From the NCBI GenBank assembly GCA_965221955.1, contig CBDCTA010000022.1, forward strand, positions 224,001-288,000: a stretch of DNA of 64,000 nucleotides. Reading direction: 5' to 3'. The translations under genes and the position numbers were made by a program. Shown here in pieces: positions 1-64,000 of this stretch. Source of the stretch: Gammaproteobacteria bacterium (lineage in GTDB: Bacteria > Pseudomonadota > Gammaproteobacteria > UBA4575). Positions within the stretch are counted from its first letter, which is position 1. Each line of letters begins with the position of its first letter. The notes beneath the pieces are model-generated. The model was given only the letters and a program-made list of their open reading frames with translations, did not search any database and was not told the DNA's origin.

Positions 1-2265
1 ATGCAGCATGCCATCATTTGCGCCCACATAAACAAGCTGTTCGCGATTTTGAGTCGCTACCCGAAATTCTGCATAAGTATTCCCTACTCCACTTGGAAAC
101 GCACCACCAATTCGATTTACAAAAGGCGGCCCGCCCACAAATACTGGTGATGAATGAACAATATCACCTAACTTGCCACCTGTTGTAATTCCATTAACTG
201 TTGAAAGTGGTGCACGCTCACGCATTTCTCCATTATCAAAGTCTGTACCTTCATCTGAAGTATCGCCGCGTAGATAATCTACTCGAGTCTCAACAAGTGT
301 ACTTAATATCGTTGCTGGTGGTGGTGGTGCTTGTGGATTTTCCAACGCATTCACTTGTGCTGGAGTTAAGCTAGTAAATACAAATTCGGTACCTTGGTCT
401 GTTGCAGGATCAAAACTAAATATATTTCTCGAACTGAGAGATTGTGCATTCACTTGAGTCGCTGCGCTCCATTCAAAAATGGGGTTACCATTACTGTCTT
501 CATTAAAGCTGCCATCAAAGTTAACGCGCTGTGCAACGAGTTCGCCCGTATTATTAGCTAAGTTGGAAAAGGTTCTAAACACCAATGTATTTTCACGAAT
601 ATTTTGTGAATTAAATGCCAAAGCCGTAGTTGAACCAAAATTTGTCCCCGCGCGCGAAAAAGAAGACTCCACTTCATTAATTATCATTGGGAAATCTCTT
701 TCATCAAGCGCTGGAATAAAGTTTCCTCTGCCGTTATATGCAGCATGGCGTAAATCATCAATCGTCCCTGGAAAAGTTGCAGGATTTATCCAACTAAAAC
801 TACTTGTAGCATCTCCAGGAAATGACGTGTTAATTATCAAATTTAAATTATTAAATATGCCTACAACATTTGTATTTAAATGTTGATGCAAAGTATCTCC
901 GGCTAAGAGTGCTGCCGGCGTATTTGGATCACGAATGAAATCGATACTTGTAGCAGGAACATTATCAGCTAGAGAAGTTTGTAAATCATTTTCATGATAA
1001 AAAATTGCAACATCAGCTAATGTATTAGAGAAGCTATCTGCAAAAGCTCCCCCGTCAAAGTCACTTACTAAGTCGTCTTGGTCTTCATTACCCACGGAGG
1101 GATCAGACCCATTGTAAAAACCATCGGAAAATATAAATGCAGTGTTTGTCTGACATGTCCCACCAGGTGCGGGTAACGCTGGGCATTCTGAATCACCCGG
1201 AGAACTATCATCATCAGAATTAAAAATATCATCTTCTTCACATTCGAAATAGATGCCAACTGTTTCAAACGCTGAACGTAAAGGTGTATTACCCGTTGAA
1301 TTGACACTAAAAACTTCGTTTAAAAGCGAACGTTTATTTCCACTAGCTGTCGAAAGATTTTGCAATGCAACAGGCAATCCTACACCTGTATTTTGGTTAG
1401 TTGTTGAAAAACCCACTCTTGATGCAGTGCTACTGGCTATTGCATGTGAGGATAACGCTTTTGCTACGTATTCACGCTTTCGATAATATGCAAACCAATT
1501 AGCAAAATTTTGTTGAGTGGTTACATCTTGATCTTTAATTAATCTTTGTGTTTCTTCTCCAGATTCAAATATGTTGTTAGCATTTACATCATTCCATTCA
1601 TAATAAGCAAATCCACTTCCACTTATTCGATTTCCACTTATGTCCATCCCAGATTGTTGGTTTGTAAGATTGATGCGCTCGGTATTTGTTGGATCGAATG
1701 GATTATCAGGTGCATTTGTGATGTCTACATCTGGGAAAACATTGCCATTTACATCAACTCCCGCCCACGGAACATAGGTTTTATTTGGATCGAAATACAA
1801 TGGATTGAATCTTGAGTTACGCACCCTAAATTCATCGTCACGCGCCACAAAACAATTTCGAATAAATGGATCATTTAATGCATTAATTGGATCCATTGGA
1901 TTAAGATTATTACTATTAAATGCAACAATATATAAATATCCCGACACATACTCACCACTTCCACTTGCAATCGTTGTGTCAATATACGGCTGACAAGAAG
2001 CAGGACCACCCGCTTCTGGAACACGATGCGTAATTGTAGCGATTGCACAACTTCCTCCAACATTTGAAGAACAAAAAGCACCGCTATTATCTGAGTTTTG
2101 TGTCAAGATTTCCCAATCCATGCTGCCTGAATCATCCGTCAAGATAAAAACATTCGGTGGAACAGAAGGTGTAAGCTCTAATGGAACATTAGAAATATTT
2201 AGCGATGCAGCATTTACAACACAACTTAATGCAAAAGAAATAAAAATGAAAAAATAAATACGCAT
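1..2265 (-). CDS. pilY1: Type IV pilus tip adhesin PilY1/PilC (partial, continues past the left edge)
   Basis: Missing from the ORF track because it is open-ended. Manual translation from ATG 2265 gives MRIYFFIFISFALSCVVNAASLNISNVPLELTPSVPPNVFILTDDSGSMDWE; the left edge reads LVYVGANDGMLH (PilY1 propeller motif) in the same frame. Downstream of pilX. Confidence 0.93.
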   Translation of the reverse strand, partial: MRIYFFIFISFALSCVVNAASLNISNVPLELTPSVPPNVFILTDDSGSMDWEILTQNSDNSGAFCSSNVGGSCAIATITHRVPEAGGPASCQPYIDTTIASGSGEYVSGYLYIVAFNSNNLNPMDPINALNDPFIRNCFVARDDEFRVRNSRFNPLYFDPNKTYVPWAGVDVNGNVFPDVDITNAPDNPFDPTNTERINLTNQQSGMDISGNRISGSGFAYYEWNDVNANNIFESGEETQRLIKDQDVTTQQNFANWFAYYRKREYVAKALSSHAIASSTASRVGFSTTNQNTGVGLPVALQNLSTASGNKRSLLNEVFSVNSTGNTPLRSAFETVGIYFECEEDDIFNSDDDSSPGDSECPALPAPGGTCQTNTAFIFSDGFYNGSDPSVGNEDQDDLVSDFDGGAFADSFSNTLADVAIFYHENDLQTSLADNVPATSIDFIRDPNTPAALLAGDTLHQHLNTNVVGIFNNLNLIINTSFPGDATSSFSWINPATFPGTIDDLRHAAYNGRGNFIPALDERDFPMIINEVESSFSRAGTNFGSTTALAFNSQNIRENTLVFRTFSNLANNTGELVAQRVNFDGSFNEDSNGNPIFEWSAATQVNAQSLSSRNIFSFDPATDQGTEFVFTSLTPAQVNALENPQAPPPPATILSTLVETRVDYLRGDTSDEGTDFDNGEMRERAPLSTVNGITTGGKLGDIVHSSPVFVGGPPFVNRIGGAFPSGVGNTYAEFRVATQNREQLVYVGANDGMLH

Positions 2266-2298
2266 GTAGCTAGCTTTGAAACCTTTAACCTAAAATAA

Positions 2299-2823
2299 TT
2301 AAAAATCTGCACCAAATATAGATTGCAACACAGCCTCTGTATTATTACTGCTACCGGTACCACGTGCAGTTACACGAAATAGTTCGACTGTCTGTTGCGC
2401 TTGACCTTCGCCATAACCCTGTACAAGCAAGTCTGGTGCAACTTGTGTTGATGCGATACGTTGAATGATAAAACGTGGTCGCGCAGCTACATTTCCAGGT
2501 AAGTTATAGTTTGTGTACTCACGCGAATCGGAGCCATCCCAATTTAACGTAGACCACAACTCATCATTTGCATTGTTATACAAACCATCGGCTCCATTCG
2601 TATCAAAATCAGCAAGGTTTACTGCGCCAGATGCTAATAAATTTTCTCCTGAACGCAATGCTGCTTCCGCAGTTTGCAAAGCCACTAAACTGTCTTTGGT
2701 GTTACTCGCCATGCGCATTTCAAGCGTTGCACCTTGCATGCTCGTAATGGCAATCAGAGACATAATCAACAACATGATTAATCCAACAAATAACACTGCG
2801 CCTTTTTGTTTAATCATGTACAT
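2299..2823 (-). CDS. pilX: Minor pilin PilX
   Basis: QKG|AVLFVGLIMLL prepilin cleavage site without Glu5; C-terminal FRVTARGTG..LQS; operon order. Confidence 0.92.
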   Translation of the reverse strand: MYMIKQKGAVLFVGLIMLLIMSLIAITSMQGATLEMRMASNTKDSLVALQTAEAALRSGENLLASGAVNLADFDTNGADGLYNNANDELWSTLNWDGSDSREYTNYNLPGNVAARPRFIIQRIASTQVAPDLLVQGYGEGQAQQTVELFRVTARGTGSSNNTEAVLQSIFGADF

Positions 2824-2833
2824 ATAACACCCC

Positions 2834-3922
2834 TTATTGAATGCGGTTACGGATATTGATTGTAGTATTTACCGCATAACGTAATTTGTTATCTGCAGGA
2901 TGCGAAACTGCTGACGTATCTGAAATAAGTGTGCCAGCAACATTGTAAGTGTTGGTATCCACTTGAGTTGTAACTTCTTCCCCCGTCGCCATCAATAAAC
3001 CTAACCTCACTGTAATCACATTTGGCCACTGAGCAGCAGCAGTAATACTGTTAGCAGTATCAAAACGATCTGGAATTTGATCGTTATTCACATCTAAACC
3101 ATAAAGAATTTGCAAAGTTTCGACACCCTCAAGCAATTCTTCTGCATCCATTTGAGCAGTATTTGTTCCAGATGAAGGACCAAAAGCAACTAAATTACTA
3201 CGCCAAAGAGAATTTACGTTTGGGTTTTGTGAACTTTGCCTTACGTAATAAATTACTGGTTTATAGGATGCAATAATGGCATCTTGCCCATAGGTGCCAA
3301 TAGTAGTTGTTGCATTTCCTGGAACAATATTTGTGTTGTCCCCATAGCTAACCGTTCTTGAACCTGCATTAACATCAGAAATTTGAAATATTGAAGCTTG
3401 TCTTGGATCACAGGCTATGGCAATTCTGCCTCTTTCAAAGTCTTGATCTATAAAATTACTGTTTAATGTAAAGAATTCTCCAGCCGGATCATGGCCGAGC
3501 GTAGGACCGCCAAAATCTAAGGTAGAAGTAAAATTAGATGCTTTGAGAATAGCGATTGCATCGCTTCCTGCAACAACATTACTTGCAACTTCTGTTGGAA
3601 ATGTACTTGCACCTCCTTCATAACCACGAATACCAAAATTAAAATAATCTAAAAACCAAGAAGAGCCGCTTCCGCTTATTGCATTAGTAACCGTTGGAGG
3701 AAACCGACAAGGAAGATACCCAGCCATGCGAACATCTTGTGATATAAACTCTAAGCTAAAACGAAGACTTTCTTGCAAACGAGAGAGATTATCTGTCATT
3801 CGATAGGTTTCTTTGCTACTGATGTACATGCCCGTTACGCCGCCTACCAAAAACAAACCGAGCAACAGCGCGACCATGAGTTCAACCACAGAAAAACCAT
3901 TTTGTTTATTTAGAAATTTCAT
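2834..3922 (-). CDS. pilW: Minor pilin PilW
   Basis: QNG|FSVVELMVAL N-methylation motif; EELLEGVETLQILYG and VRLGLL PilW motifs. Confidence 0.92.
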   Translation of the reverse strand: MKFLNKQNGFSVVELMVALLLGLFLVGGVTGMYISSKETYRMTDNLSRLQESLRFSLEFISQDVRMAGYLPCRFPPTVTNAISGSGSSWFLDYFNFGIRGYEGGASTFPTEVASNVVAGSDAIAILKASNFTSTLDFGGPTLGHDPAGEFFTLNSNFIDQDFERGRIAIACDPRQASIFQISDVNAGSRTVSYGDNTNIVPGNATTTIGTYGQDAIIASYKPVIYYVRQSSQNPNVNSLWRSNLVAFGPSSGTNTAQMDAEELLEGVETLQILYGLDVNNDQIPDRFDTANSITAAAQWPNVITVRLGLLMATGEEVTTQVDTNTYNVAGTLISDTSAVSHPADNKLRYAVNTTINIRNRIQ

Positions 3923-4413
3923 AACTCTGCCATAATCATAATTGATTCAACTGGATTAGTTCCTTCCTGCCACTGAACCGTAACCGTTACATCATTACCA
4001 TTTCTTGCAACTTCGCCATCACCATTAGGCAAAACTGAAGTCATATTAAGTGGTGCGTTCGTGCATGGCGCATTAGCAGAGAAACTTCCTAAAGAGCATT
4101 TCCATTGCGTTAATTCGAATGTTGCCAACTGATCAGGCGAACATGTTGCAGTAGTACTTTGACAGTTAGTGAATCCACCAGGTATGTTTGTAAAAGTGGT
4201 GTCGTATGTCCCATTATTTAAACCTGCAGGATTAGCACGCATCTTATCAATCAAATCATAAGCAAAATAACTCGCTTGTGATTGTAAATATGCATTGTGA
4301 CTACTCTTCATGCTAAATAATTGCATACCAGCCATCCCCAGCAGCCCAATTGATAACACCGCAAGGGCTACTAGCACTTCCATTAATGTGAAACCTTGAA
4401 ATTTATACTTCAT
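3919..4413 (-). CDS. pilV: Minor pilin PilV
   Basis: QG|FTLMEVLVALAVLSIGLLGMAGMQ, QASYFAYDLIDKMRAN. Confidence 0.94.
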   Translation of the reverse strand: MKYKFQGFTLMEVLVALAVLSIGLLGMAGMQLFSMKSSHNAYLQSQASYFAYDLIDKMRANPAGLNNGTYDTTFTNIPGGFTNCQSTTATCSPDQLATFELTQWKCSLGSFSANAPCTNAPLNMTSVLPNGDGEVARNGNDVTVTVQWQEGTNPVESIMIMAEL

Positions 4414-4414
4414 T

Positions 4415-4978
4415 TTATAAACAGGCTGTTATTGGGTTGTTATCATTATCCAACGGTATGCCAGTACTGTCATGTGGCGCGAGGCGTACTCTACCGCTAA
4501 AGGTTATAAATACAGCTTTAGATTTATTTAAATTTCCGGCTTTACATAAAACAAATCTACCTTGTTTATTTGTACGACCGTTAGATCTAAAAGAAAAGTT
4601 TTCCCCAACACCAGAAAAATTTGTTCCCAATGATAATGTTGTATCCAAAGACTCATTAACTATTAATATTTCATCTTGTGGATCATCACGAATACCATCT
4701 TCATCATCATCTACAAATATAATCCATCCATCACCATAATTTAGGCCACTACAGCTATTTAAGTCATTACTATGACATACAGAGACACGCCTATTTCTCT
4801 TTACGGCTTCGCTTCTAGCAAAATTAAGTGACGCAACTACATTATTTATTGACGCCGAAAGCTGATTGCGTTCCATCACATTGCTGAAACTCGGTACGCC
4901 AAGTGTTAATACAACCGCAGCAACTGCTATTGCAATCATCAATTCTATTAAGGTAAAAGCAGATTCGTGTTTTTGCAT
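4415..4978 (-). CDS. fimT: GspH/FimT-FimU family pseudopilin
   Basis: A|FTLIELMIAIAV..LGVPSF, LNFARSEAVKR; first gene of the minor pilin operon. Confidence 0.88.
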   Translation of the reverse strand: MQKHESAFTLIELMIAIAVAAVVLTLGVPSFSNVMERNQLSASINNVVASLNFARSEAVKRNRRVSVCHSNDLNSCSGLNYGDGWIIFVDDDEDGIRDDPQDEILIVNESLDTTLSLGTNFSGVGENFSFRSNGRTNKQGRFVLCKAGNLNKSKAVFITFSGRVRLAPHDSTGIPLDNDNNPITACL

Positions 4979-5336
4979 CGCCCAATACTTTTAGCATGCG
5001 AACACACGACGTGAAGACAACAAGCCAACTCATCTAGCAGGCTTATTCCATGTTTTACATTCTCAGTGGCGCCCGTGAATTCAAGTTAACTGCGCACATT
5101 CCTTCCTGACTTACCCGCCGCGATATTTCGCGATCTCATATAGTTTTCACAACCAATTCTAAACACATCCAGTGTTTATAAATTAGTATGTATATATTGT
5201 ATTAGGTTCTATGAGTAAATTCTTGTTCTATGGGAAAGAATTTTACAAGCTGCTATGTTGTTGCTGTAGCGAGAGTTTTTTGCCCTTATAGAACATAAGG
5301 TCTAAGTAGTAATGAGGATTTTTCAGTAGTTGAAAT

Positions 5337-5367
5337 AAAAAACCCACGGCGGTGATACCGTGGGTTT
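5337..5367 (-). terminator. Intrinsic terminator
   Basis: Minus strand AAACCCACGG-TATCACCG-CCGTGGGTTTTTT. Confidence 0.8.
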
Positions 5368-5396
5368 AAGAAGCCTGCTTCCCTGTAGGCTAATGC
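5337..5396 (-). ncRNA. Candidate ~60-nt sRNA with one GGA hairpin
   Basis: AGCCUAC-AGGGAA-GCAGGCU hairpin followed by the terminator, downstream of a CRP class II-like promoter. Confidence 0.3.
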
Positions 5397-5402
5397 AGAC
5401 CT

Positions 5403-5445
5403 ATATTACTCACGCCTCATCGATCAATTAGTGACCCGGTTCACG
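5403..5445 (-). promoter_or_regulatory. CRP/Vfr-like site with a -10 box at class II spacing
   Basis: aGTGA-cccggt-TCACg at 5430-5445; TAATAT (5408-5403) falls at -12..-7 if the site is centred at -41.5. Confidence 0.45.
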
Positions 5446-5517
5446 CTATACAATAAGGCAAACACCACACATCGACTGCCCTATACCGGCCATCACGAAT
5501 ACAAGAAATTGAGAAAA

Positions 5518-6087
5518 TTATGCCGCGCGTTGCAATGCAGCTTCTACTTCCTGGCGTTTTGTATCTCCAAGCAAACACGCAATGATTTCTAATGCAAAAT
5601 CCATTGCTGTACCAGGACCACGCGATGTGAGCACTTGACCATCTTGCTGCACTGCCGCACCTGTTATTTCAAAATTATTATTTTCCAAAGCTTCCAATAC
5701 GCCTGGATAAGCCGTTGCTTTTTTATTATCTAATAACCCTGCACTGGCCAAAACTTTTGGTGCAGCACAAATTGCAGCAACAAAATTTTTATCTGTAACT
5801 GTTTGTTGCAAAATTTTATGTATTCGCTGATCAGCATTTAAATGATCCGCCCCAGGCAATCCCCCAGGTAAAACCACCATGTCGAACTTTTTATCCATGA
5901 CCTGATCAAGTGTAGTGTCTGCTATCAATTTCGTGCCACGAGATGCGGTAATGGGTTTGTCATCAAGACTTGCAGTAGTAACTTGCACTTCAGCGCGTCG
6001 CAATAAATCTATAATCGTAACTGCTTCTAGTTCTTCGCAACCTTGAGCAAGGGGGATTAATACCTGAGGAATGTGTGTATTTGCCAT
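5518..6087 (-). CDS. DJ-1/PfpI family protein (YajL/ThiJ-like)
   Basis: GCEELEAVTIIDLLRRA, VLPGGLPGA, AAICAAP catalytic Cys, TSRGPGTA. Confidence 0.93.
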   Translation of the reverse strand: MANTHIPQVLIPLAQGCEELEAVTIIDLLRRAEVQVTTASLDDKPITASRGTKLIADTTLDQVMDKKFDMVVLPGGLPGADHLNADQRIHKILQQTVTDKNFVAAICAAPKVLASAGLLDNKKATAYPGVLEALENNNFEITGAAVQQDGQVLTSRGPGTAMDFALEIIACLLGDTKRQEVEAALQRAA

Positions 6088-6875
6088 GATGATTTAGATA
6101 CCTTTGCCAATTGTTGTGTGTTAGCAATGTCTATAAGCTTGCTAACCGTCACTAATTGTACCTCTTGATCGTTTGAACTAGAAAGCTCCTGTTCAAGTAC
6201 GGCTAAGGTAGTTCGATGAGGGTGACCAATTGCTAAAGCATAGCCCTGTTGTTTGGAAATTTTAATCAACTGCTTTACTTGTTGCCTGACAAATTCTTTA
6301 TCATTCGCAGTTGAATCTAAAAAAATGTCACGCTGCATGCTTGGAATGTAATAACTTTGCGCAGTGTTCGCTGCGACTGTACGAGCCGTGGTTTTACTAT
6401 CAATGAAAAAAAGATTTTCATCTCGATTAGCAATAGTCTGCATTAACCATTCCATATAATCAGTATTACTAGTTAACAAACTTCCCATATGGTTATTAAT
6501 CCCCTTTGTATAAGGAACAGCGTCAATACTAATATCCACTGTGCGCATAAATTCATGCCTAGACATACCTGACGTTAGTGCACCATGCCCAAGTGGATGT
6601 GACTTGGAAGCTTGCATCGGCAAATGCAGCATCACTTCTTTACCCTGTTTATGTGCTAAACGTGCTAATTCAATGGAATAGGGTCGCGCCGGTAAAATTG
6701 AACATGTGATCGGCAAGGTAGAATTGATTACGCGTTTGCCCGATTCTAGATTATTGCCAATATCATCAATAATGATGGCAATCGCAGCAGGTTCCGCAAA
6801 TACAATATTAAAAGGGGCTGCAGAAAGCAGCCCCACTAGAAAAATTTTTAATATTTTTTTATAAGAATTCAGCAC
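6057..6875 (-). CDS. Divergent polysaccharide deacetylase (YibQ family)
   Basis: AIIIDDIG, LHLPMQ, GINNHMGS, FIDSKT, AIGHPH; context envC-ctpA. Confidence 0.93.
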   Translation of the reverse strand: MLNSYKKILKIFLVGLLSAAPFNIVFAEPAAIAIIIDDIGNNLESGKRVINSTLPITCSILPARPYSIELARLAHKQGKEVMLHLPMQASKSHPLGHGALTSGMSRHEFMRTVDISIDAVPYTKGINNHMGSLLTSNTDYMEWLMQTIANRDENLFFIDSKTTARTVAANTAQSYYIPSMQRDIFLDSTANDKEFVRQQVKQLIKISKQQGYALAIGHPHRTTLAVLEQELSSSNDQEVQLVTVSKLIDIANTQQLAKVSKSSWQIHTFLRY

Positions 6876-6881
6876 GTATTA

Positions 6882-8207
6882 CTAAATGCTTGCTTGTTGT
6901 GTACCTACTTTATCTTTCAAAACTTTTAGTGCTTCATCCAAAGCATAATCTTTTGCATCATCTCTTTTTTGTTTAGGAATGACTACAACTGACTTAGGCT
7001 CTCTCTTCGGCGTGCCTGCTTCGCTATCATTCTCTAAATGCCCGTCTAAATCGGCTTCAGAAATAATGCTTAACGCTGAGCTTTCTTCTTCAGATGCACC
7101 CTCTTCTTTTAAAAGAATATCAGGAACAATCCCTTGGCTTTGAATCGAACGACCCGCAGGTGTGTAGTAACGCGCAGTGGTTAGTTTTAATGCTGTATTG
7201 TCATTGAGAGGCAAAATAGTTTGCACTGAGCCTTTGCCAAAAGATGTAGTGCCTAAAATAGTCGCGCGCTCATGATCTTGCATTGCGCCCGCCACAATTT
7301 CAGATGCTGAAGCTGAACCTTGATTGATTAAAATAACTAATGGTGCACCTTTTAATGAATCACCCGTGCTGGCATTATATTTTAATTCCGAATCATCCAC
7401 GCGCCCTTCAGTATAAACAATTAACTTATTATCTTTCAGGAATACATCTGAAACACCCACTGCACCCGTTAACACGCCTCCTGGGTTATTACGCAAGTCT
7501 AATACCAGTCCTTTAAGCTCACCTTCATTTTTCTTTTCTAAACTCTCTAAAGCGTCTAACAAACTACGTGTTGTTTTAGATTGAAAATTTGAGATCCGCA
7601 CATAACCATAGCCTGGTTCTAATACACGATTTCGTACACTACGCACACGTATCACATCACGTGTAAGTTTAATCACTAACGGTGCATCTTCGCCTTCGCG
7701 CACAATGGTTAAGTTAATGTCAGAACCTTTTTTACCGCGCATTAATTTGACTGCTTCTTCTAAAGTTAAACCTTTTACAGACTTATCATCTAATTTAATA
7801 ATTAAGTCACCGGCTTTTACGCCAGCACGATCTGCAGGAGTGTCATCAATCGGTGCGATAACTTTTACGAATCCATTCTCCATGCCGACTTCAATTCCCA
7901 AACCACCAAACTCGCCAGAGGTTCCAATTTGAAGTTCACGAAATTGTTCTTCATCTAAATATGATGAATGCGGATCTAAACCAGAAAGCATGCCGCGAAT
8001 AGCGTTTTTTAATAAATCGCTGTCATCAACATCCGTTACGTAATCTTGCTTAATACGTGCGTAAACGTCAGTAAAAGTACGCAAATCTTCAAGCGGCAAA
8101 GCTGAAGCCATATTTTTATCCGCCCACACATTGTGGGCCAAAGATAGGCTTAACCCAATTACCACTCCCCATATAATGCCGATGTTTAGGGGGTGCTTAA
8201 ATTTCAT
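6882..8207 (-). CDS. ctpA: S41 carboxyl-terminal processing protease
   Basis: LDPHS, PDZ GGLGIEV, DLRNNPGG, SASASEIVAG, FGKGSVQ; start moved to ATG 8207 (GAGGAG upstream). Confidence 0.95.
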   Translation of the reverse strand: MKFKHPLNIGIIWGVVIGLSLSLAHNVWADKNMASALPLEDLRTFTDVYARIKQDYVTDVDDSDLLKNAIRGMLSGLDPHSSYLDEEQFRELQIGTSGEFGGLGIEVGMENGFVKVIAPIDDTPADRAGVKAGDLIIKLDDKSVKGLTLEEAVKLMRGKKGSDINLTIVREGEDAPLVIKLTRDVIRVRSVRNRVLEPGYGYVRISNFQSKTTRSLLDALESLEKKNEGELKGLVLDLRNNPGGVLTGAVGVSDVFLKDNKLIVYTEGRVDDSELKYNASTGDSLKGAPLVILINQGSASASEIVAGAMQDHERATILGTTSFGKGSVQTILPLNDNTALKLTTARYYTPAGRSIQSQGIVPDILLKEEGASEEESSALSIISEADLDGHLENDSEAGTPKREPKSVVVIPKQKRDDAKDYALDEALKVLKDKVGTQQASI

Positions 8208-8431
8208 TACCACTCTCCTCGAATTCTCTTCTGTCACGTAAATATGACTCCATTATGAAAGGAAAAAATAGATTCGCAACATATTAGATCGCAGCAGGTG
8301 TGCAAACGTTCACGAATCAGCATACATATTAGTATTTCACCCGCATATTTACGCATATATACTTATAATATGTGTGTTTTCAAGCTCGCACTGACCCAGT
8401 GAGCCGATCATTGGTTAACAGTCGATCCATC

Positions 8432-9640
8432 CTAATTGGAAGAAAGTCTGCGTGAAGACGCTGGTTTGGAACACCATTTTGCTGGATTGACAGGATCTCC
8501 TTGCTTGCGAATCTCAAAGTAAAGACCCGACTGACTATACCCACCACTACTACCTACTGTTGCTACTCGCTCGCCAGCATTCACCCACTCACCTACTTGC
8601 CTAAACAAGCTTTGGTTATGCCCGTAAAGACTCATATAGCCATCACCATGATCTACGATGATCAACAAGCCCAAACCTCGCATCCATTCAGCGAACGCCA
8701 CCCTGCCATGGTAGATACTACGTACATTGTTTCCTTCATTACTGGGGATAAACACTCCCTGCCAATTTAACTTGCTATGCGCAGCATTTCGCTTTTGGCC
8801 AAATTTATTACTTGGCTTACCCACTACTGGCCAATACAACTCGCCTTTTGATTTACTAAAACCTTTGCCTTGATCGATCACAGGAATATCCATTAAGGCA
8901 GCGCGTAGTTTTTCGATTACGCTCTTAAGTTGTTTTTCATTACTCTCTAAATCTGAAATTTTTTGTTTTTCACTCGTAACACTAGTATTTAACGCGCTAA
9001 TAGTGGTTTTACGTTCACGCTGAGCCCGCTCCAGCGAAGTCTTTTCACCCAATAAATTCTGCTTTGTCTGTAAGATAAGCTGCTCTTGATGTTTGATTTC
9101 TTCATGAACTTGTGTGACGGATTGTAAAACTTGTGTTGCTTTATCTATTTCACTCAGCCGCGCACGATGTAAGTAATCGTAATAAACTAAATCCCGCCCT
9201 AGTTTTTCAGGTTGCTCTTGATTGAGTAGCAGCTTTAATTTTTGCTGACCACCATATTGATATTCTGAACGTATTTGTGCGTACAGAATTCGCTGATGTT
9301 TAGACAACTGTTTCTGTAATTGCTTTTCTTCATTTTGCAGTACAGCTATTTTGTCCTGACTGTTTTTAAGTTTAGTCTCTGTGGAATGTAACTGTTTATT
9401 AAGTTGCCCAATATTCTGTTCTGATTTACGCAATTGCTTTTCTAAGCTACCTAGTTCACCGCGCTGCCGTTCTAGTTTCTGCTGTGACTTACGAATTTGT
9501 TCCTGCACTTTTGCAAGCTTCTTTTCGACCTCCTGTTGACTGGACTCAGAAAAAACAGGGGAAACCACAAAGACTGCTAGCAATACAAGCATGATCGCAA
9601 GGAGCATTCTCTTAAATGGTAGGGTGGTGAATTGCGACAT
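8432..9640 (-). CDS. envC: Murein hydrolase activator EnvC
   Basis: Signal peptide, long coiled coil, degenerate M23 domain (WQGVFI, YGHNQ, LYFEIR). Confidence 0.93.
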   Translation of the reverse strand: MSQFTTLPFKRMLLAIMLVLLAVFVVSPVFSESSQQEVEKKLAKVQEQIRKSQQKLERQRGELGSLEKQLRKSEQNIGQLNKQLHSTETKLKNSQDKIAVLQNEEKQLQKQLSKHQRILYAQIRSEYQYGGQQKLKLLLNQEQPEKLGRDLVYYDYLHRARLSEIDKATQVLQSVTQVHEEIKHQEQLILQTKQNLLGEKTSLERAQRERKTTISALNTSVTSEKQKISDLESNEKQLKSVIEKLRAALMDIPVIDQGKGFSKSKGELYWPVVGKPSNKFGQKRNAAHSKLNWQGVFIPSNEGNNVRSIYHGRVAFAEWMRGLGLLIIVDHGDGYMSLYGHNQSLFRQVGEWVNAGERVATVGSSGGYSQSGLYFEIRKQGDPVNPAKWCSKPASSRRLSSN

Positions 9641-9796
9641 AATGATCTAAATTATAGCTAATAAACTTGCTGAAAATAAGAGTAACTTATTGATTTATAT
9701 GCTTTATTAACGTATTAGACATTTATAATATTAGCCTATACTATATGAGTATAAGTGTGCACGGAAGCGTAAACCTACAACAACTAGGAATCTATT

Positions 9797-10111
9797 ATGA
9801 GTATTACTGCTGATGAACTCATCTCTAAAGAAGAGGATATCGAGCAAGCCTCTCGATCCCTCAAAGCCATGTCGCATCCACTACGACTAAAAATCCTTTG
9901 CGTGTTAGGTGATCGAGAAGTCAGTGTGCAAGATATCGTAGACAATGTTGGTACGTCTCAAAGTAACATCTCTCAGCATTTAGCAATTTTACGTGATAAA
10001 GGCATTTTAGCCTCACGTAAAGATGCTAACCGCGTCTATTATCGTGTTGGCGACGAACGAACGCTTAGCTTGATCAATATGATGCAACAAGTATTTTGCT
10101 CTGCCCATTAG
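9797..10111 (+). CDS. ArsR/SmtB family regulator
   Basis: LKAMSHPLRLKILC, SQSNISQHLAILR HTH. Confidence 0.93.
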   Translation: MSITADELISKEEDIEQASRSLKAMSHPLRLKILCVLGDREVSVQDIVDNVGTSQSNISQHLAILRDKGILASRKDANRVYYRVGDERTLSLINMMQQVFCSAH

Positions 10112-10126
10112 CACTTAATTAAATTT

Positions 10127-10552
10127 ATGCACGAATATCTAGAGTTTGCCAGCCGGCATATGCTGCTATTTATTGCACTTGCGGCAATCATTGCTTTAAT
10201 TATCATGTCAGAATTAAAGCGCGCCACCAAAGGTTACAAAGAAGTGTTGCCTGCCGAAGCAGTGCGGTTGATCAATAAAGAAAACGCTCTCGTTCTTGAT
10301 ATACGTGAAGCCAATGAACTCACACAGGGTAGCATTATTGATGCAAAGCATGTGGCCTTGAGTATACTGCCAGAAAAGATTTCTACTCTTAGCACAGATA
10401 AAGATAAACCTATTGTAGTTTTTTGTAAGATAGGTAACCGGTCTGCACAAGCATGCAAATTACTGTTGAAAAATAGTTATACCAATGTGTTTGGTTTGAA
10501 AGGCGGTATAACTGCTTGGATAAATGATCAATTACCCGTTATTAAAAAGTAA
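10127..10552 (+). CDS. Membrane-anchored rhodanese domain protein (YibN-like)
   Basis: N-terminal TM, LDIRE, VFCKIGNRS, LKGGITAW. Confidence 0.92.
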   Translation: MHEYLEFASRHMLLFIALAAIIALIIMSELKRATKGYKEVLPAEAVRLINKENALVLDIREANELTQGSIIDAKHVALSILPEKISTLSTDKDKPIVVFCKIGNRSAQACKLLLKNSYTNVFGLKGGITAWINDQLPVIKK

Positions 10553-10566
10553 TTCTAGATAAGAAT

Positions 10567-10833
10567 ATGAGTACACCTGAAATTACAATTTACACCGGCC
10601 ATCGCTGCGCATACTGTAATGCAGCAAAACGTATGCTGGACAGCAAAAACGTAAGCTATACCGAAATTAATATTCATGAAGATGCTTCTAAAGCTGAAGA
10701 AATGGTTGAGCGTACAAAACGCCAAACGGTACCGCAGATATTCATCGGTGATTACCATGTTGGTGGTTTTGATGATATGGCTGAACTCAACAGCGAAGGG
10801 AAGCTAGATAAATTACTCAGTGGGGAAGAATAG
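10567..10833 (+). CDS. grxC: Glutaredoxin 3
   Basis: CAYC, TVPQIFIG, GGFDD; adjacent to secB. Confidence 0.94.
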   Translation: MSTPEITIYTGHRCAYCNAAKRMLDSKNVSYTEINIHEDASKAEEMVERTKRQTVPQIFIGDYHVGGFDDMAELNSEGKLDKLLSGEE

Positions 10834-10908
10834 GCGAGAATCCATAATATATTTCAGTCATAATTATAGGCACTAGCAAATAGGTCGATTAATTACTCAT
10901 AAAAATCT

Positions 10909-11373
10909 ATGGCTGACAAACCCGCACAAAAATTTGAAATTCAAAAGATCTATGTAAAAGATCTTTCATTTGAAACACCGAATTCCCCTAAGATTTTCAC
11001 CGAGAAATGGAATCCTAAAACAGATGTCCATATTCAAACCGAGAACACCAAGCTCGATGATAAAATCTTTGAAGTAGTTATAGTCGTTACAGTTACCGCA
11101 ACTCAAGACGATACCACTGCATTTTTAGTAGAGGTAAAACAAGCAGGAATATTTTTCATCGAACATTTTGCCGAAGAGCAACACAAGCAATTATTAGGCA
11201 GTTATTGCCCAAATATACTTTTCCCTTTTGCACGTGAAACAATCTCTGAATTAGTGACTAAAGGTGGTTTTCCTCAGTTGCTACTTAACCCGGTAAATTT
11301 CGATGCGCTTTACCAGCAACACTTAAATGCTGTTAAAGAACAAGAAGAAAACCCAGAACAAGTAAAACACTAA
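10909..11373 (+). CDS. secB: Export chaperone SecB
   Basis: IQKIYVKDLSFETP, CPNILFPFARE, PVNFDALY. Confidence 0.97.
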   Translation: MADKPAQKFEIQKIYVKDLSFETPNSPKIFTEKWNPKTDVHIQTENTKLDDKIFEVVIVVTVTATQDDTTAFLVEVKQAGIFFIEHFAEEQHKQLLGSYCPNILFPFARETISELVTKGGFPQLLLNPVNFDALYQQHLNAVKEQEENPEQVKH

Positions 11374-11391
11374 CAAATTAAACATTAATTT

Positions 11392-12384
11392 ATGGCAAAT
11401 GTTGCAGTATTAGGTGCTGGCTCCTGGGGTACCGCACTTGCAATTCAACTTGCAAGTAACGGTCACCAAGTATGTGCTTGGGATCATGATGCAGAATTAA
11501 TTTCTGCACTACAAAATGATCATGAAAATAAGCGCTACCTCCCAGGTAACAAATTTCCTGAAAAGCTCTCTGCTGAACACGATCTCGCCACTGCAATACA
11601 AAATGTCGAATTTATTTTATCCGCAGTACCTAGTTATGCAATGCGCACGGTATGTGAACAACTTGCTTCCCTAAAGCATTCGAAAAAATTTATTTGGGCG
11701 ACGAAAGGTTTTGAAAAACAAAGCAAAATGATGATGCATCAGGTTGTAGAAGATGTTTTAGGTACTGATGTCGAATCTGCTGTAATTTCTGGCCCATCTT
11801 TCGCCAAGGAAGTTGCGAGTAGTTTGCCCACAGCCGTGACACTTGCGTCTAGTAATATTGAATACGCTAAAGAATTAGCCGCTTATTTTCATAGCGATCA
11901 CTTTAGAGTATATGTGAGTGATGATGTCGTAGGTGTAGAGCTGGGAGGTACAGTTAAAAACGTTTTGGCAATCGCTGCGGGAATTGTAGATGGCTTAGGT
12001 TTTGGGGCGAATGCAAGAGCCGCATTAATAACAAGGGGACTTGCCGAGATGATGCGTTTAGGAACTGCATTGAATGCGAACCCAAAAACATTAATGGGTT
12101 TAGCCGGCATGGGCGACCTAGTATTAACTTGCACAGATAATCAATCACGCAACCGCAGGTTAGGGCTCGCTTTAGCCAAAGGCCAAACAGCTCAACAATA
12201 CATGGATGAAGTAGGGCAGGCAGTAGAAGGCTATCATGCAGCACAAGTCGTGCATGATATTGCCCAAGACCATAATGTTGATATGCCCATCTGTGAAAAT
12301 GTCTGGAAGGTATTAAACGGTCATTCAGAACTTAAGGCTGCAATTTCTGATTTGCTTGGCAGAGATATGAAAGAAGAGTTTTAA
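11392..12384 (+). CDS. gpsA: NAD(P)H glycerol-3-phosphate dehydrogenase
   Basis: GAGSWGTALA, SGPSFA, KNVLAIAAG, GDLVLTCTDNQSRNRR. Confidence 0.97.
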   Translation: MANVAVLGAGSWGTALAIQLASNGHQVCAWDHDAELISALQNDHENKRYLPGNKFPEKLSAEHDLATAIQNVEFILSAVPSYAMRTVCEQLASLKHSKKFIWATKGFEKQSKMMMHQVVEDVLGTDVESAVISGPSFAKEVASSLPTAVTLASSNIEYAKELAAYFHSDHFRVYVSDDVVGVELGGTVKNVLAIAAGIVDGLGFGANARAALITRGLAEMMRLGTALNANPKTLMGLAGMGDLVLTCTDNQSRNRRLGLALAKGQTAQQYMDEVGQAVEGYHAAQVVHDIAQDHNVDMPICENVWKVLNGHSELKAAISDLLGRDMKEEF

Positions 12385-12389
12385 TAATT

Positions 12390-12845
12390 CTATTTAAAAT
12401 CATTTTGCCTCCAAGCCTCATATAGAATTATCCCGACCGAATTCGCTAAATTTAAACTGCGGGAAGACTCATGCATTGGAATTCGCAGCACTTGTTCAGC
12501 ATCATATTGCTCGAGAATTGAATTTGGAAGACCTCTTGTTTCAGGACCAAAAATAAAAGTGTCTCCTTCTCGAAAATTTGGTACATCATAGTTTGTACAG
12601 CCTTTAGTCGAGCATGCAAAAATCCGCTTTGGTTTCAATGTTTCTAGCATTGCATGATAACTCTGGTGTTCTATAACACTGGCAAATTCATGATAATCTA
12701 AGCCCGCTCTGCGTAGCTTTTTTTCATCTAAATGAAAACCCAATGGATGAATTAAATGCAAAGCACAGCCCATATTGGCGCATAGACGTATAATATTGCC
12801 GGTATTAGGTGGAATCTCGGGTTCGTACAAAACGACATTAAACAT
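12390..12845 (-). CDS. trmL: tRNA (cytidine/uridine-34 2'-O)-methyltransferase
   Basis: [39 protein letters not shown]. Confidence 0.96.
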
Positions 12846-12849
12846 ATAA

Positions 12850-13806
12850 ATGACTCATTCAGAAAAACTAAAACTCGAATTTTGCGGCCTGCAACTAAAT
12901 TCACCGATCGTTTTGCTTTCAGGGTGTGTGGGTTTTGGTGAAGAATATACACGTATTGAGGGATTCTCCAATACAGATGTTGGTGCAATATGTTTGAAAG
13001 GCACAACCGCTGAACCACGATTTGGAAATGCACCACATCGAATTACTGAAACACCAGATGGCATGCTTAATGCAATTGGTTTACAAAATCCTGGTGTGGA
13101 CGCTGTCGTAAATGATATTTTGCCTAAATTGGATTTTACGGAAACGCGTTTTATCGCTAATGTCTCCGGCTCCACAATTGAAGAGTATGTTGAAGTTACT
13201 CGGAAATTTGATGATTCACCGATAGATGCAATCGAAATTAATATCTCCTGTCCAAATGTAAAAGAGGGAGGTGTGGCATTTGGGAATGACCCTGAGATGT
13301 CCGCGCGTGTTGTCGAAGCCTGTCGCGCAGTAACTCAAAAACCACTGATTACAAAACTTTCACCTAACCAAACTGATATCAGACACAACGCTAAATTGTG
13401 CATTGAGGCAGGAAGTAATGCATTTGCTGTGATTAATACGGTTATGGGTATGGCCATAGATATACACAAAAGACAGCCTGTTATTCATAACAACCAAGGC
13501 GGTTTATCCGGCCCAGCAATTAAACCGATTGCATTATTAAAAGTGCATGAGGTGTATCAAGTCTGCAAACCACACAACATCCCTATTATTGGGCAAGGCG
13601 GTGTAGTGGATGCAAAGGATGCGATTGAATTTTTATTAGCCGGTGCAACCACTGTTGGTCTGGGTACAGGACTTTTCTATGACCCTTTGTGTTGTACAAA
13701 AATTAACGACGGAATCGTTGAATACTTAGAACAGAACAGTCTCAAGCATGTGAATGAAATAATCGGTGCATTACAAACTTATACGGACGCCACAAGTTGT
13801 GTTTAA
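12850..13806 (+). CDS. pyrD: Dihydroorotate dehydrogenase, family 1 catalytic subunit
   Basis: [19 protein letters not shown] (catalytic Cys), [15 protein letters not shown]. Confidence 0.93.
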
Positions 13807-13819
13807 AGATCATTTTAAA

Positions 13820-13849
13820 AATGTCCGCATTCAGCCAATAGCGGACATT
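13820..13849. terminator. Hairpin between convergent genes
   Basis: AATGTCCGC-12 nt-GCGGACATT. Confidence 0.6.
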
Positions 13850-13855
13850 AAAACT

Positions 13856-14401
13856 TTAGTTATCCAGGCCGGGAAGACCATCCACACTTTTTGTATTTTT
13901 ATCTGAACGATATTCAGCAAGCTCTTCTAGACTTCTAGTATCTGCCCAACGCTTCAAATCATCTCTATGGGATTTGAAATTCATAAGTGGCACTCCCATT
14001 CCACATGAGTCGCTTATACGTTCAACATTGATTTTAATAATTGATCTAGAACCATTGTGAGATGAGAAATTGCCAATCAAGCTATTATATTCTTTGTCAG
14101 ATGGCAGAATGATTTGTCCTTTTCCATGTAAGCGTATGATTTTCGGTGCACCTTCAAAAGCACAAAACATTATCAATATACGTTTATTCTCTTTGATATG
14201 GGAAATCGTCTCTATTCCGCTTCCTATGTAATCTAAATACGCGACAGTATGTTGGTCAATTATATGAAATGTATCCCCTCCTTTAGGTGAACAATTTACA
14301 TGCCCGTTTTCTGACAATGGAGCAGTTGCAACAAAGAAGATATTTTGTTTCTTAATCCATTTAGAAATATCTGAATCGATTTTTTCATACACTTTCCCCA
14401 T
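13856..14401 (-). CDS. Pyridoxamine 5'-phosphate oxidase family FMN-binding protein
   Basis: FFVATAP..GHVNCSPKG, GSGIETISH, IMFCAFEGAPKIIRLHG, SCGMGVP. Confidence 0.9.
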   Translation of the reverse strand: MGKVYEKIDSDISKWIKKQNIFFVATAPLSENGHVNCSPKGGDTFHIIDQHTVAYLDYIGSGIETISHIKENKRILIMFCAFEGAPKIIRLHGKGQIILPSDKEYNSLIGNFSSHNGSRSIIKINVERISDSCGMGVPLMNFKSHRDDLKRWADTRSLEELAEYRSDKNTKSVDGLPGLDN

Positions 14402-14462
14402 ATTGTTACTTCACCTTAATGATTTATTACTGCCGTTTAAATGTTGTTATTTTGCAAATACT

Positions 14463-14495
14463 AGATTGCCTCGTCACTGCACTCCTCGCAATGAC
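14463..14495 (-). repeat. REP/RPE-like palindromic unit
   Basis: GTCATTGCGAGGAGTGCAGTGACGAGGCAATCT resembles the GTCATTGCGAG..GCAATC palindromic repeat class; one copy in the window. Confidence 0.55.
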
Positions 14496-14558
14496 TAAGC
14501 TGACCACAAAATTTTTAATTCTGAGACAATAATTAAATTCCGAGATTAGTTTCAATTC

Positions 14559-14620
14559 ACCTAACTTTAATCTGAGGCAACATCCCTGTTGCAACTCTTA
14601 TTCGCATATCCCTATGCTCA
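14559..14620 (-). repeat. Twin GGA-hairpin repeat, copy A (3' of ntrC)
   Basis: TGAGCATAGGGATATGCGAATAAGAGT is identical to 57339-57365, followed by hairpin GCAAC-AGGGAT-GTTGC and TTAAAGTTAGGT. Confidence 0.8.
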
Positions 14621-14622
14621 CA

Positions 14623-16035
14623 TTATGACTGAAATAGCCCTAACTCCTGAATCTTCCTCGTTAGTGTATTCCTACCCCAACCCAAAAGCTTTGCAGCTTC
14701 TTGGCGTTTACCACCGGTTTTACGCATCGCAGCTTTAATCATCACCGTTTCAAATTCCGGTAATGCTCGCTCTAAAATCGCATCACTGCCTTTTGATAAT
14801 TCACGATTCGCCCATTCGTTTAATAAAGCTTGCCAACTCGCAACATCCGTTACAGACATTTCATCTTTTAACATCTCAGCAGGTAAGTCTTGCATACGGA
14901 TTTCATTACTAGAGGCCATAACCGTTAACCAACGGCAAACATTTTCTAGTTGGCGAATATTTCCTGGCCAAGTGAGTGCACTAAGATATTCAACAACTTC
15001 GTCAGAAATCTTTTTAGTCTCAGTTTCTAATTCTTTGGCCGACACTTTCATAAAGTGCTGCATAAGAGCAGGAATGTCTTCTTTACGGTCCCGTAAAGGT
15101 GGTAACTGAATACGAATGACATTTAAACGGTGAAATAAATCTTCACGAAACTCGCCATTGCGTACGCGCACTTCTAAGTTTTGGTGCGTGGCTGCAATGA
15201 TGCGTACATCTGCCTTAATAGGCTCATGCCCACCGACACGATAAAAGTGTCCATCCGATAACACACGTAATAAACGTGTTTGCAAATCTGCAGGCATGTC
15301 ACCAATTTCATCTAAGAATAAAGTGCCACCATTCGCTTGTTCAAACCTTCCTTTGCGTTGAGCTTGCGCACCCGTGAAAGCACCTTTCTCATGACCAAAT
15401 AATTCTGACTCCAAAAGTTCGCGAGGAATTGCAGCCATATTAAGCGCAATAAATGGCCCATGCACACGCGGGCTATTGTCATGCAGTGCATGTGAAACTA
15501 ACTCCTTTCCTGTTCCAGAAGCGCCGTTAATTAAAACAGTGACATTGGAATGCGATAATCTTCCGATGGCACGAAACACTTCCTGCATGGCAGGTGACTC
15601 ACCAATAATACCAGGCAGCTCTTCAGAGGATTCTTCTGTTGCATCACTACTTTCTTCATCCACCGCCAAACATGCGCGCTTTGTAAGTTCTACAGCCTCT
15701 TTAACATCAAACGGTTTAGGCAAATATTCAAATGCTCCTTTTTGATATGCCCCTACTGCACTTTGTAAATCAGAATGTGCTGTCATGATGATGATCGGCA
15801 GTGCAGGGTGATCGGCTTTGATGCGATCTAAAAATTCAAAGCCATTCATTCCTGGCATACGTACATCAGTGAGGATGGCTGTCGGTACATTAGTTTCTAA
15901 TTCATGTATAGCCGTGTTAGCGGATTCAAATGTCATTACAGGAATTTCTGCTTTTTGAAATGCTCGTTCTAACACCCAACGCATGGCTTGATCATCATCA
16001 ATTACCCAAACTTTATTTTCTCTCATAGTATTCAC
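14623..16035 (-). CDS. glnG: Nitrogen regulator NtrC
   Basis: Receiver domain, GASGTGKE, ESELFGHEKGAFTGA, Fis HTH LLGWGRNTLTRK. Confidence 0.97.
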   Translation of the reverse strand: MNTMRENKVWVIDDDQAMRWVLERAFQKAEIPVMTFESANTAIHELETNVPTAILTDVRMPGMNGFEFLDRIKADHPALPIIIMTAHSDLQSAVGAYQKGAFEYLPKPFDVKEAVELTKRACLAVDEESSDATEESSEELPGIIGESPAMQEVFRAIGRLSHSNVTVLINGASGTGKELVSHALHDNSPRVHGPFIALNMAAIPRELLESELFGHEKGAFTGAQAQRKGRFEQANGGTLFLDEIGDMPADLQTRLLRVLSDGHFYRVGGHEPIKADVRIIAATHQNLEVRVRNGEFREDLFHRLNVIRIQLPPLRDRKEDIPALMQHFMKVSAKELETETKKISDEVVEYLSALTWPGNIRQLENVCRWLTVMASSNEIRMQDLPAEMLKDEMSVTDVASWQALLNEWANRELSKGSDAILERALPEFETVMIKAAMRKTGGKRQEAAKLLGWGRNTLTRKIQELGLFQS

Positions 16036-16036
16036 T

Positions 16037-17200
16037 TTATTGTTTTAGGCTAAAATTATTTTTGCCATTTAATGGCAGTAAAATTCTAAATTCTGTATGT
16101 CCTAGACTTGAGTCAAATTCTATCAAGCCATCATGTAAATTAATTAGATTTTGTGAAATAGGTAGACCTAAACCTGTCCCGTCTTCACTTCCTGAAACCA
16201 TAGGGAAAAATATTTGCGACTTTAACTCTTCATTTATTCCGCCACCGTTATCAATCACACTCACCTCTACTACTAAACGATGCATCACATCGCCAATCGT
16301 GTATTGCCGCAAAACTCGTGTTTTTAAAATAACCTGTCCTATTGAATCATCTTTTTTATTTTCAACCGCGCATACTGCGTTACGAACAATGTTTAAAATC
16401 GCTTGCACTAGTAAGTCATGATCAGCATGTACTTCTGGAATACTAGGATCGTAGTCGGTTTTAAATTTTACTCCAAAAGGTGTTTCCGCAAGCGCTAAGT
16501 GACGTATATGCTCTAACACATCATGAATGTTAAGTGGTTTTTTCGTCGGCGTGACGTTTGGACCGAACATGCGATCGACTAATTTACGCAATCGATCTGC
16601 TTCACTGATTATGACGTCGGTATATTCACGTAAAGATTTTTCATTTAACTCTCCTGCCAATAACTGTGCCGCCCCGCGCAAACCACCAAGAGGATTTTTA
16701 ATTTCATGCGCTAAACCACGCAGCATATTTTGTGTTGCTTGAGTTTCAGACAACAGATGCTCTTCGCGACTGATACGCACCATACGGTCGACTTGAATGA
16801 TTTCTAACAAACAGATGGCTTGTTTATCTTTAGCGAGCATCGGAGTGATTGAGCAGTCAATCGTGATGTCGCCTCTACCAATATGCTTCATGACGACTTC
16901 GCGCTGTGTCATAGGGTGACCTGTTTGCATAGAAGTTTGTATATGCTTAAGTAACTGATCATCAGTATCTTGAATAAAGTCTGTAATCGGTCGATGCAAA
17001 GCATGTCGAATACCCGTGCCCACAATTTCTTCACCCGCAGGGTTCAAATATTTAATGTGTAAATTTTTATCAACTAAAAACACTGCCATCGCAAGGTTAT
17101 CTAAAATCCTTTGCGGCTGCGTTTTATGTTCGGAAACCTGTATGTTCGCTGGCATAAGAGCAGGGAGTTCTCCAAATATATTCGTTGCGGTTTTAGTCAT
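16037..17200 (-). CDS. glnL: Sensor kinase NtrB
   Basis: PAS, LAHEIKNPLGGLRGAAQLL, DYDPSIP, GTGLGL. Confidence 0.96.
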   Translation of the reverse strand: MTKTATNIFGELPALMPANIQVSEHKTQPQRILDNLAMAVFLVDKNLHIKYLNPAGEEIVGTGIRHALHRPITDFIQDTDDQLLKHIQTSMQTGHPMTQREVVMKHIGRGDITIDCSITPMLAKDKQAICLLEIIQVDRMVRISREEHLLSETQATQNMLRGLAHEIKNPLGGLRGAAQLLAGELNEKSLREYTDVIISEADRLRKLVDRMFGPNVTPTKKPLNIHDVLEHIRHLALAETPFGVKFKTDYDPSIPEVHADHDLLVQAILNIVRNAVCAVENKKDDSIGQVILKTRVLRQYTIGDVMHRLVVEVSVIDNGGGINEELKSQIFFPMVSGSEDGTGLGLPISQNLINLHDGLIEFDSSLGHTEFRILLPLNGKNNFSLKQ

Positions 17201-17299
17201 AGCAGGTCCTCAACTACTTACCTGCAATAATCGATCCAACAAATTTCAATACCGTAGTTGAATAAAATCAACGACTTAGCATAAAAGCAGGCTGAAATA

Positions 17300-17316
17300 T
17301 GCACTATTATAGTGCA
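17300..17316. promoter_or_regulatory. NtrC binding site upstream of glnL
   Basis: TGCACTATTATAGTGCA matches TGCAC-N7-GTGCA. Confidence 0.85.
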
Positions 17317-17398
17317 TATTGAGAATTAATATTGTGCGATTCGCACTATTTTAGGGCTGAAAGTGGATGTTGCCCCAAATATAGACGATTACCGAGCG

Positions 17399-18058
17399 CT
17401 AATTTGCAGGTGGTGGGGGCGGAGGTGGCGTTGCTGGTCTATTAAATTTTGTATTACTAGGGAATTTTTGGTTGGTTGCAGTAGTGTCTGAGTCGCCTCC
17501 ATCATTATCAGAAGAATCGCCTTGTACGTTTTGCAATGCTGAAAACCGTTGCAAGGTGAATGTAACTGGAGTAGCACTAATCTTAGTGCTGCCATTTGCA
17601 TCAACCACTTTAACTCCAATTGTATGTGTACCACGGTCAACATTTTTCAATGCCGTGATGGTACTGGACCCGCTATATACTTCCGTACCATCTATTGTTA
17701 CTACATATTTGTGGCCAACACGTGTTTGCAATGCAGGGGAAGCTTGGAAATTTATAGTGATGTTTCCTTGATTGTTTCGAACTGTAGAATCATTAGTAGG
17801 TGAAGTAATCGTTAGCGCAGTGTACTTATTCTTGTCTTCTAACTCTGTATTAGTAGAAGTAGTACGAGGTGTGCTTGCTAGGGGTTTAGTAGGTATAAGT
17901 GTGGGAAGTTCATCCGTTTTAACTGTTTCAGCATTCGTACACCCACTAGGTGAATCAGTATAAATGGTTTTACCATCAGCATCTTTGCAGGTATAGATCT
18001 CCGCCTGCACATTCGCACAGAATACAATCAACATAAAGATGATAACGCTACGTTGCAT
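17399..18058 (-). CDS. DUF4124-type secreted protein with Ig-like domain and Pro-rich tail
   Basis: Signal peptide then AEIYTCKDADGKTIYTDSP; start moved to ATG 18058 (GAGGGAG RBS); usual glnA-glnL spacer gene. Confidence 0.8.
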   Translation of the reverse strand: MQRSVIIFMLIVFCANVQAEIYTCKDADGKTIYTDSPSGCTNAETVKTDELPTLIPTKPLASTPRTTSTNTELEDKNKYTALTITSPTNDSTVRNNQGNITINFQASPALQTRVGHKYVVTIDGTEVYSGSSTITALKNVDRGTHTIGVKVVDANGSTKISATPVTFTLQRFSALQNVQGDSSDNDGGDSDTTATNQKFPSNTKFNRPATPPPPPPPAN

Positions 18059-18137
18059 ACACACTGCTCCCTCGTTATTACAACGAATATTACTCTTGAT
18101 ATTGAATAAGACCCAGGAAAAGTGTCTCAAGTTGCAT

Positions 18138-18177
18138 AAAAAACGCCCCGAAAGCCGAAGTGGCCCGGAGCGTTTTT
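18138..18177 (-). terminator. glnA terminator
   Basis: GC-rich imperfect stem AAAAACGC..GCGTTTTT with T-tract. Confidence 0.75.
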
Positions 18178-18202
18178 AAAGTAAATTGAACTAAACAGTG
18201 AC

Positions 18203-19612
18203 TTAACAGCTATAGTACAGCTCAAATTCAATTGGGTGAGTTGCCTGGCGTAAAGCAGTAACTTCATCCATCTTCAGTTCGATATAGCCATCGATACAAT
18301 CATCAGAGAATACCCCTCCAGCTTTTAGGAAGTCTCGGTCATTGTCCAAAGCCTCTAATGCTTGGTCGAGCGATGAACAAACCGTAGGAATGTTCTTTTC
18401 TTCTTCAGCCGGCAGGTCATATAAATCTTTATCGTTTGCAGGACCTGGATCAATTTGATTTTGAATACCATCAAGTCCAGCCATCATCATCGCTGCAAAA
18501 GTAAGATATGGGTTACCAGTTGGATCACCGAAACGCACTTCGATACGTCGTGCTTTAGGGTTTGATTCATAAGGAATACGTATCGACGCAGAACGATTGC
18601 GTGCAGAGTAGGCCAACATTACTGGTGCTTCAAAGCCTGGTACTAACCGTTTGTAGCTATTTGTACTTGCGTTTGAGAAGGCATTAATGGCACGTGCATG
18701 TTTGATGATGCCTCCAATGTAATACATCGCGGTTTGCGATAAGTTTCCGTAGAGATCACCTTGAAACAGATTGTTGCCTTCTTTAAACAGTGACATGTGC
18801 ACATGCATACCACTACCGTTATCACCTACAATGGGTTTGGGCATGAATGTTGCTGTCTTACCATAGTTGTGTGCAACATTGTGTACAACGTATTTTAAAA
18901 TCTGGTTCCAATCTGCACGTTCAACAAGTGTGTTGAATCTAGTTCCAATTTCACATTGTCCTGCGGTTCCTACTTCGTGGTGATGCACTTCAACCGCAAC
19001 CCCCATTTCTTCTAATACTTGACACATTGCAGAACGTAAGTCTTGTAAAGAATCGACTGGAGGAACAGGAAAGTAACCGCCTTTAACACCTGGACGGTGG
19101 CCAATGTTGCCATCTTCAAAATGTTTTTGTGAGTTCCACGCTGACTCATCGGAATCTACTTGAAATGATGCGCCAGACATTTCATTGCTCCACTTCACAT
19201 CATCAAACACAAAGAATTCTGGTTCAGGCCCAAAGTACGCCGTATCCGCAACACCTGTTGAGTTCAAATAGGCCTCTGCGCGTTTAGCGACTGAACGTGG
19301 GTCACGCCCATAACCTTCCATAGTTGAAGGCTCTAAAATGTCACAGCGTAGGATTAATGTAGAATCGCTAAAGAAAGGGTCCACCACTGCAGTCCCCTCA
19401 TCGGGCATTAAAATCATGTCTGACTCATTAATACCTTTCCATCCAGCGATAGATGAGCCATCAAACATTTTACCTTTTTCAAAAATGTCTTCTTCTACAG
19501 TTGAGGCAGGTACAGAAACATGTTGCTCTTTGCCTCTGGTATCAGTAAATCGGAAATCAACGAATTGCACATCGTTGTCATTGATCATTTTCATCACATC
19601 ACTCGCGGACAT
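18203..19612 (-). CDS. glnA: Glutamine synthetase type I
   Basis: [45 protein letters not shown] adenylylation site. Confidence 0.98.
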
Positions 19613-19719
19613 TGGATTCTCCTTAGCTACGACTCTTACGTTTTATAATGTAATTTTTACAGTGTAATTCTTATGGTTGTAACTAATTGCTAGTTACATT
19701 CATATACTAGGTGTACTTA

Positions 19720-19735
19720 AGCACATAGCGTGCCA
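19720..19735 (-). promoter_or_regulatory. Sigma54 -24/-12 promoter of glnA
   Basis: Minus strand TGGCACGCTATGTGCT (GG-N10-GC). Confidence 0.85.
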
Positions 19736-19821
19736 TTGCACTCTATTGAGGCCTGTACTCAAGCAACTGCGGCATTATACGCAGCTTTTGGTGAAGATGT
19801 AGGCGCACCAAAGTTTTTTTC

Positions 19822-19859
19822 TGCACCATTACAGTGCTTCAAAGCACCAAGTTGGTGCT
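19822..19859. promoter_or_regulatory. Tandem NtrC enhancer sites
   Basis: TGCACCATTACAGTGCT (19822-19838) and AGCACCAAGTTGGTGCT (19843-19859), about 100 bp upstream of the glnA sigma54 promoter. Confidence 0.85.
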
Positions 19860-20143
19860 TTAACAATTTAGTCTACAAACCACAATTGGATTGTTTGTCC
19901 AAACCTTTTTATTAAAGCAGAAGTACAGATATACAAATATTCCATTAAAAAGTAGTGGTTAAATACATAAATTAGAAGCTTTTAGAAAAATATGCTTTTG
20001 CCGAGATTTGTCACCAAAAGCCCTTTTGCGTAGACAAATTTAGTCCAAGTGCTAACTACGTCACATTCTTAAAATAGCATCATTTTCTTGTAACTAACTC
20101 TCCATCAGTAGGTTACTGAATTTACTCAATCCATCACTCAATC

Positions 20144-20159
20144 TGGCATAGGCCTTGCT
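20144..20159 (+). promoter_or_regulatory. Second sigma54 promoter, divergent from glnA
   Basis: TGGCATAGGCCTTGCT, near consensus TGGCAC-N5-TTGCW. Confidence 0.8.
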
Positions 20160-20225
20160 CTATAGATATTAGAAACTTTTGAATGTGCTCGGGATGAGCA
20201 TAGTAACCACGACACGGAGGTCAAT

Positions 20226-20345
20226 ATGGGCGTATCAACAGATGTATTCACAACTGTGTATATCGTTTGGATCGCCGCAAGTTTGGCAGCATTAGCTTGG
20301 GCTTATCGAAACGCACTTAAAGAAAAATTTTGTGGGCACAAGTAA
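20226..20345 (+). CDS. Unannotated 39-aa single-TM small protein
   Basis: GGAGG 5 nt upstream of ATG; MGVSTDVFTTVYIVWIAASLAALAWAYRNALKEKFCGHK*. Confidence 0.6.
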   Translation: MGVSTDVFTTVYIVWIAASLAALAWAYRNALKEKFCGHK

Positions 20346-20657
20346 TAAAGTTAAACCCGGTGAAAGTTTAGAAAGGATTCATTTATAAAGCACGGATGCT
20401 TTTTTACACACACGGAAATGTGTGCAATGAAATGTAGAGTGGTGCGATGCGTTGGCTAGCACAGTAGGGAACACTTAAGACAAGGATTGTCGCCTCTACA
20501 CTTTTCAATTTAATGAAGTTGTAACCTCAGGACGAGATACAACTTGCAAGGACGCAAAACTAGATAGCTCAAGATTGTTAATCAGGGGAGTTTTATCTAA
20601 ACCGACTTAGGGAAGAGGGCTGCGTGACAAGGATGTCTTTTTCGCAGCACCGATAGT

Positions 20658-20685
20658 AAAGGCAAGCAGCTCGCTTGCCTTTTTT
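20658..20685 (+). terminator. Intrinsic terminator of the GGA-rich RNA
   Basis: AAAGGCAAGC-AGCTC-GCTTGCCTTTTTT. Confidence 0.9.
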
Positions 20686-20787
20686 ATTTCTCACCAAAAT
20701 TTAAGAATTCTCCATAAATACTGCCATTTACTGGTAGCCGTTGCGACGCATCGCTATACTCACGCTGCAATCGTAGCCAGCAAAATC

Positions 20788-21711
20788 ATGTCAGAGACTC
20801 CAACTAAAAATAAGCTCATCAGCTTTCAACAGCTCATTCAAAGGCTCGAACAGTTTTGGGCCGCGCAGGGTTGTGTCATTGAGCAACCCTATGACCTGGA
20901 AATGGGGGCCGCGACCTTTCACCCCAGTACGTTCCTACGCGCCATCGGCCCTGAAAGGTGGCGTTCTGCTTATCCGCAACCTTGTCGGCGTCCCACTGAT
21001 GGGCGTTATGGTGATAACCCCAATCGTTTACAGCGATACTTTCAATTTCAAGTCGTACTGAAACCTTCTCCGGATAATATTCAAGACTTATATATAGAGT
21101 CGTTAACTTCTCTAGATATCGATCCTTTAGTGCACGACATCCGTTTTGTTGAAGACAATTGGGAATCTCCAACGCTTGGCGCCTGGGGCTTAGGTTGGGA
21201 GGTATGGCTCGACGGCATGGAGATTTCGCAGTTTACTTATTTTCAGCAAATCGGTGGTTTAGATTGCAAACCTGTTACGGGTGAAATTACTTATGGTTTA
21301 GAACGTATTGCAATGTATCTACAAAATGTCGATAGTGTTTATGATTTAGTTTGGTCACAATATGGTGAAGACAAAATACTTTATCGCGATGTTTATCATC
21401 AAAATGAAGTAGAACAATCTGCCTATAATTTTGAACATGCCAACACAGAAGCATTGTTTAAATACTTCGATGCTAGCGAGAAAGAATGTCAACAATTAGT
21501 AGAACATGAAGTGCCTGTTGCAGCCTATGACCATGTGCTTAAATGTTCACATGCATTTAATTTATTAGATGCACGCCAAGTAATTTCTGTAACCGAGCGC
21601 CAGCAATACATTTTACGTATTCGTAAGCTCGCCCAAAGTGTTGCTAATAGCTATTTTGAAAGCCGCGAAAAGCTTGGCTTCCCTCTAGAAGATAAAAGCT
21701 CTTCCTCATGA
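20788..21711 (+). CDS. glyQ: Glycine-tRNA ligase alpha
   Basis: [47 protein letters not shown]. Confidence 0.98.
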
Positions 21712-23780
21712 GCAATAAAAAAGATTTACTAATTGAAATTGGCACTGAAGATTTGCCTGCACGCTTGCTGTTGAATTTATCTAAACAGTTCGGACAATTA
21801 GTTTGTGAACAATTACAGTTTGCGCAGTTATCTTTCAAAGATCATGCACTTTTTTGCACTCCTCGACGCTTGGCACTTCTAGTAAACGATCTTGATATTA
21901 AACAAGAAGACCAAGTAAAGGAACGCAAAGGCCCAAAAGCCTCAGCAGCATTTGACACAGAAGGCAAACCCACACAAGCAGCAATAGGATTTGCACGTTC
22001 TTGCGGGATTGAGATTGATCAACTCAGACTCGATGATGATCCAGATAACCCTAGATTACACTTTAGTGAAAATTGTATTGGCAAAAACACCAGCGAATTA
22101 TTACCAGAAATCATCGAACAAGCAGTAAAAAAACTCACCGTACCAAAGCGCATGCGTTGGAATCTAAGCAATGCAGAATTTATTCGCCCAATCCGCTGGT
22201 TATTAGTCATACTTGGCACTGAAACTGTTGCTGCGAAAATTTTTGAGGTTGAATCCAGTAATGTTACTCATGGGCATCGCTTTCACCACACCAATGAGAT
22301 CGTGATAGCACAAGCTTCAGATTATCAAGAACAGTTGGCTAAAGCTTGTGTGCTGGCAGATTTTACTGAACGACAAAATAAAATCATTAAACAAGTAAAT
22401 CAGCTCGCTAAACAAACAAATAGTGTGCCTTCATATTCACAAGAATTACTAGATGAAATAACAGGTTTAGTAGAGTGGCCATGCGCTTTATTAGGAGAAT
22501 TCGACCCCAAATTTCTGCAAGTGCACAAAGAGCTATTGATCAGCACCATGCAAGAAAATCAAAAATACATACCACTACTGGACTCCGATGGCGAGTTACT
22601 TTCGAAATTTATTATTATCAGCAACATCGACAGTAAAAACCCGGATGTAGTTACACATGGAAATGAAAAAGTCATTGTTCCACGTTTTGAGGACGCAATG
22701 TTTTTCTGGCAGCGTGACAAAAGTGCCAAGTTAGAAAGTAATTTAGAAAAGTTAGCGAGCGTTGTGTATGAAAAACAATTAGGCACACTGAAAGATAAAA
22801 CCGAGCGTGAAATAAAAATTGCTGAATATTTATCTAGATATACTGATGCAAATAAAAAACATTGCCAACGCGCAGCTCAATTAAGTAAATGTGATCTAGT
22901 TACAGAAACAGTTGGCGAATTCCCGAAACTACAAGGCATTGTTGGACGTAATTTAGCTTCTGTAGATGGCGAAGAAGAACAAATCTGTACAGCAATCGAA
23001 GAACAATACTTACCCAAGCAAGCCGGGAGTGAATTACCCAAAACCCGAGTTGGAATCACACTTGCACTTGCAAATCGTATCGATACTTTGGTAGGAATTT
23101 TTGCTATCGGCAAAAAACCTACTGGATTAAAGGATCCTTATGGATTACGTCGCGCAGCTTTAGCTGTGTTACGCATTATTATTGAAACACCATTAAATAT
23201 TAATTTACACGAGTGTTTAGAGACTGCAGCCGGTTATTTCCCCAAAGCTTTACAAGCTACTAAAGCGGTGGAGGATGTAAGCGAGTATATAAATGAACGC
23301 TATCGTGCATATTTTTCAGATCGTGATATACCTGTAGATGTTATTGATTCTGTGCTGGCTAATCACCCTACTCATCCAAATGATGTCGCTGCCAAAGTGA
23401 ATGCGTTAGTGAACTTTCGTAAACTTCCTAATGCTGAAGCCTTAGCCGCTGCAAATAAACGCATACGTAATATCTTGAAAAAGATTAACCGTAGCGATAT
23501 TGGTCAAGTAGACAGTACCTTGTTTAGAGAAGATGCCGAAAGTTCTTTGCATACCGCCTTAGAGAGCATGTCTAAGGACGTGGAAAGCCTATTTGCACAG
23601 AATGAGTATGAACAAGCTTTAAATAAATTGTCTGATTTGCGCCAACCTGTTGATCATTTCTTCGATGATGTGATGGTAATGGATGAAGATGAAACGCTTA
23701 AAACTAATCGCATCGCATTGCTTGCTAAAATTGATTCACTTTTCATGCAAGTTGCGGATTTTTCTAGATTGCAATCATGA
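21708..23780 (+). CDS. glyS: Glycine-tRNA ligase beta
   Basis: [41 protein letters not shown]. Confidence 0.97.
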
Positions 23781-23802
23781 TCAATATAGGAGTTAAAGCT
23801 AA

Positions 23803-24339
23803 ATGAGCGAAATGAAAGCTGTGGTGGTCGATCGTGATGGCGTTATTAATGAAGATTCAGATGAGTTTATTAAAACTCCAGAAGAATGGATTCCAATCGA
23901 AGGGAGCCTACAAGCCATTGCTAAATTGAACCAGGCTAAAGTAAAAGTATTTATTGCTTCGAATCAATCTGGAATTGCACGCGAATTATTCGACTACGAT
24001 ATGCTCAATCAAATCCATCAAAAGATGTTATCGGAGCTTACACAATATGGTGGTCATTTAGATGGTATTTTTATTTGTCCTGATCTTGAAGGTGAATGCC
24101 GAAAACCTAAAACGGGTATGTTGGTTGAAATAGAAAAACGTGCACATCTATCACTTGATAAAGCACCTTTTATTGGTGATTCATTACGTGATGTACAAGC
24201 TGCTATCACACATGGCATGCAACCGATTTTAGTGCGTACGGGTAATGGCTCTGTGACCTCACAAAGCGAGCAGCTGCCACGCAATATTCCAATCTATGAT
24301 GATCTCGCGCAAGCCGTAGACACGCTGCTTGCTGAATAA
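23803..24339 (+). CDS. gmhB: Heptose 1,7-bisphosphate phosphatase
   Basis: DRDGVIN, SNQSGIAR, CRKPKTGM, IGDSLRD. Confidence 0.93.
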   Translation: MSEMKAVVVDRDGVINEDSDEFIKTPEEWIPIEGSLQAIAKLNQAKVKVFIASNQSGIARELFDYDMLNQIHQKMLSELTQYGGHLDGIFICPDLEGECRKPKTGMLVEIEKRAHLSLDKAPFIGDSLRDVQAAITHGMQPILVRTGNGSVTSQSEQLPRNIPIYDDLAQAVDTLLAE

Positions 24340-24360
24340 GCTCTCAATCCATTCAATCTA

Positions 24361-25080
24361 ATGCTACAAACTTTTAGATCGTTGCTGTATTTGTTAGGTA
24401 TGGCAATACTTACTTTTATCTTTGGCGTTTTGTGTTTACTTACTATTTTTGTCCCTTACAGATTACGCTATCGATTTATTACCTATTGGAGCATGTGTAA
24501 TCTCTGGTGGCTCAAAATTACTTGTGGGTTGAAATATAAGGTAAGCGGAAAAGAAAACATTCCTGATTATCCATGTATCGTGATGTCAAACCACCAATCT
24601 ACCTGGGAAACTTTAGCACTTGGAACGAATTTCCCGCCTTTAATTTGGGTGGTTAAAAGAGAGCTGCTTTTCATTCCAATTTTTGGCTGGGGTTTGGCAT
24701 TAACGCATCCTATCGCTTTAGATAGAAAAGCAGGTCGCAAAGCCGTCGATCAGTTAATTGAACAAGGAATTAAAAAAATAAACAAAGGTCATTGGATATT
24801 AATTTTTCCAGAAGGCACACGCACTCCTCCCGGTACAAAACGGAAATTTAAAATGGGTGGTTTTTTGCTAGCAGAAAAAACGGAAACACCTATTCTCCCT
24901 GTTGCTCACAATTCCGGTAATTTCTGGGCTCGCAAACAGCTAACTAAAAAGTCTGGCACCATTCAAATGGTGATTGGACCGGCAATAACAAGCAAAGGAA
25001 AAACTGCAGAACAAATAAAGCAAGAAGTGTCTAAGTGGATTAACACGCAACGGGATACAATTGAAACCAAATTAAATTAA
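24361..25080 (+). CDS. plsC: 1-acylglycerol-3-phosphate acyltransferase
   Basis: NHQSTWE, IFPEGTR; glyQS-gmhB-plsC synteny. Confidence 0.92.
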   Translation: MLQTFRSLLYLLGMAILTFIFGVLCLLTIFVPYRLRYRFITYWSMCNLWWLKITCGLKYKVSGKENIPDYPCIVMSNHQSTWETLALGTNFPPLIWVVKRELLFIPIFGWGLALTHPIALDRKAGRKAVDQLIEQGIKKINKGHWILIFPEGTRTPPGTKRKFKMGGFLLAEKTETPILPVAHNSGNFWARKQLTKKSGTIQMVIGPAITSKGKTAEQIKQEVSKWINTQRDTIETKLN

Positions 25081-25098
25081 CTACGATATCAATTGTGG

Positions 25099-25476
25099 TT
25101 ACGAAAAATATTTTCTAGTAGATGGAAGGGTTAAAAAAATTATTGCAACAATAGAAACTGCTATATAAATAAGGCAAAAATATTCTACCAAGCCAAATAG
25201 ATTTACTTGTGAAACTTCAATCTGTTGATAAACAAACAACCACCAAAAACATCCAGTAGCGGAAATAATTAAAACGATACATGCACCAATACGCGCTACA
25301 GCATGTTGCTTAATTAGCCCTATAGCAATTAATATTATTGCAACTCCAATGAAGATTGAAGTGAATCCACTTAGCGAATAAATTGCGATGTAGCCATAAA
25401 CGATTGTGCCAATTCCAGTTAATGCACATATCAATGCAACCAAATAAATGCCTAGAATAGCAAAACGTTCACTCAT
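25099..25476 (-). CDS. Hypothetical membrane protein (about 4 TM)
   Basis: Hydrophobic segments; 4-bp overlap with tas. Confidence 0.7.
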   Translation of the reverse strand: MSERFAILGIYLVALICALTGIGTIVYGYIAIYSLSGFTSIFIGVAIILIAIGLIKQHAVARIGACIVLIISATGCFWWLFVYQQIEVSQVNLFGLVEYFCLIYIAVSIVAIIFLTLPSTRKYFS

Positions 25477-26513
25477 GGGCAGGGGTTGGGCTGTTGTTGA
25501 TGAATTTGTTCAATTTTTTCTAGAATCTCATCTGAAAGTTTAATATTTATGCTATCGATATTTTCTTGCAGTTGCTGAATCGTCGTAGCACCAATAATAT
25601 TTGCAGTTAGAAAAGATCGTGTATTTACAAAAGCTAAAGCCATTTGGCTTGGTAAATAATCATAGTCATGCGCTAATTTTACATACGCCTCTGTTGCACT
25701 TTTACCCTCTACATTACTATAGCGAGTAAAGCGCTCGTACAATGTTATACGCGCATTTTTGGGTTTTGCATTGATATATTTACCACTTAATACACCAAAA
25801 CCTAAGGGAGAATAAGCCAACAAGCCCATATTCTCTCGATGCGAGACTTCAGCTAAGCCCACCTCATAGGTGCGATTCAGTAAACTGTAAGGGTTTTGGA
25901 TACTCACCATCGCAGGCCAGTTGTTCTTGTTTGCAAGCATTTGATACTGCATTGCGCCCCAAGGGGTTTCATTACTAATTCCTAAATGACGTACCTTTCC
26001 TTGATCGATGGCTTTGACCAAACATGCATAAGCATCTTCCATTAGCGTAACCGTAGCAACACTCTCCTCATCTTCATGCTGATAACCGAGTGGCCCAAAA
26101 TAATTGGTGTTTCTAGCCGGCCAGTGAATTTGATAGAGATCGATGTAGTCTGTCTGCAATCGCTTAAGACTATCTTCTAATGCTGCATTAATTTGTTCGG
26201 GAATAAGTTCAACGCCGCCGCGCAAATAAGGCATCATGCCCGGACCTGCCACTTTTGTGGCGAGAATTATCTCGGAACGCTTACCTGTTTTTTTTAGCCA
26301 AGTGCCAATATATTTTTCGGTTTTGCCTTGTGTATCTTGTTTCGGCGGTACCGGATACATTTCTGCAGTATCAAAAAAATTTACCCCTTTTGAAAACGCA
26401 TACTCCATTTGTTGATGCGCTTCGGCTTCAGTGTTTTGTTCCCCATACGTCATAGTGCCTAAGCAAATTTTGCTGACGCGGATACCCGTTTTACCTAACT
26501 CACCAAACTGCAT
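25473..26513 (-). CDS. tas: Aldo-keto reductase Tas
   Basis: LGTMTYGEQN, DTAEMYPVPP, YQIHWPAR, SNETPWG. Confidence 0.93.
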   Translation of the reverse strand: MQFGELGKTGIRVSKICLGTMTYGEQNTEAEAHQQMEYAFSKGVNFFDTAEMYPVPPKQDTQGKTEKYIGTWLKKTGKRSEIILATKVAGPGMMPYLRGGVELIPEQINAALEDSLKRLQTDYIDLYQIHWPARNTNYFGPLGYQHEDEESVATVTLMEDAYACLVKAIDQGKVRHLGISNETPWGAMQYQMLANKNNWPAMVSIQNPYSLLNRTYEVGLAEVSHRENMGLLAYSPLGFGVLSGKYINAKPKNARITLYERFTRYSNVEGKSATEAYVKLAHDYDYLPSQMALAFVNTRSFLTANIIGATTIQQLQENIDSINIKLSDEILEKIEQIHQQQPNPCP

Positions 26514-26528
26514 TGATTAAAAGTCTTG

Positions 26529-27650
26529 TTATACAAATAGAATGAGTACACCAGTGTAGCCATACAAACGATTATGAAATATCTCACCGTTTGCAAAAAA
26601 CCCAACCAATGGAAATTCACCTAATTCATCTTGTATCATTTTTAATTCTTCAGAATTTTCACCAAATTGATAACGTCCCCGACCAAGACATGTGTAATAC
26701 AACCCACCACGCGGTTTCCCTTGCATTCGTGATTTCATTGTCGTTAACATTCTCAACATATCCTCACGTGCACTATTCCCATCGCGCCGACAAAACATAA
26801 ATTTACTTCCTTCATATAAATAATCTCCTACGGCGATTATTTTTTCCTCTTCATCAAAACCAACAATGTTCCTTACTAAATAGTCTCCTGTATCGGAAAA
26901 TTCAATTGGCAAGCCAGCAAAAATATATCCAGCAATTTTATTTAAATCTTTTGCCAACACTTCTCCAATGTCGTCACGTAACACATCAAGAGCAGGGCGA
27001 TTATCTAGTTCAAGTAGCAAATTACGTTCTGCTTTGGTTATAACATGTTGTTGATCCAGTGGAGTACATCCTTGCGTATGGCCGATTACTGTTTCAACTT
27101 CCGGCGAGAAAAATATTCCTGAAACACTGCCTTGAATAATGTCATTTGCTACTTGGTAGTTTTCACTGTTTGAAGAAGTTAAACCACCAACTAAATAAGC
27201 TGAAGGTATTGTTTCAGAAATTTTCTCAATGATATTCGGTGTGGCAGGATTGCTTGGGTCGCCATGAATAATGCCAACATGCGGCAGATCTTGCTTACAG
27301 TAGCTCGAAACATCTTCTAAAAGTTTCTCATCATCAACATCATTTGTGCCAATGATTGAAAATTGTTTTACATCGATATCCGTTAACATTACAACCAATG
27401 TAGGCTGGTCATAATGTTCTGCGCCTGTGCTACAAACCCCTATACCAAGTGTACCCAACCAACTTTGCACCCCTGTATCTTGTTTAAGCCGTCCAACGAT
27501 ATTCTCAAGATCTTCACTCAAGGTATCATTAGCATAGATAAATCCTAGTTGATATTTACCACGCACATCTCCTAATTGTTGCAAACAATTATTTACTAAA
27601 GTGCGTGAATTAGACCCCGATGCAATGCCAAGCTGAAAGGATTCGCTCAT
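26529..27650 (-). CDS. FIST N/C domain protein
   Basis: LVGGLTS, TQGCTP, YLVRNIVG, CLGRG, GFFANGEI..LYGYTGVL. Confidence 0.9.
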   Translation of the reverse strand: MSESFQLGIASGSNSRTLVNNCLQQLGDVRGKYQLGFIYANDTLSEDLENIVGRLKQDTGVQSWLGTLGIGVCSTGAEHYDQPTLVVMLTDIDVKQFSIIGTNDVDDEKLLEDVSSYCKQDLPHVGIIHGDPSNPATPNIIEKISETIPSAYLVGGLTSSNSENYQVANDIIQGSVSGIFFSPEVETVIGHTQGCTPLDQQHVITKAERNLLLELDNRPALDVLRDDIGEVLAKDLNKIAGYIFAGLPIEFSDTGDYLVRNIVGFDEEEKIIAVGDYLYEGSKFMFCRRDGNSAREDMLRMLTTMKSRMQGKPRGGLYYTCLGRGRYQFGENSEELKMIQDELGEFPLVGFFANGEIFHNRLYGYTGVLILFV

Positions 27651-27667
27651 ACTATCTTGTATTAAAA

Positions 27668-28561
27668 TCAGCCTACTTGTGACTTCACCACAGTATGCTT
27701 TTCTACAAGCATTTTTATCACTGGTGTTAGCAATGTTTCCATCGCATACACCATTTTTTCCGCTGGCATGACGAGTTGATTTGGTTTGATATTAAATGAA
27801 TTATCGATTCGTTCGCGAAGCTCATCGACACTTAAGGTAAATTTTTCAGGCCGTCGTATGTGCACAATCACCAAACTTTCATTAAAAGTTGGAATCTCTT
27901 GAACTGCAAATGGGTTAGCGGTATCAACAATCGGCACACGCTGAAAATTGACGTCGGTACGTGAAAATTGGGGGGAAATATACATAGCATAGTCAGGCAT
28001 ACGCCGAACAATCGTATTCACAACTTCAGCATGTGAATAACCACGTTCAGAACTATCACGATGTATTTTTTGTATCCATTCTAAATTCGTTGTCGGAACT
28101 ACACCAATCAACAAATCAACGTGTTGTGCAATATCAATATCATCAGTTACTAAGCCTCCGTGTAGCCCTTCATAAAATAATAAATCACTACCAGCAGGAA
28201 TAGTTTCCCATTCGGTAAACTCACCTCTATTCAGCCCCGGGTAAGGTGCTGCTTCTTCTTCACTATGTAAATAGATGCGTTTCTCACCTGTCCCAGCTTG
28301 CGCATACTCAGCAAATAATTCCTCAAGTCGGTCTAGATGATTGCCATCTGGAGAAAAGTGCGTCATGCGTCGTCCAAATAAATCCGGCACTTTAACGCGT
28401 TCGTACATTTCAGCACGGGTGAATTTATGAAAGCTGTCACCTTCAATCACAGCTGGAGTCACACCGATGTTGGTAAAAATGTATTCAAACGCTTCACGAA
28501 CCGTTGAAGTGCCTGCGCCCGATGAGCCTGTTACCGCAATGATGGGATGTGCAATTGACAT
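27668..28561 (-). CDS. prkB: Phosphoribulokinase (proteobacterial class)
   Basis: VTGSSGAGT, EGDSFH..R, YEGLHG, WIQKIHRD...RGYS, PQFSRTDVNFQRVP. Confidence 0.9.
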   Translation of the reverse strand: MSIAHPIIAVTGSSGAGTSTVREAFEYIFTNIGVTPAVIEGDSFHKFTRAEMYERVKVPDLFGRRMTHFSPDGNHLDRLEELFAEYAQAGTGEKRIYLHSEEEAAPYPGLNRGEFTEWETIPAGSDLLFYEGLHGGLVTDDIDIAQHVDLLIGVVPTTNLEWIQKIHRDSSERGYSHAEVVNTIVRRMPDYAMYISPQFSRTDVNFQRVPIVDTANPFAVQEIPTFNESLVIVHIRRPEKFTLSVDELRERIDNSFNIKPNQLVMPAEKMVYAMETLLTPVIKMLVEKHTVVKSQVG

Positions 28562-28885
28562 TATTTCTGAAGTTCGGCCGGTTTTTCTGGATTCATGTTT
28601 TTACTCATACTACAGAAAGGGTTGGTCCCCATCGAACGCTCACTTTACCGTTTTCCAGGAGTAAAACGTAGTGTGTGCTACATCAATGCAAAAATATCTA
28701 TAACTCTATATATTAGGGTGGATTAGATGTATGGCTTAATAGGGCCTGTTAAGATAGTTTGATAACTGCATGTAATACTTGTGTGGTCCCTTCAGACTTC
28801 CATATCTGACATTTGTGCAAAACCCATATTTCAAGCATATCCGTCACAAGTCTGAGTAGGTTTATAACGTGATGAGGAGTATCAG

Positions 28886-30697
28886 TTGATCACAGCACGA
28901 CAATATACACGTGAATTTATCAGTCGATTTATTCCTTATCTCAATTGGCTGGGCGAATTAAAAAATCCTGAAATAGTATTAAAAGACTGTCTAGCAGGTT
29001 TGACAGTTGCATTAGTTTTAATTCCTCAATCCATGGCCTATGCACAACTCGCGAACTTACCTGCTTACTATGGTTTATATGCATCGTTTTTACCGGTAAT
29101 CATCGCTTCACTGTTTGGTTCTTCTCGCCAACTTCAAACCGGGCCCGTTGCAGTAGTTTCACTCATGACTGCTGCAGCATTAGAACCATTAGCGACTGCA
29201 AACCCCGAAGGTTATTTAGTCTATGCCGGAGTGCTAGCAATCTTGGTAGGTATTTTTCAGATGTCGTTAGGTCTATTACGTCTTGGCGTACTAGTAGAAT
29301 TTTTATCCCACTCAGTGGTCATTGGATTCACGAATGCCGCCGCCATCATTATTGGCACTTCACAATTATCAAAACTTTTTGGCGTTACTGCTGAATCCGG
29401 AAATCATTTTTATGAAACCATTTGGAATGTGATTGTTGAAGCCAGTCAACATACTCATTTTCCAACTTTAGCAATGGGTATTACTGCACTAGCGATCATT
29501 TTTGGTTTAAAAAAATACGCGCCAAAAGTTCCAGGAGTGCTTACCGCAGTAGTTATTACCAGCGTAATTTCTTTGCTAATTGGTTTTGAATCTATGGGCG
29601 GCAAAGTGGTAGGTAATGTTCCAGAGGGCTTACCTAGCATTGGTTGGCCTGAGTTTGATATGTCTATTGCGTTAGATTTAATTTCTAAGGCCATCGTTAT
29701 TGGTGTGGTCGGTTACATGGAAGCCATCTCGATTGCCAAAGCAATTGCTGTACAAACACGTCAGCGTATCGATGCAAACCAAGGCTTAGTCGGTCAAGGT
29801 TTAGGAAACATTGCCTCAGGACTATCAGGAGCGTACCCCGTTGCAGGTTCTTTTTCTCGTTCTGCTGTCAACATGGCGGCAGGTGCTAAAACTGGATTTG
29901 CAGCCATCTTTACCGGTGTGCTCGTCGCGATATCCCTAGTCTTATTGTATTTCAGCCAATACCTTTATCATCTTCCTCAAGCGACTTTAGCAGCAGTGAT
30001 CATTTCTGCAGTAATTAATCTTATTCGCATTAAACAAATTAAATATGCATTCCGAGTGCACAGTCATGATGGCTTTATTGCCATACTCACTTTCGTACTA
30101 ACGCTAATCTTAGCGCCACATTTAGAACAAAGTATTTTCGTTGGAGTTGTGTTGTCATTAGGTTTGTTTATGTACCGAACCATGCATCCACACATCACTA
30201 TTTTATCTCGCAGCCCAAGTGGCGATTTACGTGATGCCGAAGCAAATATTTTACAAACTTGTCCAAACATCACCATTATGCGTTTTGAAGGGCCATTGTT
30301 TTTCGCCAGCGCCATGTATTTTGAAGAAAAAGTATTAGAACGTGTTGCCGCCAAACCAGATTTAAAATTTATTATTGTTGATGCTGAAGCGATTACCGAA
30401 ATTGATGCCACCGGTGAAGACATGTTGCATCAATTGTCATTGCGCTTAGCTGCATTACATATTGAGTTCGTCTTTGCACGAACCAAACGCCAAGTGATGG
30501 ATGTTTTTGTGCGCACCGGATTTGCAGGACCAGACTGGTTAGATCATTTTTATCGCCACGATGAAAGCGCCATAGAGTTTGCTTGGCAAAATATTAGTAA
30601 TTGCAAGCAAGAAGTTTGTCCATTGGCTAAAGAGCATGAATGCCCTGCGCAACGATTAAAACCTATTAAGCTAGATAATCAAGAAACCTCTAGTTAG
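28886..30697 (+). CDS. SulP/SLC26 anion transporter with STAS domain
   Basis: PQSMAYA, GSSRQLQTGP, GSFSRSA, STAS LFFASA..IDATG. Confidence 0.94.
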   Translation: MITARQYTREFISRFIPYLNWLGELKNPEIVLKDCLAGLTVALVLIPQSMAYAQLANLPAYYGLYASFLPVIIASLFGSSRQLQTGPVAVVSLMTAAALEPLATANPEGYLVYAGVLAILVGIFQMSLGLLRLGVLVEFLSHSVVIGFTNAAAIIIGTSQLSKLFGVTAESGNHFYETIWNVIVEASQHTHFPTLAMGITALAIIFGLKKYAPKVPGVLTAVVITSVISLLIGFESMGGKVVGNVPEGLPSIGWPEFDMSIALDLISKAIVIGVVGYMEAISIAKAIAVQTRQRIDANQGLVGQGLGNIASGLSGAYPVAGSFSRSAVNMAAGAKTGFAAIFTGVLVAISLVLLYFSQYLYHLPQATLAAVIISAVINLIRIKQIKYAFRVHSHDGFIAILTFVLTLILAPHLEQSIFVGVVLSLGLFMYRTMHPHITILSRSPSGDLRDAEANILQTCPNITIMRFEGPLFFASAMYFEEKVLERVAAKPDLKFIIVDAEAITEIDATGEDMLHQLSLRLAALHIEFVFARTKRQVMDVFVRTGFAGPDWLDHFYRHDESAIEFAWQNISNCKQEVCPLAKEHECPAQRLKPIKLDNQETSS

Positions 30698-31367
30698 CTT
30701 TCTTTAAATAAACTTGCGCAAATACTGAGTGCCCAAGTCTTTCACCGCGTCGTTCAAACTTGGTTTGTGGCCTTTGTTGAATAAAGTTGGACGCTTGGGC
30801 TTTTTCAAATAAATTACTTTGCTGAATAGCTTCTTGAATATACTCTGCATAAGGTTGCCAATCGGTAGCAATATTAAGTTCACCTTTTGCCGTTAACTTT
30901 TCAGCAAGTAGTTGCAAAAATTCTACCTGAATTAAACGGCGTTTATGATGGCGTTTCTTTGGCCAAGGGTCTGGAAACCAAATTAGCACCGCGGTGAAAC
31001 TATTCGCTGCAATATTATTGCGTAGTAGTTCAACTACATCCGTATTGACCACACGAATATTTTCCAACTTAGCTTGAAACGCATTTCTTAGTAAGTTGCC
31101 TATTCCTGGTCGATACACTTCCACACCGAGAAAATTGATATCTGGATATTGTTGTGCGAGCGTGAGTAACGACTCACCATTACCAAAACCTATATCTAAA
31201 ACTGTAGGCTGTTTTTTTACAAACAGTTTGTTCAGATCAAGTATTTGTTGATGGGCATCAACCCCGTAGTGAGGCCAATGTTCTTGTAATGCGACGCGCT
31301 GGGCTTTAGTAAAACGACCTTCGCGTCGAACAAAACTACGAATAAAAGAGGAGGGTTGGTGCTGCAA
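30690..31367 (-). CDS. trmB: tRNA (guanine-N7)-methyltransferase
   Basis: IRSFVRREGR, DIGFGNG, FPDPWPKKRHHKRR, TKFERRG. Confidence 0.96.
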   Translation of the reverse strand: MQHQPSSFIRSFVRREGRFTKAQRVALQEHWPHYGVDAHQQILDLNKLFVKKQPTVLDIGFGNGESLLTLAQQYPDINFLGVEVYRPGIGNLLRNAFQAKLENIRVVNTDVVELLRNNIAANSFTAVLIWFPDPWPKKRHHKRRLIQVEFLQLLAEKLTAKGELNIATDWQPYAEYIQEAIQQSNLFEKAQASNFIQQRPQTKFERRGERLGHSVFAQVYLKKAN

Positions 31368-31376
31368 TGTGCGTAA

Positions 31377-32195
31377 TTAAAAAAATGAACCGTCAACAGG
31401 TGAAGACGCGGATGCATAGCGGCGCCGTGGCATACGCCCTGCAAGAAATGCTTCACGTCCTGCGGCCACCGCTTTATTCATGGCTGAAGCCATCAACACC
31501 GGATTTTTTGCTTCAGCAATTGCAGTATTCATCAACACACCATCACAACCTAATTCCATCGCTACGGCAGCATCTGATGCGGTACCCACTCCTGCGTCGA
31601 CTAAAATTGGCACTGATGCATTTTCAACGATGGTAAAAATATTATGCGGATTACGCACACCCAAACCTGAACCTATCGGTGCAGCAAGTGGCATTACCGC
31701 AACACAACCCATTTCTTCTAACTGTTTTGCCACAATAGGGTCATCGTTGGTGTATACCATCACCTGAAAATCCTCATCAATGAGTGTTTTCGCTGCATCC
31801 AGCGTTTGTACAATATCTGGATACAGTGTTTTTTGATCACCCAAAACCTCTAGCTTTACTAACGCATGACCGTCCAATAGCTCACGTGCGAGCCTACAAG
31901 TGCGCACCGCATCTTTCGCGGTATAGCAGCCTGCGGTATTTGGCAAAATCGTAAATTCATTCGGTGGAATGACATCTAATAAATTTGGTTGATCTTTTTC
32001 TTGCCCAATGTTGGTTCTGCGAATTGCGACCGTAACAATCTCTGCACCACTAGCAAGTATTGCAGCGCGTGTTTCTTGCAAATCTTTATATTTGCCCGTA
32101 CCCACTAACAAACGTGAGGTATATTGCACGTCTGCAATCTTAAGCACATCTTGATCAGCACTTTCATTATTATTGGATATTGGACTAACTGTCAT
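31377..32195 (-). CDS. thiG: Thiazole synthase
   Basis: [31 protein letters not shown]. Confidence 0.97.
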
Positions 32196-32257
32196 AATAT
32201 TGCTTATGTGTTACATTCGCTCTTCATGCAAAATTCCACAAAATAAAAAATTAATAA

Positions 32258-32893
32258 ATGCTAACTCGAAGCTCTGCGAATACCGTTAACGTTTTTGCTC
32301 TATTGTTGTTACCCGTTTCTATCATGGCACATGCTTTTTGGTTGCCAAGATCAGTAAGCGCAACCGCCATTTCCGATGCGGGTTTTATGTCTATCATAAC
32401 ACTCACCTTCTTGGCTTGTGCACTGTTAAGTTTATTCGTAATACTTTTCAGCTCTGAGCTTACCGCTTCTAAAATAACCACATTTGCAGCGGCTTATGCG
32501 ATTCTTATTTATTTTTTACGTGAAGCTGATGTTCATCGGCTATTCACCATCGAGCACGTAACCCGTCCCAAATTTTATTTCATGGAGAATGTACCGTTTT
32601 GGCAAAAAGCTTTTGCAGCAATGGTTTTTTTAATTCTCGCGATATGCCTACTCTACTTATTGTTTAGGTATGCCTCTATGTGGTGGCAAAATCTACGTAA
32701 TTTTCAGCCCTGGGCAGTAGCGTTATTACTATGGTTTTTAGTGTTATTGACTTCGCAGCTATGTGATAAATCGGATCTAAATCGAACTCATTTCGGTCGA
32801 GCGATCGAAGAAAGCTGTGAATGCTGGGCCGCGATATTTTTATTCCTCACTGTGGTGCAAATCATCCCAACACTGAATTTGCGCAACTCATAA
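32258..32893 (+). CDS. Hypothetical membrane protein
   Basis: About 6 TM segments with polar motifs LREAD.H and IEESCE. Confidence 0.7.
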   Translation: MLTRSSANTVNVFALLLLPVSIMAHAFWLPRSVSATAISDAGFMSIITLTFLACALLSLFVILFSSELTASKITTFAAAYAILIYFLREADVHRLFTIEHVTRPKFYFMENVPFWQKAFAAMVFLILAICLLYLLFRYASMWWQNLRNFQPWAVALLLWFLVLLTSQLCDKSDLNRTHFGRAIEESCECWAAIFLFLTVVQIIPTLNLRNS

Positions 32894-32905
32894 GTAGCAA
32901 CGTTT

Positions 32906-33106
32906 TTATCCCCCACCAATCGCATGGATAATTTCGACTGTGTCTCCTGCTTGAATAATCCGCTCAGTCAACGTGCTTCTCGGTATAATCTCTTGGTTGA
33001 TCTCTAATGCTAGTCTTTGCTCAGCGATTCCCAATTCTTGTAATAATTGTTGCGCAGTGAGCTTTTCACTGACTATTCTTAATTCACCGTTAAGTATAAT
33101 TTGCAT
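32906..33106 (-). CDS. thiS: Sulfur carrier ThiS
   Basis: MQIILNGE...EIIHAIGGG. Confidence 0.96.
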   Translation of the reverse strand: MQIILNGELRIVSEKLTAQQLLQELGIAEQRLALEINQEIIPRSTLTERIIQAGDTVEIIHAIGGG

Positions 33107-33148
33107 GATTAATCGTTTTTACTTCTCTTGCTAAGATAGTAATTATAA

Positions 33149-34252
33149 ATGCCAAAAAAACTAAATAATACGTTTGATGTGCTTGTCGTTGGTGGTGGCA
33201 TCATTGGCATGCTTACTGCGCGTAACTTACAAACCCAGGGTCTTAAAGTTGCAGTCATTGATAAAGGTACGTTGGGTAGAGCAGCAACTTGGGCTGCGGG
33301 TGGAATATTATCACCACTTAATCCATGGCAACAAAATAAAACAGCACAATCTTTAATTGAAGAGGGTCAACACAGCTTTGCAACACTTGCAAAGGATTTA
33401 AATCATGAAACTGGAATAGATCCAGAATACTTTCAATCAGGTATGTTGGCGCTGGATATTGATGAGAAATCTCAAGCATTAACTTGGGCCAAACAAAATA
33501 CTCAAACTATCGAACTTGTTTCAGAACATGCTTTATACAAACGCGAACCAAATCTAGCAAAAAATATTCAACAAGCGCTTTTTCTTCCTAACGTTGCACA
33601 AATACGTCCGCCTAAACTCATTGCAGCAATACATCAATCGCTACAGCAACGAAACGTCCGGCTGTATGAAAATACCACCGTCACTGAACTGATTTGTCAA
33701 GCAAATGAAGTAATTGGCGTGAGCACAACGCTTGGGAAACTGTTCGCAAACAAAATAATCCTTGCTAGCGGAGCTTGGACAAGAAATTTATTACAAAAAC
33801 ACACTAGCAATATTGAAGATATTGATATCGAGCCTATACGAGGACAAATACTTTTATATAAAACCCACGAGAAACTTCTTTCACATATTATTTTAAAGAA
33901 AAAAGCCTATCTGATCCCAAGACAAGATGGACACATACTCTGTGGTAGCACACTTGAGCGTGTTGGGTTTGAAAACCAGATCACTACAAAGGCACGTCGA
34001 AAATTAAAAAACATTGCACACGAATTACTCCCGACTTTAGAAGAATATGAACCGATAAAACAATGGTCTGCGCTGCGCCCAGGTACAAAACGCGACAGCC
34101 CTTATATTTGCCAACACCCTGAAATTAGTGGGCTATACCTAAACAGTGGACATTACCGCTATGGCATTATTATGAGCATTGCATCTGCCAGAATCATGAC
34201 AGAGCTAGTGGCTAATTCGCTGAACCTGTCACAAACTGCTGCTTTTGCCTAG
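33149..34252 (+). CDS. thiO: Glycine oxidase
   Basis: GGGIIG, ATWAAGGILSP, PIRGQ, GHYRYGI; divergent from thiS. Confidence 0.9.
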   Translation: MPKKLNNTFDVLVVGGGIIGMLTARNLQTQGLKVAVIDKGTLGRAATWAAGGILSPLNPWQQNKTAQSLIEEGQHSFATLAKDLNHETGIDPEYFQSGMLALDIDEKSQALTWAKQNTQTIELVSEHALYKREPNLAKNIQQALFLPNVAQIRPPKLIAAIHQSLQQRNVRLYENTTVTELICQANEVIGVSTTLGKLFANKIILASGAWTRNLLQKHTSNIEDIDIEPIRGQILLYKTHEKLLSHIILKKKAYLIPRQDGHILCGSTLERVGFENQITTKARRKLKNIAHELLPTLEEYEPIKQWSALRPGTKRDSPYICQHPEISGLYLNSGHYRYGIIMSIASARIMTELVANSLNLSQTAAFA

Positions 34253-34326
34253 TAGATAATTGAGTTTACAATCGATTTATTCAAGTTAACAAGGTGTTAG
34301 CACCGTAAATAGACTTTGTCTAAATT

Positions 34327-34770
34327 ATGTCTATAATCCCAAATATGAGCAGTCTGGATGCATTCCCAAAATCACGTGCTGACGTAGTCGCCTTGCTACG
34401 TGATTCAGGTATTACGCCCACCCATCAACGCATAAAAATCGGCGAAGTGTTGTTTTCCCGTAAGCAGCATTTATCAGCTGAACAAGTGCTCGCTGCAGTG
34501 AACCAAGATGATGATGAAGTTTCAAAAGCGACGGTATACAACACGCTTGGAGTATTTGCTCAACATGGTTTGATAAGAGAAGTCATTGTCGACCCCTCTA
34601 AAGTATTTTACGACTCAAACTTAAGCAAACATCATCATTTATATTATTCTGATAGTGGCAAACTTGAAGATATTGAAAAAGAAAATATCGAAATCTCAAA
34701 ACTGCCCAACTTACCTAGCGATCTACAAATCGAAGATGTGGATGTCATCATCCGCGTACATCGCAAATAA
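34327..34770 (+). CDS. Fur-family regulator (Irr-like)
   Basis: TPTHQR, HLSAEQV, VSKATVYNTL, HHHLY; no C-terminal CxxC. Confidence 0.88.
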   Translation: MSIIPNMSSLDAFPKSRADVVALLRDSGITPTHQRIKIGEVLFSRKQHLSAEQVLAAVNQDDDEVSKATVYNTLGVFAQHGLIREVIVDPSKVFYDSNLSKHHHLYYSDSGKLEDIEKENIEISKLPNLPSDLQIEDVDVIIRVHRK

Positions 34771-34819
34771 TAGTTTCAAAGCTCTTTTTTTAAGCCGTTA
34801 GCATTTACTCCTGCATCAG

Positions 34820-34895
34820 GCCGGAGTAGCTCAGTTGATAGAGCAACTCATTCATAATGAGTAGGTCAGGTGTTCGAAATCCTTATGCGACACCA
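34820..34895 (+). pseudogene. Degenerate tRNA (anticodon reads CAT; body resembles tRNA-Thr CGT)
   Basis: 76 nt ending ACCA; D stem GCTC/GAGC and anticodon stem ACTCA/TGAGT intact, but 3 of 7 acceptor pairs broken, D-loop GG lost, T stem poorly paired. Confidence 0.7.
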
Positions 34896-35021
34896 GCTCT
34901 AGCAGAATACATCCCTAAACAGTTTATTCTATAAGCTTTAGGAGATCTTTTGCGTGTGGGTATTACACGCAAATATATGGTGACGAAGTCACACATATTA
35001 TATGCTTAAGCAACGGGTACC
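34846..35021 (+). repeat. Degenerate direct repeat, left copy
   Basis: Co-linear shared blocks with 40185-40360: ATTCATAA, TCAGG, GACAC, CTCTAGCA, TCTATA.G.TTTAGGAG..CTTTTG, TATTAC, CTTA.GCA, GTAC. Confidence 0.7.
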
Positions 35022-35025
35022 AGTA

Positions 35026-35053
35026 GTAGATTCAAACCTTATTTCCGAAACCA
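35026..35053 (+). repeat. tRNA 3'-end-like relic (possible att remnant)
   Basis: GTAGATTCAAACCTTATTTCCGAAACCA resembles a T arm, acceptor 3' strand and ACCA. Confidence 0.4.
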
Positions 35054-35080
35054 TAAATTCGACAATCGTTAACGTTTTTT

Positions 35081-38000
35081 CTAGTGCAGTGTGCTTTTAT
35101 CTGCAATGTCTTCTTTCAAAATTTTTATCGTCGCAGAGGCTGGGAATTCTGGGCCAAGAATAAATTTAGCGTTATCATTTCCGCTCCAGTTTAAAAACAG
35201 TCGTTCCCCATCCCATGCCCAGTCAAGTTCACCTTTTTGTAAAGATAGACCTTGAACTGAAAGAGAATTTTTTAACCATTGGTTAGGAATTCCAGCCCCT
35301 ATTACTACTGTATAACGGCCCTCATCTAATTCTTCATAGGCAAGCATATTAAATTGAAGAAGAGCCATTTCTGCTGCAGACCAATAATGAGGCGTTATAT
35401 GCGGTGGTGTATGCCAGCCTCTTACATTTTCCCAAAGCTGATAAGAATTTTCTTCACCTTTACCCTCCCACCAAGAATATAATCCTGGTGAGGCCTGATG
35501 CTTCCAAAACCAATTTAGAGTAGCCCAAGCCCGTTGAGGTTTTTCTAGAAATAACCATTGGTGTGCTTCTCCTATATCAAAATATGTCCACTTAGGAAAC
35601 TTGATAAAATTACCTTCTTCGTCTCGCAACTGTCTCCAATTACTTTCTAAAAGTCCCTCATACAATTCTTTCTTATCAACAGCAATTTGTGATGGCCATA
35701 GACCAACAATTCTTGTCCTAACATTATTACGGTCATTATGAGTTTGGATTTCTTTTTCCCAATTTGTTTTTAAATATTGCGCAGTTTTTTGAAACTCTTT
35801 AGCTTTATCGGAATAACCCAGTCTTTCCGCAATATCTACAGCTCTTGTTAAACCTAAATAGGCTGTTGCATTAACATAGAAAATAGGTTTTTGATTGTCC
35901 ATTTTTCCTTGAATCAAACCATTTTCTTCTGGAAACGCTATTCTCATCAACTCTATGTATTTTTTGTTTCTCAAGTCCGGAACAACCGGTTCAGAAAATT
36001 CTTTATAGATTTTTGTTTTTGCATAAAGCATTTCAGTAATAAGGTTAGTCTTACGCAACACATGCGGCCAAATCCAATTATCATAGTCCTCATCATTTAA
36101 TCGACTAGAAACCTCATGAAGAGCCCAGATTGCCAAGCCTGGTGCATCCGCTTCAGCACCAAATCCACCAAAAAAATCTTTTTTCGCAAAATCCTCAGCT
36201 AAGTGTTTTGCAGTATCCAATTCCCCTGCACGAGCCAATGCTGCAATTACATAAGCACCATCTCTCAACCAATTGACATCGTAATGCCCAGGATCTCCAG
36301 GTCTTGTTTCATTATTTATGAATCCTGACTTTAAATGAAATATCTGAGCCTCCAAGCTATTTATAAAATTCTTGTCTGGAACATTTATTTTCAATAAATT
36401 TTCAGATTGAGCTTCAACATAATATGTATTAGCTTCTCCAAGCACCTCTACTTCAACAAAATATTCAACGCTTTCGTCAATAAGAGCTAAAGCACTACCA
36501 AATCCATCGGGGGGCTCCCAAAAATTAATATTCTGATTGTTTAACAAATTAGGAACTTTTCGTTCATCATTAAATAAAATATTAATAGGCTTTCGTTTAA
36601 ATATAATTTTATACTTATCATTTACTATTAATTCATTTTCATTCCGAACAAACTTTCTAATTGGCGCACCCGATGGGCCACTGCTTGTTACTCTTAATGC
36701 TGCCGTCAGATCTTTAGTCTTTTTAGGCTTAAATTTTAAGCTCCATCTGTTATGCCCAGAAACTTGCCAGGTTGAAGAATATTGTGTTGTTTCAGTTGAA
36801 ATTGAATTTTCATTCAAACTTAGTTTTTGTTTAATTTCATCTATAGGGATACTGTTTGATGAAAATTCAAGTTTTCCATCTTCATTAAAAAATACAAAAG
36901 ATATGCCTAAACTGCCAAACCCAGGCGAAAAGCTTCCTCCTGGTTCGTGATAGCCTTTTAGATTTAATAGACTGCCAGGGTTCGCTAGAAGAACATGCCC
37001 ACGGCTTCTTGGCCAGTCAGCACTACTATTGGCAATCTCAAAAAGCAACTTACTACGTTCATTATTTTTTAAGCCGTATTTACCACTATTCAAAGCATTG
37101 GTAATAGCATTAAACTGATTATAATTATTTGCACCCACCAAAATAATCAACACGCTAACAATACCTAATACTAGTTTTCGGTAAGGTGAAATTGCACCTA
37201 TTGCAGCAAACATCACGAGTAAAGGAAGCCAATGAGACGAATATAGAAAAGTTTCATCGCCGTACAAAAGATGCAAAATTAATTGACTAAAAACTATTAA
37301 ACTAAGAACTATTGAAAAGTTCTTAAATTCAAAATAACGTAATGCTGACCAAATACCGTATAGTAGGAGTATTATCCACATAAAAGTAGCACTCCAGCCT
37401 AATAGACCCGTAGAACCTATTTTTGCGAACTGCACACTAACTATTGGAAATTCTAATGCGTACGGATTTTCGAGAAATTGAAACGTCGGCATTATCATGG
37501 AGTGTATAAAAAATGAAATAATTTTTTCTACATAGCCTCCAGCTGCTTCTGCTAACAAATATTCTTCTTCTTCTCGACTCCAAAGAAAGAACTCAGCACT
37601 TGGATAGAGATAAAATTGCACTAGCCATAAAAGAATTACTACAAGTAAAGCATCGAATGTTATACGAAAGAATTTCTTTAATGGCTTGTCTACTAATGTT
37701 GCATAGATACCAGCCATCCAATTCGTGATCGTCATGCTCAGTGAAAATGCACTAGCACCGATATACCAATTTGAATGTAGCTTTACATAGTAGTTAATAG
37801 AAACAACACACATTACACAAAGCATAGATAACGAGCCAAGTAAATATGTTTCAGGGACCGTACTCCAAAATACGGCTGATGAACTTACTGCAGCAAGAAG
37901 CGTGAACAAAACTGCATCTTCTCTATTAAGGCGAATTAATCTAAGCACTAAGAAAATAGCTACAAGCCACAGACCTGCAATGAAAGAAGTGAATATCTTC

Positions 38001-38278
38001 ACAGATTCAATTTTTGAGAATCCAGCGACTCGAAGTACTTTTACAGCAGGGTTCGTCGCGAGTGAAAATATTGGATGTACTTTGGTTCTATAATGATCAC
38101 TGTAGCGATCAGTCATATTTTCAAATACTCGATTAACATCTCCTTGAAACCAAATATTATTATTTTCAACTACATGCTCACTAACTAATCCACTGCCTAA
38201 ATAAGAGAAGAGCACTCCCGAGACAAATAAAATTGATGCAAGTAAAGCATCTAGCTTCTTTAAATGAGGGATTTTCAC
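35081..38278 (-). CDS. Multi-TM (GT-C-like) protein fused to a glycoside-hydrolase-like (alpha/alpha)6 domain
   Basis: About 10 TM segments in the first ~390 aa; C-terminal WLRDGAY motif and aromatic-rich helices (inferred). Confidence 0.65.
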   Translation of the reverse strand: MKIPHLKKLDALLASILFVSGVLFSYLGSGLVSEHVVENNNIWFQGDVNRVFENMTDRYSDHYRTKVHPIFSLATNPAVKVLRVAGFSKIESVKIFTSFIAGLWLVAIFLVLRLIRLNREDAVLFTLLAAVSSSAVFWSTVPETYLLGSLSMLCVMCVVSINYYVKLHSNWYIGASAFSLSMTITNWMAGIYATLVDKPLKKFFRITFDALLVVILLWLVQFYLYPSAEFFLWSREEEEYLLAEAAGGYVEKIISFFIHSMIMPTFQFLENPYALEFPIVSVQFAKIGSTGLLGWSATFMWIILLLYGIWSALRYFEFKNFSIVLSLIVFSQLILHLLYGDETFLYSSHWLPLLVMFAAIGAISPYRKLVLGIVSVLIILVGANNYNQFNAITNALNSGKYGLKNNERSKLLFEIANSSADWPRSRGHVLLANPGSLLNLKGYHEPGGSFSPGFGSLGISFVFFNEDGKLEFSSNSIPIDEIKQKLSLNENSISTETTQYSSTWQVSGHNRWSLKFKPKKTKDLTAALRVTSSGPSGAPIRKFVRNENELIVNDKYKIIFKRKPINILFNDERKVPNLLNNQNINFWEPPDGFGSALALIDESVEYFVEVEVLGEANTYYVEAQSENLLKINVPDKNFINSLEAQIFHLKSGFINNETRPGDPGHYDVNWLRDGAYVIAALARAGELDTAKHLAEDFAKKDFFGGFGAEADAPGLAIWALHEVSSRLNDEDYDNWIWPHVLRKTNLITEMLYAKTKIYKEFSEPVVPDLRNKKYIELMRIAFPEENGLIQGKMDNQKPIFYVNATAYLGLTRAVDIAERLGYSDKAKEFQKTAQYLKTNWEKEIQTHNDRNNVRTRIVGLWPSQIAVDKKELYEGLLESNWRQLRDEEGNFIKFPKWTYFDIGEAHQWLFLEKPQRAWATLNWFWKHQASPGLYSWWEGKGEENSYQLWENVRGWHTPPHITPHYWSAAEMALLQFNMLAYEELDEGRYTVVIGAGIPNQWLKNSLSVQGLSLQKGELDWAWDGERLFLNWSGNDNAKFILGPEFPASATIKILKEDIADKSTLH

Positions 38279-38313
38279 AATGGAGTAAAAAATACTTATA
38301 TAAGGGTATTTTT

Positions 38314-38685
38314 TTATCTAGCAACAAATACAATACCAATAGAAACCAGAAGTGTTCCTATTATTTTAGATACTGTCAGTGTTTCACCAAGAAGCCATGC
38401 GCCTAAAATCATTGTTAATATAAAACCTAAACCAACAAATGGGTAAGCCGTAGTAACATCTAATTTAGCGAGCACAAATAACCATAATACGGCACCAAAC
38501 CCATATAAACTAAGTCCAAGGATTACATAGGGTGAAGAAAATATTGTTTGGATGATCTCTATAAAATTAGTGGCATCAAAAGACTTACCAACTGCATCAC
38601 TACTCATCCCCCGCTTTAAGGAAATTTGCGCTAAAGCAGAAAGACCAACACTGAATATGATTAAACAAAATATACGTAAAGTCAT
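38314..38685 (-). CDS. EamA/SMR-type transporter (ArnE/F-like flippase)
   Basis: LAQISLKRG, LWLFVLAKLDVTTAYP, LLGETLT..KIIG; ATGA overlap with the upstream gene. Confidence 0.85.
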   Translation of the reverse strand: MTLRIFCLIIFSVGLSALAQISLKRGMSSDAVGKSFDATNFIEIIQTIFSSPYVILGLSLYGFGAVLWLFVLAKLDVTTAYPFVGLGFILTMILGAWLLGETLTVSKIIGTLLVSIGIVFVAR

Positions 38686-40145
38686 ATACTTCTCCAAATT
38701 GGTGTTGCGGCCAAACCCATTATAATTATAGAAAAGAAAACGATTAGTAATGTAATTTTATCTTTAATAGCAAAAATTACTGGATCTTCTTGTATATTAT
38801 TTCGTTCTGCCTGCATCCACATTCTACTAATCCAGTACAATAACAAAGGACAGAGCATCCATAAGACTCTTGGTTCGGAATAAATAAGGGTTACTTCTTC
38901 GCTATTTATATATAAAGCCAAAACTAGAATTGCAATATACCCTGAAGCCGTACCCAAACTCATTAACAGCTTTGTATCTGATGACAAATATCCTCTACCG
39001 ATGCTCTCCTGATTCCCTAGGGCAAACGTCTCCTTTAGCTCTATATATCGTTTTATTAGTGCTAAGCTCAAAAAAATGAACATAGAAAATGATAATAGCC
39101 AGAAAGATAGCTCTACATTTACAGCAAAACCACCCGCAATAATTCGAAGCGTATAAAGTGCGGCTAGTGATATAACATCAATTAAAACTTTTTGTTTTAA
39201 ATACAGCGAATAAAACAATGTAATTACTATATATAAAACAAGAGTAATTAAGAATGTTATAGGCAATAAGAACCATGCAACGATTAAACTAATTAGCATA
39301 AGAAAAGGTGAAGCGATTAAGCCAAAAATTATTGGTGCATCTCCAGACGCAAAGGGTCGTTTAACTTTTTTGGGATGCTGCCTATCAGATTCAAGGTCAA
39401 CCAGGTCATTTATGATATATATAGCAGAGGCTGTAAGACTAAATGTTATAAACGCCAAAACACCTACCACAAAGGAATCAATTTTTAATAGTGAAAAAGA
39501 CGTAGCAAGTGGCACAAACACTAATGTGTTCTTTAGCCACTGAGGTAGTCGTAAAACTCGCGCCAATACCAATATGTCAAACTTTCGCTTTTCAACGTTA
39601 ATAAAATCGGGGGCCAGATTATTTTTATTTAATAATTTTTTTAAGGAATTAGAATTATTGACTGTAAGCGCACGCCGAGCATTTTTCCAAACAGAGATAT
39701 CTGCTCGAGAGTCACCAATATAGTCATATCCGTTAACACCATAGTGCTCAGTCAAGAATTTACTCTTTGCAGCACCCTTCAAATTTATTTTTTCATCACT
39801 TGCATATACATCAGTAAAAATATCAAGGTGCTTTGATACAGATGCTGCAATCTTAATGTTTGAAGCCGTGACAAGAACTATATTTTGACCGTTGTCTTTA
39901 TAAAAACGTAATTTGTCGAGTAACTCTTGGTTATATGGAAATAGTTTTGGATTAGGGATTACAGCATTAGCGATTTTTGACTTTAAGAACGCTTTGCCTT
40001 TCAAAGCCCAACCTATAATTGAAAAAACATTAAATGGATTTTTTCCAAGAAACAGTAATATTGATTCAATCAGCGAATCAGTTTTAATAAGCGTACCGTC
40101 TAGATCTACACAGATAGGTATCTTCTTTTCTTCCACAGTATTCAA
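38682..40145 (-). CDS. HAD phosphatase fused to a UbiA-family polyprenyl-phosphate phosphoribosyltransferase
   Basis: CVDLDGTL and YIGDS.AD HAD motifs; LR..QWLKN, YIINDLVDLESDRQHPKK..RPFASG, KRY.E, EDPV.FA.KD. Confidence 0.9.
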   Translation of the reverse strand: MNTVEEKKIPICVDLDGTLIKTDSLIESILLFLGKNPFNVFSIIGWALKGKAFLKSKIANAVIPNPKLFPYNQELLDKLRFYKDNGQNIVLVTASNIKIAASVSKHLDIFTDVYASDEKINLKGAAKSKFLTEHYGVNGYDYIGDSRADISVWKNARRALTVNNSNSLKKLLNKNNLAPDFINVEKRKFDILVLARVLRLPQWLKNTLVFVPLATSFSLLKIDSFVVGVLAFITFSLTASAIYIINDLVDLESDRQHPKKVKRPFASGDAPIIFGLIASPFLMLISLIVAWFLLPITFLITLVLYIVITLFYSLYLKQKVLIDVISLAALYTLRIIAGGFAVNVELSFWLLSFSMFIFLSLALIKRYIELKETFALGNQESIGRGYLSSDTKLLMSLGTASGYIAILVLALYINSEEVTLIYSEPRVLWMLCPLLLYWISRMWMQAERNNIQEDPVIFAIKDKITLLIVFFSIIIMGLAATPIWRSI

Positions 40146-40184
40146 TTTTTTATCATTATGATTGAAAGTCTAGTTTTATATATT

Positions 40185-40360
40185 CTTATTCATAACGAAG
40201 AGATCAGGCGTTTGAATCACTTCTCTGACACTAAACTCTAGCAAAGTATGCTTGTTAATAGCACACTCTATAGGTTTTAGGAGGCCTTTTGTGAGCGTTA
40301 TTACCCAAAAATTAGTTGTCGAACAAGCGACACAGAATTGTCTCTTAGGCAGGGAAGTAC
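40185..40360 (+). repeat. Degenerate direct repeat, right copy (includes decayed tRNA 3' half)
   Basis: CTTATTCATAACGAAGAGATCAGGCGTTTGAATCACTTCTCTGACACTA aligns with 34846-34895; downstream blocks also co-linear. Confidence 0.7.
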
Positions 40361-40656
40361 TATTTGTGTGTATTTTTTAAAAATTCAAATTTAGCTTGTA
40401 AGGCCTAAGCTCAATCAATATCGCCTTCAATGGCATGCATGGAAAGAGGTCAGCCATTGTAAGTAAGATTTTCTTCAGCTTGAGCTCTAGAGATGAATAA
40501 ACCGAAAAAGATTATCTAAGTCGCGCGTAGGCTCATACTGATAGTACTCACGACGATGCACTACCTGCATTTGAATTTATTCCTCATATTAGGAATGTCT
40601 CTTTAGCGTCATAGTTATAGCAACAATACTTATTAAATCTGCAAGTGTTGTTTCAA

Positions 40657-40672
40657 TGTGTCAGAGTTCACA
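40657..40672 (+). promoter_or_regulatory. CRP-like site
   Basis: TGTGT-CAGAGT-TCACA with TACATT about 20 nt downstream. Confidence 0.35.
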
Positions 40673-40821
40673 TAAATCAGATGGTTGTTATTTACATTTG
40701 AATAAATATTCAACTATTTATACCTTTTGTCCTGATTTTAGTGCCATTTAAATCTATCCTCAGTCTTAACAGCCTTTATATTCAATAATCTTTGCGGGTC
40801 GAGGAGAGTCAAGGATGGCAC

Positions 40822-41040
40822 ATGTCTGAAATAAAAGAGCGTCGATCGAATGTAGATCGCCGCCAAGCAACCCCCATAAAACATTTCCCAATTTTAGATT
40901 CCGATGGGAATTTTATAGAGCATGATCGTCGCAGTGGTGAAGATCGCCGTGAGGACCCACGCACAACATTACAGTTTATGCGCGTAAACGATTTATTAGC
41001 TAAATTTGCCGAATTAAATCCAAATGATTCAATTGCCTAA
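40822..41040 (+). CDS. Small hypothetical protein with repeated [ED]RRxxxxDRR motifs
   Basis: AAGGA then ATG 40822; ERRSNVDRR and DRRSGEDRR. Confidence 0.65.
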   Translation: MSEIKERRSNVDRRQATPIKHFPILDSDGNFIEHDRRSGEDRREDPRTTLQFMRVNDLLAKFAELNPNDSIA

Positions 41041-41703
41041 ATTTAGATGACCAGTTTTCACAAATATCACGCAGCCCTCTTTCGTAAATGGAGTGTGAAA
41101 ACTATTAGGCGGGTTTCTGATCCAGGTACCTTGCGGATAACGACCAAACTCGTCTTCAAAAGTACCCTCTAATACAAAGATTTCTTCTCCACCAATATGT
41201 TGGTGCGGCTGGAAAATTGTATTCGCTTCCCACCTCACCAACGCGGTATGTTCATGAATATGTTCATGCAATGGCATCACACTTAATCCTGGCACTAAAC
41301 CAGGTAACCAAGCTTGTTGTTTCGTTTGTAAACAGAACTGCTTGACATCACTTTTTTGAAACTGTTGTAGCTTTACAAAAATCGTACAACCATCTTCACT
41401 AAAAGGAGAATGAGATGTGCCAGCAGGATTGCGCAAATAACTTCCGGCTTCGTAACTGCCATGATTATCAGAGAATGTGCCCTCCAGTACAAAAATTTCT
41501 TCACCATGCACATGACAGTGAGGCCGAAATGCACTGCCAGCTTGATACCGTACAACTGTGGTCACAGGTTCAGGATTTGCATCGATTCTCTCTAAGCGCT
41601 TACGCAACACTCCATCTGCTTCTGAAGTTTCCCACTGCATATTTGCAGTTTCCACCACTACGCGTTGACTATGATCTGCATTGAGTTCTTGTATGGTTTC
41701 CAT
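41029..41703 (-). CDS. Tandem ChrR-like cupin protein
   Basis: Two H.H..GEEIFVLEGTF.D..G.Y..G...RNP....H.PF...GC.IFVK repeats. Confidence 0.92.
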   Translation of the reverse strand: METIQELNADHSQRVVVETANMQWETSEADGVLRKRLERIDANPEPVTTVVRYQAGSAFRPHCHVHGEEIFVLEGTFSDNHGSYEAGSYLRNPAGTSHSPFSEDGCTIFVKLQQFQKSDVKQFCLQTKQQAWLPGLVPGLSVMPLHEHIHEHTALVRWEANTIFQPHQHIGGEEIFVLEGTFEDEFGRYPQGTWIRNPPNSFHTPFTKEGCVIFVKTGHLNLGN

Positions 41704-41756
41704 TTCGAGTTGTTTTGATGTTCTAATATATACAAATTATTTATTGTACTTCTACC

Positions 41757-42239
41757 ATGCAGTTTAGTGAAAATAAGATACTATTGTTACTACTACTTGC
41801 TGTTGCAGGACTGTTGCTCACTATAGGTCTTGTCGCACCAATTATCACTTTTAAAAAGTTTATCTTTATTCAGAATACTTTTTCAATTTTAACAGCTTGT
41901 TGGAACCTACTTAAGCAAGGTCAGGTATTTTTATTTGTAGTCATTGCCTTGTTTAGCGTCCTCCTACCGATTCTAAAATTAGCTTTGCTCACTAAACTGG
42001 TGTTAAGTGCATCCATCATCAATTCAAATATAGAAAAATTGCTTGGTTGGATACATCGTTTTGGAAGATGGTCAATGTTAGATGTTTTTGTGGTTGCAAT
42101 TTTAGTTGTGGTGGTGAAACTCGGTGCGATTGGTAACGTCGAAAAACATATTGGATTATACGCTTATGCAGGTGCTGCTATTTTAATTATGCTACTCACA
42201 CATAAAATAGTTGCACAACTTGAAAAACAACAGCATTAA
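41757..42239 (+). CDS. Paraquat-inducible protein A family
   Basis: FSVLLPILK, GRWSMLDVFVVAILV. Confidence 0.88.
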   Translation: MQFSENKILLLLLLAVAGLLLTIGLVAPIITFKKFIFIQNTFSILTACWNLLKQGQVFLFVVIALFSVLLPILKLALLTKLVLSASIINSNIEKLLGWIHRFGRWSMLDVFVVAILVVVVKLGAIGNVEKHIGLYAYAGAAILIMLLTHKIVAQLEKQQH

Positions 42240-43042
42240 CCCGTCTTTCTAAACGGTTGTAGTAGCAATCGATCCAACCAAAGCTCACGTTGCTCACGAA
42301 AACTTTCGATGCCAATTGTCATACCTAAGTGCCCTTCTTTAGGTTGGGCGCGATAGGTTTTAAACATGTAGTCCCACTATGGTAGATTGAAACCAAAATT
42401 ACTATCAGTTTCTTTGCGTATAATTGAATGATGCACACGATGCATATCTGGCGTCACTATAAATAACCTCAACATCGAATCGATGGATTTTGGTATGCGT
42501 ATATTTGCATGATTAAATACCGAGGTTGCATTTAACAATATCTCAAACACTAACACAGCCATAGCTGGTGCACCGATGGCCACGATCACTAACATTTTTA
42601 TCACTAGTGATAAAACGATTTCCACTGGATGAAAACGAATAGCGGTTGTCACATCAAATTCTAAATCAGCATGATGCATGCGATGCAAATGCCATAAGAA
42701 ATCAACTTTATGAAAAATGACATGCTGTATGTAAATTGCAAGATCAAGCAAGAGCACTGCAATGATAATTGCCGCCACTTCAGGTAGCTCAATTACATTT
42801 AACAACCCTAAACCTGAATTTTGTGCATATACGGCCACAAATATTGCCGTGATCGGAATCAGCAGCCTTGTAACCAGCACATTGATGGTGCTAATCGATA
42901 GATTATTTAGCCAGCGTAAGCCTTTTGAATAATGTTGTTCACGGCGAGGAGCAATGATTTCCCAAATTGCGAAAACGACAAATACAGCTAAAAAAATACT
43001 CAGTCGAATAACAGCTTCATCGTGAAATAGAGAATCTAGCAT
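42236..43042 (-). pseudogene. Sterol desaturase/fatty acid hydroxylase family, interrupted by TAG at 42377-42379
   Basis: His boxes QHVIFH, LHRMHH, HRVHH; NFGFNLP*WDYMFKTY continues in frame to TAA at 42236. Confidence 0.85.
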
Positions 43043-43567
43043 TGCAACACTCTTTAAGGCTGAACACCGTATTCCAAACTAACTGTCAATGCTATTTAGA
43101 AAATTGGATAAGCTGATATAAATCAAACAATAACCGTTACGCTTATTGGGGCGCCTTCCATGGCTTGGGGACTTCCTTATGTATATAGTAAGACTCAGCT
43201 AACGCAAATTAGTTCTATCTATTCATATGTAACGTGTAAAAACTTCGACACATTTTCGATATGCAGTTGCTGATAATTTTAGGCTCTTACAACCCTAATT
43301 TGTTGCACATGGTTGTTTACAAAACTTTTCAATTACCGCTACTAGATACCGGAATAATTTCGTACTAAATATAAGGTTTTAAGCCCTTATTTAGACAACT
43401 CCCCCAGCTAATACCTCTTGGAACTAAGTCAAGCTAGTAAATGTCATAGAGTTACAGTGTTTTTCACCTAGATTTTCTCAATTGCAGTATAGTAACCACT
43501 GTAGTTTTCATAGATATTTTAGGTTAATTCATTTTACACAGGGGCTTAGTGCGATAGGCGTATCGAT

Positions 43568-44350
43568 ATGAATGTTGTCGCTAATTTATTGCTTGTTCTA
43601 TTGTTATGTACTTTTGTCGGCGCATGCAGCTCATCCTCTTCAAGCAGTATGCCTTCTATTCCTACCCCTAGTTCCCAATCTGAGTCTGAATCCAGTTCAT
43701 CATCTGCCGAAAACACTAGCGAACAAAAACAAACAAGTAAAAATAGTCAAGCTTCTGAAGAATCTTCGACTGAAAATGAACAACATGCAGCAACAGATGA
43801 TCAAAGCGAACCGTCCCAAGAAGGTGCACAAACAGATGAAGAAAAAGTTGCTATGTTAGATGCGCAGCTTGAAGAAAAACTTCGAAAGTATGATGAGCAA
43901 TTGCATAAAGAACTTGAAAAAGCTGAAGCACAAAAACAAGCACAAGCACGAGAACGTGAAGCAAAAGAAGCTGCTGAAGCAGGTATAGAGGAAGAAGACG
44001 AATTTGCAGAAGGGGATGAAGCAGAAAATAATGAAGAAGGTGCCTCTGAAGATGAACAGATGGCTAAAGCAGATTCACAACAAACTCCTCAAGGCAGTAA
44101 AACCCAACAAGCTGAAAATGAAAACAACTCAAGCAAAGGAGACAATGGCAAAGGCAGTAAAGGTTCCGCACCAAAAAATATCCCTAGTGGTAACGATGAC
44201 GATGTAGTTGCAAGACAATTACGCGAAGCTGCAGAAAACGAACAAGACCCTGAGCTACGTGAAAAACTTTGGGAGGAATATCGAAAATATAAAAAACAAC
44301 AGGCTAGTGCAAGCGCTCAACCGCCCAGTGCTGTGAATCAAACACAGTAA
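43568..44350 (+). CDS. Low-complexity acidic lipoprotein
   Basis: Lipobox VGAC; S/E/Q-rich; ordered C-terminal DDDVVARQLREAAENEQDPELREKLWEEYRKYK. Confidence 0.8.
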   Translation: MNVVANLLLVLLLCTFVGACSSSSSSSMPSIPTPSSQSESESSSSSAENTSEQKQTSKNSQASEESSTENEQHAATDDQSEPSQEGAQTDEEKVAMLDAQLEEKLRKYDEQLHKELEKAEAQKQAQAREREAKEAAEAGIEEEDEFAEGDEAENNEEGASEDEQMAKADSQQTPQGSKTQQAENENNSSKGDNGKGSKGSAPKNIPSGNDDDVVARQLREAAENEQDPELREKLWEEYRKYKKQQASASAQPPSAVNQTQ

Positions 44351-44375
44351 CTTTTAATAATAAAAACACAAGATC

Positions 44376-45560
44376 ATGAAAAAATATAAGTACATAACGG
44401 CCTTTTTTATTTTTCTATTTGCATTCATGTTTAGTGGCTGTTCAACTACTGCCGTTAAGGTCACAGATGCAGAAGAAATCGAAGCTGAAACTGCTCAACT
44501 ACAAGACAGCAGTCTGCTAGATGTAGGGATATTGCTGTTTGAAAAAGGCGAGATAACAGAAAAACAAAAAGAACAAGAAGGCGTGCATGACGATATTCGT
44601 CAGGCCGAAGCACGCTACATGGCCTATCACTTAAAAGAAACCATGCAACGCTCGAATGGCTGGGGCGCAATACGCGTTTTACCAGAAAAATCTTATATTG
44701 CAGATGTAGTAGTGGCCGGCAAAATCATGGCTTCAAATGGAGAGGAAATGATAGTCACTATTCATGTAAGTGATAGTACTGGTGAAGATTGGTTTGAAAA
44801 AACATACAAAACTCTTGCTGATGACGAAGCTTATCGCTATTCAAAACCAGGCCGAGATGTCTATCAATATGTTTATAACCGCATTGCCAACGACATTCGC
44901 AAACATCGCAAAAATTTAACTGACAAAGAATTGATCGCGATACGTAATAATTCTGAACTTCGCTATGCAGCAGGAATATCCCCTGACCCTTTTGCAGATT
45001 ACATCAGTTATGATCCGAGTGGGCACAGCAGCATCACGCGTTTACCTGCCAACGACGACCCAATGTTGACGCGCGTACGTAAAGTGCGTGATCGGGAGTT
45101 TTTGTTTATAGACACCATCAACGAGCACTACTCGAATTTTTATGGTGAGATGTGGGAACCGTATGAGAATTGGCGTTACTATTACATGATTGAGGCTGAA
45201 CAACGTCGTGAAATTGAACGGCGTGCCAAACAAACTAAGTTCGTTGCAGCCCTAATCATGATCGCAGGAGTTATGCGTGGTCCAGGATTATTTACTACAG
45301 GTGCACTCCTGTATAAGAACGGCATGGACATCAGCGAACAAGCAGAAATTCATAACGAAGCGATACGTGAACTTGGAGATTCTTTACAAGCAGAAGTAAA
45401 TCCCTTAGTCGTTGAAGTTCAAGGTCGTGCCATTGAGTTAACTGGTTCTATAGAAGAGCAGTATCAACAATGGCGCAAATTATTACGCGAAATCTATATT
45501 AATGAAACAGGTTTTGCTTTAGATGATCATGCTGAAACCAAAGACAGTGCAAAACTGTAA
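44376..45560 (+). CDS. Hypothetical lipoprotein
   Basis: Lipobox FSGC; 394 aa; second gene of the operon. Confidence 0.8.
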   Translation: MKKYKYITAFFIFLFAFMFSGCSTTAVKVTDAEEIEAETAQLQDSSLLDVGILLFEKGEITEKQKEQEGVHDDIRQAEARYMAYHLKETMQRSNGWGAIRVLPEKSYIADVVVAGKIMASNGEEMIVTIHVSDSTGEDWFEKTYKTLADDEAYRYSKPGRDVYQYVYNRIANDIRKHRKNLTDKELIAIRNNSELRYAAGISPDPFADYISYDPSGHSSITRLPANDDPMLTRVRKVRDREFLFIDTINEHYSNFYGEMWEPYENWRYYYMIEAEQRREIERRAKQTKFVAALIMIAGVMRGPGLFTTGALLYKNGMDISEQAEIHNEAIRELGDSLQAEVNPLVVEVQGRAIELTGSIEEQYQQWRKLLREIYINETGFALDDHAETKDSAKL

Positions 45561-45628
45561 TCGTTAGAAGTTAATCTCGCCTTACGTACAAATGTAGGTG
45601 GCAAGGACGCCAATAATTATAAATTGCA

Positions 45629-47152
45629 ATGCATGATAAAGATGCCACTCCAATCGAAGCAATTGATTTTGAGTCACTGCAAACACCCTCCGAGCAGAGC
45701 AATGAATCAAGTCGTAGTGTAAATACCAAACCTATTCTTTGGTTTATTTTTATTTTTCTACTGTTATGCGCAATCCTTGTTTTCGTGTTCTTACCAAAAT
45801 ATGTAGCTGAAAAACGCGCAACGAGCACCCCTAACCCATCTACACAGATTGAATCGCCTGCAGTAGAAGAACTTGCAATTGAAGCTGTTCAAGAACCCGT
45901 CAAAGAATTATCTATAGAAGAACTTAATGCTCTAAAACAAGAAGCTGAAGAACTTTTATTGAAAATTATTGATAGACAAAAACTGTTGGAAAACAAAGCA
46001 GTAAAAAAATGGGCCGCAGATGAATTCAAAATAGCGGAGACATCAGGTTCTGAGGGTGATGAGCATTTCCGTAAAAAAGAATATACGCAATCAATTGCAT
46101 CCTATGAGGATGCTATAACAATATTAAATGATTTAGAAAAACAAATTATTCCAACGCTAGCAAAGCATTTAGAAAAAGGTGAATTGGCATTGGATCAAGC
46201 AGAACAAACAAGCGCTATACACCATTTTGAACTAGCCAAAGCAATAGACGAAGGTAACACGCAGGCTATAAATGGTTTAAAACGCGCAGCGACGATTAAA
46301 GAACTATATGCTTTATTAGATAAAGGTGGAAAAGTTGAATCTGCGAACCGCCTTAGTGAAGCACAAAATATTTATAAGCAGGCTACCGAACTAGATCCTC
46401 TATCTAACGAAGCAAAATTGGCATTGCAAAGAGTGACTGGTCGATTAACACAAATAGAGTTCACTCAGTTAATTAATCAAGGCTACACTTCGCTTAAATT
46501 ACGTCAGTATAGTGACGCTAAAGCCTCATTTACTGCAGCACAAAAATTATTACCCAACTCCGAAAAGCCTAAACAAGGTTTAGCTAAAATACAACAAGCT
46601 CAACACAATGAGAAGCTCTCAGCCTTAAGTGCTGAAGCTCAGCATTTTGAGAAAATCCAAGACTGGGGTAATGCTGTAAAAAGCTATCAGCAAATTTTAA
46701 ACATCACACCAAACCATGCATCAGCACAACAGGGATTGCAACGTAGCCAACAGCGCAAAAAATTGCTTTCGCTTTTAAATGAGCATATTGATAATAAATT
46801 GCGTTTAAGCACAAAAGCCGTTTCAGATAATGCCCAACAACTGCTCAATGAAGCAAGCGCTCTCAATAACCCAGGAAGCAAAATCGAACAAGCTGCATTA
46901 ACACTTAAAGAATTATTATTTTTAGCTAAACAACCTATATCGATTACTTTGCAGTCGGATAATCAAACCGATATCGTAATTTACAAAGTTGGTAAAATTG
47001 GAAAATTCGAGCATCATGAAATTGAACTCAAGCCTGGAAAATATACCATAGTAGGCTCACGCTCGGGTTTTCGTGACGTAAGAAAAGTAATAACAGTGTT
47101 AACAGACATGACAAATAAAACTATCGATGTGCGCTGTGATGAGCCAATTTAA
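45629..47152 (+). CDS. Single-TM TPR-like protein
   Basis: TM ILWFIFIFLLLCAILVFVFLP; TPR-like repeats; beta-rich C-terminus LKPGKYTIVGSRSGFRDVR. Confidence 0.78.
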   Translation: MHDKDATPIEAIDFESLQTPSEQSNESSRSVNTKPILWFIFIFLLLCAILVFVFLPKYVAEKRATSTPNPSTQIESPAVEELAIEAVQEPVKELSIEELNALKQEAEELLLKIIDRQKLLENKAVKKWAADEFKIAETSGSEGDEHFRKKEYTQSIASYEDAITILNDLEKQIIPTLAKHLEKGELALDQAEQTSAIHHFELAKAIDEGNTQAINGLKRAATIKELYALLDKGGKVESANRLSEAQNIYKQATELDPLSNEAKLALQRVTGRLTQIEFTQLINQGYTSLKLRQYSDAKASFTAAQKLLPNSEKPKQGLAKIQQAQHNEKLSALSAEAQHFEKIQDWGNAVKSYQQILNITPNHASAQQGLQRSQQRKKLLSLLNEHIDNKLRLSTKAVSDNAQQLLNEASALNNPGSKIEQAALTLKELLFLAKQPISITLQSDNQTDIVIYKVGKIGKFEHHEIELKPGKYTIVGSRSGFRDVRKVITVLTDMTNKTIDVRCDEPI

Positions 47153-47187
47153 TAATTTATTCTCTTTATTTTCAGCAATACATAACG

Positions 47188-49602
47188 ATGATTGAGCAAG
47201 TTTGCATTACTGACCATAAGGGCCCTAGGTTTTATACCCATGCAGATTTTCCGTTATCAATTGGTTCCCACCCTAATGCTGATTTAGAGATTTCAGAACA
47301 TGAAGGCTCTGATCCTGCCTTTTTCATCATCATTGTAAATCGCGCATACATTGATACTGAAAATTCTAAAATCAAAGTTCTTCTCAACAATGAACGTGTC
47401 ACTGGTCAAAAAGAAATTCAACACAATGACATTTTAGAAATTGAAGGAATTGCGTTTCATTGTGAACACATAGGTAACACTCTTTCTATTTCTTTATATG
47501 ATGATGATGCTCATCTAGTGAGTCGAAACGAAGCGATTGCTTCAGATGGCGAGTTAATTGAACCCATCGTAATACCCGAACGCACGATAGAAAAAAAATC
47601 AAAAAAACGCTTTAAAGGATTATTATTTTTTGCAGGTCTATTAGTATTTGGCTTACTTGCTATTGTTTTAGGATATATTTTTACAGCTAAAACATTACTA
47701 ATCGAAATTGAACCCACTCCTGATCGCATCGCCTTACATGGAGATATTTGGCCAATTAAGATACGTGACCGTTATTTATTACAACCGGGTAATTATTCTT
47801 TACAGGCAAATAAAGCAGGCTACCGCCCATTACAACAAAAAATTAAAGTAAGTAAACACCAGTCACAGACATTAACTTTTACCCTAGAAAAAAAACCCGG
47901 CTATTTAAATATTAGTAGTCAGCCTGTTGAAAAGGCACGAATCCTGATTAATGGAGAACAAATTGGCAGTACTCCTATTGATACAATAGAACTTGAACCA
48001 GGAAGCTATAGCGTGGAAGCAAGCGCTGAACGTTATCAGCTCTACACGACTCAAGTGGTAATAGAAGGTAAAGAGGTCCAACAACAATTAAACATCAATT
48101 TATTACCTGACTGGCAAGATATCTTGATTGATTCGCAACCTAAGGGGGCTGAAATCTGGCTAAATGGTGAGAAAAAAGGAGTCACGCCTGCGTCATTCGA
48201 ACTGGATAGTGGTCAATATAGTCTTGAATTACGCCACCAAGATTATTTGCCTTATATAAAGGACTTTATTGTCGATGCTAATCAAGTTTTTAAACTTCCT
48301 GTCGCAGAATTATTTACCAGCCCAAGCCATTTGGTTATTACTAGCACACCTTCCAAAGCAAAAGTCGAAATCGCTGGAGAAGAACAAGGCATAACACCTT
48401 TTACTTTGCGTTTGAATCCAAACATAGAACACACCATTACGCTGAGTAAACCCGGGTTTCGAACAAACCAACAAATTGTAGTATTAAAACCTGGAGAACA
48501 ACAAAATATTTCTGCAAACCTAGAAGCAATCCTTGGAACCGTGATACTCAATGTTGAGCCTCATGATGCTGAAGTTTTTATCAACGGCAAATTTATGGGC
48601 AGTGGTAATGTAAAGCTATCTTTACCGAGTGCCAGTCAGCGGCTTGAAATCAGAAAATCTGGTTATCAAGTATATGAAAAAATGATTTCTCCAAACCCTA
48701 GTGCTCCACAAGTTTTAGATGTGAACTTATCGCGCATCACGAGTACTGCAAATTTAAGTAAGCCCAGTACAATACGCACCTCTGAAGGACAAGAGCTGAA
48801 ATTGATCTTCGGTGGTAAATTTTCAATGGGTGCAGCACGGCGCGAACAAGGACGACGTTCCAATGAAACATTACATTCCGTTGAACTGGTTAAGCCGTTC
48901 TATATAAGTGTATATGAGATTACTAACCAACAATTTGCTGCGTTTAAAAATATACACACTTCAGGTTCATATAAAAGTCATGATTTATCCGCCGGCAATT
49001 TACCGGTTAGCAATATAAGTTGGGAAGAGGCAGCGCTTTACTGCAACTGGTTAAGTGATAAAGATGGGCTGGAAAAAGTCTATCATGAAAAAAATGGCGT
49101 ACTTGTTGCCAAGAACCCCGTTCCTTCAGGCTATCGCTTACCCACTGAAAGCGAATGGGAATGGGTCGCACGTATTCAAAATAATAATCAAATCATCCGC
49201 TACGAATGGGGCAATGAGTTTCCTCCTAATAAGGTGACAGGAAATTATGCGGATCAGTCTGCCACCGAAATCTTAGATCCTTTACTTCCTGATTATAACG
49301 ATGGCTTTGTCGTTGCTTCACCCGTTGGTAGTTTTGCCGCGAATTATTTTGGTATTTTTGACATGGGCGGCAATGTAGCGGAATGGTGTCATGACTATCA
49401 CAGCATTTACCCTAGCTTAAGTGATGAAATTTTTACCGACCCTTTAGGTCCAAATAGTGATCAAGCTATTGATAATAAACATGTTATACGCGGTGCTTCA
49501 TGGATGCGTGGTGATTTAAGTAGCACACGTCTAAGTTATCGTGATCGAGATAACACTAATCGTATTGATGTTGGCTTTCGTATCGCCAAGTACATAGACT
49601 AA
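47188..49602 (+). CDS. FHA-like + TM + PEGA repeats + FGE-sulfatase (SUMF1-type) domain protein
   Basis: PEGA repeats (ISSQP..A.I.ING..IG.TP); FSMGA, YRLPTESEWEWVAR, FDMGGNVAEWCHD, VIRGASW, VGFRIA. Confidence 0.88.
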   Translation: MIEQVCITDHKGPRFYTHADFPLSIGSHPNADLEISEHEGSDPAFFIIIVNRAYIDTENSKIKVLLNNERVTGQKEIQHNDILEIEGIAFHCEHIGNTLSISLYDDDAHLVSRNEAIASDGELIEPIVIPERTIEKKSKKRFKGLLFFAGLLVFGLLAIVLGYIFTAKTLLIEIEPTPDRIALHGDIWPIKIRDRYLLQPGNYSLQANKAGYRPLQQKIKVSKHQSQTLTFTLEKKPGYLNISSQPVEKARILINGEQIGSTPIDTIELEPGSYSVEASAERYQLYTTQVVIEGKEVQQQLNINLLPDWQDILIDSQPKGAEIWLNGEKKGVTPASFELDSGQYSLELRHQDYLPYIKDFIVDANQVFKLPVAELFTSPSHLVITSTPSKAKVEIAGEEQGITPFTLRLNPNIEHTITLSKPGFRTNQQIVVLKPGEQQNISANLEAILGTVILNVEPHDAEVFINGKFMGSGNVKLSLPSASQRLEIRKSGYQVYEKMISPNPSAPQVLDVNLSRITSTANLSKPSTIRTSEGQELKLIFGGKFSMGAARREQGRRSNETLHSVELVKPFYISVYEITNQQFAAFKNIHTSGSYKSHDLSAGNLPVSNISWEEAALYCNWLSDKDGLEKVYHEKNGVLVAKNPVPSGYRLPTESEWEWVARIQNNNQIIRYEWGNEFPPNKVTGNYADQSATEILDPLLPDYNDGFVVASPVGSFAANYFGIFDMGGNVAEWCHDYHSIYPSLSDEIFTDPLGPNSDQAIDNKHVIRGASWMRGDLSSTRLSYRDRDNTNRIDVGFRIAKYID

Positions 49603-49621
49603 GTATTACAACTTAATATTT

Positions 49622-49867
49622 ATGAAAAATTTAGCAAAATTACTTTTTTACTTCACTATCTTGTACATGTTTTGTCTTGATGTAGGCATTGCTGAAGAAG
49701 ATAACAACAAGCAACCCTCTCAAGAACAAGCTACAAACTCTAGTAAACCGAAACAAACAGTGAATCAAAAAATAGGCAAGCGTGGACAAGTTAAAACACT
49801 TGAAGAATTTGTGCCTTCCGAAGAAGTGTCTGCAGATAAACCAGTCGCTTTTCCTAATGATATTTAA
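49622..49867 (+). CDS. Small secreted protein
   Basis: Signal peptide; C-terminal EEFVPSEEVSADKPVAFPNDI; 5-bp gap to the next gene. Confidence 0.7.
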   Translation: MKNLAKLLFYFTILYMFCLDVGIAEEDNNKQPSQEQATNSSKPKQTVNQKIGKRGQVKTLEEFVPSEEVSADKPVAFPNDI

Positions 49868-49872
49868 AAAAC

Positions 49873-50670
49873 ATGAATAAAACTTTTTCATTCGAATTTA
49901 TCTATCAAGTACTCAGCTTGCTGATCATTATCATTATTGTACATGCAGCGTATGTAGCAGTTATTCGCCCAAATGCTGAGGCAGAACTTGAGCAACAAGC
50001 TGAACAAATAAATATTGATAAAGACTATGTTCCAAAAAGATCGATCTATGTGTTGATACGTGACTATGAGCAAGAAGCCTGCTTCATTTTAATGTTTTGG
50101 GCCTTATTCATCATGGCATTTAAAGCTTCAAACTTATTGCGTGAACGTAGTTTGTTAGACAAAGATCTGTTACAAGCTAAGGAAAGTATAAAATTTTTAC
50201 CACAGGATACCCACGAACTTTCGAGACAAATTCAAAACTTATCCAATGAAGAGCAAGGTTATTTATTACCAAGAGTACTTAATGTTGCTTTACACCGTTT
50301 TAGCTCGACAAAAAATATTCAAGACGTGTCCTCTGCAGCGATTAGTGTTTGTGAGTCAGAATCTGAACGATTAGATTCAGAACTTTCTATCATTCGTTAT
50401 ATTACTTGGGCAATTCCTTCGATTGGATTTTTAGGCACAGTGCGTGGAATCGGGGATGCATTGGGTCAAGCACACAAGGCTGTAGAAGGTGATATTGCTG
50501 GGGTTACTGAGAGCTTGGGTGTCGCATTTAATTCTACATTGATTGCATTGTGTATCAGTATTGTATTGATGTTCATTGTGCATCAGTTACAACTATTACA
50601 AGAAAGATTTATTTTAGACACACAAAACTATTGTAATAATAATTTGATCCGTCACTTACAAGTCAGTTAG
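49873..50670 (+). CDS. MotA/TolQ/ExbB proton channel family
   Basis: IPSIGFLGTVRGI and GVAFNSTLIAL helices with channel threonines. Confidence 0.9.
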   Translation: MNKTFSFEFIYQVLSLLIIIIIVHAAYVAVIRPNAEAELEQQAEQINIDKDYVPKRSIYVLIRDYEQEACFILMFWALFIMAFKASNLLRERSLLDKDLLQAKESIKFLPQDTHELSRQIQNLSNEEQGYLLPRVLNVALHRFSSTKNIQDVSSAAISVCESESERLDSELSIIRYITWAIPSIGFLGTVRGIGDALGQAHKAVEGDIAGVTESLGVAFNSTLIALCISIVLMFIVHQLQLLQERFILDTQNYCNNNLIRHLQVS

Positions 50671-50681
50671 CGTGTAATGTC

Positions 50682-52049
50682 ATGTCTGAAGCCAGACCTA
50701 TTGTTATCATTGAGTGCTATGGCAGTGGCGTGCGGATCTGTGATGGCGAAAACATTCTTACCGACAGCACAAGCTATGCGTTAATTGAAGCCGATAATAC
50801 AATTATTGTAGGAGAGCTTGCTGAACACCAAGCACACCTTCGACCGCGAGAAGTAAGCACTCAGTTCTGGGCCAACCTCTCTGCTAGTAGCACTACCAAA
50901 CATATTGTCAGTAATGCTGAGCTCGCCCTATATCACTTACAACATGCCTGGCAATCTGCAAATTGTTCAAATCACGATGTTATTTTTATTACGCCTGCAA
51001 ATTTTGATAAGCATCAATTAGGTTTGTTGCTTGGTATTTGTGAAAAACTCTCTATCCATGTCGCAGGCATCGTATGTAATGCAGCTCTTGTTTTGCGAAA
51101 TCCACTTCGAAACAGTAAAGCTATTTATTTGGATTTACTCCTACAGCAACTGGTGATTACTGAATTGAATCATACCGATTCTGGTGTAGAGATTATTCAG
51201 CCGAGCCGGATTTTTGATTATGGTATACAAAATTTTATACAGAATTGTGCCAAAACCATTGCAAGCGAATTTGTAAATAAAACTCGCTTTGACCCTTTGC
51301 ATACTGCACAAGATGAGCAACAGTTTTTTGATCAACTACCTTCTTGGTTGATGCAATTGAAAACCAATGAAGTAATTGAGTGCCGTCTTTCTGTAGAGGG
51401 AAAGCATTTTGCGATAGAAATAAATCAACAGCAGCTACAAAAAGCTAATCAAGTACTATTTGAAGAAGTCGCAGCCTACCTCAATGTGCTTTTTCACGAT
51501 CATGACACATTGGCTATCTATTGCTCAGCTAGCTGCAATAAAATTTATGCTTTACATGAGTTTTTGTCGGCATTGCCTGGTTGCGCTGTGATACAGATGA
51601 ATGCAATGGATATTGCTCAACACGCTTTGCACAGCAAGAATGAAATTATTCGTGAAGGTCAAGTCCATTACATTACACGCTTAACTTGGTCAGACAAATC
51701 AATTACAGAATCCTTAAACTTTAATCCTGGAAAATTATCTAATATTTCGAGTATCCCTACACATGTGTTGATTGGTGGGCATGCTTATTCTCTACAACAA
51801 GAAATTTATATCGCAAGCAATGACTCTTCTACGGATCCAATCATCTTGTTAGAAAATCGATCTGATTGCTTGTGCAAAATTTCTAGTAATAACGTGAGTG
51901 TAGATATAGAAGTATTAAATGCTAAGTCGATTATGATCAATCATAATAAGGTTTCTGTTATGACTAGCGCAAAAATAGGGGACATACTAAGCATCCAAAC
52001 TAGTGAATCATCGTGCGAATTTATAAAAGTGGTGCAACATGAAGCGTAG
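50682..52049 (+). CDS. Cytoplasmic protein, possibly degenerate Hsp70/actin fold with FHA-like C-terminus
   Basis: S.ALI....IIVGELA, VIFITPANF....LGLL.GI..L.IHV; C-terminal IN......AKIGDILSI. Confidence 0.55.
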   Translation: MSEARPIVIIECYGSGVRICDGENILTDSTSYALIEADNTIIVGELAEHQAHLRPREVSTQFWANLSASSTTKHIVSNAELALYHLQHAWQSANCSNHDVIFITPANFDKHQLGLLLGICEKLSIHVAGIVCNAALVLRNPLRNSKAIYLDLLLQQLVITELNHTDSGVEIIQPSRIFDYGIQNFIQNCAKTIASEFVNKTRFDPLHTAQDEQQFFDQLPSWLMQLKTNEVIECRLSVEGKHFAIEINQQQLQKANQVLFEEVAAYLNVLFHDHDTLAIYCSASCNKIYALHEFLSALPGCAVIQMNAMDIAQHALHSKNEIIREGQVHYITRLTWSDKSITESLNFNPGKLSNISSIPTHVLIGGHAYSLQQEIYIASNDSSTDPIILLENRSDCLCKISSNNVSVDIEVLNAKSIMINHNKVSVMTSAKIGDILSIQTSESSCEFIKVVQHEA

Positions 52050-53127
52050 ATCTGTTAACGCTTTTAATCTTGCGTTTTTAGACGTCATGTTTTGTGGTTT
52101 TGGTGCAGTGATTTTATTCTTTATGATTATTAACGCTAACACCAGCGAAAGAAGAGATCGAATTAATTATGAAGTCACTGGTGAAGTTAGTAAGCTGGAT
52201 GAAGAGGTAATTGATGCAAATAAATTATTAGTAGAATTGAAAAACTCCCTGCAAGAAGTAGATACGGAGTTGATTGAAACACAAGGCAAATCGCATGAAA
52301 TTATTGAAAGCATCAAGAAAAACAAACTACAGCTTGCCAGGCTAGACAAAGAAACACTCGCAAAACTCAAAAATATTGCTGAATTAAAAGCTGATCTAAA
52401 ATCACTGGAAGAAGCCAATCAACGATTAGAAGGGGGAGCTCAGAAAGAATTAGAAGGCGATCGACTGAGACAATTTGCCGGTCAAGGTCAACGCCAGTAC
52501 TTAACTGGTCTGAAGATGGGAGGCGAAAGAATACTGATTCTTGTAGATACTTCTGCCAGCATGTTAGCGGATAGGATTATAAACGTGCTGCGCTTTCGCA
52601 ATTTACCTGCGAATGAACGGGTGCGTGCCGCTAAATGGCAACAAGTACTTTATACAGTAGATTGGATTACTACACGTATTCCGACTTCGAGCAGTTTCCA
52701 AATCTACAGATTTAATGAAGGGGTTACTCCTACCTATAAAGTAGAAGGCACGGCATGGCTAGATGGTGGAAATGCTAAGCACTTAAACACTGCTGTGCAG
52801 AATATGTTTCAAACCGCGCCAGAGAAAGGCACTAACCTTTATAAAGCTTTCGAAAGTATAGAACAGCTTTCGCCACCTCCTGATAATATCTATTTGCTCA
52901 CGGATGGTTTACCTACTAAAGGTGCTTCTGCAAGTTTTGGTAACACAGTCAGTGCCAAACAACGTAAAAAACTATATTCCAAAGCCTTACAAAAATTACC
53001 TGGTGGAATACCGGTAAATATTATTCTATTTCATATGGAAGGTGACCCGATGGCTGCAAGCGAATTTTGGAAACTCGCGCAAAATACTAATGGTGCTTTT
53101 TTTAGTCCTTCTAGAGATTGGCCTTAA
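52039..53127 (+). CDS. ExbD-like TM + coiled coil + VWA protein
   Basis: MKRR..FNLAFLDVMFCGFGAVILFF; MIDAS DTSASM, LLTDGLP. Confidence 0.85.
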   Translation: MKRRSVNAFNLAFLDVMFCGFGAVILFFMIINANTSERRDRINYEVTGEVSKLDEEVIDANKLLVELKNSLQEVDTELIETQGKSHEIIESIKKNKLQLARLDKETLAKLKNIAELKADLKSLEEANQRLEGGAQKELEGDRLRQFAGQGQRQYLTGLKMGGERILILVDTSASMLADRIINVLRFRNLPANERVRAAKWQQVLYTVDWITTRIPTSSSFQIYRFNEGVTPTYKVEGTAWLDGGNAKHLNTAVQNMFQTAPEKGTNLYKAFESIEQLSPPPDNIYLLTDGLPTKGASASFGNTVSAKQRKKLYSKALQKLPGGIPVNIILFHMEGDPMAASEFWKLAQNTNGAFFSPSRDWP

Positions 53128-53143
53128 TATAGCTTGTTAAGTA

Positions 53144-54151
53144 ATGAAACGACGTCGAAATATAGAAATTTTTAGTCTCTCATTTTTAGACTGTGTGTGT
53201 TGTGGGTTTGGCGCACTTATTTTATTACTCGTACTTTCTAAAACGGCTGAACCAGTCATCTTCGAAGAATATACACAAAGTTTAGAAAACATTGTTGCGA
53301 AACTACAAGAAGAGTTATTTGAGATAAGAGGTGAAACGCATATCTTAAATCGCGAATTGGTTAGTAAGAAGCAACAGGTTTCTGAAGAAATTGAAAAGAT
53401 CGCAGTACTGCAAAACGATTTATCTTCCATATTAGGACAATTTGCTGCTTCAAAAGATACTTCAAGTGTGCAAAATAAAATCGAGCAACAGCTCGCTTCC
53501 GCCAAACAAGATTTAAGTGAAGAAATGAGGCGTTTACAAGAACAACAACGATTACCCAGAACTGAATTGGACAATACCGTTGGTGGAATTCCTGTAGATA
53601 GTGAATATATTATTTTTATTATTGATACATCCGGCAGTATGTTTAACCATGGCTGGAGTTCTGTCATACAAAAACTTTCAGAAGTGCTAGATATCTACCC
53701 TAAAGTAAAAGGCATTCAAGTAATGAATGATATGGGTGAATATATGTTTACCCAATATACGGGTAAGTGGATTCCCGACACACCGGCTAGACGTAAGGCA
53801 ATAATCAAACGTATGCGCAAGTGGCAAGCATTCAGTAACAGTAGTCCAGTAGAGGGCATCACTGCTGCAATTAACACCTTCTACTCAAAAAATAAAAAAA
53901 TCAGTTTATATGTGTTTGGTGATGAATTTACTGGACCATCCATTCAGTCTGTCTTACGTGAAGTAAGCCGATTAAATCCAAAAAACAGTAAAGGTAAACG
54001 TCGTGTGCGCATCCATGCTGTAGGCTTTCCAATTCAGTTCAGTCGTCCTGATGATGAGCAAGGCACAGGGGTACGATTTGCAACCTTAATGCGTGCCTTA
54101 TGTGAACAAAACGGTGGCACTTTCGTTGGCCTCAACTCGCATACGCGATAA
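53144..54151 (+). CDS. Second ExbD-like TM + coiled coil + VWA protein
   Basis: MKRRR..FSLSFLDCVCCGFGALILLL; MIDAS IIDTSGSM, VFGDE, IHAVGF. Confidence 0.85.
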   Translation: MKRRRNIEIFSLSFLDCVCCGFGALILLLVLSKTAEPVIFEEYTQSLENIVAKLQEELFEIRGETHILNRELVSKKQQVSEEIEKIAVLQNDLSSILGQFAASKDTSSVQNKIEQQLASAKQDLSEEMRRLQEQQRLPRTELDNTVGGIPVDSEYIIFIIDTSGSMFNHGWSSVIQKLSEVLDIYPKVKGIQVMNDMGEYMFTQYTGKWIPDTPARRKAIIKRMRKWQAFSNSSPVEGITAAINTFYSKNKKISLYVFGDEFTGPSIQSVLREVSRLNPKNSKGKRRVRIHAVGFPIQFSRPDDEQGTGVRFATLMRALCEQNGGTFVGLNSHTR

Positions 54152-54366
54152 TTAATATCCTCTATTTAAGCCGCTGATTGGCATGATTAATACCCCTTGC
54201 CTAGTAGTCTGTAAAAAGTTATCGCATACTGTGCTTAACTAACTGAATAAGATAGACTTTTAAATAAATCTTTAACCCGTGCACATATATACATCTAGCG
54301 CACTTTGTCGCGAGAAAACTACCGCTTATGGCTTCGATATAGGCCTACATCTTTAAGGAGCTCAAA

Positions 54367-54936
54367 ATGTCATTCTCTAATTTACATACAACATCCAAAT
54401 ACTGTTTTTTGAAGGATTTATTTAAGTACGTCTTAATATCGATTACTTACTGCTTAGTGTTAAACGCATGTGGAGGTAATAAAGAAGAAACGCCAGTCGA
54501 AAAAAAGGAAGTTACAGAAACTGTCGTTCCTGAAAGTACTAAAGCCACTTCAAATGATATTGCTACTGAAGTTCAAATGAATCGAGAAAAATGGATGTCG
54601 CATGAAATTAGTGGTTACCAAATAGAGATGCAGAAAATCTGTTATTGCGTACCGGAAGTGGTTCGTATGATGGTTTTTGAGGTGGAAGGTGACGAGGTCA
54701 CTGCAGTTCGTTATGCAGATACAGGTGAAGATGTTGATCCACAACACTATGGTGACTTTAATACTATTGAAGGAATGTTTTCGTTTGTAGAAAAAGCGAT
54801 AGAAAAAGATCCGGCCGACCTATCCATCGCTTACGATGAAAAATATGGTTATATCAAAGAATTAAGTATCGACTTTAAAGAAAACATTGCTGACGACGAG
54901 ATTTCGATCATTGCCTCCAATATGAGGCCGAATTAA
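54367..54936 (+). CDS. Hypothetical lipoprotein
   Basis: Lipobox LNAC; ICYC, TIEGMF, YDEKYGY, ADDE. Confidence 0.75.
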   Translation: MSFSNLHTTSKYCFLKDLFKYVLISITYCLVLNACGGNKEETPVEKKEVTETVVPESTKATSNDIATEVQMNREKWMSHEISGYQIEMQKICYCVPEVVRMMVFEVEGDEVTAVRYADTGEDVDPQHYGDFNTIEGMFSFVEKAIEKDPADLSIAYDEKYGYIKELSIDFKENIADDEISIIASNMRPN

Positions 54937-54961
54937 CAATACAACTGAGTTGGACTTGTGT

Positions 54962-56989
54962 ATGAAAAGAATTTTTTTGTATTTCACTTTTATATCTTTA
55001 TTTACTTTCACATGTTCAGCTTTTTCAAATCAAACGCTGCCTGTTGTAATTAATGGAGAAAGCTACCAAGTAGAATACTGGACCAGCTACTTTGCTAAAG
55101 AGCTAGACATTAATTACATGGATAGTGATGTTACTGATAAAATAGACATTCAATTTTATCGCGGAAAAATTGTTGGGCACCCTGATTCTTTAGTAACACT
55201 TTCTAAATTTAAAGATTCCTTAAAAGGTATGGCCTTTTTCTACGGTGAATACTTTGAGATTGATGGCTCTATGTCCAGTATGGAGAATCAATCTAACACT
55301 GCCATGCAAAGTGCAAAAGTTGAGCTAGCGGACCTAGCAGATAAAGCTGCACGTGAAATGTGTCCCATACACACGAAAGAACATCATGATATGGAAATGG
55401 CTGCTAGAGCAACTATGTCTGTAAATACCGGTGGTGCACCACCCGTAGCTTTTGCTGTCGGTACAGTGAACCTTGTAGCAGATGTTGCCTTAGCTTTAGA
55501 CCCTGAATATGTACTCGTTCATGGTGGGGAGACCAACGCTGTAGTCAAAGCCCTACAAACTCTTGATACTGCAGACATGCTCTATCGGCAATCTAAACCT
55601 GCGATGGGTGCAGGTGGATTAGGTGTTGCATTGAATAATGTAAATATCAATGTCTACACTAATGCGTTACCGTTTAATGTTGCAGACATAATTGATCCTA
55701 ACCCCAATCTTGCGAACGGCAATCGACCAGAAATTGACGCATCGGCTTATCTAGACAGAATTCGACTAAATGTCACTGCGCTATTTGGCAACGCACGAAC
55801 GGTTGGTGCTATGTTTAGCGGCTATGACTTAGATGACACAATTGTTGGCGATGGCGTTGCTGGACTCGCTTATCTAACAAGTACCTGTAGTAACTTTGGT
55901 GTAAGTGTAGAAGAGGGTTGGGGTACCGATGCAGAGTCAACCATCATTGCTGCACATGAAATCGCACACAACTTTGGTTCTTGTCATGATGGTGACGGCA
56001 TACTCGATGCCGCAAATAATATTTGTCCAATTTCCTCTGTCGGTTGTGCTGCAAATGGTGGATACATTATGGGGCCTTTTGTGAATGCTGCAGCAACACA
56101 ATTTTCACAATGCTCCATTGCTAATATTGATTCACATATTGCTACACAGACTTGTTATAAAACGCCAATTGATATGCAAATTAGTCTGGCCTCTGCAGTA
56201 CCTGCTGTCGCAAATATGCTCAATCAAACGGGTTCTGCTGTACGCACCTTTAACGTCAGCAATATGTCTACAGAAATTTTGATAAATATTCCTATTTCTG
56301 GTTCTTTAGAAAATGTGAATGATCCAAACAACCCCAATACAGAATATACGACTGTTACCTTGCAAGGGAACAATTGCAACATTGCTGCGAATCGCCAATC
56401 TTATACTTGCACAATCGCGAATATCGGGGCCAATAATGCAGACGTACAAACCATAGTTGAGACGATAACGGCGACGGGTACCGGTCCTTTCAAAACTACG
56501 ACTGAATACAGAAACGTCGCTGCAGCACAGCAAGTTGATATTGAACCGCAAAATAGTATTGTCGAATTAACACAAACCATTAACGTGAATGCTCCAGTGG
56601 CCCCACCTGCGGCGCCAAGCAATGTGCAAGCTAGTCCACAAAATAATGGTGATATACGCGTGAGCTGGACAGACAACAGTAATAATGAAGCTGCATTTAG
56701 ACTTGAGCGAAGTGAAGACACGGTTGTGTATAACATCATTCAAAATAACCTTCCTGCAAACACCACAAGTTACACAGATAGTGGGCTTACTGAAGGGACT
56801 ACTTATACCTATCGAGTCTCTGCAATTAACGCAATGGGTGCAGTAGCTGCAGCAACAACACCAAGTGCGACTTCTTCAACCAGTGTTGCTACTGTTGGTG
56901 GAGATAGTGGTGGCGGAGGAGGCGGTGGTGGCTTCTATTTATTCACAGGTTTATTACTATTAGCGAGATTATTTAAACGCCCTTGCTAA
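54962..56989 (+). CDS. M12B/reprolysin-like zinc metalloprotease with FN3 domain and GlyGly-CTERM tail
   Basis: GVAGLAY, HEIAHNFGSCHD, Met-turn YIMGP, FSQCS; FN3 VSWTDNS..YTYRVSA; GGGGGGG + hydrophobic + basic tail. Confidence 0.9.
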   Translation: MKRIFLYFTFISLFTFTCSAFSNQTLPVVINGESYQVEYWTSYFAKELDINYMDSDVTDKIDIQFYRGKIVGHPDSLVTLSKFKDSLKGMAFFYGEYFEIDGSMSSMENQSNTAMQSAKVELADLADKAAREMCPIHTKEHHDMEMAARATMSVNTGGAPPVAFAVGTVNLVADVALALDPEYVLVHGGETNAVVKALQTLDTADMLYRQSKPAMGAGGLGVALNNVNINVYTNALPFNVADIIDPNPNLANGNRPEIDASAYLDRIRLNVTALFGNARTVGAMFSGYDLDDTIVGDGVAGLAYLTSTCSNFGVSVEEGWGTDAESTIIAAHEIAHNFGSCHDGDGILDAANNICPISSVGCAANGGYIMGPFVNAAATQFSQCSIANIDSHIATQTCYKTPIDMQISLASAVPAVANMLNQTGSAVRTFNVSNMSTEILINIPISGSLENVNDPNNPNTEYTTVTLQGNNCNIAANRQSYTCTIANIGANNADVQTIVETITATGTGPFKTTTEYRNVAAAQQVDIEPQNSIVELTQTINVNAPVAPPAAPSNVQASPQNNGDIRVSWTDNSNNEAAFRLERSEDTVVYNIIQNNLPANTTSYTDSGLTEGTTYTYRVSAINAMGAVAAATTPSATSSTSVATVGGDSGGGGGGGGFYLFTGLLLLARLFKRPC

Positions 56990-57109
56990 TTTATTATTAA
57001 CTCGAAGCATCTTTATTAACGGAGAAATATTTATATTTAGAAAATACATATAACTATTTACCTATTTATACCTCGTAGTATTTGTAGATTTTCTTTGAAA
57101 GGACTCAAT

Positions 57110-57337
57110 ATGAAATCGATCGCTATACTTATCTTTATATTCTTAACAAGTATTTGTTTTGCCTCTGAGAGTGAAGAACAAATAACACCCATCTTAGCTG
57201 AACCCATAGAAATCGTTTTAGTTTGCCCTAAAGGCAGTAAATACGAAGGCGAAGAACTGCCTAAATGGGTCACTACCGAAGAAGCTGCAGAATTCTTTTG
57301 TAACGACACCGTAGAAGAAACAGAAATTGCTGAATGA
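57110..57337 (+). CDS. Small secreted acidic protein
   Basis: AAGGA RBS, signal peptide, Cys pair in mature part. Confidence 0.65.
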   Translation: MKSIAILIFIFLTSICFASESEEQITPILAEPIEIVLVCPKGSKYEGEELPKWVTTEEAAEFFCNDTVEETEIAE

Positions 57338-57338
57338 T

Positions 57339-57401
57339 TGAGCATAGGGATATGCGAATAAGAGTCGCGTCTTGGATGACGCGAACAGCTTAAGGTTAGG
57401 T
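57339..57401 (+). repeat. Twin GGA-hairpin repeat, copy B
   Basis: GCATA-GGGA-TATGC, GAATAAGAGT linker, CGCGTC-TTGGAT-GACGCG; directly after a stop codon. Confidence 0.8.
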
Positions 57402-57453
57402 TATTTTAAAATTTCTGTTGGCCAATAGCGGTTATTCATTTGGATGGGAATAA

Positions 57454-57843
57454 TTAATCGAAATCCAAGCTCTCTAAAATTCTATCCAACTCATCAGATT
57501 GGCTATCTGCTTTGGTACTTTCAGCCCTTTGCCATGCGAGGGCTTCCTGGCGTTTTTGCTCAATGTAATTGTCATTACAAACGAGGATGTATTGTTTTAA
57601 TTCCTCTAATAAATTTGGAATATCATTTATATCTCTGACCCATGTCTCAACATACTTCCCTTCATCCGCATTTATTTTTGCATTATGTTTATTTTTGGAA
57701 AATATTAAATTGAGGTCTGCACACCAATCTTTAGGTGCGTTTTCATTTAGTTCAAAAATTACATCTACGTATTTTTTGCTCTTAAGATTTGGCTTACGAT
57801 TTGGGTCAAGCCCTTTTATCTTCAGATTACTGATATTACTCAA
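57454..57843 (-). CDS. Hypothetical protein
   Basis: 129-aa ORF with globular composition, TTG start. Confidence 0.65.
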   Translation of the reverse strand: MSNISNLKIKGLDPNRKPNLKSKKYVDVIFELNENAPKDWCADLNLIFSKNKHNAKINADEGKYVETWVRDINDIPNLLEELKQYILVCNDNYIEQKRQEALAWQRAESTKADSQSDELDRILESLDFD

Positions 57844-57881
57844 GATAATTCTCTAATACATGAGTATAAATTGAGTTTTAA

Positions 57882-58029
57882 TCATTTGCGCTTAATATCA
57901 ATTTTGGCAAAGTTCATTGTACAAAAATCTTTGAGATTGTCATATTTATGACCTTTGTAGAGATATACTGTTTTTTGCTGTGAAGTAATTCCCATATTTT
58001 TCCATGAGCTTATTTTCTTCTTCTGTCAT
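57882..58029 (-). pseudogene. Frameshifted small hypothetical gene
   Basis: AGGA RBS; MTEEENKLMEKYG, then after removing one G near 57992, ITSQQKTVYLYKGHKYDNLKD..NFAKIDIKRK*. Confidence 0.4.
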
Positions 58030-58109
58030 AAGATCCTGCCTATCAGCTTATAAATGATCTCGAGCGATATAACAAGATCGCTCGAGTAACCTTGGTCCAA
58101 CTCCTAGAA

Positions 58110-58375
58110 TTAAAATCGAGAAGAATTTCGTTGAGGCTTTTCATTTGATTCATTGACGCGAAGACTTCTATTGTCAATCATGTGGCCACTGAATTTCTTG
58201 ATGGCCTGTTGTCCCGCATCTTTTGTCATTTCAACAAACCCGAAGCCTTTAGATCGACCAGAATCTCTATCGGTAATGATTGTGGCACCTGCATGACTTC
58301 ACCCACTTCACTAAACAGTTTATTCAAATCAGCATCGGTAATGCTCCAAGGTAAGTTACCTACATATAGTTTCAT
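58110..58375 (-). pseudogene. RRM RNA-binding protein with frameshift
   Basis: RNP2 MKLYVGNLPW and RNP1 DRDSGRSKGFGFVEM..LRVNES lie in different frames; span 266 nt (3n+2); shift near 58290. Confidence 0.85.
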
Positions 58376-58647
58376 AATTTATGTCCTTGCTCGATGATTC
58401 GAGCTTTGTGTGCGCAATCCTGGTGTTCAATCTATTTGCACAAGTTTAAAGTGCTCTTCTGACACTGTGTCAGAAGAATCAAGTATTAGAAATGATTGCC
58501 GAAGACTGGCTGAGAAATGAAACTCTGGAAGAATATCGGGATAGGAATATCTAATCTAAGATCACCCTACGCTTTATTGAACAGAATAGCTATGTTTATT
58601 GTGAATGATGTGGCACCAGCAGGATCGAATAAGTATGGTAAACAACA

Positions 58648-58715
58648 CAAGCAATGTTCAAGCTAGTCCACAAAGTAATGGAGATATACGAGTGCGCTGG
58701 ACAGACAACAGTAAT
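58648..58715 (+). repeat. Decayed duplicate of the protease FN3 segment (56616-56683)
   Basis: 63/68 identical by manual alignment. Confidence 0.85.
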
Positions 58716-58826
58716 TAATGACTGCTTCAACCACCAGGGATGGTGGAAGCAATCATTTTATAAATCTGATTTGAAATTCCCAACCCGTTCATTCATTTTA
58801 GTTCAACTGGCTCTAATTTTAATCAA

Positions 58827-58873
58827 TTCGCATCATCCATGATGCGTCTCATATTCGTACATCCATGTACTCA
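58827..58873 (-). repeat. Twin GGA-hairpin repeat, copy C
   Basis: GTACA-TGGA-TGTAC, GAATATGAGA, CGCATC-ATGGAT-GATGCG; 37/47 identical to copy B. Confidence 0.78.
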
Positions 58874-58974
58874 CCTAAAATAAATCAGTGCGTTAGCTCT
58901 CTTTATGCAAAGCTTAATAGTTAACTATAAAATACTCATGATAATAATTATAAAACATACACTCAGGAGGAGTT

Positions 58975-59295
58975 ATGAAAAGACTATTATTTGTAGTGTT
59001 TTTTTTACTATTCGCAAATGGATGTGCTTCAAGAGCTAATCTTGAATGGAATTTAAGCTCATGGATTGGTCATGATGTAAACGGATTAGTTCACCACTGG
59101 GGAACACCCTCTGATATCAACAAACTTCCAAATGGTAATGTTATGTACTCATGGATGTTTAATGAAGGTTTAGCAAGTACGCCAATCGATGGCACGATCG
59201 GTACCCAATCAAAATTTTGTAAAATTTCTGTGGCAACTTCTACTGAACATTTAGTCCAATCGTGGCAATTAGAAGGTAATAACTGTAAAGCATAG
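58975..59295 (+). CDS. Hypothetical lipoprotein
   Basis: AGGAGAG RBS, lipobox ANGC, SWIG..WGTP, terminal Cys pair. Confidence 0.8.
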   Translation: MKRLLFVVFFLLFANGCASRANLEWNLSSWIGHDVNGLVHHWGTPSDINKLPNGNVMYSWMFNEGLASTPIDGTIGTQSKFCKISVATSTEHLVQSWQLEGNNCKA

Positions 59296-59321
59296 TGATA
59301 ATCATGAAATTACTTTCAGAG

Positions 59322-59597
59322 TCAGTGCTCAGAAATACATTGGTCATAAGTATCAATTAGTCCTTCTGTAAGCGAATAGAACTCTTTCATGTGTGTTCTT
59401 TGATTATATTGCTCCCAACTCTTTTGGCTTTCCCAAAGCTGGTCAAAGAAAAATACCAGCTTGTTATCTAAAGAAGGATGTAAATCACATTGAACACAAC
59501 CATTCGCTTTGCGAGTAATTGCAATAATTGAACGTAATGCTTTTTCCAGTGCATCTTTGTGATGGGGCTTGGCTTGGTATTTAATTATCAGCTTCAT
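59322..59597 (-). CDS. ABM domain protein (putative quinol monooxygenase)
   Basis: AKP..K.ALE.AL, TRKANGCVQCDLH, WES, THMKEF. Confidence 0.8.
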   Translation of the reverse strand: MKLIIKYQAKPHHKDALEKALRSIIAITRKANGCVQCDLHPSLDNKLVFFFDQLWESQKSWEQYNQRTHMKEFYSLTEGLIDTYDQCISEH

Positions 59598-59729
59598 ATA
59601 ACCACTATACTTAAAGTGTTGACTATACTAATTATAAACACTTCTTATTATTTTGATTAAAAAATTCAAGCGCAAAACTGCTGAATTCCCTTTTGTGATT
59701 CTTATAATTAACTCAAAAAAGGAGGGTGT

Positions 59730-59807
59730 ATGTACGACTTGATTTATCTTATTTTTCTTGCCGTTGCGATTCTTGTTATTTGGAGCAACTCAAGTAAAGT
59801 CGACTGA
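59730..59807 (+). CDS. Unannotated 25-aa single-TM peptide
   Basis: AAGGAGG 4 nt upstream of ATG; MYDLIYLIFLAVAILVIWSNSSKVD*. Confidence 0.45.
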   Translation: MYDLIYLIFLAVAILVIWSNSSKVD

Positions 59808-59937
59808 ATATCTACATTCAGTTTTATTTAAAAATCTACAGATACTTAGTGCTTAACTAAAAGTTAAAATGAGGAAGCAAGGTTAACAGCGTTCAGACTT
59901 AGAGAATGAGAGAGTTGTTGGAGAGAGAGGTTCACTA

Positions 59938-60022
59938 TCTGGTAATTCCGCTGTCATAGAATCCTTGCTTCCTTAGACCGGTAATTTTGCGCCCCTAGCT
60001 TTCACTAGGTTTGCCCTTTTCA
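59938..60022 (-). ncRNA. c-di-GMP-I (GEMM) riboswitch
   Basis: GGGCAAACC-TAGT-GAAA-GCTAGGGGCGCAAAATTACCGGTCTAAGG...TATGACAGCGGAATTACCAG matches the GEMM architecture. Confidence 0.92.
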
Positions 60023-60060
60023 GTAGCAGTATTACTCCTCAGTAATCAACTAACAGGAAC

Positions 60061-60103
60061 AGTGTAATAATTTAATCAGCTGATTTACTTGAGATCACTC
60101 ACA
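60061..60103 (-). promoter_or_regulatory. CRP-like site with a -10 box at class II spacing, upstream of the riboswitch
   Basis: TGTGA-GTGATC-TCAAG (60103-60088); TACACT (60066-60061) at -12..-7 for a -41.5 centre. Confidence 0.5.
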
Positions 60104-60231
60104 CTTTCTCTTTCATACCGCTCATTCGAGCACCAGTTAATTCTCTAATTTTCAATAGCTTAAATACTATCAGCCGTTAACGGTGTGATATGCCCGATAG
60201 ATGACGTAGTACTCGATGCGGATAATTTATG

Positions 60232-60277
60232 ATCGATAAATACGATTATTACTATGAATACAATGAAATTTACTAAT
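60232..60277. promoter_or_regulatory. Putative OxyR operator upstream of katG
   Basis: ATCG-N7-CGAT dyad; TTACTATGA and AATGAAATTTACT shared with the region upstream of oxyR. Confidence 0.5.
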
Positions 60278-60342
60278 GATCTGTATTACGCAATGATTCT
60301 CCTACACATGAAAAGTTTATTACACATCACTTAATTAGCTAA

Positions 60343-62568
<2,226 letters not shown>

Positions 62569-62610
62569 AGCTTTTATAAAACCTAAACGTTAATTAAGTA
62601 AGCAAGTCAA

Positions 62611-62657
62611 AATTATGCGTCGAGTTTAAATTCAATAAATTTACTCGACGCGTAATT
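62611..62657 (+). terminator. Long hairpin after katG
   Basis: AATTATGCGTCGAGT...ACTCGACGCGTAATT; no strong U-tract. Confidence 0.55.
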
Positions 62658-62668
62658 GAATAATCAAA

Positions 62669-63079
62669 ATGAAGATTTTAATTTATAATTTAATTGGAGG
62701 AATTTCACTGACCTTAGGCGTACTGGGTGTATTTTTACCTTTACTACCTTCTACTTGTTTTATCTTACTAGCGACTTGGGCTTTTTCTAAATCATCGCCC
62801 TTATTCCATAGCTGGCTATTACACAAATCACCATTTTCAGAATCTATTCAAAGTTGGCAACAACATAGAATTATTCCTGTAAAAGTAAAATGGATTGCCA
62901 CTATTTCAATAATAGCATCGTATACAATTACACTTCTTTTTGTAACTAACGCCTACGTTCTGGTTACGCTTGGATTTGGCTTGCTAGGTTTACTTGCTTT
63001 CATACTTAGTAGACCTGGAGAAATAAATTTTGAATCTAATGGCCAGCAGCTTCACGAATTACATCAGCGAGCAATTTAA
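62669..63079 (+). CDS. ybaN: YbaN/DUF454 membrane protein
   Basis: LGVLGVFLPLLPSTCFILLA.WAF.KSSP.FH.WL. Confidence 0.88.
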   Translation: MKILIYNLIGGISLTLGVLGVFLPLLPSTCFILLATWAFSKSSPLFHSWLLHKSPFSESIQSWQQHRIIPVKVKWIATISIIASYTITLLFVTNAYVLVTLGFGLLGLLAFILSRPGEINFESNGQQLHELHQRAI

Positions 63080-63935
63080 ATTCGTTCTTTCTGACACTTG
63101 ACTTACGCCAAGCAAGGCCAATTTCACGATACGACTTGTCTTTTAAATCTTTAGTTTGCACTTTAGTGTTTTTCAACAATCCAGCATCAATTGCCATTTG
63201 TGGAATAAACGTAACACCAAGGTCACTATCAACCATTTGAATCAAGCTATACAAACCACTTGCGGAAAATTTACTAATTTTTTCTTTCCGGCCTAAACTG
63301 CATGCACTCAAAGCATGGTCGCGTAAACAATGCCCATCCTCTAATAATAAAATTGATTCCTTATTTAACTTATTGGGAGAAAACTTTTCTGGATCAATTA
63401 ACGTTGTACCTTTTTTAAACGCTAATTTAAAAGGATCATTAAAAATAGAGATTGATTCTGTATTTTTTAAATCAATAGGAAGTGCAAGTAATAGTAAATC
63501 TAATTCACCATCAAGCAACAATTCATGAATCTTTTTAGTTTGTTCTTCTTTTAGATATAACTCTAGTTTAGGAAATTTCTTACGGACCTTAGGTAAAATT
63601 TTTGGCAACAAAAATGGTGCAATAGTAGGGATCACGCCCATTTTAAGCACTCCGCTTAATGGCTCCTGAACAGACTTGGCGATATCAACAATTCCCTCGA
63701 TATCAAAAATGGCTAATCTGGCCTGTTGTGCGACCAACTTTCCTGCAGAAGTGAACACCACGCTACGATTAGTGCGATCGACTAAGACAACATTTAATAG
63801 CTCTTCAAGATCTTTAATCGCTACACTAAATGCAGATTGTGTAACGAAACTTGCTTCTGCAGCTCGTCCAAAGTGCAGATGTTTTTCTAGAGCAATTAAA
63901 TAGCGAAGTTGCTTAACAGTAGGTAAATTAACCAT
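63036..63935 (-). CDS. oxyR: H2O2-responsive LysR regulator OxyR
   Basis: HFGRAAE, GVIPTIAPFLLP, LLLEDGHCLRDHALSAC (Cys pair); near katG. Confidence 0.93.
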   Translation of the reverse strand: MVNLPTVKQLRYLIALEKHLHFGRAAEASFVTQSAFSVAIKDLEELLNVVLVDRTNRSVVFTSAGKLVAQQARLAIFDIEGIVDIAKSVQEPLSGVLKMGVIPTIAPFLLPKILPKVRKKFPKLELYLKEEQTKKIHELLLDGELDLLLLALPIDLKNTESISIFNDPFKLAFKKGTTLIDPEKFSPNKLNKESILLLEDGHCLRDHALSACSLGRKEKISKFSASGLYSLIQMVDSDLGVTFIPQMAIDAGLLKNTKVQTKDLKDKSYREIGLAWRKSSVRKNEFKLLADVIREAAGH

Positions 63936-63942
63936 TTGAGAA

Positions 63943-63980
63943 ATCGATTACTATGATGAAAATAATGAAATTTACTTATA
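63943..63980. promoter_or_regulatory. Putative OxyR autoregulatory operator
   Basis: ATCGATTACTATGAT..AATGAAATTTACT, similar to the katG upstream motif. Confidence 0.45.
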
Positions 63981-64000
63981 GCAAGAAAAACCTATTATGG

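Follow-up and report, generated by a model that had tools for sequence, protein, structure and literature searches.

The window considered here, namely the whole stretch of 64 kb that was analysed, holds in the spacer between glnA and glyQ what comparative evidence supports as a conserved sigma-54-type transcription unit, from which a transcript of about 520 nt would be produced (start predicted). An earlier note had described at this place an intergenic unit of some 515 nt with promoter, stems and terminator, which proved real on re-examination and of much the same predicted length. The -24/-12 promoter, TGGCAT-N5-TTGCT at 20144-20159 on the + strand, is the only match to TGGCAY-N5-TTGCW without mismatch in the 64-kb window, where 12 matches are found with at most one mismatch against a shuffle mean of 7.3; it is indeed a consensus promoter, as first proposed. 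Together with GG at -24, GC at -12 and the canonical spacing, the presence of rpoN in the same genome (232 bits) gives the unit the features expected of sigma-54 dependence, and seven strong enhancer-binding-protein genes are encoded there as well. Downstream lie a 5' leader (20170-20225, + strand, start predicted), which has a hairpin at 20184-20202, GGGAT being exposed in its loop, and the ribosome site GGAGG at 20216-20220, then a small ORF, then a GGA-rich structured region and finally a Rho-independent terminator (20658-20688, + strand). The latter, rightly called strong beforehand, consists of a 10-bp stem (20658-20682) followed by a T run and is kept throughout the genus except in G001, i.e. 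in 14 of 15 genomes with the own one counted. No canonical terminator is present in the other genera bearing the RNA, so that the RNA could there run into glyQS; glyQ has its own conserved -10-like box 3' of the RNA.

Regarding distribution, the sample comprised 56 genomes, all from one uncultured order of Gammaproteobacteria, the family-level and order-level samples being the same 56. The unit occurs in 32 of them, as one copy per genome and always in the glnA-glyQ spacer, with glnA synteny held in every case and a within-genus identity of 72-81%. Two architectures can be distinguished, i.e. 20 ORF-type genomes and 12 RNA-only genomes, the latter corresponding to 11 of the 16 genomes of genus g7 and the single one of genus g11. 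The exact sigma-54 promoter is kept in both forms (20/20 and 12/12 loci). The RNA-only form combines the promoter and an upstream element with an RNA of 165-275 nt containing 6-12 GGA and no ORF, which designates the GGA-rich RNA as the conserved core of the unit. The model R1 gave exactly one strong match per ORF-type genome (20 genomes, 86-134 bits); a match in G050 covers part of a Met-rich repeat gene and the sequence behind it and was discarded as spurious.

The unit had been taken for purely non-coding, which is contradicted by a conserved ORF of 39 aa plus stop at 20226-20345 on the + strand, starting 6 nt 3' of the GGAGG ribosome site and predicted to encode a peptide that crosses the membrane once and has a basic C-terminus. 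With 39 codons, it fell under the 60-aa limit of the ORF listing and was therefore missing from it. The ORF is present in 20 of the 56 genomes, where the peptide measures 39-43 aa, and the protein alignment (18 sequences) has 11 invariant columns. The pN/pS ratio is 0.24 in frame versus 1.02 and 2.16 off frame, and variable sites distribute as 21/13/33 over the three codon positions. Judged from these substitution patterns, the ORF is under purifying selection and conserved as a protein, as would be expected of a dual-function RNA, translation itself being predicted. No Pfam or NCBIfam family matches the peptide, for which the TseB and FtsL matches (E of about 0.1) are at chance level, nothing in the protein atlas scores above 0.86, and the 36 clusters are all unnamed.

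The GGA-rich 3' region (20346-20657, + strand) is predicted to fold as a series of hairpins, all on the same strand. A first set (20371-20380, 20387-20402 and 20407-20424) is followed by a domain closed by 20433-20439/20494-20500 and containing the hairpin 20479-20491, by a later set (20516-20545, 20546-20555 and 20561-20599), by a single-stranded GGGAAG (20610-20615) and by a 3'-terminal domain (20619-20648) enclosing 20626-20637. The three enclosing stems announced in the earlier note are all found in place, that is TGTAGAG at 20433 with CTCTACA at 20494, AAGTTGTA at 20516 with TACAACTT at 20538, and GCTGCG at 20619 with CGCAGC at 20643. The minimum free energy (MFE) fold has a z-score of -2.59 and none of 100 shuffles folds as well. 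An RNAalifold analysis of the glnA-glyQ regions of relatives, as the earlier note had proposed, gave a poor consensus on the plain MAFFT alignment, with only 23 pairs recovered and 3 of them compensatory; for this reason hand-drawn helices were tested instead, and these do covary. In the 5'-half helices, 87.0% of cells are paired versus 27-54% when the helices are slid along the alignment, and 12 pairs are changed on both sides, a number reached by 0 of 500 shuffles; in the 3'-module helices, 82.2% are paired versus 23-54%, and the count of 9 such double changes is equalled or exceeded in 22 of 500 shuffles. On this comparison, the stems carry compensatory changes. Besides, the CTTAGGGAAGAG-GCTGCG segment, more than 30 nt long, shows no variation.

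The transcript would contain 13 GGA in total, where about 11 had been counted: two in the leader (20192 and 20216), one in the ORF (20269) and ten in the 3' part (20375, 20394, 20414, 20468, 20484, 20530, 20550, 20587, 20611 and 20631, over 311 nt). The accompanying statement that they mostly sit in hairpin loops stands, in the sense that the MFE fold of the window RNA places 7 of the 10 3' GGA in such loops. Genome-wide, 311-nt windows average 2.79 GGA (sd 1.84) and 0.28% of the 107,408 windows reach at least 10; dinucleotide shuffles of the 3' stretch average 6.2, with 75 of 2000 reaching 10. The enrichment at the locus is thus real, modest against dinucleotide shuffles and not overwhelming taken alone. 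Across relatives, nine of the ten 3' GGA are positionally conserved, each in 14-20 of 20 sequences, with ANGGA as the predominant form of these sites. Over 31 RNAs and with placement resting on predicted folds, 48% of 318 GGA fall in MFE hairpin loops versus 14% of all bases, and 69% are unpaired versus 36%; A occupies position -2 in 243 of 317. The A(N)GGA motifs of the 3' part, most of them in hairpin loops, are spaced by about 16-54 nt, with 9-13 per RNA. GGA hairpins as such are not rare in this genome, where a dispersed repeat family carries them, and in a crude genome scan for hairpin-loop GGA the locus lies outside the top 30 merged regions listed. Further candidate decoys elsewhere in the genome were set aside, namely C2:59871-60300 and C29:69671-70060, which are small ORFs, and C22:41164-41523 and C29:283150-283300, which are copies of the dispersed repeat. 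The GGA-rich C29:616701-621840 is presumably an rRNA operon.

An ANGGA exposed in a loop is the signature of CsrA/Rsm ligands. A csrA homologue, without which the sponge proposal of the earlier note would have fallen, is present in the same genome (PF02599, 92 bits), and CsrA exceeds the cut-off in 52 of the 56 genomes of the order. With multiple loop A(N)GGA and CsrA encoded in the same genome, the evidence supports an RNA with the anatomy of a Csr/Rsm sponge, which would bind CsrA and act by sequestering it. Conversely, none of the 56 genomes has a GacA/UvrY orthologue (NF007018) above the cut-off of 280, the best score being 178.8. The GacA/UvrY box is TGTAAG-N6-CTTACA, of which no exact copy occurs in the own genome, the best candidate in 19613-20160 having 3 mismatches out of 12.

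The covariance check against Rfam suggested by the earlier note returned no family at the locus at gathering score within the 64-kb window, and no + strand match between 19600 and 20800 at E up to 10; HSUR and SSRC38, on the minus strand of that interval, were chance matches at this E. Elsewhere in the window, a c-di-GMP-I riboswitch and tRNA were the sole elements at gathering score. Genome-wide, the CsrB, RsmZ and RsmY models gave nothing above gathering (best 12.3 bits, none and 24.9 bits, respectively, none at the locus), and the RsmY match, at C29:520150, was rejected as an ordinary 3' UTR with two GGA. The literature searches made yielded no publication on a Csr sponge dependent on sigma-54; such a publication would have told against novelty. 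The 32 members, in two architectures, form a new RNA family absent from Rfam.

Compared with known systems, CsrB/CsrC and RsmX/Y/Z (RF00018, RF00166 and RF00195) are the closest in anatomy, with many loop A(N)GGA over a few hundred nt and csrA present in the genome; the hairpin pair at 20479-20491 and 20626-20637 resembles what we take to be the high-affinity CsrA ligand, ACAAGGAUGU. In contrast to these RNAs, the locus matches no Rfam model, has a sigma-54 promoter instead of sigma-70 with a GacA/UvrY box, belongs to an order without GacA/UvrY orthologue and encodes an ORF in 20 of its 32 RNAs. RsmW is a short RNA in which GGA sites are few. It shares no homology with the present RNA and is not reported as sigma-54-dependent. 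In Pseudomonas aeruginosa, according to excerpts of the sources, RsmW is an RsmA-binding 3' UTR of PA4570 and not a classical Gac-dependent sRNA (PMC4950607; PMC13622538), and it is described as iron-responsive (PMC13622538). Decoys within coding transcripts also appear in excerpts on the 5' UTR of Salmonella fimAICDHF and on the flaA mRNA of Campylobacter, both of which titrate CsrA (PMC13501541; PMC4894983). There, the decoy sites lie in the 5' UTR or coding start of large structural genes and operate alongside CsrB/C or with FliW, whereas the present RNA has a long dedicated 3' domain that exists alone in sister genera.

CrcZ/CrcY, GlmY and NrsZ are sigma-54-dependent RNAs, among which CrcZ is a protein sponge using several copies of the A-rich AANAANAA motif for Hfq/Crc. 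The locus has a single AANAANAA in 521 nt, inside the ORF, which sets it apart from the CrcZ/CrcY type. Like CrcZ/CrcY, GlmY, Qrr1-5 and NrsZ, it associates a -24/-12 promoter, a presumed enhancer and an IHF-like site with a putative regulatory RNA; statements on Qrr/LuxO and NtrC in the context of sigma-54 regulatory RNAs are found in excerpts of PMC13501541. For GlmY and Qrr the mode of action is mimicry or base pairing, and the texts searched call none of these RNAs a ligand of CsrA. As for transcripts yielding both a small protein and a regulatory RNA, SgrS/SgrT, Spot 42/SpfP and SR1/SR1P are the examples given in excerpts of PMC8916003 and PMC8501984; they act by base pairing, unlike the sponge proposed here, and the literature searched for dual-function RNAs gave no case of a protein sponge that also codes for a membrane peptide.

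Upstream of the RNA, the spacer is shared with glnA (866.9 bits against a cut-off of 845), whose divergent sigma-54-type promoter (19720-19735, - strand) has one mismatch to the consensus and an equivalent in 20/20 ORF-type loci. Two sites of the form GCAC-N7-GTGC, which we take to be the NtrC consensus, lie 21 bp apart at 19823-19858, upstream of both promoters, at a distance of about 90-125 bp from that of glnA and of 300-321 bp from the -24 element of the RNA; each of the 20 ORF-type loci has one or two of them at 284-420 bp from the latter, plus one extra at 494 bp. A distinct conserved element with TGTCAC- and GACAA-containing half-sites (19999-20049, + strand, about -171 to -121) is presumed to be the site of an enhancer-binding protein. 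Its blocks are invariant across the 20 ORF-type loci, a homologous element exists in 32/32 loci, and TGTC/GACA counts over these loci amount to 71 in the -200 to -100 bin versus 6-19 in neighbouring bins. Between this element and the promoter stands ATCAGTAGGTTA (20104-20115, + strand), a putative IHF site by its presumed likeness to the IHF consensus, of which the core TCA-N-T...GTTA is conserved in the 20 ORF-type loci and seen in RNA-only loci too.

By its sequence, the upstream element is of TGTCA type and not NtrC-like. A TGACA-N5/6-TGTCAC palindrome is found about 130 nt upstream in pilA promoters; the TGTCA-type half-site motif shared with the RNA element was chosen post hoc, and the 9-mer common to both occurs 30 times genome-wide on both strands. 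In a quick tree of ten sampled genomes, the orthogroup of the PilR gene, which sits in a pilS-pilR-pilA operon, is present in 5/5 RNA-bearing genomes and 0/5 without the RNA, and NtrC in 10/10 with or without it; the PilR-like gene of G019 is aberrant, with a partial AAA+ match and a long branch. Strong PilS matches, at a threshold of at least 88 bits set after the bimodal score list was seen, occur in 31 of 32 RNA-bearing genomes versus 0 of 24 without the RNA, these genomes being related and thus not independent, and small genomes having lost both features. The one RNA-bearing genome without a strong PilS match, G008, is 92% complete. Another enhancer-binding protein, of the L061 orthogroup, may be a rival activator and is found in 5/5 RNA-bearing and 3/5 RNA-less sampled genomes; its neighbouring genes gave no clue, and no HTH_8 domain was detected at E < 1e-5. 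From the motif and this co-occurrence we infer the identity of the activator, and the RNA promoter is probably driven by PilR and not by nitrogen signalling.

From what is observed directly, namely the layout of the unit, its conservation and coding signature, the covariation of its stems and, across genomes, gene content and co-occurrence, the reading we favour, with a probability of roughly 0.6, is that of a bifunctional sigma-54 transcript encoding a membrane peptide and a CsrA-sponge-like RNA, probably under PilR. The transcript of about 520 nt would yield two products: the 5' part would be translated into the single-pass membrane peptide of 39-43 aa, and the 3' part of about 300 nt would most likely bind several CsrA dimers, titrating CsrA off its mRNA targets in the way of CsrB/RsmZ. 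Activation would come from an enhancer-binding protein on the TGTCA-type element some 120-170 nt upstream, with an IHF-like bend site lying in between, the best candidate being PilR of the PilS-PilR pilin-sensing system, with NtrC at the more distant glnA enhancer possibly as a second input. Two leader GGA placed 24 nt apart, one of them in the ribosome site, presumably correspond to the layout of a CsrA-repressed leader, so that peptide synthesis may itself be under CsrA repression.

That the RNA instead reports nitrogen limitation to Csr, NtrC activating its promoter from the shared glnA enhancer, was the link put forward in the earlier note, and appears unlikely. Enhancer-binding proteins can act over such distances and in either orientation, a glnA-ntrB-ntrC cluster adjoins divergently with glnA synteny in 32/32 loci, and the NtrC-type sites of the 20 ORF-type loci are also visible in RNA-only loci. 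These sites, 284-420 bp away, are however placed for glnA, to whose promoter they belong, and it is another element that is conserved at -120 to -170; moreover, NtrC is present in 5/5 sampled genomes lacking the RNA, which tracks pilS/pilR. The proposed link is thereby weakened. Rather improbable as well is a plain peptide mRNA whose GGA hairpins would serve as cis elements (CsrA translation control, stability or exonuclease shield) without global titration. The purifying selection on the ORF and a strong ribosome site with two flanking GGA would fit such an mRNA, and in the same genome a small hydrophobic ORF with GGA hairpins behind it is driven by a second sigma-54-type promoter, so that the design of sigma-54 promoter, small peptide and GGA-rich tail recurs; the hairpins of that second locus are copies of the dispersed repeat, whereas the glnA-glyQ RNA is single-copy. 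CsrA control in cis usually uses 2-4 sites, far fewer than the 9-13 conserved over 230-313 nt here, and 12 genomes keep promoter and GGA-rich RNA without any ORF.

Still another role for the RNA, be it a non-CsrA partner, base pairing as an sRNA or a leader read into glyQS, is judged very unlikely. The missing terminator before glyQ outside the genus would suit read-through, and an invariance of CTTAGGGAAGAG-GCTGCG beyond the generic need of a GGA loop, in an RNA without Rfam family, would suit a different partner; yet the window has a strong terminator with the -10-like box of glyQ downstream, the ANGGA-in-loop pattern is that of CsrA/Rsm ligands, and the lone AANAANAA speaks against Hfq/Crc.

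Extending the bifunctional sponge reading, it could be tentatively proposed, although we would sooner doubt than accept it, that in an order which has lost GacS/GacA, or never possessed it, the PilS-PilR system drives the main CsrA decoy via sigma-54 and so sets global post-transcriptional control by pilus or surface state in place of the Gac signal. In one clade, the decoy would have been fused with, or have retained, a membrane-peptide gene, CsrA gating its translation and the peptide feeding back on a sensor such as PilS. As the pilA leader is itself GGA-rich, a feed-forward loop would be possible if this were true, in which pilA and the RNA are both switched on by PilR, the RNA in turn freeing pilA from CsrA repression.

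Csr/Rsm decoy RNAs are the control point of a bacterial post-transcriptional network that ranks among the most widespread and, to our knowledge, their synthesis in Gammaproteobacteria has almost always been described as GacA/UvrY-dependent. The present order has CsrA, no GacA/UvrY orthologue and, behind a sigma-54 promoter, one conserved RNA with GGA hairpins. Should this RNA be the decoy, an enhancer-binding protein can be wired in as the input of Csr, a protein-sponge RNA also coding for a peptide would have a concrete case, and CsrA would answer to a defined signal, namely pilin or surface sensing, or possibly nitrogen.

The spacer between glnA (18203-19612, minus strand) and glyQ (20788-21711), whose identities were confirmed by NCBIfam as were those of ntrB and glyS, extends over 19613-20787. 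It holds a sigma-54-type promoter, TGGCAT-N5-TTGCT (20144-20159), which matches the consensus exactly and is the sole match without mismatch to TGGCAY-N5-TTGCW in the 64-kb window. There follow a leader hairpin with a 7-bp stem and a GGGAT loop (20184-20202), a GGAGG ribosome site (20216-20220), a small ORF of 39 codons (20226-20345), a structured stretch of 311 nt with ten GGA, three enclosing stems (20433/20494, 20516/20538 and 20619/20643) and a terminator combining a 10-bp hairpin and a T run (20658-20688). Since the promoter, the GGA motifs, the stems and the strong terminator are all located in the spacer, the observation made in the earlier note is confirmed, except that the unit had been taken to lack an ORF, an absence which is an artefact of a length cut-off. 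In the same window, an ORF of 243 aa (17399-18130, minus strand), for which no NCBIfam match was found at E up to 1e-60, sits between glnA and ntrB as an unexpected insert in the glnA-ntrBC cluster; a c-di-GMP-I riboswitch aptamer (59938-60025, minus strand; 81.6 bits vs. a gathering score of 35) and a tRNA gene (34820-34892, plus strand; 36.1 bits) are also present.

The pattern of substitutions indicates that the 39-codon ORF is a gene. Across 190 pairs of sequences, the frame of the ORF gives a pN/pS of 0.24 and the two alternative frames give 1.02 and 2.16; by codon position, variable sites are distributed 21/13/33. An alignment of 18 peptides shows 11 residues to be invariant, and the peptides have about 19 hydrophobic residues as a core and a tail which is basic. 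Neither Pfam nor NCBIfam gave a model for the family, and a search of 5.8 billion proteins returned 36 clusters, none of them named beyond 'hypothetical'.

By BLAST, the genus has 14 other genomes with a single copy of the unit each, at 72-81% identity along its whole length, and three further genera give partial matches, the order of the parts being identical in all the loci found and read. The peptide profile has matches in 20 of the 56 genomes of the family (the same 56 serving as the order-level sample), i.e. 5 of 11 genera, and a covariance model built on the final 125 positions of the RNA has exactly one strong match in each of these 20 genomes. The model also gave weak matches (23-29 bits) in eight genomes of genus g7, and a spurious one in G050. 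Among the former, four loci (L104, L105, L107 and L108) all lie in the same spacer with an exact promoter, an IHF-like site, a homologous upstream element and a GGA-rich RNA, the peptide gene being absent; in another, L106, 12 GGA accompany the promoter and the terminal hairpin. Inspection of the region 5' of glyQ in 29 further genomes extended this ORF-less form, an RNA of 165-275 nt with 6-12 GGA, to 11 of the 16 g7 genomes and the single g11 genome, while nothing comparable was seen there in g3 (12 genomes), g4 (1), g10 (2), g5 (2) and five g7 genomes, which may have a diverged copy elsewhere. With the RNA in 32 of 56 genomes and 7 of 11 genera, its distribution identifies the RNA, rather than the peptide, as the conserved core of the unit. 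Outside the genus of the window, the RNA ends in a double hairpin which is GC-rich and conserved but lacks a T run (L016-L019, L053, L054 and the RNA-only loci, e.g. L104 and L127); 3' end formation there must differ and involve Rho, processing or read-through towards glyQS.

Regarding the GGA motifs, among 107,408 windows across the genome (mean 2.79) 0.28% hold at least ten per 311 nt, ten are also attained by 75 out of 2000 versions of the stretch itself after dinucleotide shuffling, and the locus was not among the 30 top regions listed by a crude genome scan for GGA in short hairpins. The count by itself is suggestive, not decisive, and it is the comparison with relatives that carries the weight. 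In minimum free energy folds of 31 RNAs, totalling 318 GGA, hairpin loops hold 48% of the GGA vs. 14% of the bases, and 69% of the GGA are unpaired vs. 36% of the bases; an A stands two bases 5' of the GGA in 243 of 317 cases, A(N)GGA being the core of CsrA/Rsm ligands. In a plain alignment of 20 sequences, nine of the ten 3' GGA of the window are positionally conserved, three in all sequences and the remaining six in 14-19, and neighbouring sites are 16-54 nt apart, spacings which suit bridging by CsrA dimers. As for the fold, hand-drawn helices were compared with versions in which the partner strand was slid, and pairs changed on both sides with 500 shuffles. In the 5' half, 87.0% of cells are paired vs. 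27-54% after sliding, with twelve pairs changed on both sides (attained in none of the shuffles); in the 3' module, 82.2% are paired vs. 23-54%, with nine such pairs (attained in 22 shuffles), the two terminal helices being invariant and hence uninformative for or against pairing. On both measures, the proposed helices hold up.

The csrA homologue without which the proposal of a CsrA decoy would fall is present in the own genome, as a typical 63-residue protein, and CsrA passes the Pfam cut-off in 52 of the 56 genomes of the order (G066 has five CsrA-like matches). UvrY/SirA/GacA passes the NCBIfam cut-off of 280 bits in none of the 56 (best score 178.8); the top own protein reaches 124.9 bits and rather resembles NarL (240.3 vs. 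a cut-off of 250). In the own genome, neither CsrB, RsmZ or RsmY above the gathering score, nor an exact match to the GacA box consensus, nor any other single-copy conserved GGA-hairpin RNA was found. With CsrA present and these genes not found, the order appears, on profile searches, to have the regulator without the textbook antagonists or their activator. CsrB/RsmZ-type sponges are the closest functional relatives of the RNA, but it belongs to none of their Rfam families, nor did the Rfam comparison suggested in the earlier note match it to any other described family. CrcZ and GlmY are regulatory RNAs under sigma-54 control; CrcZ carries A-rich motifs, whereas the glnA-glyQ RNA is without them, with one occurrence of AANAANAA in 521 nt. 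The Qrr RNAs are likewise under sigma-54 control according to passages of a 2026 review (PMC13501541), and coding transcripts are described as titrating RsmA for RsmW (PMC4950607, PMC13622538) and CsrA for the fim 5' UTR and flaA mRNA (PMC13501541, PMC4894983). In P. stutzeri, RpoN is reported to act on pslA and nifA, not rsmZ (PMC8249394). Among the listings, abstracts and passages returned by full-text search, there was no description of a sigma-54-dependent Csr/Rsm decoy, nor of a protein-sponge RNA encoding a peptide.

The own genome encodes rpoN and seven strong enhancer-binding proteins, among which only the one adjoining glnA-ntrB passes the NtrC cut-off. As to nitrogen control, advanced in the earlier note, the spacer of every one of the 20 ORF-type loci contains NtrC-type sites (GCAC-N7-GTGC) with a separation of 21 bp. 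These sites are, though, nearer to the glnA promoter (about 100 bp) than to the -24 element of the RNA (284-420 bp), NtrC is in 10 of 10 genomes of a quick tree, with or without the RNA (five each), and the block at the usual enhancer distance is a different one, so that activation by NtrC seems improbable. This block, a conserved element of about 50 nt (19999-20049) with half-sites TGTCAC and GACAA, is homologous between ORF-type and RNA-only loci; over 32 loci, TGTC/GACA words number 71 in the -200 to -100 bin vs. 6, 15 and 19 in adjacent bins. PilR presumably prefers TGTC repeats, and its orthogroup alone in the tree is present in all five RNA-bearing and none of the RNA-negative genomes. 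The own pilR lies in a pilS-pilR-pilA operon (domains 6TM_PilS, Sigma54_activat with HTH_8, and Pilin); in four genomes, the pilA promoters have the palindrome TGACA-N5/6-TGTCAC some 130 nt 5' of TGGCAT-N5-CTG(T/A)A, and the own one has in common with the element of the RNA a 9-mer with 30 occurrences in the genome, counting both strands.

Strong PilS matches (at least 88 bits, a threshold chosen post hoc from a clearly bimodal score list) occur in 31 genomes, all RNA-bearing, and in 0 of 24 RNA-negative ones, counts drawn from related and not independent genomes; the next scores (at most 45 bits) belong to proteins of about 420 aa also found in RNA-bearing genomes. The sole RNA-bearing genome without a strong match, G008, is a MAG 92% complete in 150 contigs, and g7 has both RNA and PilS in 11 genomes and neither in five. 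In small genomes, such joint absence may simply be wholesale gene loss. Because of the post hoc threshold, the kinship of the genomes, such gene loss, an odd PilR-like gene in G019 and a TGTC preference that is presumptive, PilR is put at roughly 40-45% as the candidate activator. The rest, apart from a small share for NtrC, goes to another or several enhancer-binding proteins. In the tree, the L061 orthogroup is in five of five RNA-bearing and three of five RNA-negative genomes, those of L057 and L059 are absent from RNA-bearing G019, and an NtrX-like group from RNA-bearing g7 genomes. Outside the window, C2:55003-56400 of the own genome (locus L199 4003-5403) encodes an orphan response-regulator-type enhancer-binding protein, without HTH_8 at E below 1e-5, whose orthogroup is in eight of ten sampled genomes. 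Also outside, the own pilR-pilA spacer (C29:440381-440700; locus L198 3918-4213) has the palindrome TGACA-N5-TGTCAC together with a sigma-54-like element whose -12 part is unusual (TGGCAT-N5-CTGTA); its leader has eight GGA per 250 nt, of which one lies at the ribosome site, and CsrA may target pilA too.

Anatomy, conservation and co-occurrence suggest the following as the most likely course, each biochemical step of which we infer. An activated enhancer-binding protein at 19999-20049, with an IHF-type bend at 20104-20115, would open the sigma-54 promoter; the transcript would be translated into the membrane peptide, unless CsrA on the two leader GGA possibly blocks it; and the 3' domain, within the full transcript or after processing, would bind several CsrA dimers, lowering free CsrA. 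In sister genera, the same domain would be produced straight from the promoter.

A second exact sigma-54-type promoter, TGGCAT-N5-TTGCT, lies outside the window at C29:282837-283360 (locus L141 538-1061) and precedes by about 190 nt a hydrophobic ORF of 36 aa (C29:283045-283155), whose part of the locus is conserved in 14 out of 14 genomes of the genus. Eight GGA lying in hairpins follow the ORF, as does a terminator; the RsmY model matches this locus weakly (19.7 bits, E 0.1). Besides, a dispersed repeat of about 60-70 nt with GGA-loop hairpins occurs in at least 11 places of the own genome (e.g. C29:283153-283295, C6:3251-3326, C3:17873-17944 and C22:41164-41523) and in 12-13 places in G001, G004 and G007, with 83-97% identity within and across genomes, and could belong to the REP- or MITE-like elements. 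If present in transcripts, these repeats would supply extra CsrA-type sites genome-wide.

Follow-up and report, generated by a model that had tools for sequence, protein, structure and literature searches.

A nine-gene operon conserved in several phyla and encoding a putative ion-driven envelope machine with paired vWA proteins

What kind of machine would be built by a run of genes that sets a lone TolQ-like channel subunit beside two membrane-tethered vWA proteins? The question is raised by positions 43568-54151 of the 64,000-nucleotide stretch of DNA analyzed here (the window). A preliminary description of this region had reported nine co-oriented genes separated by less than 70 bp, and all nine plus-strand ORFs were found at their reported coordinates. 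The intergenic gaps from g1 to g9 are 25, 68, 35, 19, 5, 11, -11 (an overlap), and 16 nt, the largest being 68 nt. The genes and their products are as follows.

g1, 43568-44350, plus strand: acidic low-complexity lipoprotein, 260 aa
g2, 44376-45560, plus strand: lipoprotein, 394 aa, with a PelC/LptE/FlgT-like N-domain fold
g3, 45629-47152, plus strand: TM-TPR protein
g4, 47188-49602, plus strand: FHA-like domain, TM helix, five PEGA stretches, and a predicted non-catalytic, PorK-like FGE domain
g5, 49622-49867, plus strand: small protein, 81 aa, with an invariant C-terminal motif
g6, 49873-50670, plus strand: TolQ/ExbB/MotA-family channel subunit, 265 aa
g7, 50682-52049, plus strand: cytoplasmic Hsp70-like/FHA protein, its stop overlapping the g8 start by 11 nt
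g8, 52039-53127, plus strand: TM helix with Asp15, coiled coil, vWA domain
g9, 53144-54151, plus strand: paralogue of g8, with TM helix and Asp16, coiled coil, vWA domain

Inspection of the sequence and a hydropathy scan gave the lipoboxes of g1 and g2 as well as one hydrophobic segment each in g3, g4, g5, g8, and g9. The resulting topology comprises two lipoproteins, one cytoplasmic protein, and four single-pass inner-membrane proteins with large periplasmic parts, which fits a trans-envelope assembly. Searches of Pfam and NCBIfam returned no match to the TonB, TolA, OmpA/MotB, ExbD, or MoxR families among the nine operon proteins, in agreement with the earlier claim that TonB, TolA, a MotB/OmpA domain, and MoxR are absent.

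Co-occurrence of the genes in other genomes, a check proposed in the preliminary description, was strongly confirmed. Within the same family, 9 of 10 loci have the full set of nine in colinear order, and the remaining one is truncated by a contig end. Of 45 more distant loci with enough flank, 44 likewise preserve the order g1-g9; these loci are carried by Gammaproteobacteria, Desulfobacterales, Acidobacteriota, Planctomycetota, Nitrospirota, and Gemmatimonadota (at least six phylum labels). Given this colinearity, conservation of gene order far exceeds chance. All nine genes are co-inherited and form a genuine operon conserved in several phyla. By locus, g3 and g4 were each present in 45/45, g2 in 44/45, and g1 in 33/45, some of the rows without g1 falling beyond the fetched flank; among loci with enough flank, g6 and g8 were each present in 64/64 and g7 in 59/64. 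The small g5 was detected by profile at 27/45 loci and by its motif in the g4-g6 spacer at 12 of the remaining 18. Among 54 loci with 3 kb of downstream sequence, no single flanking gene family was present in more than 9.

The product of g6 matches MotA_ExbB (PF01618) above the cut-off (E 4.6e-14) and aligns to residues 27-210 of TolQ (PDB 8odt). Its Thr189 (nt 50437-50439) and Thr222 (nt 50536-50538) align with TolQ residues 145 and 178, and one additional N-terminal TM helix bears His24; all three residues are invariant across 44 sequences. Four other MotA_ExbB genes of the genome each adjoin one or two ExbD-family genes, while none of the six ExbD-family matches genome-wide lies on the contig of g6. 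Furthermore, a Leu in the cytoplasmic loop of g6 is found in 60/60 sequences from g7-containing loci versus 0/6 from g7-less loci, and a Pro in 60/60 versus 2/6, although the g7-less rows form one clade, so that loss of g7 and of the Leu-Pro pair counts as a single evolutionary event.

The partner that a channel of this type would need appears to be supplied by g8 and g9. Each has an N-terminal TM helix with an invariant Asp (g8 Asp15, nt 52081-52083; g9 Asp16, nt 53189-53191), and this Asp shares an alignment column with the Asp of the genome's own TolR/ExbD proteins. The two are paralogues (hhalign probability 98.1%) with a common basic N-terminus. In g8 a linker of about 125 residues, mostly coiled coil, separates the helix from a vWA domain with the MIDAS motif D-x-S-x-S at nt 52546-52560; in g9, the most conserved protein of the operon (59-69% identity in other phyla), this motif lies at nt 53624-53638. 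The motif is invariant in 19/19 aligned members of the g8/g9 family, and VWA_2 matches 13 of 19 scanned members (best E 1e-8). The window's own g8 scored 23.6 bits against VWA_2, under the 27-bit cut-off, and its g9 gave no VWA match by itself. Pfam ExbD did not match g8 or g9, and a phmmer search of the first 40 residues against PDB found nothing; the likeness to TolR/ExbD is positional only. Because both proteins have a TolR/ExbD-like N-terminal helix with an invariant Asp in the same column, g8 and g9 likely form a two-subunit axle that replaces the TolR/ExbD partner. This likeness of the helices, overlooked in the preliminary description, would thus likely account for the TolR/ExbD/MotB subunit that had seemed to be missing.

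The operon therefore probably encodes a proton-motive-force-driven trans-envelope motor or force transducer, with g8/g9 as its vWA-headed partner, performing mechanical work on the envelope. By homology, five g6 subunits would form an ion-conducting ring in the inner membrane, with the N-terminal helices of g8 and g9 seated in its pore as a heterodimeric axle and their protonatable Asp facing the conserved Thr ring of g6, as in TolR, ExbD, and MotB. Proton flow would then turn or cycle the ring against the axle. Instead of the peptidoglycan-binding domain of TolR-type partners, the axle would be prolonged as a coiled coil of about 100 residues, which could span much of the periplasm, and at its tips two different vWA heads with intact MIDAS sites may bind acidic ligands in a metal-dependent manner. 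A static scaffold or tether is a rather unlikely alternative, in which g6 would be a mere membrane platform or regulated ion leak, and g8/g9 passive periplasm-spanning adhesins holding envelope layers or a surface structure together. It would suit the vWA, PEGA, and TPR domains, which are binding modules, and the lack of detectable sequence homology between the axle-like helices and ExbD. However, the Asp in each helix and the two Thr residues that line the g6 pore do not vary across phyla, which is hard to explain without ion coupling, and with a mean column identity of 73%, g6 ranks among the best-conserved operon proteins.

Candidate ligands for the vWA heads of the proposed motor are, speculatively, the invariant acidic C-terminal motifs of g5 and g1. 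The g5 protein has a signal or anchor helix at its N-terminus, is disordered in the middle, and carries a 19-residue motif at its extreme C-terminus (nt 49808-49864; F-x-P-S-E ... F-P-x-D-I-stop), invariant in 40 sequences. The lipoprotein g1, without a match in Pfam or NCBIfam, has its lipobox Cys near residue 20; beyond it come a long disordered stretch rich in Ser and Glu and a C-terminal helical motif of about 35 residues (nt 44189-44296) conserved across phyla in 35 aligned sequences. Other possible partners would be g2, g3, and g4. The g2 lipoprotein, with Cys22 conserved at 90% or more, was found in Atlas only in clusters named "hypothetical protein". Its N-terminal alpha/beta domain (about residues 25-185) is of the PelC/LptE/PqiC/CsgG/FlgT/TolB-N fold type and is followed by a long helical hairpin with a hydrophobic tip (residues 229-339). 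Foldseek matched the g2 model (pLDDT 81.4) to the LPHT ring/FlgT, PelC, CsgG, TolB, and LptE at E 7e-5 to 2e-2, and VIA-align gave Z 8.6-6.6 for the same set of folds, values that sit at the background stated for the tool, although the matches agree in kind. The modelled N-domain thus weakly resembles ring-forming outer-membrane lipoproteins.

In g3, a short cytoplasmic tail and a TM helix (about residues 36-57) precede a periplasmic coiled-coil/TPR region (TPR_2, E 8e-13) and a conserved C-terminal beta domain. In g4, a cytoplasmic FHA-like domain (nt 47188-47487) and a TM helix (about aa 150-174) are followed by five PEGA stretches (E 6e-54) and a C-terminal FGE-sulfatase domain (nt 48802-49590; E 2.6e-41), so that it could provide a PEGA stalk anchored in the inner membrane and topped by a PorK-like head. 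Among solved structures, this head is best matched by PorK chains (E 6e-18), aligned to the domain end; alignments with true FGEs end ahead of the catalytic Cys region of those enzymes, and beyond the last conserved Trp g4 contains no Cys. From these alignments the FGE domain is assigned as non-catalytic and PorK-like, with PorK/GldK its closest solved relatives. Of the domains named in the preliminary description, TPR, PEGA, FGE, and MotA_ExbB were therefore matched, and the vWA assignment was borne out across the family, with the window's own copies below cut-off or unmatched; the FHA-like N-terminus of g4 is a weak assignment (profile against PDB FHA domains, E 0.0016-0.006). An actin-like fold had also been proposed for g7, and this held: g7 has no Pfam match, and its model (pLDDT 95.5) has the fold of an Hsp70/DnaK-type nucleotide-binding domain over about aa 1-345 (Foldseek E 1e-17). 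A C-terminal FHA domain follows (about aa 347-450, nt 51720-52031; profile against the FHA domains of EmbR, Ki-67, and Rad53, E 4e-6 to 9e-3). The g7 family comprises 1225 representative clusters at E <= 1e-3, and in its consensus the glycine-rich phosphate loops typical of Hsp70 were not evident by eye, so g7 may not bind ATP.

These cytoplasmic modules could also be read as the inward end of an envelope sensor, in which the vWA heads, PEGA stalk, and TPR region sense the envelope and the signal is relayed by the FHA modules together with the Hsp70-like protein, joined in some lineages by a Hanks kinase. Two FHA-type modules are present (g7, and weakly g4), a Hanks Ser/Thr kinase domain lies ahead of the g3 TM helix in 10/46 homologues, every one in a locus whose g4 keeps its FHA-like domain, and at least four Hanks kinases are encoded elsewhere in the genome. 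Such a signalling role is nonetheless unlikely: g3 of the window lacks the kinase domain, Pfam and NCBIfam revealed no kinase, transcription factor, or other output domain in the window's operon, and the kinase/FHA layer is dispensable, the FHA-like part of g4 being kept in 31/51 homologues and missing in 20/51, and g7 missing from 5/64 loci. This layer consequently looks like the machine's regulation rather than its purpose. Within the motor reading, g7 and the FHA-like N-terminus of g4 might regulate or localize the motor from the cytoplasmic side, and would do so through phosphorylation in lineages where g3 bears the kinase.

The core of this arrangement is already known as a computational prediction. 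A class combining TPH-vWA ("transpore-helix" vWA) proteins with a TolQ-like motor was predicted in silico in [quoted passage not shown] (Mol Biol Evol 2025; PMC12204202), where section 8 and Fig. 4c-d present the design with AF3 5:2 models for this protein family. Common to that class and the present operon are a tolQ-like gene unaccompanied by tolR/exbD, a pair of heterologous genes for membrane-tethered vWA proteins, the helix Asp, the channel Thr ring, the lack of an SHLS/His motif in the vWA helices, and occurrence in Proteobacteria and beyond. In its main text, PMC12204202 assigns the class no function and reports no phenotype. Nor does that main text name g1, g2, g3, g4, g5, or g7 ("PEGA", "Hsp70", and "sulfatase" each occur 0 times), although its gene-neighbourhood figure may show them. 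The literature search found no other publication on an operon of this type. As the match is to a computational prediction, it does not identify the operon with a characterized system; the machine, described earlier as uncharacterized, is so experimentally, whereas its arrangement had been predicted in 2025.

Comparison with characterized systems bears on what the motor might do. The MotAB flagellar stator and Zorya ZorAB share the channel superfamily and a partner helix with Asp, but the operon has no OmpA-like peptidoglycan-binding domain, rotor (FliG), ZorA tail, or ZorC/D effectors. A Zorya-type anti-phage defence, with a MotA/B-like motor sensing envelope perturbation, is very improbable: PADLOC gave a weak match of g6 to ZorA, confined to the MotA domain (E 8e-5), against which stand the lack of any ZorB/C/D match, nuclease, or other effector in the operon, its fixed chromosomal position, the strong conservation of its proteins, and its near-universal presence within the family. 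Defence islands behave unlike such fixed, near-universal loci. Within its family the operon sits at a fixed site between housekeeping genes, and g7 was detected in 21/24 genomes of the family, many of only 1.7-2.9 Mb, which fits a core envelope role. Counting against that role, the spread is patchy, with 20/401 sampled genomes of the phylum carrying the system and 16 of these 20 from one family, which is unusual for a core function.

The preliminary description had proposed a machine for surface motility or secretion, analogous to the T9SS/gliding core or Myxococcus Agl-Glt, which is quite improbable. The T9SS core PorL-PorM-PorK-PorN (GldLMKN) likewise joins a MotA-family motor, a long dimeric periplasmic shaft, and a non-catalytic FGE-fold protein, and the operon has a 5:2-type motor gene set. 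However, g4 has an inner-membrane TM anchor and PEGA repeats whereas PorK is a lipoprotein, the best NCBIfam match of g4, GldK/PorK, lies at 105.8 bits far below its cut-off of 350, and the carriers fall outside the Bacteroidota. Agl-Glt (AglRQS motor, GltG/J, CglB) offers a TolQ-type motor, an FHA-TM-periplasmic protein, TPR proteins, and a vWA protein (PMC11761067); the layout of g4 recalls GltG, which has been modelled binding the AglR pentamer via its TM helix and flanking FHA domain (PMC11761067), and the vWA adhesin CglB, which acts in gliding, provides a precedent (PMC9946355). Yet AglQ/S are TolR-type, a kind of subunit that the operon lacks, and CglB is an outer-membrane lipoprotein adhesin, not an axle, while the operon's vWA proteins are inner-membrane-anchored and not surface-exposed. 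The operon and the genes next to it lack an outer-membrane beta-barrel, a translocon, a cargo signal, PorL/M/N, GldJ, a TonB-C-like domain, and a secreted adhesin, and the operon itself has no MglA/MreB/AglZ partners. Furthermore, some of the carrier lineages are not known to glide. The parallels drawn earlier with Agl-Glt and GldJ/GldK thus stand as analogies of parts and fail as membership; a proton-motive-force-powered envelope complex is the best-supported reading, and support for motility or secretion as its role is lacking.

By analogy with Tol-Pal (TolQRA-TolB-Pal-CpoB), the output of the motor would most likely be mechanical work on the outer membrane/peptidoglycan layer, in the form of tethering, positioning, or remodelling envelope components, with locomotion or export less likely. 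Both systems have a TolQ-family channel and an operon that brings together a motor in the inner membrane, a TPR/coiled-coil protein, and lipoproteins of the outer membrane, and the g2 N-domain weakly resembles the fold class of the TolB N-domain. In contrast to Tol-Pal, the operon has no TolR periplasmic domain, TolA, TolB beta-propeller, or OmpA-like Pal domain. The genome's canonical tolQ-tolR-tolB cluster sits on another contig, so a Tol-like role for the operon would be an additional one and not a replacement.

Nine open reading frames on the + strand were found between positions 43568 and 54151 of the window, and ORF, domain and hydropathy scans of these genes (g1 to g9) bore out every item of the gene list in the preliminary description. 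The genes are closely spaced, with gaps from g1 to g9 of 25, 68, 35, 19, 5, 11, -11 (an overlap) and 16 nt, and the base composition is even throughout the region. On the 5' side, 525 nt lie between g1 and a divergent fatty-acid-hydroxylase gene; on the 3' side, the next gene, for a DUF6174 lipoprotein, lies 215 nt beyond g9. Consensus scans of positions 42900-57300 returned 24 promoter-like sites, fewer than the shuffle mean of 41.2, and 10 terminator-like sites, about equal to the shuffle value of 11.3. These scans revealed no internal promoters or terminators above shuffle expectation and no regulatory element in the 525 nt 5' of g1, and an Rfam search gave no match inside or adjoining the operon. 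Seven sequencing runs from two studies cover part or all of positions 47188-54151, with no RNA run listed.

Genes of the operon (positions 43568-54151), with the number of distant loci in which each was detected. Counts refer to the 45 loci with at least 9.4 kb 5' of g9, drawn from the best 80 of at least 503 g9 relatives.
g1, + strand, 260 aa: lipoprotein; 33/45 loci, some misses lying beyond the fetched flank
g2, + strand, 394 aa: lipoprotein; 44/45 loci
g3, + strand, 507 aa: TM-TPR protein; 45/45 loci
g4, + strand, 804 aa: FHA-like/TM/PEGA/FGE-fold protein; 45/45 loci
g5, + strand, 81 aa: small motif protein; 27/45 loci by profile, with 12 of the 18 misses added by motif search
g6, + strand, 265 aa: TolQ/ExbB-like channel; 45/45 loci
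g7, + strand, 455 aa: Hsp70-like/FHA protein; 42/45 loci
g8, + strand, 362 aa: TM-coiled-coil-vWA protein; 45/45 loci
g9, + strand, 335 aa: TM-coiled-coil-vWA protein, paralogue of g8; 45/45 loci

The expectation that these genes would travel together was upheld by the synteny of other genomes. Among 41 genomes searched around that of the window, g7 was present in 22, including 21 of the 24 members of the same family and none of 16 genomes from 16 other families of the class. All nine genes were colinear in 9 of 10 fetched in-family loci, the tenth being broken by a contig end after g5. Distant relatives were sought with a pattern from the g9 alignment, using one genome per species, and at least 503 relatives were recovered among 588 candidate stretches; the best 80 were kept and scanned with profiles from the in-family genes. 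The g9 alignment was usable for this search, while a 79-sequence g7 alignment held no stretch conserved enough, and a g7-only pattern yielded 181 pattern matches and zero relatives. Within the best 80 of at least 503, g9 was 59-69% identical and the source organisms were named as Gammaproteobacteria, Desulfobacterales, other Thermodesulfobacteriota, Acidobacteriota, Planctomycetota, Thermodesulfovibrionia and Gemmatimonadetes. From the same set, the gene order was colinear on one strand in 44 of the 45 loci tabulated, and in loci with at least 3.6 kb 5' of g9 both g6 and g8 were present in 64/64 and g7 in 59/64. These loci are the closest g9 relatives, and the counts therefore describe that part of the family. 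The survey of flanking genes in distant loci covered the downstream side of g9, where any one family occurred in at most 9 of the 54 loci that extend 3 kb or more past g9 (again from the best 80 of at least 503); g9 therefore marks the end of the conserved unit.

An even phylum sample contained g9 relatives in 20 of 401 genomes, of which 16 belong to a single family of another class, and in 8 of 212 genera. The system thus occurs widely, though its distribution is patchy. A quick g8 tree places rows labelled Planctomycetota, Acidobacteriota and Nitrospirota among those of Desulfobacterales (L056, L054 and L046, respectively, lie inside Desulfobacterales groups), and two further Acidobacteriota rows, L070 and L076, group with Gammaproteobacteria. 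This nesting suggests either whole-operon horizontal transfer or mislabelled or mis-binned contigs. A g9 homologue in another genome of the same class (G311:C10:7147-8139) carries one in-frame TGA, for which sequencing error, pseudogenization and recoding are possible explanations.

The channel protein g6 matched the Pfam family MotA_ExbB (PF01618) above cut-off (E 4.6e-14), and its closest solved sequence was an E. coli-type TolQ, with an alignment spanning TolQ 27-210. Thr189 and Thr222 of g6 align with TolQ positions 145 and 178, which we take to be the functional threonines, and both are invariant in a 44-sequence g6 alignment covering several phyla. A functional Thr ring in the channel is also a general statement of the main text of PMC12204202. 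An additional N-terminal hydrophobic helix with an invariant His24 has no counterpart in the aligned TolQ; within residues 20-34 (window 49930-49974) an invariant Pro33 closes this helix. The genome contains seven MotA_ExbB-family matches, and four of the five strongest adjoin ExbD-family genes, one of them in a tolQ-tolR-tolB cluster. The exception is g6, which has no ExbD-family neighbour: Pfam and NCBIfam searches of g1 to g9 gave no match to ExbD or OmpA families, and all six ExbD-family matches of the genome sit on other contigs.

The vWA proteins g8 and g9 are paralogues (~20% identity; hhalign probability 98.1%), each with an N-terminal basic stretch followed by a single TM helix. An Asp in this helix (D15 in g8, D16 in g9) is invariant in 19/19 family members. 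When the N-termini were aligned with those of the genome's own six ExbD/TolR-family proteins, it shared a column with the Asp of four, the remaining two having Asn. The resemblance to TolR/ExbD as judged from these alignments is positional only; Pfam ExbD matched none of the g8/g9 family members, and a phmmer search with the 40 N-terminal residues of g8 found no match in the PDB (E <= 10). Neither TM helix contains a His or SHLS motif. A segment of ~100-125 residues, assigned as largely coiled coil solely from matches to coiled-coil proteins, separates the TM helix from the vWA domain. VWA_2 matched 13 of the 19 family members scanned, and the MIDAS motif D-x-S-x-S is invariant in both g8 and g9. 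From the PDB, the g8/g9 profile returned coiled-coil matches only and no significant vWA chain. The pair is not directly 3' of g6, since g7 sits between g6 and g8.

The most economical interpretation is that the central helix pair of a 5:2 motor comes from g8 and g9; such a motor would comprise five g6 subunits with one g8 and one g9 (7 chains, 2022 residues). This is exactly the proposal made for 'transpore-helix' (TPH) vWA proteins in the main text of PMC12204202 (Mol Biol Evol 2025), a study seeded with Idiomarina loihiensis. There, TPH-vWA genes are described as tightly co-occurring with tolQ homologues without tolR or exbD genes, as coming in heterologous pairs, and as found mainly in Proteobacteria and Verrucomicrobia; AF3 models place the conserved Asp in coordination with the Thr ring, and no function is assigned. 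The sequence features of this class, as given in that text, are all present in g6, g8 and g9: a tolQ-like gene without adjoining tolR, exbD or motB, two heterologous membrane-tethered vWA genes near it, an Asp in the N-terminal helix without an SHLS/His motif, and conserved channel threonines (T189 and T222). A static tether, in which the same proteins would span the envelope without being driven, is disfavored by the invariance of the Asp of g8/g9 and the Thr of g6.

Among the accessory proteins, g4 contains, in order, an FHA-like module, one TM helix, five PEGA stretches and an FGE-sulfatase-fold domain. The N-terminus is weakly FHA-like (profile matches to the FHA of Ki-67, GarA, EmbR and EssC, E 0.0016-0.006). 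For the C-terminal head, the best solved matches were PorK chains (E 6e-18), aligned through the domain end, while alignments to true FGE stop before the catalytic-Cys region and g4 has no Cys beyond its last conserved Trp. In FGE the catalytic Cys pair is located near the C-terminus. From these alignments the g4 head is assigned as non-catalytic and PorK-like, and a catalytic FGE identity was rejected for lack of the C-terminal Cys pair. The lipoprotein g2 (model pLDDT 81.4) has an N-domain that matches FlgT (LPHT ring), PelC, LptE, PqiC, CsgG, TraT and TolB-N, all of one fold class; after this domain comes a long helical hairpin whose tip is hydrophobic. The matches of the N-domain (Foldseek E 7e-5 to 2e-2; VIA-align Z 8.6-6.6) are at the stated background of the aligner, and this possible outer-membrane-lipoprotein fold class is consequently taken as a lead and not as a finding. 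Two short motifs are conserved at C-termini: that of g1, an acidic, disordered lipoprotein, is helical, and the last 19 residues of g5, ending exactly at the C-terminus, are almost invariant across phyla.

Comparison with characterized systems showed partial likeness only, and PADLOC and NCBIfam returned no system-level match. Of the Tol-Pal parts, the TolR periplasmic domain, TolA, the TolB beta-propeller and an OmpA-like Pal were absent from g1 to g9 (Pfam, NCBIfam), and the tolQ, tolR and tolB homologues of this genome are on contig C21. The operon layout is reminiscent of the T9SS, in which a PorLM motor shaft acts on the PorK/N ring, and of Agl-Glt, in which modelling places GltG, a protein with an FHA domain, a TM helix and a periplasmic part, beside the AglR pentamer (PMC11761067). 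Membership of both systems is excluded because their defining parts are missing. For T9SS, the best NCBIfam match of the g4 head was PorK/GldK (TIGR03525, E 3e-30), whose 105.8 bits fall far short of the cut-off of 350; by sequence and hydropathy g4 carries an internal TM helix and lacks a lipobox, in contrast to a lipoprotein, and no PorL/M/N match was found. A gliding or secretion machine, to which this layout might otherwise be ascribed, is likewise disfavored by the missing outer-membrane parts. Similarity to Zorya was limited to a weak ZorA match on the MotA core of g6 (E 8e-5) with no other Zor match, and the operon has neither the long ZorA tail nor the peptidoglycan-binding domain of ZorB nor ZorC/D effectors. 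A Zorya-like role in defence is disfavored by the absence of effectors, as well as by the fixed chromosomal locus and the high conservation of the proteins. Bat/aerotolerance and vWA-MoxR systems were also rejected, with no AAA/MoxR or DUF58 protein in g1 to g9 or their neighbours.

A cytoplasmic layer varies among the loci. The FHA-like N-terminus is kept in 31 of 51 g4 homologues. In 10 of 46 homologues of g3, a TM-TPR protein whose C-terminal beta domain is conserved, a Hanks Ser/Thr kinase forms the N-terminus (Pkinase E as low as 3e-48); which proteins these ten are was deduced from protein length and from two proteins scanned singly. The g3 of the window has no such kinase; the genome encodes at least four Hanks kinases elsewhere. 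All ten inferred kinase-bearing proteins (L033:204-2615, L080:1012-3384 and eight others) are from loci whose g4 keeps the FHA-like N-terminus. Given this distribution, the cytoplasmic FHA modules look like an optional phospho-regulatory layer. A signalling device, for which kinase and FHA domains might speak, is disfavored since the operon contains no output domain and can do without the layer made up of kinase, FHA and g7. One g3-homologue ORF (L044:422-3433) opens with an iron-containing alcohol dehydrogenase domain (Fe-ADH, E 1.6e-31); it is probably an over-extended ORF through the upstream gene and no true fusion.

Searches of Pfam, NCBIfam and PADLOC gave no match to g7. Its family is large: across 1.84 billion library proteins, the number of representative clusters was 1225 at E <= 1e-3, falling to 927 at <= 1e-10 and to 101 at <= 1e-30. 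The predicted model (pLDDT 95.5, pTM 0.90) resembles Hsp70/DnaK nucleotide-binding domains (Foldseek E ~1e-17; TM ~0.7 against NBD-only chains), while the family profile at residues 347-445 matches the FHA domains of EmbR, KIF13B, Rv0020c, Ki-67 and Rad53 (E 4e-6 to 9e-3). The model matches the NBD fold, with an FHA domain in place of the substrate-binding domain. No glycine-rich phosphate-binding loops were evident in the family consensus, as judged by eye. In one gammaproteobacterial clade (L067, L078, L079, L081, L082, L090 and L098) g7 is cleanly missing between g6 and g8. On the quick g8 tree all loci without g7 fall into one group, for which a single change suffices (branch support 71). 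Six g7-less loci with a usable g6 were compared with 60 g7-containing sequences. A cytoplasmic-loop Leu of g6 is present in 60/60 sequences with g7 and 0/6 without, a Pro of this loop in 60/60 and 2/6, Asp151 in 98% and 1/6, and His261 in 87% and 0/6. Loss of these residues in this clade, a single evolutionary event, hints that g7 may dock on g6 from the cytoplasmic side. The predicted g6-g7 complex scored 0.00 in both runs, which had no controls and are evidence neither for nor against docking.

For the operon as a whole, a Tol-Pal-like mechanical role in the envelope is favored because it includes no outer-membrane channel, cargo or adhesin, is located among housekeeping genes, is retained in the small genomes of its family, and has carriers that span lifestyles. 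In such a role the coiled coil would be long enough to bring the vWA heads towards the peptidoglycan and outer membrane, where they may bind acidic ligands through MIDAS; candidate partners are the acidic, invariant motifs at the C-termini of g5 and g1, the lipoprotein g2 and the PorK-like g4 head. A more specific reading, which we consider improbable, is that the nine proteins form a previously unrecognized trans-envelope rotary machine. Here a heterodimeric coiled-coil axle would turn within the TolQ-like ring, and its two different MIDAS sites would engage the acidic C-terminal 'boxes' of periplasmic g5 and outer-membrane lipoprotein g1. The axle would drive or position a load beneath the outer membrane, consisting of a g2 lipoprotein ring and the PorK-like/PEGA scaffold of g4, while a nucleotide-dead g7 would act as a clutch docked on the cytoplasmic loops of the ring, possibly under phosphorylation control in some lineages. 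If true, 5:2 motors would have a fourth major role in the biology of the envelope, across at least six phyla, the others being flagella, Ton/Tol and T9SS/gliding.

To our knowledge, 5:2 motors (MotAB, ExbBD, TolQR, GldLM, ZorAB) are the only known means of delivering energy to the diderm periplasm and outer membrane, and we know of no new 5:2 partner set that has not exposed a new cell-envelope process. Within this group the parts list represents a real and widespread set. The operon swaps the universal TolR/ExbD/MotB-type partner for integrin-like vWA proteins and keeps six further genes in fixed order over distant phyla, from genome-reduced marine Gammaproteobacteria to sulfate reducers and Acidobacteriota, which together point to a conserved envelope function. 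Experimental handles are provided by the Asp pair of g8/g9, the Thr pair of g6 and the two MIDAS sites, both intact, as well as by two candidate ligands (the invariant C-terminal motifs), the PorK-like scaffold and a cytoplasmic channel loop that is a candidate for docking. The motor core is already published as a prediction in the main text of PMC12204202, and the window adds a further member of the TPH-vWA family; the novelty therefore lies in the complete parts list and the question of function. The six co-conserved genes besides g6, g8 and g9 are not named in that main text, in which 'PEGA', 'Hsp70' and 'sulfatase' have no occurrences and the sole 'FHA' match is FhaC. Literature searches by domain combination, 'transpore helix' and title-phrase citations found no other description or experiment, and MotA and ExbB each have no occurrences in the retrieved text of the eLife 2020 conflict-systems paper (PMC7159879).

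Downstream of g9, positions 54367-56989 (+ strand) encode the DUF6174 lipoprotein and, after it, a reprolysin-like (M12B) zinc metalloprotease of 679 aa that contains an fn3 domain. Both were rejected as members of the system: the pair adjoins g9 on its 3' side in just 6 of the 9 in-family loci and in none of the distant locus clusters. The C-terminus of the protease consists of a glycine run, a hydrophobic helix and a basic tail, and resembles a sorting signal. Farther outside the operon, positions 59938-60025 (- strand) hold a full-length c-di-GMP-I riboswitch aptamer (Rfam RF01051, 81.6 bits).
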